Shown here one piece after another: positions 1-24,000 of a stretch of 24,000 nt of DNA. Every line of letters begins with the position of its first letter. Positions within the stretch are counted from its first letter, which is position 1. Location of the stretch: positions 529,669-553,668 of the forward strand of contig CAVPZS010000002.1 in the NCBI GenBank assembly GCA_963710275.1. The letters are read 5' to 3'. Position numbers and translations under genes: made by a program. The notes below the pieces were generated by a model. It saw nothing but the letters and a program-made list of their open reading frames with translations, searched no databases and had not been told where the DNA came from. The stretch is from an uncultured Alphaproteobacteria bacterium. Its GTDB lineage: Bacteria; Pseudomonadota; Alphaproteobacteria; Rhizobiales; Beijerinckiaceae.

Positions 1-309
1 ATTCCAGCGGAACAGCGCGCCGAAGTGGCGCGGCTGCTCGAAGACCTCACGGTGTCGCACGAGGCAGGCTGGTATTCGATGATTTCGCTGCACGGAGGCG
101 GTTCGCCGGAAGCGATGAAACGCGAGATCTGGCGCAACTATCCGGTCATGGAGAAGGTCGAGCTGGTGGAGGGGCTTCTCGACCGCGGCGTCCTGAACGA
201 GGGCCAGCGCGTCTCGAAACAGCCCGGTCGTTGCTGCGCCAGCGGTTGCGAGGCGCCCGAGCCTTCCCGGCACGCCGACGCGCCATCGCTTGAACGAGCG
301 GCGGATTAG
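1..309 (+). CDS. 3' end of a conserved hypothetical protein (5'-partial, enters from the left edge)
   Basis: Frame 1 is open from base 1 to TAG at 307-309. The tail reads ...HEAGWYSMISLHGGGSPEAMKREIWRNYPVMEKVELVEGLL... and has coding-like composition. I cannot place the family from memory. Confidence 0.4.
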   Translation: MPAEQRAEVARLLEDLTVSHEAGWYSMISLHGGGSPEAMKREIWRNYPVMEKVELVEGLLDRGVLNEGQRVSKQPGRCCASGCEAPEPSRHADAPSLERAAD

Positions 310-374
310 CGCGCAGGCGGCGTTATTTAAGGTTCTGTCTTGAAATTACAGAATTCCATCCGATATCCATCCCT

Positions 375-818
375 ATGGATGGCGCAAGGATGATCCAGGT
401 GGCTGGCAATATGCAGGAGCTTCGGCCGAAACCGCCGGAAAGCGAGAAGATCACAATCAATCTCGGCTATGTCGATCTTGGTCATATCGATCTGCTGGTG
501 CAGGAAGGCTTTTTTTCGAACCGCTCCGATTTCATCCGCACGGCCATCCGCAATCAGCTCGATCGCCATCATGAGGCGGTCAAGCAATCGGTCATACGGC
601 GCAAGCTCGACATCGGCTTGCGGCGCTATGGCCGCGAGGACCTGGAGGCCGCGCGGGAAAAAGGCGAAACGCTCCACATCCAGGTCCTGGGACTGGCGAT
701 CATCGCTGAAGACGTCTCGCCCGAACTGGCCGCCGCAACAATCAGTTTCATCCATGTTCTCGGGGCCTTGCAAGCAAGCCCGGCGGTGAAAGCGGCTCTG
801 TCGGATCGCATCGGCTGA
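375..818 (+). CDS. CopG / ribbon-helix-helix family DNA-binding protein
   Basis: The motif KITINLGYVDLGHIDLLVQEGFFSNRSDFIRTAIRNQL is a typical RHH beta-strand plus two helices. The start is uncertain: ATG at 375, 390 or 411 are all in frame. Confidence 0.65.
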   Translation: MDGARMIQVAGNMQELRPKPPESEKITINLGYVDLGHIDLLVQEGFFSNRSDFIRTAIRNQLDRHHEAVKQSVIRRKLDIGLRRYGREDLEAAREKGETLHIQVLGLAIIAEDVSPELAAATISFIHVLGALQASPAVKAALSDRIG

Positions 819-918
819 CCGACGCTCCTATCCGTCATTGGAGGCGTCAATTCCACTCTCATGCGGGAGTCCGTCGCTCCATCGGCGCCGGCGTCCAGCG
901 CACCTAGGACTTTGCATC

Positions 919-2103
919 ATGAATGCTCCCACCAAGATCGACATGCTTGCGGCTGCCCGCCTGACGCGCGAGGGCCGGCTTGACGAGGCGATGGCCATCC
1001 TGCGCAAATCGCTCTCGTTCGGCGCGTCGCCCACCGACCCGCAGGAGTTAGATCCCGCCGCCCGCCCGCCGTCGCCGGGCGGCGCCGACCTGCCGCGGCC
1101 AAGGCTCGCTACAATGCTCGGAGGCCTCGCCCAGCGCATCGGCCGCCCGTGGCCGGCGCCTGGGCCTGGTCATCTCGATGGCCGAATTGATGACCTTTTG
1201 CCGCCCGCCACGGGCCGCGCGCCGCCCCGCCTGCCGGAGGGCGCTCGTTTCGAGCGACGCCGCTTCGCCAACGCGGCTGGCGTGCGGGATTACAAAATCT
1301 TCGTTCCTAGCGGCTATAGCGGCCAGGCCTTGCCGCTCGTGGTCATGCTGCACGGCTGCGCCCAGTCGCCCGACGATTTTGCCGCCGGCACGAAAATGAA
1401 CGATCTCGCCGAGGAACAGAGTTTTTTCGTCGCCTATCCCGAGCAATGCCGTTCGGCCAACGCCGGGAAGTGCTGGAACTGGTTCAGTTCCGACGATCAG
1501 GGGCGTGATCGGGGCGAGCCCTCGTTGATCGCGGGAATCACCTGCCAGATCATGCGGGATTTTTCTGTCGATCCAGGTCGCGTCTACATCGCAGGACTGT
1601 CAGCCGGCGGCGCCGCGGCTGCGATCATGGGCATGGTCTACCCGGAGATCTATGCGGCGATCGGCGTCCATTCCGGATTGCCGCATGGCGCCGCCAGCGA
1701 CATGCCCTCGGCTTTCGCGGCGATGAAGCAAGGCGGGTCCTCCACCGCGAGATTGCGACCGCGCGAAAAAACCGGGAGCGGGGTCCCCGCCATCGTGTTC
1801 CATGGCGACGGCGACACCACCGTCCATCCCGCCAATGGCGACGCGGTCATAACGCAGGCGAAGGCCGGGGCGGATCACGTCGTGACCGTCAGCAGCGGAA
1901 CATCCAAGGCCGGCCGAAAATACACCCGCACGGTTCACGCCGACGAACGCGGCCGACCGATGGCCGAGCACTGGCTTCTCCACGGATCCGGCCATGCCTG
2001 GTCTGGAGGAAGCCCCGCCGGCTCGTTCACCGACCCGCGCGGCCCAGACGCCAGCCGGGAAATGATGCGCTTTTTTGACCAGCACCGGGCATGCCGGCGC
2101 TGA
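919..2103 (+). CDS. PHB depolymerase family esterase (LpqC-like alpha/beta hydrolase)
   Basis: Contains LPLVVMLHGCAQSPDDFAAGTKMNDLAEEQSFFVAYPEQ...NAGKCWNWF, the nucleophile elbow GLSAGG, and the C-terminal HAWSGG. The ATG at 919 (MNAPTKIDML...) is preferred over the Arg-rich 838 extension. Confidence 0.8.
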   Translation: MNAPTKIDMLAAARLTREGRLDEAMAILRKSLSFGASPTDPQELDPAARPPSPGGADLPRPRLATMLGGLAQRIGRPWPAPGPGHLDGRIDDLLPPATGRAPPRLPEGARFERRRFANAAGVRDYKIFVPSGYSGQALPLVVMLHGCAQSPDDFAAGTKMNDLAEEQSFFVAYPEQCRSANAGKCWNWFSSDDQGRDRGEPSLIAGITCQIMRDFSVDPGRVYIAGLSAGGAAAAIMGMVYPEIYAAIGVHSGLPHGAASDMPSAFAAMKQGGSSTARLRPREKTGSGVPAIVFHGDGDTTVHPANGDAVITQAKAGADHVVTVSSGTSKAGRKYTRTVHADERGRPMAEHWLLHGSGHAWSGGSPAGSFTDPRGPDASREMMRFFDQHRACRR

Positions 2104-2156
2104 TATGGTTGAAGCTGCGGGCGCCTCTTCGTAGCGCTCCGCCTCCGGGGATCGAG

Positions 2157-3167
2157 ATGAAACCAATTCAAAAAATCTTCGCGATTGCATCGCTCGTCAT
2201 CGGCTTCCTTGTCCCGGCGGTCGCGGCGGAGCTTCCGAGCTATGGCCCACAGCTGGAGGGGTTTTCCTACCCCTTTCCCTTGGCCCATCTTGCCCTGGAG
2301 ACGCAGCGCAAGACCCTGGAAATGGGCTATATGGACGTGCCGCCCGCATCCAATCCCAACGGGCAGACGGCGGTGCTGCTGCATGGGAAGAATTTCTGCG
2401 CGGCGACCTGGGAAAGCACGATCCACGTCCTTTCCCAGGCCGGATATCGCGTGATCGCGCCGGACCAGATCGGTTTCTGCACCTCGTCGAAGCCGGCAAG
2501 CTATCAGTACTCGTTCCAGCAATTGGCGACCAACACCCATGCGCTGCTGGAAAAGCTCGGCGTCCGGAAAGCCGTGCTGATCGGACATTCGACCGGCGGC
2601 ATGCTGGCGACGCGCTATAGCCTGATGTTTCCCGAGGCGGTGTCGAAGCTGGTTCTCGTCGACCCAATCGGGCTGGAGGACTGGAAGGCGAAAGGCGTGC
2701 CCTACCGCACCATCGACCAGTGGTACGCCCGCGAGCTGAAACTCTCCGCCGAGGCGGTGAGGGCCTATGAATCGGAAACCTATTATGGCGGGCGCTGGAG
2801 GCCGGAATTCGACAAATGGGTGGAGATGCTGGCGGGCCTCAATCGCGGGCCTGGACATGAAGTCGTCGCGTGGAATTCGGCCCTGATCTACGACATGATC
2901 TTCACCCAGCCGGTGTTTTACGAATTTCCGAACTTGAAGGTTCCGACCGTCCTGATGATCGGCGACAAGGACAATACGGCGATCGGCCGCGACGCGGCGA
3001 GCCCGGAGGTCAAGGCCCAGCTCGGACATTACGACATCCTCGGCAAGCAGGTCGCCGCCATGATCCCGAGAGCCACCCTGATCGAATTTCCCGAACTCGG
3101 CCACGCGCCGCAAATTGAGCAGCCGGATCGTTTTCATGCCGAGTTGCTGAAGGCGCTCGCACAATAA
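2157..3167 (+). CDS. Secreted alpha/beta-fold hydrolase
   Basis: Signal peptide MKPIQKIFAIASLVIGFLVPAVAA, an HG oxyanion motif (VLLHGKNF), the nucleophile elbow GHSTGG, and a C-terminal catalytic His region (ELGHAPQIEQP). I chose the ATG at 2157 as the start; GGGGA lies a few nt upstream. Confidence 0.85.
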   Translation: MKPIQKIFAIASLVIGFLVPAVAAELPSYGPQLEGFSYPFPLAHLALETQRKTLEMGYMDVPPASNPNGQTAVLLHGKNFCAATWESTIHVLSQAGYRVIAPDQIGFCTSSKPASYQYSFQQLATNTHALLEKLGVRKAVLIGHSTGGMLATRYSLMFPEAVSKLVLVDPIGLEDWKAKGVPYRTIDQWYARELKLSAEAVRAYESETYYGGRWRPEFDKWVEMLAGLNRGPGHEVVAWNSALIYDMIFTQPVFYEFPNLKVPTVLMIGDKDNTAIGRDAASPEVKAQLGHYDILGKQVAAMIPRATLIEFPELGHAPQIEQPDRFHAELLKALAQ

Positions 3168-3192
3168 TTTCTTATGTTTCGGGACGACAAGT

Positions 3193-5967
3193 TCAGTGCA
3201 ACAGCCGAAGCGCACGGCCTTTCGCCACGGCGGCGGATCTGTTCTTGACGTCCAGCTTGAAATACAAGTTGGACAAATGCCATTTGATCGTCCGCACCGA
3301 TACCGACAGCCGTTCGGCGATCTGGGAGTTGTCGAGTCCCGCCTCGACGCAATGCAACAGTTCGATTTCGCGCGGCGTCGGCGGCGCCATGACGCCCTCG
3401 GGAATACGCGACTGGGGATTGCCCGCCAACAGGTCGAGCATCGAAAAAACGTGTGTGAGCGTTCCAAGCTCGTCCATATTGGTGAGGCCGAGCTCTTTCG
3501 GACGCATGCTTTCGCGAAGGTGGGCGACGAGCCGGGAACGTTTGAAATAAGGGCGATAGATCTCTCTCTTGGTCGTCAGCACGATGGCGCGTGTGAAAGC
3601 GCGCAGGGCCGCCGTGCGCGCGTCGGTCCGGAAATGGGCGTCGGCAGCCGCCAGGTTCAGTTCGATCTGGTCGCGCCGTCTTCCATCCTCCTGGGCGCAC
3701 CGGATTTCCTTTTGGAAAAGCTCCTGAGCCATGGTGAAATGCCCCCCGGCCATCAGCAGCGCCCCACTGGTCATGCGCGCGGCGGAGAGCTCCATTTTCG
3801 ACGCATTGGCCAGCAGGTCGGCCGGCCAGCCGCCCTTGGCGCTCCATCCCAGCTCTTCCGCGCGATCCATCGCCGCGTCGATGGAGCCGGCCTCCGCCAG
3901 CTCCTGAATCAGTTTCAGTTCGAACAGCACGCCAATGCGCTTTGGATAGGCCTTGACGATGGCGCGCAGATCATCGAGGGCGAAAATGGATCTGCCGCCT
4001 ATGGCCGAGGCCAAGGCGACTTCCAGCCCGGCCCAGGTCGAATCCGGGACGCCATTGGCCGTGGCGCGCAGTAGATGTTCCGCGACAATCTCCTCGGCCT
4101 TGCCCAGTTGGCCCATTTCGAGAAGGGCGCGCGCACGAACGATGGCGACAACCGAAAGGATGCTCGCGGTCGGCGTGATCTTTCCCCGCTCGGCGTGCTC
4201 AAGCCTGGACAATTCGCGTTCCGCCAAAGCCGGATCGCCCTGGCAAATTTCCCGAATGGCTTCGATGGATTCGATCCAGCAACGACCGTAGATGCTGTTC
4301 GAATGGGAAATCGCCGCTTGCGCGAGCCGCAGCGAATGGCGCGCGGCGTTATATTCGTGCCTGGAAAAGCGGGCGATGCCCAGTCCGCCCGCCGCCGCGA
4401 CGCCAAATTCGAAAGGCTCCGCGTTCGGATTGTCGCGCAGCCAGACTTCGGAGATCGCGATCGCGCTTTCTGGCGCATCGAGATGAATGGACGTCGCGAT
4501 CTCGGCAAGCGCCAGTTTGGAGCGAAGCTCCGCCGATCTCGGTTCGTCGCCTGAAGCGGCGATCTGCTCGTAAGCCGTCCGGATCTCTTCTTTCGCATCC
4601 CAAAAACGACGTTCGAACATGAGGGCCCATGCGTACCAGAAGGTCGCCAGATGGCCCCTTTTCACCCCCGCCTCGTCGGCGCTGCGGATCCAGTTGATGA
4701 ACGTGGACGTATCTCCCTGTTCTCTGACGAGGGCGCATGCGGCGCGGTCGAGAATTTCCGCGATCAACTCCCGTTCGCCGGCGTTCATCGCGAGATCGAA
4801 GGCGCTCTTCTGGTCTCCCTGCCGCATCAGCCAGCGCGCCGCTTTTGCGTGGACTTCGCTGCGCCGCGCCACTGGATGGCGGCGGCGCGCCTCCTGGACG
4901 AGAAACTGGCGAAACAGCGTATGAAACCGGAACCAGCGGTGCTGATTGTCAATCGGAATGATCATGATATTGCGGTCGATGAGAAACTGGATCCAGGCCG
5001 CCGCGCGCGGGTTGTCGGTGGCGATTTCCGCCAGCTCCGCCGAGAAATGCCGAAATTCGGCGATCTCGTAGAGAAACGTCACGAGTTCGGGATCGAATGA
5101 AGACATCAGCCGCTCGGACAGGATGTCGGCTATGTGGCCCTCGTGCCCGGCTAGCAGATCAATGCCGCGTTTCAGCGTCCCGCCTGCCTGGGCGGTCAGT
5201 TGCAGGAGGCGGATCGCCGCCGGCCAACCTTCCGTCTTGTCAACGACTTCGTCCAGAGCAGCAGGATCGATGCCCGCCAATCCGGCAGATTCAAACAATT
5301 CGGACGTCGCCTGTCGATCGAAACTAAGATCGGCGGCCTTGATCGTCTGCAGATTGAGCTCGAGATGCGCCCTGCCTGCGTTGAAAGGCACAGGAGTTGA
5401 AGACGAGGAAATGAAAAGCTTCACCCAACTGGGCGTATTGAACACCAGCGCATTGATCAGGCGATCGACCCCGGCCTCCCGGCAAAAATCGATGTTATCG
5501 ATGAAGATGATCGTCGGTCCGGGGCCCGCCGAATAGCGGCGTCGAATGTCTTCAATCCGGTCGAGAGAATCGGACTGCGACAGCTTTTCATAAACATTCA
5601 TGTCCGGACTATCGAGAGCCGTCTCCGTCTCGAACAGGCGCAGCAGACTGCCAAGGCTTGCGACGCGATCATCAAGCGCAATCCAGACGCAATGGACGCC
5701 GGAGCGTTTATATTTCTTGTAAAGCCCGGAAAGAAAAACGGTTTTTCCGTAACCTGGCGGCGCGGTGACGGTCGTGATCTTGGGCAGAGCCTGCCGCGAA
5801 GCCATGGCCGCGAACAGGCGCGTCTCGACCGGCCTGAAAGAATAGTCAGGGGGTGGGGGAAGCGCCAAAGCGGAGACTTCCGTCGCCGCATCCTGTGAAC
5901 CGGAATTCATGCAGGGCGATACAAGCTTATCGTTCCCTGGCTGGACAGGCCGGGAGGATTGTTTCAT
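3193..5967 (-). CDS. Large ATP-binding LuxR-family regulator (MalT/LAL type)
   Basis: 924 aa. Walker A APPGYGKT, Walker B-like IIFIDNIDF, a long helical TPR-like middle, and a C-terminal LuxR HTH (TPREIELLHCVEAGLDNSQIAERLSVSVRTIKWHLSNLYFKLDV). Confidence 0.85.
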   Translation of the reverse strand: MKQSSRPVQPGNDKLVSPCMNSGSQDAATEVSALALPPPPDYSFRPVETRLFAAMASRQALPKITTVTAPPGYGKTVFLSGLYKKYKRSGVHCVWIALDDRVASLGSLLRLFETETALDSPDMNVYEKLSQSDSLDRIEDIRRRYSAGPGPTIIFIDNIDFCREAGVDRLINALVFNTPSWVKLFISSSSTPVPFNAGRAHLELNLQTIKAADLSFDRQATSELFESAGLAGIDPAALDEVVDKTEGWPAAIRLLQLTAQAGGTLKRGIDLLAGHEGHIADILSERLMSSFDPELVTFLYEIAEFRHFSAELAEIATDNPRAAAWIQFLIDRNIMIIPIDNQHRWFRFHTLFRQFLVQEARRRHPVARRSEVHAKAARWLMRQGDQKSAFDLAMNAGERELIAEILDRAACALVREQGDTSTFINWIRSADEAGVKRGHLATFWYAWALMFERRFWDAKEEIRTAYEQIAASGDEPRSAELRSKLALAEIATSIHLDAPESAIAISEVWLRDNPNAEPFEFGVAAAGGLGIARFSRHEYNAARHSLRLAQAAISHSNSIYGRCWIESIEAIREICQGDPALAERELSRLEHAERGKITPTASILSVVAIVRARALLEMGQLGKAEEIVAEHLLRATANGVPDSTWAGLEVALASAIGGRSIFALDDLRAIVKAYPKRIGVLFELKLIQELAEAGSIDAAMDRAEELGWSAKGGWPADLLANASKMELSAARMTSGALLMAGGHFTMAQELFQKEIRCAQEDGRRRDQIELNLAAADAHFRTDARTAALRAFTRAIVLTTKREIYRPYFKRSRLVAHLRESMRPKELGLTNMDELGTLTHVFSMLDLLAGNPQSRIPEGVMAPPTPREIELLHCVEAGLDNSQIAERLSVSVRTIKWHLSNLYFKLDVKNRSAAVAKGRALRLLH

Positions 5968-6178
5968 CGACGCGTTCCCTCATCGCGGCAATCTTTATCG
6001 CTGCCGTCAATAGGAACTATTGCCCCCTAAATCGCAATATTCACCCCGCCAAAAGTATGGGCTCCCCTCCCCTGCCTTGACAGCGAGGGGGTCGAGCAGT
6101 GGCTGACGGCAGGAGCTTGACCGTTCCATGTCGTTCGCGAGGCCCCCTTGAGGGCCCTCGCATGGGTGCTGGCGGAGG

Positions 6179-7642
6179 TCAGGCTGTCTTGTCAGGCGAT
6201 CCCAGGAACAGTTTCAGCGTCAGATTTTGAACGAAATTGAGATAGGGCGGATAAAACAAACCGACCGGGAAAAACCGATGCCGTTTGAAGACCGTCCTGG
6301 CATGCGACAATTCTCGGAATCCTTCGATGCCGGTATAGCTTCCCATGCCTGAATTGCCGACGCCGCCAAAGGGCGCCGCCTGGTTGATGGCGTGCCAGAT
6401 CCAATCGTTGATGGTGACGCCGCCCGATTGCGTATTGGTCAGCACGCTGTTGCGGGCTTCCCGATCGTGACCAAAGCAATAAAGGGCAAGCGGACGCTCG
6501 CGCGTATTGATGAATGTGATCGCGTCTTCCAGCTTGTCATAGGGAACGACTGGCAGAACCGGGCCGAAAAGCTCCTCCTTCAGGATTCGCATGTCAGCCG
6601 TGCAATTCGTGACGATGTGAAGCGGCATGCGCCGCCCATCGCGTTCGCGGTCGTAAGGCGCGCACGGAATGATTTTCGCGCCCAACCGGGCGGCGTCGGC
6701 GAGCACGTCCCATATACGAGCCAGAGAACGATCGTCTATGATCGAGGTATAGTCTCGCGGTTCGTGGAAACGCTCGCCGATCAGTTTGCCAGAGCAGGTC
6801 TTCACCTCCTGTATGAAGTCATCGACGCTTTCGCGCGGCGCGAGGGCGTAATCGGGCGAAAGACAGACCTGGCCGCAATTGACCGATTTCCCGTGAACGA
6901 TGCGCAACGCTGCTTCTGATAGCGAATAGCCGCGCGTGATCACCGCCGGACATTTGCCGCCGAGTTCAAGCGTCACGGGCGTCAGATTGTCCGCTGCCGC
7001 GCGCATGACCAATTTGCCGACACGCGGCGATCCGGTGAAGACGATATGGTCGAAGGGCAAGGTCGTGAATTCGGTGGGGTCCCGCAACTCGTCGCCAAAC
7101 ACGGCGACTTCGTCTTCGTCGAAGATTTCCCCAATGATCTTGCGCATCACGGCGCTGCTGGCGGGCAAGTTTTCCGAAAATTTGAGCATCACGCGATTTC
7201 CCGCCGCCAGCGCCGTGATCATGGGACCAAGGGCGAGGAAGAACGGGAAATTCCACGGCGAGATAATGCCGACAACGCCTTTGGGTTGATAATCGACTCT
7301 CAGACTGTTGCTCGCCATGAGCAATGTGGGCCAGCGGCGGCTCGGCCTCATCCATCGACGCAACTGCGAATGGACATGATCCGCTTGCAACGCCGTCGGG
7401 AGCAAGTCGAGCATCTTCGTTTCCGCGGCGGAGCGGGTGGCGAAGTCGCGGCTGACCGCTTCGCAGATCACATCCTGGTATCGGGCCACTTGCCGCTTGA
7501 TCGCCTTGATTTTTTTGCGCCGATCCGCCAGGGACGGGTAAGGGTTCAGCCGAAAGGCCTCTTTTTGCGCGTCAAAGATCCTCCTCAGGCGTGACTGGGA
7601 CTGATTGAACGTCGGCGTAGCGACGTTGGATAGCGTCATCAT
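6179..7642 (-). CDS. NAD(P)+-dependent aldehyde dehydrogenase (class 3 / coniferyl-aldehyde-DH-like)
   Basis: 487 aa. Catalytic motifs LELGGKCP and NCGQVCLSPDY, plus FGGVGNSGMGSY. An SD-like AAGGGAG lies 5 nt upstream of the ATGATG start on the minus strand. Confidence 0.9.
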   Translation of the reverse strand: MMTLSNVATPTFNQSQSRLRRIFDAQKEAFRLNPYPSLADRRKKIKAIKRQVARYQDVICEAVSRDFATRSAAETKMLDLLPTALQADHVHSQLRRWMRPSRRWPTLLMASNSLRVDYQPKGVVGIISPWNFPFFLALGPMITALAAGNRVMLKFSENLPASSAVMRKIIGEIFDEDEVAVFGDELRDPTEFTTLPFDHIVFTGSPRVGKLVMRAAADNLTPVTLELGGKCPAVITRGYSLSEAALRIVHGKSVNCGQVCLSPDYALAPRESVDDFIQEVKTCSGKLIGERFHEPRDYTSIIDDRSLARIWDVLADAARLGAKIIPCAPYDRERDGRRMPLHIVTNCTADMRILKEELFGPVLPVVPYDKLEDAITFINTRERPLALYCFGHDREARNSVLTNTQSGGVTINDWIWHAINQAAPFGGVGNSGMGSYTGIEGFRELSHARTVFKRHRFFPVGLFYPPYLNFVQNLTLKLFLGSPDKTA

Positions 7643-7990
7643 CTTGCTCCCTTGCTATTTTCTTGGAGCATGACGCCCGAGTGCGCCACGCCGCCGCAGG
7701 ATATAGTTCCGACGCCTCCTCGCCGGGCCGGCGCGTCCGATTACCGCCGCCCATGGCGCGTTCTTCACCGGCGACTGCCCAGCCATCCGGACAAAGCGCG
7801 AAAAGGCAAACCAGGAGAGCAGGATCATGCGCCCGGCCTGCGTCAACCGGACCGTACCTAAGTATGGGCGACGCGCGCCAGCGCCGCCCAACGCTTGCGG
7901 CCCCGCCGTCGAGGGGCCCCAACATACTTTACCGCCATCGCCAGCTTTCCGGCGATAACGCTCGTCAATGCCGCCCTGTTCCGACACCAG

Positions 7991-8030
7991 ACGTGTCATA
8001 AGCTATTGTTTTAACGATATTATCTTGAAA
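7991..8030 (+). promoter_or_regulatory. AT-rich island; candidate promoter region for the CuMMO operon (long 5' UTR) and/or the divergent ALDH gene
   Basis: This is the only strongly AT-rich stretch (acgtgtcataagctattgttttaacgatattatcttgaaa) in the 728-bp intergenic region. It has a TATTAT -10-like hexamer at 8018-8023 and a weak -35 (GTCATA, 7995-8000). No transcription start data. Confidence 0.2.
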
Positions 8031-8370
8031 CCCACGCAGCTCTGCCCGCTGATTCCGCAAGCATGTGTCCCCAAGCCAAACTTTGGTACAGGGCGGCAAC
8101 GCCTCCGGTCATGTATGTCTGAATAGAGGGTCTCGAATGGGAACGGCCGGCGTCGGCGCCGTTTGAGCAAATATGGGGCGGAAAAGGGCGGGCGAAGTCG
8201 TTACCGCAAAGCCCATTTAACTTCCGTCCCAAACCTGAACGACAATGCAAGTGACCCGCGAATACTGCGGGCGCCCCGGGGAAACAGGAAGCATCATTTT
8301 CGCCTTTGGCCTTTGCCCTCGTATTTTGGCGGCGCGGAAGGCGACACGATAAGCTTAGGGAGGAGTCTTC

Positions 8371-9187
8371 ATGTCTGTCGCTCAAGAATATGACCAGTCC
8401 GCCGCAGCCGCCGTCAAGGCGAAGGTTGTCGCAAAGCTGAAAGTGTTCAACGTTGTCCCGGTGGCGCTCGCCTGGGGTCTGCTCCTGGCCATTTTCGCGG
8501 GCTTGCGCATTTATCTGCAGCTTTTCGCGTTCAAATATGGTCTCGAACTCGACGGATCAGCTTTTCGAAACCTATTGGATGACGCTGTTCAAGGTGGAGC
8601 TTCCCTTGATCTTCGGAACCGGATTCGCCATCTGGATTTACTTGTGGGTGACCCGTGATCGTCATTTCGAGGCCTTGACGCCGGAAGTCGAGCTGAGGCG
8701 TTACTTCGGTCTGGTGGGCTGGTTCCTGGTCTATGTTTTCGCGTTCTTTTTGCTCGCGGCTGTCTTCGCCGAGGGCGACGCAACCTGGCATCAGACCGTG
8801 GTCCGGGATACGCCGCTGACCCCCAGCCATATCATCACTTTCTACGCTTGCGTGCCGGTCTATCTCGTCTGTGGCGTCGGCAGCCTGCTTTATGCGGTCA
8901 CACGGCTTCCCGCCTATGCCAAAAGCTATTCCGTGCCGCTGCTGATGGTCGTGATCGGGCCGGCCATGATCCTGCCCAACGTCGGCTACAACGAATGGGG
9001 CCACGCTTTCTGGTTCACTGAAGAAATCTTTTCCCATCCGCTGCATTGGGGCTTCCCGGTATTGGGCTGGACCGGCTTGGCCCTCGGCGGCGCGCTCGTT
9101 CAGGTCATGTCCCGCATGTCGCAGTTGTTTATCAAGCTGGGCGCAGCAACATCCAAGGAAGTCGCGCCGGCGCAGGCCGCCGAGTAA
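8371..9187 (+). CDS. pmoC: CuMMO subunit C (PmoC/AmoC family), interrupted by an apparent 1-nt insertion near 8554 (pseudogene or sequencing error)
   Basis: Strong SD GGGAGGAG at 8357-8364, 6 nt before the ATG at 8371. Frame 1 gives the N-terminus and TM1 (VALAWGLLLAIFAGLRIYLQLFAFKYGLELD). Frame 2 continues from 8555 with DQLFETYWMTLFKVELPL... GDATWHQTVVRDTPLTPSH ... NEWGHAFWFTEEIFSHPLHWGF. The joined length is about 271 aa, normal for PmoC. Confidence 0.85.
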
Positions 9188-9203
9188 CGCGACAGGTTCG
9201 GTC

Positions 9204-9226
9204 CCTGGGGTGTTTCTCACCCCAGG
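9204..9226 (+). promoter_or_regulatory. Perfect 9-bp stem / 5-nt loop hairpin in the pmoC-pmoA spacer
   Basis: CCTGGGGTG-tttct-CACCCCAGG. It lies 17 nt after the pmoC stop and is followed by an A-rich tract rather than a U-run, so it is not a canonical terminator. It may be an mRNA processing or stability element. Confidence 0.45.
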
Positions 9227-9272
9227 CTATCGCCTCGCCAAAAAACCAAAAATGCTTCTGGAGGAATTTGCA

Positions 9273-10121
9273 GTGACTGAGAATGATGCAGCCGTGCTTG
9301 GCGCCGCGGGAATGTCGCCGCAGGCGGCGATTTGGTCGAGGAAATTCGACATATTGGTCATCATCATTGCCGCTTTCTTTGTGGCGTCGGTGGTCTACAT
9401 CAACTTTCTCCTTTTTGCCGGTGATTGGGACTTTTTCATCGATTTCAAGGATCGTGAATATTGGGTGGTGATCTACCCCATCGTGCAGATCATGATGGTG
9501 GCGGCATTCCAGGCGATCTTCTGGAACCTGTTCCGGCTTCCGGTCGGCGCGACGGCGTGCGCCATCATGATGTCGATATTGGTGTGGTTTGAGCGTTATC
9601 AAAGCTGGGGAGGCCTGTCCTATTTCCCCATCACGCTGGTGGCGCCGGGCACCTTCTTCGCAGGCGCGCTGATCCTGGATGGAATGTTGTGCGTCACGCG
9701 CAGTTTCCTCGTGACGGGACTTTTTGGCGGCGCGCTATTCGGCCTGACCTTTTATCCAAGCAATTGGGCTTTCTTCGCACCCTATTACCAACCCGTGAAG
9801 CTGATGGACAGCGTCGTGCCGCTCGCCAGCATGATCGGTTACGAATTCGCCCGGACAGGCACGCCCGAATATGTTCGGTTGATCGAACGCGGCACGCTGA
9901 GAACCTTCGGCAGCCCGGTCTGGGTTTCGGTGTTCTTTTCCTGTTTCGTCTGCAGTCTCCAGTACCTCGTCTGGTGGCTATTGGGCTCCCTCGCCGCCAA
10001 GGCGGCTTTCATCCCCGTCGGATACCGATTCAAGCAACTTTACGGCGCGAACGACACGGGTCAATCCGACGAGAAAAATTCTGTCGGCCTGAACGTCAAG
10101 ACGACGGGAGGCGTGGCATGA
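9273..10121 (+). CDS. pmoA: CuMMO subunit A (PmoA/AmoA family), divergent
   Basis: Contains FAGDWDFFIDFKDREYW, FRLPVGAT, SYFPITLVAP, FYPSNW and RTGTPEYVRLIERGTLRTFG. A GTG at 9273 sits 7 nt after GGAGGA (9260-9265). The alternative ATG at 9252 has no SD. The stop overlaps the pmoB start (ATGA at 10118-10121). Confidence 0.9.
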   Translation: MTENDAAVLGAAGMSPQAAIWSRKFDILVIIIAAFFVASVVYINFLLFAGDWDFFIDFKDREYWVVIYPIVQIMMVAAFQAIFWNLFRLPVGATACAIMMSILVWFERYQSWGGLSYFPITLVAPGTFFAGALILDGMLCVTRSFLVTGLFGGALFGLTFYPSNWAFFAPYYQPVKLMDSVVPLASMIGYEFARTGTPEYVRLIERGTLRTFGSPVWVSVFFSCFVCSLQYLVWWLLGSLAAKAAFIPVGYRFKQLYGANDTGQSDEKNSVGLNVKTTGGVA

Positions 10122-11383
10122 AACTCAAATTCTGGCGGAATCCAGCCCTCCTGCCGCTGGTCCTCATCCTGTTCGGACTTCTTCCCAAAACTGCGATGGC
10201 GCTGGGAGAGAAGTCGACCGAGCCCTATATCCGCACGCGAACCGTGCTTTGGTATGACGTGAAGTGGAGCGCCGATAAAGTCGCCGTGAACGACACGGTG
10301 ACGGTGACAGGGAAGTTCCATCTTTTCACCGATTGGCCCGACGCTTCCAATCGGCCCGACCTGGTCTTCCTGGGAGAAACCACGCCCGGCGCGAGCATGA
10401 CCCGCGTCGAGAGTTATATCGACGGCGTGCCAGCCAACCAGTCGACGCGCGGCCTGGAACTGGGCAGCGAACATGAAGTGAAGCTGGTTTTGAAGGCCCG
10501 CGTGCCAGGCCGCTGGCATCTTCAGCCCGAACTGAATGTCAAGGGCGCCGGGCCGATCATCGGTCCGGGCAAATGGATCGAGATCACCGGCGACTTTGCC
10601 GACTATCGGAACTCCGTGACGACGGTCACCGGGGTCGAGATTCCCGACTTGCAGACCTACAACATCGGCCGGGTCCACGCCTGGCACGCGTTCTGGTTTG
10701 TCTTGGGCGTCGCATGGATTCTGTGGTGGCTTCGCAGACCCCTGCTGATCCCACGCTGGATTGCGATGAAAGCGGGGCGCGACGACATTCTCGTGACCAG
10801 CGCGGATGACAAATTCGGAGCGGGACTGATCGTGGTGGCGCTGGTGGCCACGGTGGCCGGCTTCTGGAACATCAATCAGGAGTTTCCTTATACCGTGCCG
10901 CTTTCCGCCGGATCGAACAAGGTCCAGGCGCCTCCCGAACAACCTCACCCCGTGAAGTTCACGGACGCGCGGGCTGAATACGATGTTCCCGGTCGCACCT
11001 TGCGGCTTTACGCGACAGTCACAAATTCGGGCGCGCTTCCCCTGCGGATCGGCGAGTTCACGACGGCGCAACTTCGTTTCGTCAATCGCGACCTGCCGGC
11101 GGAGATCAAGAACATCGATCCCGACTACCCGAAAGTGCTGATCGCGCCGACTCCTTTGAAAGTCGACCCTGACACGCCGATTCAACCCGGCGAGACGCGG
11201 AAGGTTTACATGGAGGCGACAGACGCCGCCTGGGAGACAGAGCGCCTGATGAGCTTCCTGAACGACATCGACACCCGGATCGGCGGCCTCATGTTCGTCT
11301 TCGACGATGCGGGGAAGCGGTATCTCGCTGAAATCGGTGGACCGGTTGTGCCGGTCTTCGCGCAAAAAACGAGCCAACGCTAA
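10118..11383 (+). CDS. pmoB: CuMMO subunit B (PmoB/AmoB family), divergent, CuB ligands incomplete
   Basis: 421 aa. Signal peptide MKLKFWRNPALLPLVLILFGLLPKTAMA, then LGEKSTEPYIRTRTVLWYDVKW, GKFHLF, PGRWHLQPELNVKGAGPIIGPGKWIEITG, AWHAFWFVLGVAWILWWLRRPLLIPR, and the C-terminal cupredoxin domain (PGETRKVYMEATDAAWETERL). Confidence 0.9.
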   Translation: MKLKFWRNPALLPLVLILFGLLPKTAMALGEKSTEPYIRTRTVLWYDVKWSADKVAVNDTVTVTGKFHLFTDWPDASNRPDLVFLGETTPGASMTRVESYIDGVPANQSTRGLELGSEHEVKLVLKARVPGRWHLQPELNVKGAGPIIGPGKWIEITGDFADYRNSVTTVTGVEIPDLQTYNIGRVHAWHAFWFVLGVAWILWWLRRPLLIPRWIAMKAGRDDILVTSADDKFGAGLIVVALVATVAGFWNINQEFPYTVPLSAGSNKVQAPPEQPHPVKFTDARAEYDVPGRTLRLYATVTNSGALPLRIGEFTTAQLRFVNRDLPAEIKNIDPDYPKVLIAPTPLKVDPDTPIQPGETRKVYMEATDAAWETERLMSFLNDIDTRIGGLMFVFDDAGKRYLAEIGGPVVPVFAQKTSQR

Positions 11384-11415
11384 GTTGCAGCGGCCTCGCC
11401 GGGATACGAAGACGA

Positions 11416-12066
11416 ATGAATAGACAAGCTATTCCGCGTCGTGCAGGCAGGGAGCAGGCTTCTGCTCCCTGCCGCGCCAGCCATCGGCGCGCCCGCGTTC
11501 TCGGAGCACTGGGGTTGCTTCTCGCCGCCTCGCTTCCCGGCCCCGCCACGGGCCATGGCGGCGTCGCCATGGACAAGGACGTGTGCAAGCTGCGGCTCGG
11601 CCCCTATGTCATGCATTTCACGGGCTATCAGGTTCGCAACTTCGGCGGGAACACCGAATTTTGCGAGGATATCCCGGCGCTTGGCAAGACGATCCTCGTC
11701 ATGGACGCGGTCGACCCTGTCTTGCGCGAGATCCCGATCACCGCCCGTATCGTTCGTGACGTCGGCGGCGGCAATAAGTTGACCGAAATGGGATCTGAAA
11801 TCGACAAGGTCACGATCGTCAAAATTCCGGAAAAGGTCTATCCGACCGGAAGCTTGTCGATGGAATATGATTTCAAGCAGCCAGGGTATTTCGTTGGCGT
11901 TGTGACCGCAGGCCCACATGGCGAATATGTTTCGATGTTCCCATTCAGTGTCGGCGTCAACCGGAATGCGTATTGGCTCTACGCATTCTTGGCGGCGATT
12001 CCGGTCTTCGTCTTCGGCCTTTTCGCCTATTCGGTTCGGAACCGAAAAACACGTGAGAAAGGCTGA
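11416..12066 (+). CDS. Periplasmic protein with C-terminal TM anchor in the PmoD/AmoD position (family not confirmed)
   Basis: 216 aa. Arg-rich n-region with an RR pair, hydrophobic core VLGALGLLLAASL, and a predicted cleavage ATG|HGGV that would leave an N-terminal His. A beta-rich body contains C..(9)..MH. C-terminal helix AYWLYAFLAAIPVFVFGLFAYSV followed by basic residues. It starts 32 nt after pmoB and ends 1 nt before copC. Confidence 0.6.
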   Translation: MNRQAIPRRAGREQASAPCRASHRRARVLGALGLLLAASLPGPATGHGGVAMDKDVCKLRLGPYVMHFTGYQVRNFGGNTEFCEDIPALGKTILVMDAVDPVLREIPITARIVRDVGGGNKLTEMGSEIDKVTIVKIPEKVYPTGSLSMEYDFKQPGYFVGVVTAGPHGEYVSMFPFSVGVNRNAYWLYAFLAAIPVFVFGLFAYSVRNRKTREKG

Positions 12067-12067
12067 C

Positions 12068-12478
12068 ATGATGTTCGAAATTTTACCAAGGGGCGGCCAT
12101 CGCTGGCGGGCGGCTGGAATATTATGTTGCGCGCTGTTCCATGCCGCCGGTTCGAGTTCCGCCCTTGCGCATGCGGGGCTGGTGAAGTCCGTTCCCGGCA
12201 GCCGCGCCGTCCTGGATCACCCGCCGAGCCAGATCGAGTTGTGTTTCAACGAGCGTGTCGAACTGAAATTCTCGACGGTAGGACTAACAGCGCCAAACGG
12301 CGAGAAGCTTGCCCTGGGCCCGCTTTCGGCGGGTGAGACCGAGCCGAAATGCCTGCGCGCTTCCGCGCCGGAACTGAAGGATGCCGGCGTCTACACCGTG
12401 AGATATCGCGTCCTTTCTACCGATGGGCACGTCGTCGACTATGGCTTCACGTTCAGCTACCAGCCCAAGACGAAATGA
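12068..12478 (+). CDS. copC: Periplasmic copper-binding protein CopC (Cu(II)-only type, no Met-rich Cu(I) site)
   Basis: Signal peptide ending SALA|HAGLVKSVPG (mature N-terminal His). The hallmark is YRVLSTDGHVVDYGFTF. The mature domain contains no Met residues. The stop overlaps the copD start (ATGA at 12475-12478). Confidence 0.9.
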   Translation: MMFEILPRGGHRWRAAGILCCALFHAAGSSSALAHAGLVKSVPGSRAVLDHPPSQIELCFNERVELKFSTVGLTAPNGEKLALGPLSAGETEPKCLRASAPELKDAGVYTVRYRVLSTDGHVVDYGFTFSYQPKTK

Positions 12479-14475
12479 CTCCGGCGATCTGGCTCGTCTT
12501 GCTGCGAGGCGTCGGCCATGGCTGCCTGGCGCTCGCTGCGGGCGGGACTTTGTTTCTGCTGATTTCCCGGCAGACCGCGGATCCCCCCACCATCGCGTGG
12601 ACCCGTCGTTGGCATCGCTATTTGCCTTGGGTCGCGGCGGTCTATCTTGTTTGCACGACAGCTGCTTTGTTTTTTCAGGCGGCGATCGCCGCTGACATGC
12701 AGCCAGCGCTGATGATCCACGACATAGAAATGTTGCGCGCCTATGTCCTCGACACGCGACACGGGAGGATGGCGCTCGCCAATCTGGGCGTTGCGGTCCT
12801 GATGCTCCCTCCAGCGCTAATTCTGTCGTTCCATCGCTGCAGTGACACAGGCGAGAGATTTGCTTTGGCGGCCTTGGCTGCCTTGGCGGCGGCGACGGCG
12901 GGAATGGGCCCGCTGTCAGGACATGCCGCGGCCGACGAGACGACATATTGGCTCGTTCCTTTTCATGTCGGCCATCTCGTGGCGATGTCGCTGTGGATTG
13001 GCGGCCTGCCGCTCTGGATCGCCTTCGCCCACTGGTCTGCGCGACACGCAACTTCCGCATCGCCCGCTTCCGCGCGCATCGTGCGCAGCTTCTCCTCGCT
13101 GGCGACACTCTGCATGGCGGTGATTGTCGTTTCCGGCGTGTTGCTGGCCAGCACATTCGCGGGATCGGTCGGCGACCTTCTCGGCACGAGCTATGGCTAC
13201 CTGATTTGCGCCAAACTGGCGCTGCTTGCGGGCGTATTGCTGATCGCCAACCGCATCCGCCAGCAGTTTCTCCCGCGTCTCTCTGACGCCGGCGATCCCG
13301 GTTACGCGCGGGCGGCGCGATCCGTGGCCGTCGAGCTTCTTTTCGCCCTGCTTATACTCGCCCTCGCCTCTATCCTGGCCCAGACCGCTCCAGCGATCCA
13401 CGATCAGCCGATCTGGCCGCTGCCCTTCCGCTTCTCCCTGGACGCAACGTGGCCCGCGTGGCCCACTCCGCTCGTTACGACCATCGCAATACTGGCCGCA
13501 GCCGCCGCCCTCGGCCTGCTCGTCGCCCGACGTCAACGGTTGGCGCCATCGACACGCGCGATCTGCCTCTTGGTCGCTGTCATCGGTATCGGCGTTGCCG
13601 GCTGGCAAGTGTCCGTCCCCGCTTTCCCGGATACTTATCGCCGCTCGACAGTCCCCTATCTGACCGTCTCGATTGTGGAGGGCATGCGCAACTTCAACAG
13701 CTTGTGCACGGGCTGCCATGGAGCTGGTGCGCTGGGCGACGGACCATTACGCGGTTCGTTGCCGGGACGGCCGCCCGCCAATCTCAGCGAACCGCATACG
13801 GCGCTGCATACCGCCGGCGACATGTTCTGGTGGATCGGTCACGGCATTCCCTCGAGCGGCATGCCTTCATTCGCCGACCAGCTGGATGAGCAGGCGCGCT
13901 GGGATACGATCAACTTCCTCCGCGCCTTTTCCGAGGGATTCCAGGCGCGCATCCTGCAGCCCTTCGTCATTCCCGACCGGCCCTGGTTGGGCGCGCCGAA
14001 TTTCAACTTCGCCGGCAAAGACGGCGAACAGCGCGAGCTGAAGGATTACCGCAACAAATCCAACGTGCTTCTCGTGTTCGCGTCGCGCGACGCAACCGAT
14101 GCGACCCGGCGCGCCCAACAACTTGGGAGCGCTTTGGAGGCGCTGCGCGCCGCCCGATGCGAAATCCTCTTCGTCGTCTCCGACGCCGCCATCGACGACA
14201 TGGGCTTCGAAGTCATTCGCGATCAGGCGGAAGAACTGCGCGCCGCCTACGATTTGTTATCGAGAACCATTGCCAACCGCGGCGACGGACGACAGCTCGG
14301 AATGCGGCGCGACAGCATGGAATTTCTCATAGATCGCTTCGGTTTTCTTCGCGCGCGATGGATACCCGCCGAAGACCCCGGGCGTTGGACGCGCCCTCAG
14401 ACATTGGCGTCTGATCTGCGCATCCTCAACGATGAACCACAAATCCTGGCGTCACCGGACAATCATGTCCACTGA
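12475..14475 (+). CDS. copD: CopD-family membrane protein fused to a c-type cytochrome domain and a Cys-less thioredoxin/peroxiredoxin-like domain
   Basis: 666 aa. CopD core with GHAAADE and HVGHLVAMSLWIGGLPL motifs and multiple TM helices. CxxCH (CTGCH, nt 13705-13719) with a downstream GMPSF Met ligand. A C-terminal redoxin-like segment (NVLLVFASRD..., MEFLIDRFGFLRARWI) has no Cys at the active-site position. Confidence 0.85.
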   Translation: MTPAIWLVLLRGVGHGCLALAAGGTLFLLISRQTADPPTIAWTRRWHRYLPWVAAVYLVCTTAALFFQAAIAADMQPALMIHDIEMLRAYVLDTRHGRMALANLGVAVLMLPPALILSFHRCSDTGERFALAALAALAAATAGMGPLSGHAAADETTYWLVPFHVGHLVAMSLWIGGLPLWIAFAHWSARHATSASPASARIVRSFSSLATLCMAVIVVSGVLLASTFAGSVGDLLGTSYGYLICAKLALLAGVLLIANRIRQQFLPRLSDAGDPGYARAARSVAVELLFALLILALASILAQTAPAIHDQPIWPLPFRFSLDATWPAWPTPLVTTIAILAAAAALGLLVARRQRLAPSTRAICLLVAVIGIGVAGWQVSVPAFPDTYRRSTVPYLTVSIVEGMRNFNSLCTGCHGAGALGDGPLRGSLPGRPPANLSEPHTALHTAGDMFWWIGHGIPSSGMPSFADQLDEQARWDTINFLRAFSEGFQARILQPFVIPDRPWLGAPNFNFAGKDGEQRELKDYRNKSNVLLVFASRDATDATRRAQQLGSALEALRAARCEILFVVSDAAIDDMGFEVIRDQAEELRAAYDLLSRTIANRGDGRQLGMRRDSMEFLIDRFGFLRARWIPAEDPGRWTRPQTLASDLRILNDEPQILASPDNHVH

Positions 14476-14500
14476 CTGGGAAAAGAGGAGGAGCATCAAG

Positions 14501-14953
14501 ATGAAAAAATATTTGGCCATCATGGCCCTGACGGCCGGTCTGCTCGCGCAAACCCCTGCTTGGGCGCAAACTCCCGAGCATCACCATCATGACGCCGATG
14601 CGCCGTCGATGGCCGCGGCTGCTGTCGCGACGCCGCCGCTCAAAATCCTGATGCCGGAAAACGGCGACGCTGTCGGAACGACGCTGGGAGTCATTTTCCA
14701 AACGCCCGCCGATCTCGCGGTGATGACGATCGGTAGCGGCGAGCCCGGCGTTCATCTTCATATCGAGATCGCAGGCAAGACATTGATGCCGACGCACCAG
14801 AAACTCGTAGGCCTCGGAGAGAACCGGTATTTTTTCCCTTTCGACTTGCCGGCCGCCCTGGGTCCCAACACGATCAAGATCTATTGGGCGGACAAGCAGC
14901 ACCGGACCATCGCGGATAGCGTCCAGGAAGTGCGGGTCACGGTCAAGCCGTGA
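14501..14953 (+). CDS. His-rich periplasmic protein (possibly DUF4399-like), putative metal binding
   Basis: SD AAGAGGAGGA at 14483-14492. Signal peptide MKKYLAIMALTAGLLAQTPAWA, mature N-terminus QTPEHHHHDADAP, and an internal GVHLHIEI. It begins 25 nt after copD and is the last gene of the + strand run. Confidence 0.7.
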   Translation: MKKYLAIMALTAGLLAQTPAWAQTPEHHHHDADAPSMAAAAVATPPLKILMPENGDAVGTTLGVIFQTPADLAVMTIGSGEPGVHLHIEIAGKTLMPTHQKLVGLGENRYFFPFDLPAALGPNTIKIYWADKQHRTIADSVQEVRVTVKP

Positions 14954-14976
14954 CGGATGCTTGCTCGGAAAGCTCT

Positions 14977-15897
14977 TTACCGAGATTGCCCCTGGATCGT
15001 CGCGCCAGCCGCCTGATGCGCGAGGAAACCGACAATTTCCCGGGGATCGCCGGCCCAGCGCAAATGGCCGCGCCTGGGCTCGCAATAAGTTGTCGGCGCC
15101 GAGCAACCGCTGAAAGTAACACAATCGCCGGCTGACGAGGGCTGCGGTTTTCCGCTGTCCTGACAGCGGTTGCAGCTTGACCAATAGGCGGCTGCGTCCC
15201 GACCGAAGCCAGGAAAATGTCCGTCATCTGCGCCATGCATGATGAGGACGGGCAGCGGAGCGCCGCAAGCGGCGGAATCGAAATCGCTTTTTTCCCAGCC
15301 GGCGCCGCTGATGGCGATACCGTGGAAGAGCCGGCCGTATTTGGGCAAGACGGCAAGGGCCGTAGCAATTGTGCCGCCATCCGAGTGACCAGTTGCATAG
15401 ATACGATCGGGATCGACGCACCAACGGTCTTTGACCTCGCGAACAACCGCCGCAAAATGGTCAATCGCCGCCAGGCTCATCTGGAGACTGCCGACATAGG
15501 TCACGATGAAGCCGGCCTGCGTCGCCTCGGCGGTGAGACCCGCGTATCGTTCCGATAGCCATGGAGGGAAACCAGCAGGCGCATAAACGACCAGCAGCGG
15601 ATGGGCGTAGCCCGCCAGGTAGTTGCGGGGCGTTATCACCGTAAAGGGCAGCCCCGCGCCGCTGCGCATTTCATGCCTGCCCGCTGTTCCCTGGCGCGTC
15701 CCGAGCGGACAGGAGGTGGCGCTGGCGGCGGCGCCGGGATACGAAGCGTCGGCGGATTCGATCATGTCTCCAGCGTAAAACAGCGTTCTCATGACGAAAC
15801 ATACGGCAACACCCGCCACAAGAAGGCCGAGCGCATAGACGCGGATGCGTGTCGGGACCGAACGCAACGACATCAGGAAGTCAGGTCCAGGATTCAT
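14977..15897 (-). CDS. Membrane-anchored alpha/beta hydrolase (esterase / PHB-depolymerase-like)
   Basis: N-terminal TM helix (VYALGLLVAGVAVCFV), nucleophile elbow GHSDGG, LIMHGADDGHFP, and a Cys-rich C-terminus. The start is uncertain: Met at 15897 or 15873. The upstream part of the ORF reaching 15987 looks non-coding. Confidence 0.7.
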   Translation of the reverse strand: MNPGPDFLMSLRSVPTRIRVYALGLLVAGVAVCFVMRTLFYAGDMIESADASYPGAAASATSCPLGTRQGTAGRHEMRSGAGLPFTVITPRNYLAGYAHPLLVVYAPAGFPPWLSERYAGLTAEATQAGFIVTYVGSLQMSLAAIDHFAAVVREVKDRWCVDPDRIYATGHSDGGTIATALAVLPKYGRLFHGIAISGAGWEKSDFDSAACGAPLPVLIMHGADDGHFPGFGRDAAAYWSSCNRCQDSGKPQPSSAGDCVTFSGCSAPTTYCEPRRGHLRWAGDPREIVGFLAHQAAGATIQGQSR

Positions 15898-16039
15898 GCG
15901 GCGCAACCAGCATCGGAAGCAACGACACCCCGGCCTTGCATCGTCACAAGGGGGCGTTGAAGCGATAAACATCGGTCCGGCCATCACCGGCAGTTACAGT
16001 TTGGCCAGCCATGACAGCCTTGTCTCCGGCCATTTCGAC

Positions 16040-16130
16040 TTTCTGCGATTTTCCCAGCGCCAGTAACTGGCATTTCGCTGACGAATTCAATGTTTTTTGG
16101 CATATTGCGCCCTGCGAGCAGGGGAAGCGC
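16040..16130 (-). pseudogene. Short remnant of the C-terminus of an AMP-dependent synthetase/ligase (acyl-CoA ligase)
   Basis: The minus-strand translation LLAGRNMPKNIEFVSEMPVTGAGKI matches the near-universal C-terminal motif of adenylate-forming enzymes (YK.P..IEFV.ELP.T.SGKI). No upstream body is present and it overlaps a neighbouring gene start. Confidence 0.4.
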
Positions 16131-16194
16131 GACTGCGAACGCCGGCCGGCCGAGTCGTCGCCATGACCTTGCGCTCCGGGAGATCTGCGCCACC

Positions 16195-16770
16195 ATGACC
16201 GAAACCGATCCCTCTCCAGCCGCAGCGGCGCCGACATCGCAGCAAGGGGCCTATCCGCGCTGGCAGATCACCTTGTCGTTTGTCCTCGGATGGGTGTTCG
16301 TCATCGCCGGCCTGGGAGGGCTTTTCGCGACGCCGTTCCTGATTTGGCGGACACGCGACTTTGTCGCCCATGCCGTCCATGCCAACGCGCCGATCGTGGA
16401 ATTCAAAGCCTACCCGCCCGGCAAAAACCAAAGCCATGAAACCTATCGCCCTATCGTTGAAGTCAGCGATGCCGGCGGCGCATCGGCGCGCGTTCTCGTC
16501 GGCGGCGCCGACTTCCCCAGCCCGTATCGCATCGGCGGCCAGATTGAGGTTCTCTACCCGCCGGGGAAGCCGGCGGACGCGGTGATGAACACCACGGAGG
16601 ACACATGGGGCTCCGTCATCGCCGTCCTGATCCTTTCCCCCTTCCTGCTGCTCATCGGCCTTGGCGCCATCGCCTGGATGCGATTTTTCGTCAAGCATCC
16701 GCCCGAGCATCTCTACTGGATCGATCGATGGTTCGCGCCGATCAAGATCGTCCTGCAATTGCTGCGCTAG
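16195..16770 (+). CDS. DUF3592-like two-TM membrane protein
   Basis: 191 aa from the ATG at 16195. Layout is TM, then a beta-domain (ETYRPIVEVSDAGG...YRIGGQIEVLYPPGKPADAVM), then a second TM. Architecture and motifs resemble DUF3592 as I remember it. Confidence 0.6.
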   Translation: MTETDPSPAAAAPTSQQGAYPRWQITLSFVLGWVFVIAGLGGLFATPFLIWRTRDFVAHAVHANAPIVEFKAYPPGKNQSHETYRPIVEVSDAGGASARVLVGGADFPSPYRIGGQIEVLYPPGKPADAVMNTTEDTWGSVIAVLILSPFLLLIGLGAIAWMRFFVKHPPEHLYWIDRWFAPIKIVLQLLR

Positions 16771-17153
16771 AGCGAGAACACCCCAGCGCCGCCGCCGCTT
16801 CAACGCGTTTTTGGCGACCTGCGCCAAAATGCCGCAGGGGAAACATCGCAACGGCGCCAGTCATTCCTGCAGATCGAAGCACGACCCGCCAGGCCCTTGA
16901 TCAGCGTCAGGCACCCATGATTTATTTACATAATTGCAAGAATTGGCAATGGAGCCCCGGTTGGCTTGACCCGACCAACAAGCCGCGCTTCGCCTGTAAA
17001 AACAGAGTAAACTTTTGATTTATACGTAGTTTTCCCGGTATTGCCACACGACTACACCAACAATACGCTGGTCAGTGCGATGCGGCGCAAGGATCCATGA
17101 GCAGATTATTGCCTGCATGCCGCAGTTGTTAATTGGTTTTCAGGGGGCGACAG

Positions 17154-18392
17154 ATGTCAACAATGACAGGCGTATCGCAGGAATTGCGAACCGAGCCGAA
17201 GGCTGTTCAGCGCAAGCTTAACGGAGACGATCACCCGCTTGCCAGTATGCGGGCCCGCGCGAAGATCGTCGCGGAAGTCGCCGCTCGCCATGCCGACGCC
17301 GTCGACCGGGAAGCCCGTTTTCCTGCCGAATCCTTTGCTTCCATTCGTGAACAGAAGCTGCTTGGCTTGCTGATACCGAAAGAATTGGGCGGCGAGGGCG
17401 CAAGCGTGGGCGACGTCGCCGATGTCTGTTATGTGCTTGGCCGCGCTTGCGCGTCGACGGCCCTGATCTTCGCCATGCATCATGTCAAGATTGCATGCCT
17501 GGTTCGTCATGCGCATGGCAACGCCTGGCAACTGGACCTGCAGCGCAAGATTGCGGAGCGCCAATTGCTGATGTCGTCCTCGACCACCGAAGGCATGAAC
17601 GGCGCCAATATTCGATCCAGCGAGGCGCCCATCCAGCGCGACGGCAAGCGTGTGTCGCTCGTGCGCGACGCGTCCTGCATTTCCTACGGAGAGGCGGCCG
17701 ACGGCCTGGTCACCACGGCGCGCCGCTCCAAATCGGCGGCCGCCTCCGACCAGGTGCTCGTCGTCTTCCTGCGCGAGGACTACACGCTCAAGCCAACCTT
17801 GACATGGCAAACGCTCGGGATGCGCGGCACGTGCAGCGCCGGCTTCATCGTGCACGCTGAAGGCGAGGCCGATCAGGTTTTGCCGGAACCCTATGAGACC
17901 ATCCATAACCAGAGCATGGTTCCCTTCGCGCATATTCTTTGGAGCGCGGTGTGGAGCGGCATCGCCGCCGGCGCCGTGGAGCGCGCGCGGGCGTTCGTGC
18001 GGACGGCGGCGCGCGTCTCGGGTTCGACGCCGCCTGCGGCCGCCTACCTGACCCGCGCCACGATCACATTGGAGACATTGCGCTCCGTGATCCAGGCCGG
18101 CGTGCATAATTTCGAGCGTCAAAAAGGCGACATCGACAATGTCTCGCTCGGAATCGCGCAGCAAGCCATCACGCTCTTGAAAGTCAACGCGTCCGAACTC
18201 GCGACGGAAACCGTCATGAGCGCGATGCGCGCCAGTGGGCTGTCGGGCTACCGCCTCGATAGCGAATTCGCCATGGGGCGTTACTTGCGCGATATCCTAT
18301 CGGCGCCGATCATGATCAACAACGATCGCGTCCTGGCGAGCGCGCAACCGATGGTGATCGTCGGCGCGTCTCCCGCCGCCTTGATGAACTAA
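17154..18392 (+). CDS. Acyl-CoA dehydrogenase-fold flavoprotein, non-canonical (usual C-terminal catalytic Glu motif absent)
   Basis: 412 aa. AGGGGG SD upstream of the ATG at 17154. ACAD-like elements are LLGLLIPKELGGEG, TLGMRGTCSAGF and RYLRDILSAPIMINNDRV, where canonical enzymes have I.EGT.EI. Confidence 0.8.
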   Translation: MSTMTGVSQELRTEPKAVQRKLNGDDHPLASMRARAKIVAEVAARHADAVDREARFPAESFASIREQKLLGLLIPKELGGEGASVGDVADVCYVLGRACASTALIFAMHHVKIACLVRHAHGNAWQLDLQRKIAERQLLMSSSTTEGMNGANIRSSEAPIQRDGKRVSLVRDASCISYGEAADGLVTTARRSKSAAASDQVLVVFLREDYTLKPTLTWQTLGMRGTCSAGFIVHAEGEADQVLPEPYETIHNQSMVPFAHILWSAVWSGIAAGAVERARAFVRTAARVSGSTPPAAAYLTRATITLETLRSVIQAGVHNFERQKGDIDNVSLGIAQQAITLLKVNASELATETVMSAMRASGLSGYRLDSEFAMGRYLRDILSAPIMINNDRVLASAQPMVIVGASPAALMN

Positions 18393-18429
18393 AGCGCCGG
18401 GCGATCGCGGCGCAGCATACGAGCGAATT

Positions 18430-18460
18430 CCTCCAGACCGCAAATCTGGAGGTTTTTTTT
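18430..18460 (+). terminator. Rho-independent terminator
   Basis: CCTCCAGA-ccgcaaa-TCTGGAGG followed by T8 (18453-18460). It lies 38 nt after the stop of the 17154-18392 gene. Confidence 0.8.
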
Positions 18461-18492
18461 GCTGGAAGCGGCAACCGAACCGGCGCCCGACT

Positions 18493-19287
18493 TCAGGGCT
18501 GATCGAGGCGCGCAGTTCCGATTTCTTCGCGTATCGCCTGCACGAGTTCCGCTCCCAATGAACGGGACATCCGGGAGGTCGGGACGACGATGCCCAATGC
18601 GGCCTCGCCGGTAAAACCCATGGGCGCGCGCATCCCCACGCCTCCCAGCCTCCGGCCGACGATTTCGGCGTAGCCGAGCTTGCGGACCTGGCGCGCCCAG
18701 CGCAACAGGCGGGTCGTCGTCATGCCCTGGGCGAGGTAGAGATCGCGATTGCGCTCATGGTGGGCGATGGCCTCGGCATCGTTCATCCGGCCCAGAAAGA
18801 CGAAGCTCGGCACGCCGAGTCCAAGAAGGCGCATGGTGCCGACGACCTCGGTAAAGCTGCGGATCGGCGTCGGCCCTTCCTCGATTGCGATGCACTGGCT
18901 GTAGTCGCCCGCGCGCGCGACCAGGAAGACGTGTTCGCCGGTGCGCTTGGCGAGCGCGCGCATGACGGGCTTGTAAATGCGCGCCAGCGGCGGCCGGCGC
19001 ATCGAGGCGAGGCCCAGCGCCATCGCCTCCACACCCAACTGGTACAGATGCGTTTCGGGATCGCGCTCGACCAGCCCGGCGCGCGCCAACGCAGAAATAA
19101 TCCGGTGGACCGTCGTCCTGTTGAGCCCGCTTCGACGGACCAGCGTCGCCAGAGGCGCGCCCTGCGCATGGCGGGCGGCGACGAGCCGCAACAAAAGCGC
19201 GGCGCGGTCAGTACTCTGCGCGCCGCGCGGCGGCGCGGTCCCGCCAGCTTCGTCGTCGCGCGCATCAGCAATTGGACTATCCAGCAT
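18493..19287 (-). CDS. IclR-family transcriptional regulator
   Basis: 264 aa. N-terminal wHTH (LATLVRRSGLNRTTVHRIISALARAGLVERD) and a C-terminal IclR effector domain. Confidence 0.9.
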   Translation of the reverse strand: MLDSPIADARDDEAGGTAPPRGAQSTDRAALLLRLVAARHAQGAPLATLVRRSGLNRTTVHRIISALARAGLVERDPETHLYQLGVEAMALGLASMRRPPLARIYKPVMRALAKRTGEHVFLVARAGDYSQCIAIEEGPTPIRSFTEVVGTMRLLGLGVPSFVFLGRMNDAEAIAHHERNRDLYLAQGMTTTRLLRWARQVRKLGYAEIVGRRLGGVGMRAPMGFTGEAALGIVVPTSRMSRSLGAELVQAIREEIGTARLDQP

Positions 19288-19297
19288 TTCACTATTG

Positions 19298-19359
19298 TGT
19301 TCACATTGTAAACATCATCGCAACGCTTTCGTTGACGGCGAGCAGCGCCGGAGCCGATA
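19298..19359. promoter_or_regulatory. Divergent promoter region with two palindromes (candidate IclR operators)
   Basis: TGTTCAC-att-GTAAACA at 19298-19314 (6 of 7 symmetric) and the perfect palindrome ATTGCGCAAT at 19350-19359. Both sit in an AT-rich patch between the IclR gene and the CoA-transferase operon. Confidence 0.25.
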
Positions 19360-19445
19360 ATTGCGCAATAAATATCACGACCGGACGGACGGCTGCAGCT
19401 CGGCGGTCACGAACCGGTCGCAAGAAAAGCTGCCTGGAGGATGAC

Positions 19446-20660
19446 GTGGCCGCTCTTTCGAATATTCGTGTCCTTGACCTGACCCGCGTCGTGGCGGGTC
19501 CGTTGACGACCCAGGTTCTTGCCGACCTCGGGGCCGAGGTGATCAAGATCGAGAAGCCGGGAGAAGGCGACGACACGCGAAGGATGGGCCCGTTCCTCAA
19601 GGACGCGGCAGGACGCGACACCAATGATTCCGCGTTCTATCTGGCCTGCAATCGCAACAAGAAGTCGGTGACGCTCGACATTTCCACCGCTTCCGGGCAG
19701 GCGATCGCGCGCGACCTCGCGGCGCAATGCGACGTGTTCATCGAAAACTACAAGTCCGGCGCCCTCGCCCGTTACGGGCTCGATTATCCTCGCGTCAGCG
19801 AACTCAACCCCCGGGTGGTCTATTGCTCGGTGACCGGCTTCGGCGCCGACGGCCCTTACGCGGGCCGCCCTGCCTACGACTTCATCCTGCAGGGCATGTC
19901 CGGCCTCATGAGCACCTGCGGCCAGCCTGAGGGCGCGCCGGGCGGCGCGCCTATGCGCGCCGCCGTCCCCATCACCGACATGGTGACCGGCCTCTACGCC
20001 GCCATCTCCGTGCTGGCGGCGCTCCGCCAGCGCGACGAAACGGGCCGCGGGCAATATATCGACGCGGCGATGATCGACGCTTCGGTCGCGATGAACGGCC
20101 ACCTCGCCATCGGCTATCTGATGACCGGTCAGGTTCCCGGCCGGATCGGCAACGCCAATCCCATCGCCGCGCCATCGGAAACCTATGCAACCAGCGACAG
20201 TCGCATCATCGTCGCCGCCGGCAACAACAACCAGTTCGCAGCGCTTGCGAAAGCCCTGGGACGGCCCGACCTTCTCGAGGATCCGCGCTTCGCGTCGAAC
20301 CCCGAGCGCGTGCGCAACCGCGCCGCGCTTGCCGAGCGGCTCGGCGCGCATTTTCTGGCCGACACCGGAAAGAACTGGGTCGAGCGGTTGAGCGCGGCCG
20401 GCGTTCCCTGCGGCCCGATCAATGACATGGCGGCCGTGTTCGCCGACCCTCAGGTGAGACAGCGCGGCATCCAGCTCAGCGCGCCGCACGGACGCGGGAT
20501 CGAATCCCCGATGCTCAAGAGTCCCCTGAACATGTCGGATTCACCGGTCGAATACCGCGCCGCGCCGATGCTGGGCGCCGACACCGACCAGATCTTGCGT
20601 GAGCGGCTTGGCATGAGCGCGGCGCAGATCGCGCAACTGCGCGCCGAAAACACAATCTGA
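19446..20660 (+). CDS. Family III CoA-transferase (CaiB/BaiF)
   Basis: LSNIRVLDLTRVVAGPLTTQVLADLGAEVIKIEKPGEGDDTR is the classic N-terminus. A GTG at 19446 sits 4 nt after GGAGGA. The upstream ORF extension to 19272 overlaps the promoter region. Confidence 0.88.
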   Translation: MAALSNIRVLDLTRVVAGPLTTQVLADLGAEVIKIEKPGEGDDTRRMGPFLKDAAGRDTNDSAFYLACNRNKKSVTLDISTASGQAIARDLAAQCDVFIENYKSGALARYGLDYPRVSELNPRVVYCSVTGFGADGPYAGRPAYDFILQGMSGLMSTCGQPEGAPGGAPMRAAVPITDMVTGLYAAISVLAALRQRDETGRGQYIDAAMIDASVAMNGHLAIGYLMTGQVPGRIGNANPIAAPSETYATSDSRIIVAAGNNNQFAALAKALGRPDLLEDPRFASNPERVRNRAALAERLGAHFLADTGKNWVERLSAAGVPCGPINDMAAVFADPQVRQRGIQLSAPHGRGIESPMLKSPLNMSDSPVEYRAAPMLGADTDQILRERLGMSAAQIAQLRAENTI

Positions 20661-20715
20661 CGGAGCGCCGAGGTCGTCCTTGGGCTTCCCGACTGACGCG
20701 AGAAGAAAAACAGCC

Positions 20716-22329
20716 ATGCTGAGGATCAAGTCCACCCTCGATCTCACCGGCCCGGAAGCAGCGGAGCGCCGCGCGGCGATGTCGGCTTTCGTGGCGCGGC
20801 TTCGGGCGCTCGAGCAACGCGCGGCTGACGCCTCCTCCAAGGCCGCAGGCGCCTTCGCCAGGCGCGGCGCGCTTCTCCCGCGCGAGCGACTGGCGCGCCT
20901 GCTCGATCCCGGCGCGCCCTTTCTGCCGATCGGCAATATGGCGGGCTATGGCGCCGACGATCCCGATCCCGAGACATCCATTCCCGGAGGCAGCCAGATC
21001 ACCGGCGTCGGTTTCGTCAGCGGCGTTCGCTGCATGGTGGTCGTCAACGATTCCGGCATCGACGCCGGCGCGCTGACCGATCTCGGCAATCAGAAGATGA
21101 TGCGTTGCCAGGAGATCGCGCTCGACAACCGGCTGCCAATGGTGATGCTGGTCGAGAGCGCCGGCGCCAATCTGCGCAAGTATCGCGTCGACAAATTCAT
21201 CCGCGGCGGCGGCATTTTCTACAATCTGGCGCGCCTCTCGGCGGCTGGATTGCCAGTCGTCACGGTCGTGCACGGCTCTTCGACGGCCGGCGGCGCCTAT
21301 CTTCCCGGGCTTTCCGACTATGTGATCATGGTCGAGGGCCAGGCGCGCGCCTTTCTCGCGGGGCCGCCGCTGCTGAAAGCCGCGACCGGCGAGATCGCGA
21401 CCGAGGAGGAGCTCGGCGGCGCGCGCATGCACGCGACCCGTTCGGGGCTGGCCGAATATGTCGCCGAGGACGACGCGCAGGCGATCGCCATCGCCCGCGA
21501 GGTGCTCGCTTCGCTCGACTTCGCGAAGCCGGACTCTCCGGGCCCCTTCGAGCCGCCCGCTTATGACGCCGAGGATCTCCTCGCCATCATGCCCGCGCAG
21601 ACGCGGACGCCTGTCGACATGCGCGAGATCATCGCGCGGATCGTGGACGGTTCGCGCTTCCTCGACTTCAAGGCCGACTATGGTCCGGCGACCGTGTGCG
21701 GCCGCGCCGCGCTCGAAGGCCGCCATGTCGGCTTCATCACCAACAATGGACCGCTCGACCCGGACGGCGCCGCCAAGGCCGCGCAATTCATCCATCTTTG
21801 CTCGCAGGCCGCGACGCCGATCGTCTTTTTGCAGAATACGACCGGCTTCATCGTCGGCCGCGCCTCCGAGGAGGCGGGCATGATCAAGCATGGCTCCAAG
21901 CTCATTCAGGCCATCGCCAATGCGGACGTACCGCAGATCACGATCTATTGCGGCGCGTCCTACGGCGCCGGCAACTATGGCATGTGCGGCCGCGGCTTCC
22001 GGCCGCGGTTCTGCTTCTCGTGGCCGAACGCGCGCACGGCGGTGATGGGCGGCGATCAGGCCGCGACGACTCTCGATATCGTTGCGCGCGCCGGCGCCGC
22101 GCGACGCGGCAAGCCGGTCGACGAGGAAAAACTGGCGGCGCAGAAGTCCGAGATCATCGACAATTTCGAACGCCAGGCCAGCGCCTTCGTCACCAGCGGC
22201 CTCCTGCTCGACGACGGCGTGATCGACCCGCGCGACACGCGCGCCGTGCTCTGCTGCGTCCTCTCGATCTGCCGGGAAGCCGAAAAGCCTGCGCGGGGTC
22301 GCCTGCAATTCGGCGCCCAGCGCTTCTGA
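20716..22329 (+). CDS. Acyl-CoA carboxylase carboxyltransferase (beta) subunit, methylcrotonyl-/geranyl-CoA carboxylase-like
   Basis: 537 aa from the ATG at 20716 (MLRIKSTLDL...). Contains GKLLPRERL-type RGALLPRERLARLLDPG, VVNDSGIDAGAL, GSSTAGGAYLPG, and the C-terminal DDGVIDPRDTR. Confidence 0.9.
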   Translation: MLRIKSTLDLTGPEAAERRAAMSAFVARLRALEQRAADASSKAAGAFARRGALLPRERLARLLDPGAPFLPIGNMAGYGADDPDPETSIPGGSQITGVGFVSGVRCMVVVNDSGIDAGALTDLGNQKMMRCQEIALDNRLPMVMLVESAGANLRKYRVDKFIRGGGIFYNLARLSAAGLPVVTVVHGSSTAGGAYLPGLSDYVIMVEGQARAFLAGPPLLKAATGEIATEEELGGARMHATRSGLAEYVAEDDAQAIAIAREVLASLDFAKPDSPGPFEPPAYDAEDLLAIMPAQTRTPVDMREIIARIVDGSRFLDFKADYGPATVCGRAALEGRHVGFITNNGPLDPDGAAKAAQFIHLCSQAATPIVFLQNTTGFIVGRASEEAGMIKHGSKLIQAIANADVPQITIYCGASYGAGNYGMCGRGFRPRFCFSWPNARTAVMGGDQAATTLDIVARAGAARRGKPVDEEKLAAQKSEIIDNFERQASAFVTSGLLLDDGVIDPRDTRAVLCCVLSICREAEKPARGRLQFGAQRF

Positions 22330-22351
22330 TCGCGCCTTCGAGGAGCCCAGG

Positions 22352-23513
22352 ATGTTCTACACCTCCGATCACCTGCAACTGATGGATACGGTCCGGCGCT
22401 TCGTCGCGGACGAGATCGACCCCCATGTCGACGCGTGGGAGGCGGCCGAGATCTTTCCAGCGCATGAACTGTTCAAGAAGATGGCCGCGCTTGGCCTGCT
22501 CGGCGTCACCAAGCCCGAACGCTTCGGCGGACTGGGACTCGATTTCTCCTATGCGGTGGCGATGGGCGAAGCGCTCGGACACATGCGCGCCCAGGGCGTC
22601 GGCATGGCCATCGGCGTGCAGACGGACATGGCGACCCCGGCGCTGGCCGCTTTCGGATCGGCAGAATTATGCGACGCCTTTCTCGCGCCCGCCATCGCAG
22701 GGGACATGGTGGCCTCGATCGGCGTTTCCGAGGTCGGCGCCGGCTCCGACGTCGCCTCGATCAAGACGACGGCGCGCAAGGACGGCGGCGGATTACGTGA
22801 TTTCCGGCAGCAAGATGTGGATCACCAACGCCACGCAGGCGGATTGGGTCTGCCTGCTCTGCAATACGTCGGAAGGCGGCGGACACAGGAACAAGTCGCT
22901 CATCGTCGTCCCGCTCAAGGAAAACGGCAAACGGCGCAAGGGCGTCGAAATGAACAAGATCAAAAAATTCGGCATGTGGTGTTCGGACACCGCGCAAATC
23001 TTCTTCGACGATGTCCGCGTCCCCCAGAGCTATCGCATCGGCGAAGAGGGCCACGGTTTCATCTATCAGATGAAACAGTTTCAGGAGGAACGCCTCAACG
23101 CCGCCGCCCGGCGTCTGGCGATCGGCGCGCTCATCGAGGAGACGGCGGATTATCTGCGCGAGCGCCCGGCGTTCGGCAAGCCATTGCTCGACAACCAGTA
23201 TATCCAGTTCAAGCTCGCGGAGCTCAAGACCGAAGTCGAGGCGCTGCGGGCGCTGACCTACATGGCGACGACCGCCTATATCGAAGGGCTCGATGTCATC
23301 GAGCTGGCCTCGATGGCGAAACTCAAGGCCGCGCGCCTGTCGCGCGAAGTCGCCGACTGGTGCATGCAGTTTCACGGCGGCATGGGCTACACCTGGGACC
23401 ACCCCGTTTCCCGCGCCTATCGCGATTTCCGGCTTGGCTCGATTGGCGGCGGCGCCGACGAAATCATGCTTCAGGTCATCGCCAAGCAAATGGGCCTGAT
23501 GACGCGCAAATGA
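22352..23513 (+). CDS. Isovaleryl-CoA-dehydrogenase-type acyl-CoA dehydrogenase, interrupted by an apparent 1-nt insertion at about 22790
   Basis: GGAG lies upstream of the ATG at 22352. Frame 2 gives MFYTSDHLQLMDTVRRFVADEIDPHVDAWE...GSDVASIKTTARKDGG. Frame 3 continues from 22791 with DYVISGSKMWITNA...FQEERL...IGGGADEIMLQVIAKQMGL. The joined length is about 386 aa. Confidence 0.85.
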
Positions 23514-23536
23514 AATCCGGAACCGGAGTCGACCCC

Positions 23537-24000
23537 ATGACCGATTGCGTAGAACGTCGTGCGATAGGCGGTTTCCATGTGCTGACGCTCAACGCCAGGG
23601 AAAGCCGCAACGCCTTGTCGCCACAGCTTGTGCAAGATCTGGACGAAGGGCTTGGCGCGGCGGCCGACGATCCGGAGACGCGCGGCCTCGTGATCCGCGG
23701 CGCGCATGGCGTGTTCTCGGCCGGCGGCAATGTCGGCAGCTTCTCCGAGCGCGCCGGCGCGACAAGCCCGGCCGACGATCCCTTGGCTACCCGCAATCGC
23801 GCTTTTGGCCGGTTTCTGGAGCGTTTCGCCGCGTTCGGCGCGCCGACCATCGCGGTGGTCGAGGGCGCGGCGGTCGGGGGCGGCCTCGGACTCGCTTGTG
23901 TCTGCGACTTCGTGATCGCGGACGCGGGGACGAAATTCGCGCTGACGGAAACGACCCTGGGGATCGTTCCCGCGCAGATCGCTCCGTTCGTCGCCGACCG
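23537..24000 (+). CDS. Enoyl-CoA hydratase/isomerase (crotonase) family protein, 3'-partial
   Basis: HVLTLNARESRNALSPQLVQDL...VIRGAHGVFSAGGNV...TIAVVEGAAVGGGLGLACVCDFVIA...FALTETTLGIVP. The frame is open to the window end. Confidence 0.85.
   Translation, partial: MTDCVERRAIGGFHVLTLNARESRNALSPQLVQDLDEGLGAAADDPETRGLVIRGAHGVFSAGGNVGSFSERAGATSPADDPLATRNRAFGRFLERFAAFGAPTIAVVEGAAVGGGLGLACVCDFVIADAGTKFALTETTLGIVPAQIAPFVAD

Follow-up and report, generated by a model that had tools for sequence, protein, structure and literature searches.

A seven-gene copper membrane monooxygenase cluster with an altered PmoB CuB site, a frameshifted pmoC and a putative copper-supply module

Results

Gene layout and family assignment

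The window, by which we mean the whole 24,000-nucleotide stretch analysed, carries a genuine seven-gene copper membrane monooxygenase (CuMMO) cluster in which two of the three CuB histidines are missing from PmoB and pmoC, as deposited, is broken by a single extra base. Our preferred reading, held with modestly better than even confidence, is that this would be a horizontally mobile Bradyrhizobium-type CuMMO combining PmoC-site chemistry, a copper-supply module and a small alkane or related substrate. The genes lie co-directionally at 8371-14953 (pmoC, pmoA, pmoB, a pmoD homolog, copC, a copD fusion and ORF7; Table 1), with spacers of 85, -4, 32, 1, -4 and 25 nt and good Shine-Dalgarno sequences. 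A preliminary description of this DNA had given the same order, which is backed by profile and structure-database matches, and had placed the subunits in the PmoCAB/AmoCAB family, in agreement with the Pfam matches to AmoC, AMO/PmoA and Monooxygenase_B. The tight spacers (-4 to 85 nt) and two ATGA overlaps that it had reported were also recovered, at 10118-10121 (pmoA/pmoB) and 12475-12478 (copC/copD). Its picture of one tightly packed unit holds insofar as there is a single CuMMO gene cluster, but the operon is not intact in the record because pmoC is frameshifted. The seven-gene order and both overlaps are kept in the loci L083, L001 and L087/88 and in Solimonas aquatica, and purifying selection was found on all eight genes (dN/dS 0.12-0.39; 0.13-0.17 for pmoB).

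Table 1. Coordinates of the features discussed, with the evidence for each
Feature	Position	Strand	Evidence
MalT-like STAND ATPase with LuxR-type HTH	3193..5967	-	Pfam GerE, AAA_16; NCBIfam MalT 3.4e-57, under cut-off
Aldehyde dehydrogenase, coniferyl-aldehyde-DH-like, divergently transcribed	6179..7642	-	Pfam Aldedh 2.3e-75, homolog source names
pmoC 5' piece, first 59 codons, frame 1	8371..8547	+	ORF list, sequence, homology to intact PmoC
Frameshift site, one extra A (GAA vs GA in relatives)	8546..8547	+	DNA alignment
pmoC remaining 212 codons, frame 2, CuC and CuD ligands	8549..9187	+	Pfam AmoC 1.2e-77, PDB alignments
pmoA, 282 aa from GTG 9273	9273..10121	+	Pfam AMO 3.8e-70
pmoB, 421 aa, ATGA-overlapped with pmoA	10118..11383	+	Pfam 2.8e-136, alignment to M. 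capsulatus PmoB
pmoD homolog with signal peptide, cupredoxin-like domain and C-terminal TM helix	11416..12066	+	PDB 6CPD
copC	12068..12478	+	Pfam CopC 3.5e-20, alignment
copD fusion, 666 aa	12475..14475	+	Pfam CopD, Cytochrom_C and AhpC/TSA in one product
ORF7, secreted 150-aa protein	14501..14953	+	Start as in public gene call
Membrane-anchored alpha/beta-hydrolase, GHSDGG motif, convergent	14977..15987	-	Weak Pfam/NCBIfam/PDB esterase matches

PmoA, for which earlier in-frame starts at 9210 and 9252 are alternatives, is identical to the public protein P0123. Its divergence from characterised enzymes, claimed earlier, is borne out: identity is 40-42% to solved AmoA/PmoA and 43% to Haliea ETY-M, below the >85% identity to a characterised clade that had been named as evidence to the contrary. 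Of the subunit phylogenies suggested as a check, that of PmoA was made, and it groups the window apart from all solved AMO/pMMO and the Haliea enzyme, inside a 74-sequence clade that also holds Rhodoferax, Polaromonas, Nevskia, Panacagrimonas, Polycyclovorans and Solimonas, with S. aquatica and other Nevskiales represented; its own subclade has six members, Bradyrhizobium MAGs among them. The motif GDWDFFIDFKDREYW, set against GDWDFW.DWKDRR.W in the preliminary description as a mark of divergence, is indeed present, but it is a signature of the 74-sequence clade and not specific to this locus. Nor is the lineage, though little studied, a new one, since it is already in print: the S. aquatica genome has the same seven-gene order, and its CuMMO is listed under 'unknown function' (PMC6215863).

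The frameshift in pmoC

Although pmoC had been taken as a single ORF from 8371, it lies in two frames, split after codon 59 by the extra A. Past 8547, frame 1 is out of register and ends at TGA 8656-8658; the piece up to that point and the N-terminus of the unbroken PmoC of L001, L082 and L083 are homologous. Joining the two pieces minus one base gives a 271-aa protein that covers positions 10-248 of the 250 in the AmoC profile; the frame-2 ORF by itself covers 55-248. The ligands of CuC (D..H..H: Asp/His/His) and CuD (N..H..H: Asn/His/His) are intact, and the motifs DATWHQTVVRDTPLTPSH and NEWGHAFWFTEEIFSHPLH are conserved in six of six lineages. The extra A was called against the public contig L082, which is 99.8% identical; over 3418 bp the sole differences are four SNPs, an extra G at 8278 and the extra A at 8546. 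In L082 and five other relatives pmoC is intact, at 271-275 aa (259 in Solimonas). Since the single A breaks the gene after codon 59, full-length PmoC cannot be made from the deposited record unless that base is a sequencing error.

That the frameshift is instead a genuine recent mutation, leaving a freshly inactivated, pseudogene-bearing operon and no working enzyme in this strain, is a serious contender to which we give a little under even weight. The base stands in the given sequence; the putative active site sits in PmoC; the internal frame-2 starts (TTG 8453, ATG 8537) lack an upstream Shine-Dalgarno sequence; and L082, differing by four SNPs, is another genotype, so the indel could be real variation. 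Against this, the remaining seven genes are full length and the two halves of pmoC are otherwise undamaged. Moreover, both indels relative to L082 lengthen a run by one base (at 8278 from G3 to G4, at 8546 from A to AA), a typical pattern of consensus error, and L084, from the same sequencing run, has no indels over 4095 bp. Programmed +1 ribosomal frameshifting to full-length PmoC, for which the stretch 8441-8658 is open in both frames, is already close to refuted, there being no slippery or stall motif at CUC-GAA-CUC and a single-frame PmoC in L082 and all five other relatives.

The CuB site of PmoB

In the numbering of M. capsulatus, the CuB positions of the window's PmoB read Leu/His/Gln, with Leu at His33, His137 retained and Gln at His139. 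The earlier statement that the CuB ligands are missing is thus right for two of the three histidines and wrong for His137. The same Leu-His-Gln is found in L083, L001, L087 and L085, whose PmoB is 68-90% identical, and is confined to this subclade; His-His-His occupies the site in 45 of 45 other locus PmoBs, S. aquatica included, and in 69 full-length library representatives. His137, the Gln and the N-terminal amine might still bind metal. CuB is dispensable elsewhere: it is absent from verrucomicrobial pMMO, and in mycobacterial HMO, CuB mutants stay active while CuC mutants are inactive (PMC13058606).

Downstream copper-handling genes

The product described earlier as a PmoD-position protein is a true PmoD homolog (PmoD structure PDB 6CPD, E=4.9e-17). 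By alignment it carries C-x8-M-H...C, the PmoD motif being defined as in PMC6189053, and its signal peptide and TM helix are read from hydropathy. CopC has a predicted mature N-terminal His, a D-G-H motif and no methionines in the predicted mature protein. The CopD fusion runs from about nine predicted TM helices with the CopD domain to a c-type cytochrome (CTGCH) and a thioredoxin-fold domain without CxxC, and ends in a C-terminal H-V-H that was found conserved across five lineages; the exact protein also occurs on a 746-kb public contig. ORF7, whose start had been placed at 14432 and is most likely 14501, has an N-terminal HHHH tract, an Ig-like beta-sandwich and, in the alignment, invariant H-L-H, Met and His residues. 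Its homologs form 25 clusters only, each annotated 'hypothetical', and adjoin CuMMO genes in every context examined. In Pfam it matches DUF4399 weakly and PCuAC not at all, and its AF2 model (core pLDDT >85) finds only generic Ig-like matches in the PDB. The "expanded copper-handling tail" of the preliminary description therefore needs qualification, in that alphaproteobacterial methanotrophs and betaproteobacterial nitrifiers already have pmoD-copC-copD tails (PMC6189053), to which the CopD cytochrome c/thioredoxin-fold extension and the His-rich protein are added here. No earlier description seems to exist of the CuB loss, the dedicated His-rich protein or the CopD fusion.

Gene neighbourhood

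The alpha/beta-hydrolase (dN/dS 0.16-0.29) also lies beside CuMMO genes in L001, L083, L087, L089 (upstream there) and about 14 other loci. The aldehyde dehydrogenase is a candidate downstream pathway enzyme, and such genes adjoin pmoC in L085 and L087 too; the MalT-like STAND ATPase is, from context alone, a candidate regulator. Relatives' neighbours comprise quinohemoprotein PQQ alcohol dehydrogenase, aldehyde dehydrogenase, Zn-ADH, SDR, an FMO/BVMO-like enzyme and an AlkB-rubredoxin fusion, alcohol and aldehyde dehydrogenases being the usual companions of the cluster. The flanking genes vary among relatives, however, so that any pathway read from context is soft.

Discussion

We propose that PmoC, PmoA and PmoB would form a membrane enzyme oxidising its substrate at the PmoC copper site(s), in a lineage that may operate without canonical CuB. 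Judging from their domains and strict co-occurrence, the four genes that follow would constitute a periplasmic copper-supply module: CopC would take up Cu(II); the CopD membrane protein, which brings a c-type cytochrome of its own and a redox-dead thioredoxin-fold domain, would transport and perhaps reduce copper; and membrane-anchored PmoD and secreted His-rich ORF7 would pass it to the enzyme. The roles of the CopD-cytochrome c protein, PmoD and ORF7 are those that we infer from domains alone.

The substrate had been held to be unreadable from the sequence. It is not wholly so, because relatives' gene neighbourhoods, with their alcohol and aldehyde dehydrogenases, indicate alkane/alcohol metabolism. 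Phylogeny and neighbourhoods together suggest an alkane of short or medium chain length, or a related small hydrophobic molecule, as the most likely substrate, small alkanes being more probable than methane or ammonia, and the alcohol formed would then be handed on to dehydrogenases for alcohols and aldehydes, for instance the aldehyde dehydrogenase next to the cluster. What ties the cluster to alkanes is a sister lineage whose PmoA is about 57% identical and whose own support is indirect.

That the small molecule oxidised is something else, for example a ketone (acetone), an alkene, an ether or a halogenated compound, is unlikely, if worth weighing. Acetone is oxidised by a verrucomicrobial pMMO homolog (PMC8630023) and ethylene is acted on by the Haliea enzyme (PMC6215863); an esterase-like hydrolase accompanies these operons, and the surroundings of L087 include an FMO/BVMO-like gene and an SDR. 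On this reading the recurrent esterase, together with the BVMO-like and SDR neighbours, would mark a ketone/ester route. The hydrolase, however, resembles esterases only weakly and has a predicted periplasmic location, and across lineages it is PQQ-ADH and ALDH that recur more consistently as neighbours.

A methane monooxygenase conferring facultative methanotrophy is very improbable. PmoB does score 436.5 bits against a cut-off of 394.9 bits for the generic CH4/NH3 monooxygenase B equivalog, and the order pmoCAB-pmoD-copC-copD is similar to the one in alphaproteobacterial methanotrophs (PMC6189053), but PmoA shares 40-41% identity with solved pMMO and falls outside its clade, PmoA and PmoC score under the NCBI curated equivalog cut-offs, methanol dehydrogenase and C1 genes are absent from the window and from relatives' flanks, and the relatives' PQQ dehydrogenases carry the cytochrome c domain of the quinohemoprotein ADH type. 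Just as improbable is an ammonia monooxygenase engaged in heterotrophic or co-metabolic nitrification. In the PDB, PmoA scores highest with AmoA chains (213 bits, as opposed to 195 for pMMO), and the top NCBIfam models are AmoA/B/C_BACT, but identity to AmoA is just 41%, the AmoA and AmoC cut-offs are missed (249.8 vs 290 bits for PmoA, 312.3 vs 319 for repaired PmoC), no hydroxylamine oxidoreductase gene (hao) lies in the window, and cycAB and amoE are absent nearby.

Comparison with known systems

The closest parallel in layout is S. aquatica DSM 25927 (GCA_900111015.1, L089), with the same seven genes in the same order, a shared pmoA/pmoB overlap, the same GDWDFF motif family in PmoA, and adjoining alcohol dehydrogenases. 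Identity per protein, however, is only 50-64%. Its PmoB, unlike the window's, retains three of three CuB histidines, and a sigma-54 activator lies nearby where the window has a MalT/LuxR-type regulator. The Rhodoferax/Polaromonas group (P0029 cluster, with Rhodoferax ferrireducens and Polaromonas sequences) falls in the same 74-sequence PmoA clade, is 57% identical to the window's PmoA and likewise has pmoB followed by pmoD, but it forms a separate subclade, and related metagenome loci keep His-His-His at CuB. Functional evidence for this group, attributed to Rochman et al. 2020, reportedly consists of ethane/propane labelling and RT-PCR.

Methylosinus trichosporium OB3b (pmoCAB-pmoD-copC-copD-pCuAC) follows the same logic of enzyme genes, then PmoD, CopC and CopD, and there PmoD is required for copper-dependent growth (PMC6189053). 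The window differs from alphaproteobacterial methanotrophs in PmoA (about 40% identity), in PmoD (C-x8-M-H vs the CuA-forming C-x7-M-x-H), in a CopD with cytochrome c and Trx-fold domains, and, relative to OB3b, in having ORF7 in place of pCuAC at the last position. Betaproteobacterial AMO (amoCABED-copCD; PDB 9CL6, 9LEG, 9PXF) supplies the top-scoring solved homologs of PmoA, and its operon ends in a copCD tail (PMC6189053); its CuB is intact and PmoA identity is 41%, whereas the window is without amoE or hydroxylamine pathway genes.

Verrucomicrobial pMMO (Methylacidiphilum) is, like the window's enzyme, a CuMMO that naturally lacks the CuB His-brace while its CuC/CuD ligands are conserved (PMC13058606). 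It oxidises methane. Where the window has Leu-His-Gln at CuB, three PmoB representatives that we assume, from this residue pattern, to be verrucomicrobial read X-Pro-Gly. Because the phyla differ, the two losses of CuB are independent. Mycobacterial HMO, a CuMMO of an actinobacterial lineage acting on C2-C4 alkanes, is likened to the window by function and not by sequence, and is proposed as a functional analogy for an enzyme of this kind.

Organization of the operon and its catalytic subunits

Seven consecutive coding regions make up the cluster, and the genes for the C, A and B subunits of a copper membrane monooxygenase (CuMMO) are encoded together in that order. Their products score far above the gathering thresholds of Pfam PF04896, PF02461 and PF04744 (AmoC/PmoC, AMO/PmoA and Monooxygenase_B/PmoB; profile E-values 1e-70 to 1e-136) and match PmoC, PmoA and PmoB subunits in the PDB with E-values of 1e-50 to 1e-111. 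The preliminary description had drawn the cluster as a seven-gene operon with two ATGA overlaps; the overlaps lie exactly where it placed them and the layout is largely right, but it overlooked that pmoC is split by a 1-nt insertion, so that the three subunit reading frames are not all intact. The remaining junction spacers are 85, 32, 1 and 25 nt, clear Shine-Dalgarno sequences precede pmoC, pmoA, pmoB and ORF7, and it is reasonable to infer that the whole cluster forms a single transcription unit. A scan of 7600-16200 for promoter and terminator consensus sequences gave counts not above those in shuffled sequence and no convincing internal terminator, and an Rfam scan of the whole window gave zero matches.

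The order pmoCAB-pmoD-copC-copD(cyt c/Trx)-ORF7 is kept in the public loci L083, L001 (a Bradyrhizobium MAG) and L087/L088 and in the Solimonas aquatica genome; all of these share the pmoA/pmoB overlap, and all except S. aquatica the copC/copD overlap. A second CuMMO lineage, seen in L092 and L093 (Bradyrhizobium sp. MAG GCA_017881085.1), is arranged copC - copD-cyt c - ORF7 - pmoC - pmoA::pmoB - pmoD. Its PmoA::PmoB fusion is one continuous 684-codon ORF that retains the PmoB signal-peptide-like segment and A/HGE site, whereas the window clade has the ATGA overlap only.

Coordinates of the features discussed (window positions unless another contig is named)
Feature	Coordinates	Strand	Remark
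Type-1 short-chain PHA depolymerase-like esterase	838-2103	+	upstream of the operon; NCBIfam 326 bits, above cut-off
Alpha/beta-hydrolase	2091-3167	+	upstream; 13-nt overlap with the esterase gene
MalT/LuxR-type regulator			beyond the aldehyde dehydrogenase
Coniferyl-aldehyde-type aldehyde dehydrogenase			divergently adjacent to the operon
Extra G	8278		pmoC upstream region; CCCCGGGG run, G4 vs G3 in L082
Operon (pmoC to ORF7)	8371-14953	+	
pmoC, frame 1 ORF	8371-8658	+	95 codons from ATG
Extra A in pmoC	8546		GAA vs GA in L082; insertion site 8546/8547
pmoC, AmoC-homologous ORF	to 9187	+	next frame
pmoA	from 9273	+	GTG start; 282 aa
pmoA/pmoB overlap	10118-10121	+	ATGA
copC/copD overlap	12475-12478	+	ATGA
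CopD fusion C-terminus	14461-14475	+	invariant ...PD.HVH
GHSDGG alpha/beta-hydrolase	14977-15987	-	adjoins the operon
226-aa ORF	16090-16770	+	between hydrolase and acyl-CoA dehydrogenase-like gene; no Pfam/NCBIfam family
254-aa ORF		-	overlaps the 226-aa ORF on the opposite strand; no Pfam family
PmoA::PmoB fusion, L092	5629-7683		
PmoA::PmoB fusion, L093	5662-7716		
AlkB-type fatty-acid-desaturase/rubredoxin fusion, L091	15057-16475		few kb downstream of a Solimonas-type CuMMO cluster

A frameshift in pmoC

Frame 1 encodes the authentic PmoC N-terminus in its first 59 codons. Fusing these to frame 2 at 8549 yields a protein of 271 aa, colinear with the PmoC of the Bradyrhizobium MAG L001, which has the same length; with this repair the NCBIfam AmoC match covers profile positions 10-248 instead of 55-248. 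L082, a near-identical public contig (Logan assembly, run ERR11563597), is 99.8% identical to the window over 7300-10719, with four SNPs and two single-base gaps, and L084, a second contig of the same run, differs from window positions 11184-15278 by one SNP and no indel. Since pmoC is intact in L082 and in the relatives L083, L001, L087, L085 and S. aquatica, the frameshift is specific to this record. A consensus error and a very recent inactivating mutation account for it about equally well, and the practical consequence is that pmoC of this record should be annotated as frameshifted. Programmed frameshifting is a very unlikely source of full-length PmoC, as the site lacks a slippery motif and L082, at 99.8% identity, reads in one frame. 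The extra G upstream of pmoC is the sole other indel relative to L082 and is of the same kind.

Placement in the CuMMO family and origin of the cluster

The window PmoA is identical to a protein on a 746-kb public contig, which also encodes proteins identical to the window's CopD fusion, ORF7 and IclR regulator and is presumably the source; look-ups by exact sequence recovered three of ten window proteins there. The nearest relatives of PmoA are 92-93% (metagenome), 79-81% (uncultured Bradyrhizobium), 72-74% and 69-71% identical, followed by S. aquatica at 64-65% and a large set at 52-63% that, according to the look-ups, includes Rhodoferax ferrireducens, Polaromonas, Comamonadaceae, Nevskia, Panacagrimonas and Polycyclovorans. 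Among the close relatives of the operon, only Bradyrhizobium MAGs carry a name. A metagenome scan for closer PmoC relatives found none above 67%, and the closest ones were recovered through cluster-member look-ups.

A neighbour-joining tree built from 180 PmoA sequences, without bootstrap, places the window protein in a six-member subclade within a 74-member clade of Rhodoferax/Polaromonas/Nevskiales type, and not within the characterised pMMO or AMO clades; outside the 74-member clade lie all five structurally solved references (three AmoA and two PmoA, 40-42% identical to the window) and the Haliea ETY-M ethylene enzyme (43%). The earlier proposal of a divergent, uncharacterised CuMMO is borne out. 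The GDWDFF.D... motif of PmoA, which had been singled out as unusual, is present but is a signature of the whole 74-member clade and not peculiar to this locus. PmoA lies below both NCBIfam equivalog cut-offs (237.9 bits vs 318 for TIGR03080; 249.8 vs 290 for AmoA_BACT), as does the repaired PmoC for pMMO/AMO (268.6 vs 280.6; 312.3 vs 319), and among the three subunits PmoB alone exceeds a curated equivalog cut-off. The lineage itself is already on record. P0002, a 90%-identity cluster of uncultured Bradyrhizobium PmoA (79% to the window), occurs on 323 contigs of diverse origin, so the Bradyrhizobium-type CuMMO is not rare in public assemblies.

G+C content is 0.56-0.62 across the operon (8000-12500) vs 0.65-0.68 in the downstream flank (19000-22500), in relatives the vicinity of the operon holds an IS/integrase, TraD or a phage-type integrase, and the flanking genes differ among them; lateral transfer of the module is likely. 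A plasmid collection searched in DNA and protein modes contained no relative, the matches being alphaproteobacterial and either short or distant.

Copper sites in PmoB and PmoC

The PmoB copper site CuB had been described as lacking its ligands. Alignment with M. capsulatus PmoB shows that two positions are indeed lost, His33 being replaced by Leu and His139 by Gln, but that the His137 position is retained, so that Leu, His and Gln stand in place of the CuB His-brace. Because CuB is also absent in Verrucomicrobia, its absence alone does not exclude membership of the CuMMO family. The Leu-His-Gln combination is common to all five lineages of the Bradyrhizobium-type subclade (window, L083, L001, L087 and L085; PmoB 68-90% identical), and His-His-His is found in S. 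aquatica and all other PmoBs from related loci (45). Among the best 150 representatives in a library of 1.84 billion proteins, 69 full-length PmoBs carry His-His-His and three carry X-Pro-Gly; the latter we take to be verrucomicrobial, the library being without organism names. None of these 150 representatives has Leu-His-Gln outside the subclade, the only match being a 73-residue fragment of the subclade itself.

In PmoC, the ligands of the copper sites CuC (Asp, His, His) and CuD (Asn, His, His) are kept in six lineages, and the motifs DATWHQ...PSH and NEWGH...PLH, present in the window, are likewise conserved in the six. In pairwise comparisons with three relatives, dN/dS lies within 0.12-0.39 in all genes, with 0.13-0.17 in pmoB; the CuB-less state is therefore old and maintained and not a product of decay.

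The putative copper-handling proteins

The fourth product belongs to no Pfam family and matches the solved Methylocystis PmoD (6CPD, E=4.9e-17); its two invariant Cys align and a TM helix spans residues 184-202, as in the PmoD/AmoD family. The motif of the CuA-forming subgroup, C-x7-M-x-H-xn-C (PMC6189053), is absent: the window and 5/5 relatives carry C-x8-M-H, with the His in register with the CuA-type motif and the Met displaced by one position. A conserved His occupies the predicted mature N-terminus of this PmoD. CopC reaches 73.2 bits against a Pfam cut-off of 23.3 and conserves ALA/HAG... and DGH, and thus has the N-terminal His and D-G-H of a putative Cu(II) site in a mature part without methionine, which we take to be the Cu(II)-only type.

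The next product, of 666 aa, joins a CopD domain (PF05425, 72 bits vs 32.1) to a c-type cytochrome and an AhpC/TSA (thioredoxin-fold) domain. The membrane part keeps GHAAADE, with about nine predicted TM segments, and is followed by a CxxCH haem motif with a GMP methionine and by the thioredoxin-fold domain, which has no CxxC. Its HVH end, invariant in the five lineages compared, could be a metal-binding tail. A literature search on CopD-cytochrome c fusions returned nothing relevant.

ORF7 has no family match and no PDB match in profile and PDB sequence searches, and its own family is tiny (25 clusters, all annotated 'hypothetical'). The protein carries a signal peptide, is rich in His at its N-terminus and keeps H-L-H, Met and His residues invariant; its AlphaFold model is an Ig-like beta-sandwich (core pLDDT 85-94), for which a fold search of the PDB gave generic Ig/FnIII-like neighbours only, with CopC far down the list. 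DUF4399 (PF14347) matches 17/24 family members weakly (best E 0.0089) and the window ORF7 not at all. CuMMO genes adjoin every ORF7 homolog examined (L001, L024/25, L038-42, L083, L087/88 and L089-93).

The expanded copper-handling tail of the preliminary description is thus present and conserved in order, but it is partly conventional, as PmoD, CopC and CopD are known after pmo/amo genes in alphaproteobacterial methanotrophs and betaproteobacterial nitrifiers, and copper-dependent growth of M. trichosporium requires PmoD (PMC6189053). From domain content and co-occurrence, PmoD, CopC, the CopD fusion and ORF7 would constitute a periplasmic module for copper acquisition, reduction and insertion.

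Genomic neighbourhood and probable substrate

The aldehyde dehydrogenase next to the operon has a sole close match (91%), the others being at most 68% identical and of mixed taxa. The immediate neighbours of the operon in relatives are quinohemoprotein PQQ alcohol dehydrogenases, aldehyde dehydrogenases, Zn-ADH, SDRs, an FMO/BVMO-like enzyme, a GMC oxidoreductase and AraC or sigma-54 regulators. Rochman et al., in 2020, reportedly linked the sister lineages in Rhodoferax and Polaromonas to ethane and propane use. That the substrate cannot be read from the sequence, as had been stated, holds insofar as nothing in the sequence fixes it, but phylogeny and the neighbourhoods of relatives favour alkanes, and we give about an even chance to a monooxygenase acting on short- or medium-chain alkanes. 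Some other small substrate is the next most likely, with perhaps half that weight. Methane and ammonia are both unlikely, each to a similar degree; neither the 24-kb window nor the flanks of relatives contain a methanol dehydrogenase, a hydroxylamine oxidoreductase or C1 genes. The downstream acyl-CoA dehydrogenase, CoA-transferase and carboxyltransferase were considered as a propionate pathway belonging to the system and rejected, as they are not conserved beside the operon in relatives.

Two other neighbours deserve mention. The AlkB fusion of L091 would be a second alkane hydroxylase in that neighbourhood. The GHSDGG hydrolase that adjoins the window operon is membrane-anchored, cysteine-rich and weakly similar to PHB-depolymerase and feruloyl esterases; homologs stand beside CuMMO operons of many unrelated lineages, and their position and orientation vary (L001, L006, L007, L016, L022, L024, L034, L036, L045, L049, L050, L055, L058, L059, L061, L083, L087 and L089).

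Discussion

The location of the copper active site in pMMO/AMO-type enzymes and the purpose of CuB have been argued for two decades. We tentatively propose, with a confidence just short of even, that the Bradyrhizobium-type subclade is the second independent natural CuMMO lineage, and the first proteobacterial one, to have discarded the PmoB CuB His-brace, under purifying selection and with the PmoC copper sites intact, and that it is always accompanied by a dedicated copper-delivery set comprising an N-terminal-His PmoD variant, CopC, a CopD fused to a cytochrome c of its own and a His-rich Ig-like protein that had not been named before. Three features are new: the lineage-specific loss of CuB ligands under purifying selection, a dedicated protein family (ORF7) and the fusion of CopD to cytochrome c and Trx domains. 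If the enzyme is active, ORF7 and the CopD-cytochrome c fusion would be new CuMMO maturation factors; both co-occur strictly with the cluster, which makes them concrete candidates for copper-loading factors that are still missing and whose absence may help to explain the difficulty of producing recombinant CuMMOs. With this cluster, the range of copper-dependent hydrocarbon oxidation would come to include common soil Alphaproteobacteria.

A literature search of incomplete coverage found no paper mentioning CuB loss in this subclade. A 2026 review describes CuB as 'generally conserved' yet absent in verrucomicrobial pMMOs, the natural CuB-less counter-example cited so far, and reports that CuB mutants of the mycobacterial HMO keep activity and CuC mutants do not (PMC13058606). 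Beside the verrucomicrobial enzymes, the subclade looks like a second, independent natural loss of CuB, and a proteobacterial lineage with Leu, His and Gln at this site, CuC and CuD kept and clear purifying selection would offer an independent natural test. If the enzyme is active, CuB would be dispensable for catalysis in genetically tractable bacteria. The relatives in Bradyrhizobium and the cultured sister Solimonas aquatica are easier to manipulate than methanotrophs or nitrifiers.

What the first reader, a model, noticed from the sequence alone, without database searches (positions are those of the whole stretch)
10202..10525. PmoB homologue lacks the CuB histidine brace (N-terminal His is Leu; HxH is HLQ)
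After the predicted signal peptide (…KTAMA|) the mature protein starts LGEKSTEPYIRTRTVLWYD. M. capsulatus Bath PmoB starts HGEKSQAAFMRMRTIHWYD, where that His is His33. The Leu codon is at 10202-10204. The canonical WHVH motif (His137/His139) reads WHLQ here (10514-10525), so only one of the three CuB ligands survives. His48 of the Bath CuA site is also Leu, while His72 (GKFHLF) is kept. As far as I know, loss of the CuB ligands is described mainly for verrucomicrobial PmoB. Finding it in a proteobacterial-looking CAB operon would be unusual.
Basis: partly seen in the sequence, partly recalled or inferred. Interest (0 to 1): 0.8.

Follow-up and report, generated by a model that had tools for sequence, protein, structure and literature searches.

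The report
Proteobacterial copper monooxygenase lacking CuB histidines
A small Bradyrhizobium-associated lineage of membrane copper monooxygenases has replaced two of the three histidines that normally hold the "CuB" copper in subunit B. It keeps the altered site under strong selection, so it is a second, independent natural test of whether that copper is needed.

Summary
The pmoB homologue (10118-11383) aligns without gaps to M. capsulatus Bath PmoB around both motifs: Leu29 = His33, His134 = His137, Gln136 = His139, Leu44 = His48, His68 = His72.

It is neither an error nor decay.
- All seven 90%-identity clusters of the clade (70-89% identical to the window protein, eight loci) carry L/H/Q. 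One is annotated in NCBI as uncultured Bradyrhizobium sp.
- All 114 next-nearest homologues (57% identity or less) carry H/H/H.
- The Leu29 codon varies synonymously across the clade.
- dN/dS is 0.10-0.18 for pmoB and 0.02-0.10 around the former site.
- In an NJ tree the clade is monophyletic (100/100), sits inside histidine-bearing Burkholderiales/Solimonas-type enzymes, and never joins Verrucomicrobia (0/100). The loss is therefore independent.

The PmoC CuC and CuD ligands are intact, and pmoD-copC-copD follow the operon. Neighbouring genes and an Ala/Pro at the PmoC specificity position suggest a short-chain hydrocarbon oxidiser.

Best reading: an active CuB-free enzyme that catalyses in PmoC.

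Caveats: activity and metal content are untested, and the window's own pmoC has a unique 1-nt frameshift. Papers from 2018-2026 that I could search name only Verrucomicrobia as lacking CuB ligands.

The parts
8371..9187 (+). pmoC homologue, disrupted by a single extra A near 8546-8548 (frameshift at about codon 59). After removing that base it reads as a 271-aa PmoC with the CuC (D/H/H) and CuD (N/H/H) ligands intact.
9273..10121 (+). pmoA homologue (282 aa; GTG start with a GGAGGA Shine-Dalgarno sequence). Its stop codon overlaps the pmoB ATG (ATGA).
10118..11383 (+). pmoB homologue, 421 aa. It matches PF04744, NF041640 and TIGR03079, the two NCBIfam models above their curated cut-offs.
10118..10201 (+). 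Signal peptide (residues 1-28, ending ...KTAMA). The -3/-1 Ala or Val pattern is conserved across the clade and aligns with the AxA|H site of homologues.
10202..10204 (+). Leu29 codon (CTG), equivalent to Bath His33, the N-terminal ligand of the CuB histidine brace. The codon is CTG, TTG, CTC or CTT in different clade members.
10247..10249 (+). Leu44 codon, equivalent to Bath His48 (bis-His site). This position varies across the family (H, Q or Y).
10319..10321 (+). His68 codon, equivalent to Bath His72 (bis-His site). It is kept here. Among the 120 homologues and the two references the position is His (51) or Arg (70).
10514..10531 (+). W133-H134-L135-Q136-P137-E138. His134 = Bath His137 (kept, invariant). 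Gln136 = His139 (lost; always CAG). Glu138 = Bath Met141, a Glu newly fixed in the clade.
11416..12066 (+). pmoD homologue (216 aa). The Cys and His of the CuA-like site are kept and the Met is replaced by Val.
12068..12478 (+). copC homologue (CopC domain).
12475..14475 (+). Fusion of copD, a cytochrome c domain and an AhpC/TSA (thioredoxin-like) domain. The start is inferred from the 666-aa orthologue in L001.
14432..15987 (.). Two further conserved genes of the 7.5-kb module: a 173-aa ORF on the + strand with no family match, and a 336-aa esterase-like ORF on the - strand.
6179..7642 (-). Divergently transcribed aldehyde dehydrogenase. An ALDH also neighbours the operon in L007, L009 and the sister locus L011.

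Best explanation
The window encodes an xmoCAB-pmoD-copCD module of a copper membrane monooxygenase (CuMMO). It belongs to a small lineage whose named members are Bradyrhizobium (Alphaproteobacteria).

In this lineage the B subunit lost the CuB histidine brace by two point substitutions, His33 to Leu and His139 to Gln. It kept His137 and gained a Glu two residues further along the same strand. The altered site has since been maintained by purifying selection.

My inference is that the enzyme is assembled and active without a canonical CuB copper. Catalysis would occur at the intact CuC/CuD copper sites of subunit C, and subunit B would serve as a periplasmic scaffold. The enzyme most likely oxidises a short-chain hydrocarbon rather than methane or ammonia.

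Shown here: the substitutions, their conservation within the clade, selection on them, their independent origin, intact PmoC ligands and the copper-handling accessory genes. Inferred: activity, absence of copper at the old site, and the substrate.
For: (1) The alignment to Bath PmoB is exact around both motifs.

(2) The query and P0001-P0006 (70-89% identity) are all L/L/H/H/Q, and the other 114 homologues are all His at positions 33, 137 and 139.

(3) Only 7 clade-fixed substitutions fall in columns that are at least 80% conserved outside the clade. Two of them are the CuB ligands.

(4) dN/dS is 0.10-0.18 for pmoB and 0.04-0.15 for its N-terminal cupredoxin domain. It is 0.02-0.10 for the 43 codons flanking the site, with dS of 0.3-2.3. 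Leu29 is encoded by CTG, TTG, CTC or CTT. pmoC and pmoA have dN/dS of 0.12-0.20.

(5) In the NJ tree the clade is monophyletic in 100/100 bootstraps. It nests among histidine-bearing sequences (Solimonas and Burkholderiales types) and joins Verrucomicrobia in 0/100.

(6) PmoC D156/H160/H173 and N227/H231/H245 are conserved in all five clade loci that carry pmoC.

(7) The pmoD, copC and copD-cytochrome c genes are retained. The same architecture occurs in the histidine-bearing sister locus L010.

(8) The AF2 model (pLDDT 78.8) matches AmoB and PmoB structures with target-normalised TM-scores of 0.80-0.85.

(9) Two lines bear on the substrate.
- The PmoC position equivalent to Bath D168 is Ala or Pro in the clade. 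It is Asp in pMMO and Ser in AmoC of ammonia oxidisers. PMC8630023 reports Ala for hydrocarbon monooxygenase (HMO) at site HmoC151, which I infer to be this position.
- The neighbouring genes are ALDH, PQQ alcohol dehydrogenase, SDR, an FMO-like Baeyer-Villiger monooxygenase and an esterase.

(10) Mutagenesis of mycobacterial HMO, as summarised in PMC13058606 and PMC11725843, found that CuB mutants keep some activity whereas CuC mutants lose it entirely.
Against: There are no activity, expression or metal data for any member of the clade.

The window's own pmoC carries a frameshift that none of the four relatives has. This particular copy may therefore be inactive, or the assembly may be wrong at that base.

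The N-terminal amine, His134, Gln136 and the new Glu138 could still bind a metal, so 'CuB-free' is not proven.

The AF2 model has low confidence for residues 25-36 and says nothing about the geometry of the site.

Replacing one CuB histidine in HMO reduced activity significantly (PMC11725843), so the loss may carry a cost or may need compensation that I did not identify.

The organism the window comes from is not itself named. The Bradyrhizobium assignment rests on relatives (L003, and P0275 = WP_298362357.1).
Confidence: 0.65

Rival explanations
1. The operon is a decaying, non-functional paralogue, and loss of the CuB ligands is part of that decay.
For: The window's pmoC is frameshifted by one extra A. 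No functional data exist for the clade.
Against: dN/dS is 0.10-0.20 for pmoC, pmoA and pmoB across eight loci, with dS up to about 2. The region around the lost ligands is the most constrained part of pmoB, at 0.02-0.10. pmoC is intact in L001, L003, L007 and L009. Downstream of the frameshift the window's pmoC has no further defect, and its dN/dS against L001 is 0.197, which is not raised.
Confidence: 0.08
2. The site is remodelled, not lost. The N-terminal amine of Leu29, His134, Gln136 and the newly fixed Glu138 bind copper in a different geometry, or bind another metal, and the B subunit keeps a metal-dependent role.
For: His134 is invariant. Gln136 is invariant, always CAG. Glu138 is fixed in 7/7 clade members, whereas fewer than 10% of the 114 other homologues have Glu there (most have Val, Met or Ile). 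The segments flanking the site are under the strongest constraint in the protein. From general knowledge, Gln is an accepted copper ligand in some cupredoxins such as stellacyanin.
Against: Two of the four nitrogen donors of CuB are gone. Leu is a non-ligating hydrophobic residue and is also the replacement in a verrucomicrobial-pattern (L-P-G) representative, P0137. Strong conservation is explained equally well by packing against PmoA and PmoC. No structural evidence is available because the AF2 model has low confidence at residues 25-36.
Confidence: 0.17
3. The finding is an artefact: a sequencing or assembly error, a strain-specific mutation, or a misplaced signal-peptide cleavage site that hides a real N-terminal His.
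For: The same window does contain one probable single-base indel, in pmoC.
Against: The same residues occur in seven protein clusters and eight loci from independent ENA, JGI, Logan and NCBI samples, with different codons. There is no His in residues 1-67. The AxA cleavage motif aligns with the experimentally defined mature N-terminus of Bath PmoB.
Confidence: 0.01
4. This CuB-less B subunit is not the only one in the cell. A second, histidine-bearing xmoB or a whole second CuMMO elsewhere in the genome supplies the CuB function or is the main enzyme, as with the multiple pmo operons of Methylacidiphilum.
For: Multiple CuMMO operons per genome are common in methanotrophs (general knowledge; the Methylacidiphilum entries show several PmoB paralogues). 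Only 24 kb of this genome is visible.
Against: The gene is translationally coupled to its own pmoA (ATGA overlap) inside a complete, conserved CAB-D-copCD module. Purifying selection acts on this copy itself. The genome scan with query-derived peptides found only one locus in the Bradyrhizobium MAG. That scan was built to find close relatives only, so it is weak evidence.
Confidence: 0.09

Closest known systems
Histidine-bearing CuMMOs of Burkholderiales, Solimonas and related MAGs (for example P0007 in L010, P0011 in L011, P0068 from Solimonas; 53-57% identity)
   Same: Nearest relatives in the tree. The module architecture is identical: xmoCAB, a pmoD-like gene, copC, copD-cytochrome c and a small ORF. 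The N-terminal motif is nearly identical, A|xGE(K/R)(S/A)TEPYIRTRTVxWYDV. The PmoC CuC and CuD ligands are the same, and L010 has Ala at the PmoC specificity position.
   Different: They keep His33, His137 and His139 in 114/114 sequences. The window clade has Leu, His and Gln plus Glu138.
Verrucomicrobial PmoB (Methylacidiphilum; representatives P0142 and P0147, plus the unnamed P0137 with the same pattern)
   Same: A CuMMO B subunit without the CuB histidine brace, while the C-subunit copper ligands are conserved (PMC13058606). A hydrophobic residue (Leu, Ile or Met) sits at the mature N-terminus.
   Different: All three His are lost there (L/I/M, Pro, Gly). Here His137 is kept and His139 becomes Gln. 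Kimura protein distance from the query is about 1.4-1.5, and the two groups never cluster (0/100 bootstraps). They belong to a different phylum and are thermoacidophilic methanotrophs.
M. capsulatus Bath pMMO PmoB (PDB 3RGB, 1YEW, 7S4H)
   Same: Matches over residues 11-414 with E = 1.5e-111. It has the same fold (sequence identity 44% in that structure alignment), the same signal-peptide cleavage register, and the same PmoC CuC and CuD ligands.
   Different: Bath has the full CuB site and a bis-His site (His48, His72). The window protein has Leu29, Gln136 and Leu44. The PmoC position D168 is Pro here. The genomic context shows no methanol dehydrogenase.
Mycobacterial hydrocarbon monooxygenase (HMO, hmoCAB; for example on the Mycolicibacterium chubuense NBB4 plasmid, hit H2)
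   Same: A CuMMO acting on short-chain hydrocarbons. PMC8630023 reports Ala at the HmoC151 site, which I infer to be Bath D168, and most clade members have Ala there. Mutagenesis showed that the C-site is essential and the B-site is not absolutely required (as cited in PMC13058606).
   Different: Only about 31% identical. It is actinobacterial, and wild-type HMO keeps the CuB histidines.

Membership tests
CuMMO subunit B (PmoB/AmoB; Pfam PF04744, NCBIfam NF041640, TIGR03079) | Scores above the curated HMM cut-offs | tested here: met
   NF041640 scores 508 bits against a cut-off of 336. TIGR03079 scores 436.5 bits against 394.9. PF04744 is precomputed on all of the listed homologues.
CuMMO subunit B (PmoB/AmoB; Pfam PF04744, NCBIfam NF041640, TIGR03079) | Cleaved signal peptide, two periplasmic cupredoxin-like domains and a two-helix transmembrane hairpin | tested here: met
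   The AF2 model has beta domains at residues 43-157 and 266-414 and helices at 183-255. Foldseek matches 9leg_B, 1yew_A and 9cl6_A at E of 1e-42 to 1e-44 with target-normalised TM-scores of 0.81-0.85.
CuMMO subunit B (PmoB/AmoB; Pfam PF04744, NCBIfam NF041640, TIGR03079) | Encoded in an xmoCAB operon next to the A and C subunits | tested here: met
   pmoC lies at 8371-9187 and pmoA at 9273-10121, both with strong PDB and Pfam matches. The window's pmoC has a 1-nt frameshift.
CuMMO subunit B (PmoB/AmoB; Pfam PF04744, NCBIfam NF041640, TIGR03079) | CuB histidine brace (Bath His33, His137, His139) | tested here: not met
   Leu29, His134 and Gln136: only one of the three is present. This feature is typical of the family but is already known to be absent in Verrucomicrobia, so it does not exclude membership.
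Complete CuMMO holoenzyme with a PmoC copper active site | CuC ligands Asp156, His160, His173 and CuD ligands Asn227, His231, His245 in subunit C | tested here: met
   All six are conserved in the window (after repairing the frameshift), L001, L003, L007 and L009.
Verrucomicrobial CuB-less PmoB lineage | Shared ancestry with Methylacidiphilum PmoB and its L/I/M-Pro-Gly pattern at positions 33, 137 and 139 | tested here: not met
   The pattern here is L-H-Q. The NJ tree separates the two groups (0/100 bootstraps for a joint clade) and nests the window clade in histidine-bearing proteobacterial sequences.
Particulate methane monooxygenase (functional pMMO) | Methane oxidation; Asp at the PmoC specificity position; linkage to methanol oxidation genes | tested here: inconclusive
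   The PmoC position D168 is Pro or Ala, not Asp. No methanol dehydrogenase lies in the window or in L001, L003 or L009. L009 has a PQQ alcohol dehydrogenase with a cytochrome c domain. Activity cannot be tested here.
Short-chain hydrocarbon CuMMO (HMO-like function) | Ala at the HmoC151-equivalent position; neighbouring alcohol, aldehyde and ketone oxidation genes; growth on C2-C4 hydrocarbons | tested here: inconclusive
   Ala is present in L003, L007, L009 and the sister L010. The window and L001 have Pro. ALDH is adjacent in the window, L007, L009 and L011. L009 also has PQQ-ADH, SDR, an FMO-like monooxygenase and an esterase. Growth and activity are not testable with these tools.

The most novel reading that the evidence does not exclude
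A proteobacterial CuMMO whose PmoB matches Bath PmoB end to end (E = 1.5e-111) works naturally without the CuB histidine brace. It evolved this independently of Verrucomicrobia. It has a histidine-bearing sister enzyme with identical operon architecture, which makes a ready-made natural swap pair (L29H/Q136H against H-to-L/H-to-Q) for deciding what CuB does. A more radical version is that the conserved Leu29-amine/His134/Gln136/Glu138 constellation is a new kind of metal or proton-relay site in subunit B.
Probability: 0.6. Interest if true: 0.7.

Novelty: new variant of a known kind. Interest (0 to 1): 0.62.

Why it matters
The location of the pMMO/AMO active site and the role of CuB have been debated for about two decades. 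A main natural argument that CuB is dispensable is the verrucomicrobial enzymes, which are very divergent (PMC11725843, PMC13058606). Recent metagenomic studies cite the presence of all three B-site histidines as support that a newly found CuMMO is genuine and active (PMC9038741, PMC12533140).

A second, independent loss weakens that criterion. It occurs in a proteobacterial enzyme much closer to the structurally characterised pMMOs and AMOs, it is kept under strong purifying selection, and the PmoC sites are intact. It also strengthens the view that the active site lies in PmoC.

The lineage offers a closer comparator for spectroscopy, since one fewer Cu(II) signal would be expected. It could also support reciprocal mutagenesis against a 57%-identical histidine-bearing sister. 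It further hints at hydrocarbon-oxidising potential in Bradyrhizobium-like soil bacteria.

Tried and rejected
- **Exact look-ups.** Looking up the window's PmoB, and its identical database copy P0273, to find the source contig returned nothing. P0273 and P0301 only show that it is an NCBI/ENA contig of 746,363 bp.
- **Naming the organism.** I searched with the window's acyl-CoA carboxyltransferase. The nearest non-self hits are 81% identical and unnamed. Named hits at 69-75% are mostly Burkholderiales, with one Bradyrhizobium, so the gene is not informative.
- **Metagenome and genome scans.** These yielded one locus each. The clade is rare in those collections.
- **Plasmid searches.** There was no DNA match. 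The protein search found only distant CuMMOs from Methylomagnum, Mycolicibacterium, Mycobacterium and Rhodococcus. There is no evidence that the module is plasmid-borne.
- **Promoter and terminator scan of 7600-12200.** The counts are at the level expected from shuffled sequence.
- **AF2 monomer model.** It confirms the fold, but residues 25-36 have pLDDT below 50. It cannot be used to judge the geometry of the site.
- **Rochman et al. 2020** (betaproteobacterial CuMMOs) could not be retrieved.
- **Literature searches.** Combining Bradyrhizobium with CuMMO, PmoB, CuB or pmoCAB found no description of this feature.
- A first dN/dS run for pmoA used an out-of-frame start and was redone. A first PmoC ligand table used the wrong numbering offset and was redone.
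Full report
**1. The observation**

The + strand carries an operon of three genes:
- pmoC at 8371-9187,
- pmoA at 9273-10121,
- pmoB at 10118-11383.

pmoB has a GGGAGG ribosome-binding site, and its ATG overlaps the pmoA stop codon (ATGA). Codon 29 (10202-10204) is CTG, Leu. Codons 133-136 (10514-10525) read TGG CAT CTT CAG, W-H-L-Q.

phmmer against all PDB chains gives M. capsulatus Bath PmoB as the best match (E = 1.5e-111), with no gaps around either motif. The correspondences are Leu29 = His33, Leu44 = His48, His68 = His72, His134 = His137 and Gln136 = His139. The mature crystallised chain, which begins at His33, aligns its residue 2 to query residue 30.

The signal peptide is canonical: K2, K4 and R7, a hydrophobic core, and A-M-A at positions -3 to -1. 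The first histidine in the protein is residue 68, so no alternative cleavage site could give an N-terminal His.

**2. It is a lineage trait, not an error**

A search of 5.8 billion protein clusters returned six clusters at 70-89% identity, followed by a sharp drop to 57% or less.

| Group | Bath positions 33 / 48 / 72 / 137 / 139 | Source |
|---|---|---|
| Window protein plus six close clusters (7/7) | L / L / H / H / Q | |
| Remaining 114 homologues | His at 33, 137 and 139 in 114/114; positions 48 and 72 vary | |

Only seven substitutions are fixed in the clade at columns that are at least 80% conserved outside it. Two of those seven are the CuB ligands.

DNA for eight loci from independent ENA, JGI, Logan and NCBI samples shows Leu29 encoded by CTG, TTG, CTC or CTT. 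His134 is CAT or CAC, and Gln136 is always CAG.

| Region | Pairwise dN/dS | Source |
|---|---|---|
| pmoB, whole gene | 0.10-0.18 | |
| pmoB N-terminal cupredoxin domain | 0.04-0.15 | |
| 43 codons flanking the former CuB site | 0.02-0.10 (dS 0.3-2.3) | |
| pmoC and pmoA | 0.12-0.20 | |

The site has been remodelled and is being conserved. It is not decaying. A Glu at position 138 (Bath Met141) is fixed in the clade, while the 114 other homologues mostly have Val, Met or Ile there. It lies two residues after Gln136, so on a β-strand it should point the same way.

**3. The loss is independent of the verrucomicrobial one**

I also ran the protein against the 1.84-billion-sequence library of 50%-identity representatives. 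Of about 65 full-length representatives, 54 have H/H/H.

The brace-less ones with a normal PmoB layout are mainly three representatives with L/I/M-Pro-Gly. Two of these (P0142, P0147) carry Methylacidiphilum names, and the third (P0137) is unnamed. The rest are a handful of atypical proteins, mostly fusions.

An NJ tree of 82 sequences makes the window clade monophyletic in 100/100 bootstraps. It nests among histidine-bearing sequences whose named members are Solimonas, Burkholderiaceae, Vitreoscilla and similar taxa. It never groups with Verrucomicrobia (0/100).

The pattern also differs. This clade keeps His137 and has Gln at position 139, whereas Verrucomicrobia lose all three histidines.

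**4. The rest of the enzyme**

After removing one base (see section 7), the window's PmoC is a 271-aa protein. Its CuC ligands (Asp156, His160, His173) and CuD ligands (Asn227, His231, His245) are all intact. The same holds for the intact PmoC of L001, L003, L007 and L009.

Downstream lie three copper-related genes:
- a PmoD homologue (E = 4.9e-17 to PDB 6CPD, with the Cys and His of the CuA-like site kept);
- CopC;
- a fusion of CopD, a cytochrome c domain and a thioredoxin-like domain.

The 7.5-kb module (8325-15865) is conserved at 85% nucleotide identity in L001 and 73.5% in L003, with unrelated flanks. The histidine-bearing sister locus L010 has the same gene order. The module therefore predates the loss, and copper handling was kept.

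The AF2 model (pLDDT 78.8) superposes on AmoB and PmoB structures with target-normalised TM-scores of 0.80-0.85. Residues 25-36 are low-confidence, so I draw nothing about site geometry from it.

**5. Organism and probable function**

L003 is a MAG labelled uncultured Bradyrhizobium sp.. Cluster member P0275 is WP_298362357.1, also from uncultured Bradyrhizobium sp., and was seen on 284 contigs. The window's own record is an unnamed NCBI/ENA contig of 746 kb with 62% G+C in the window. Khadka et al. 2018 list a Bradyrhizobium CuMMO 'of unknown function' but do not discuss its ligands.

Two observations bear on the substrate.
- **PmoC specificity position.** PMC8630023 describes a specificity-linked site, HmoC151: Ala in hydrocarbon monooxygenase and Asp in methanotrophs. 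I infer this to be the position of Bath D168. There the structures show Asp in pMMO and Ser in AmoC of ammonia oxidisers. The clade has Ala (L003, L007, L009) or Pro (window, L001), and the sister L010 has Ala.
- **Neighbouring genes.** These include an aldehyde dehydrogenase (window, L007, L009 and sister L011). L009 also has a PQQ alcohol dehydrogenase with a cytochrome c domain, an SDR, an FMO-like monooxygenase and an esterase.

Both point to oxidation of a short-chain alkane or a related compound rather than methane or ammonia. This is inference only.

**6. Mechanism**

The best-supported reading is an active CuMMO that does without a canonical CuB copper. Oxygen activation and substrate oxidation would occur at CuC/CuD in subunit C. 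Subunit B would act as a scaffold, with Leu29 packing in place of the metal-bound imidazole and His134, Gln136 and Glu138 forming a polar network.

The field's current view fits this (PMC11725843, PMC13058606): CuB is coordinatively saturated Cu(II), mutation of the C-site ligands abolishes HMO activity, and B-site mutants keep some activity.

The main live alternative is a remodelled metal site made of the N-terminal amine, His134, Gln136 and Glu138. I give it about 0.17. Pseudogenisation, an artefact and dependence on a second xmoB are less likely (see the rival explanations).

**7. Caveat specific to this window**

pmoC contains one extra A ('CTCGAACTCG' near 8546-8548). L001, L003, L007 and L009 all lack it. 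It shifts the frame at about codon 59. The remainder of the gene is undamaged, and its dN/dS against L001 is not raised. This is either an assembly error or a very recent inactivating mutation in this strain. It does not affect the clade-level conclusion.

**8. Novelty**

Papers in the searchable library, including 2024-2026 structural and review papers, name Verrucomicrobia as the only lineage lacking CuB ligands. New CuMMO lineages are reported with the presence of all three B-site histidines cited in support of their being genuine. Searches combining Bradyrhizobium with CuMMO terms found no description of this feature.

I classify it as a new variant of a known kind. It is of moderate-to-high interest to copper monooxygenase specialists because it gives a second, much closer natural CuB-less enzyme with a histidine-bearing sister for direct comparison.

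Noticed in passing
window 8540-8550 (pmoC, 8371-9187): A single extra A ('CTCGAACTCG') that is absent from four relatives frameshifts pmoC at about codon 59. The gene then reads as two overlapping ORFs, 8371-8658 and 8453-9187. It is either an assembly error or a very recent inactivation.
   Followed up: yes
window 11416-12066: This 216-aa ORF has no Pfam or NCBIfam hit but is a PmoD homologue (PDB 6CPD, E = 4.9e-17). The Cys and His of the CuA-like site are conserved and the axial Met is replaced by Val.
   Followed up: partly
window 12475-14475: One polypeptide fuses CopD, a cytochrome c domain and an AhpC/TSA (thioredoxin-like) domain. It is conserved downstream of xmoCAB-pmoD-copC in the clade loci L001, L002 and L009 and in the histidine-bearing sister L010. 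It is possibly a copper delivery or reduction device.
   Followed up: partly
window 8867-8869 (PmoC residue aligned to Bath Asp168; position counted on the unrepaired sequence): The PmoC position I infer to be the substrate-specificity site (HmoC151) is Pro in the window and L001. It is Ala in L003, L007, L009 and L010, Trp in L011, Asp in pMMO and Ser in AmoC of ammonia oxidisers.
   Followed up: partly
window 10529-10531 (Glu138 of PmoB): Glu is fixed in all clade members, whereas fewer than 10% of the 114 other homologues have it (most have Val, Met or Ile). It lies two residues after Gln136 and is a possible compensating change for the lost CuB site.
   Followed up: partly
window 8325-15865 compared with L001 843-8407 and L003 8229-15833: The 7.5-kb module (xmoCAB, pmoD, copC, copD fusion, a 173-aa ORF and an esterase-like ORF on the - strand) is conserved, but its flanks differ completely between genomes. 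This suggests that the module moves as a unit.
   Followed up: partly
L009 3102-8007 and 17612-21108: One clade member has several alcohol, aldehyde and ketone oxidation genes around the operon: a PQQ alcohol dehydrogenase with a cytochrome c domain, an ALDH, an AraC regulator, an SDR, an FMO-like (Baeyer-Villiger type) monooxygenase and an esterase. This is a plausible alkane/ketone oxidation neighbourhood.
   Followed up: no
proteins P0170, P0196, P0204 and P0203 (50%-identity representative library): Three long proteins (471-775 aa) carry both PmoB cupredoxin domains without the transmembrane hairpin, fused to unrelated N-terminal regions, and lack the histidine brace. P0203 (464 aa) looks like another B subunit, with Q/N/H at the brace positions.
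   Followed up: no
window 3193-5967 (- strand): A 924-aa LuxR-family regulator with an AAA/STAND ATPase domain lies upstream of the divergent ALDH and xmoCAB. It is a candidate regulator of the cluster.
   Followed up: no
window 17133-23513: A cluster of acyl-CoA metabolism genes: two acyl-CoA dehydrogenases, a family III CoA-transferase, an acyl-CoA carboxylase beta subunit and an IclR regulator. The nearest named homologues of the carboxylase are mostly Burkholderiales (about 73% identity) rather than Bradyrhizobium (69%).
   Followed up: partly
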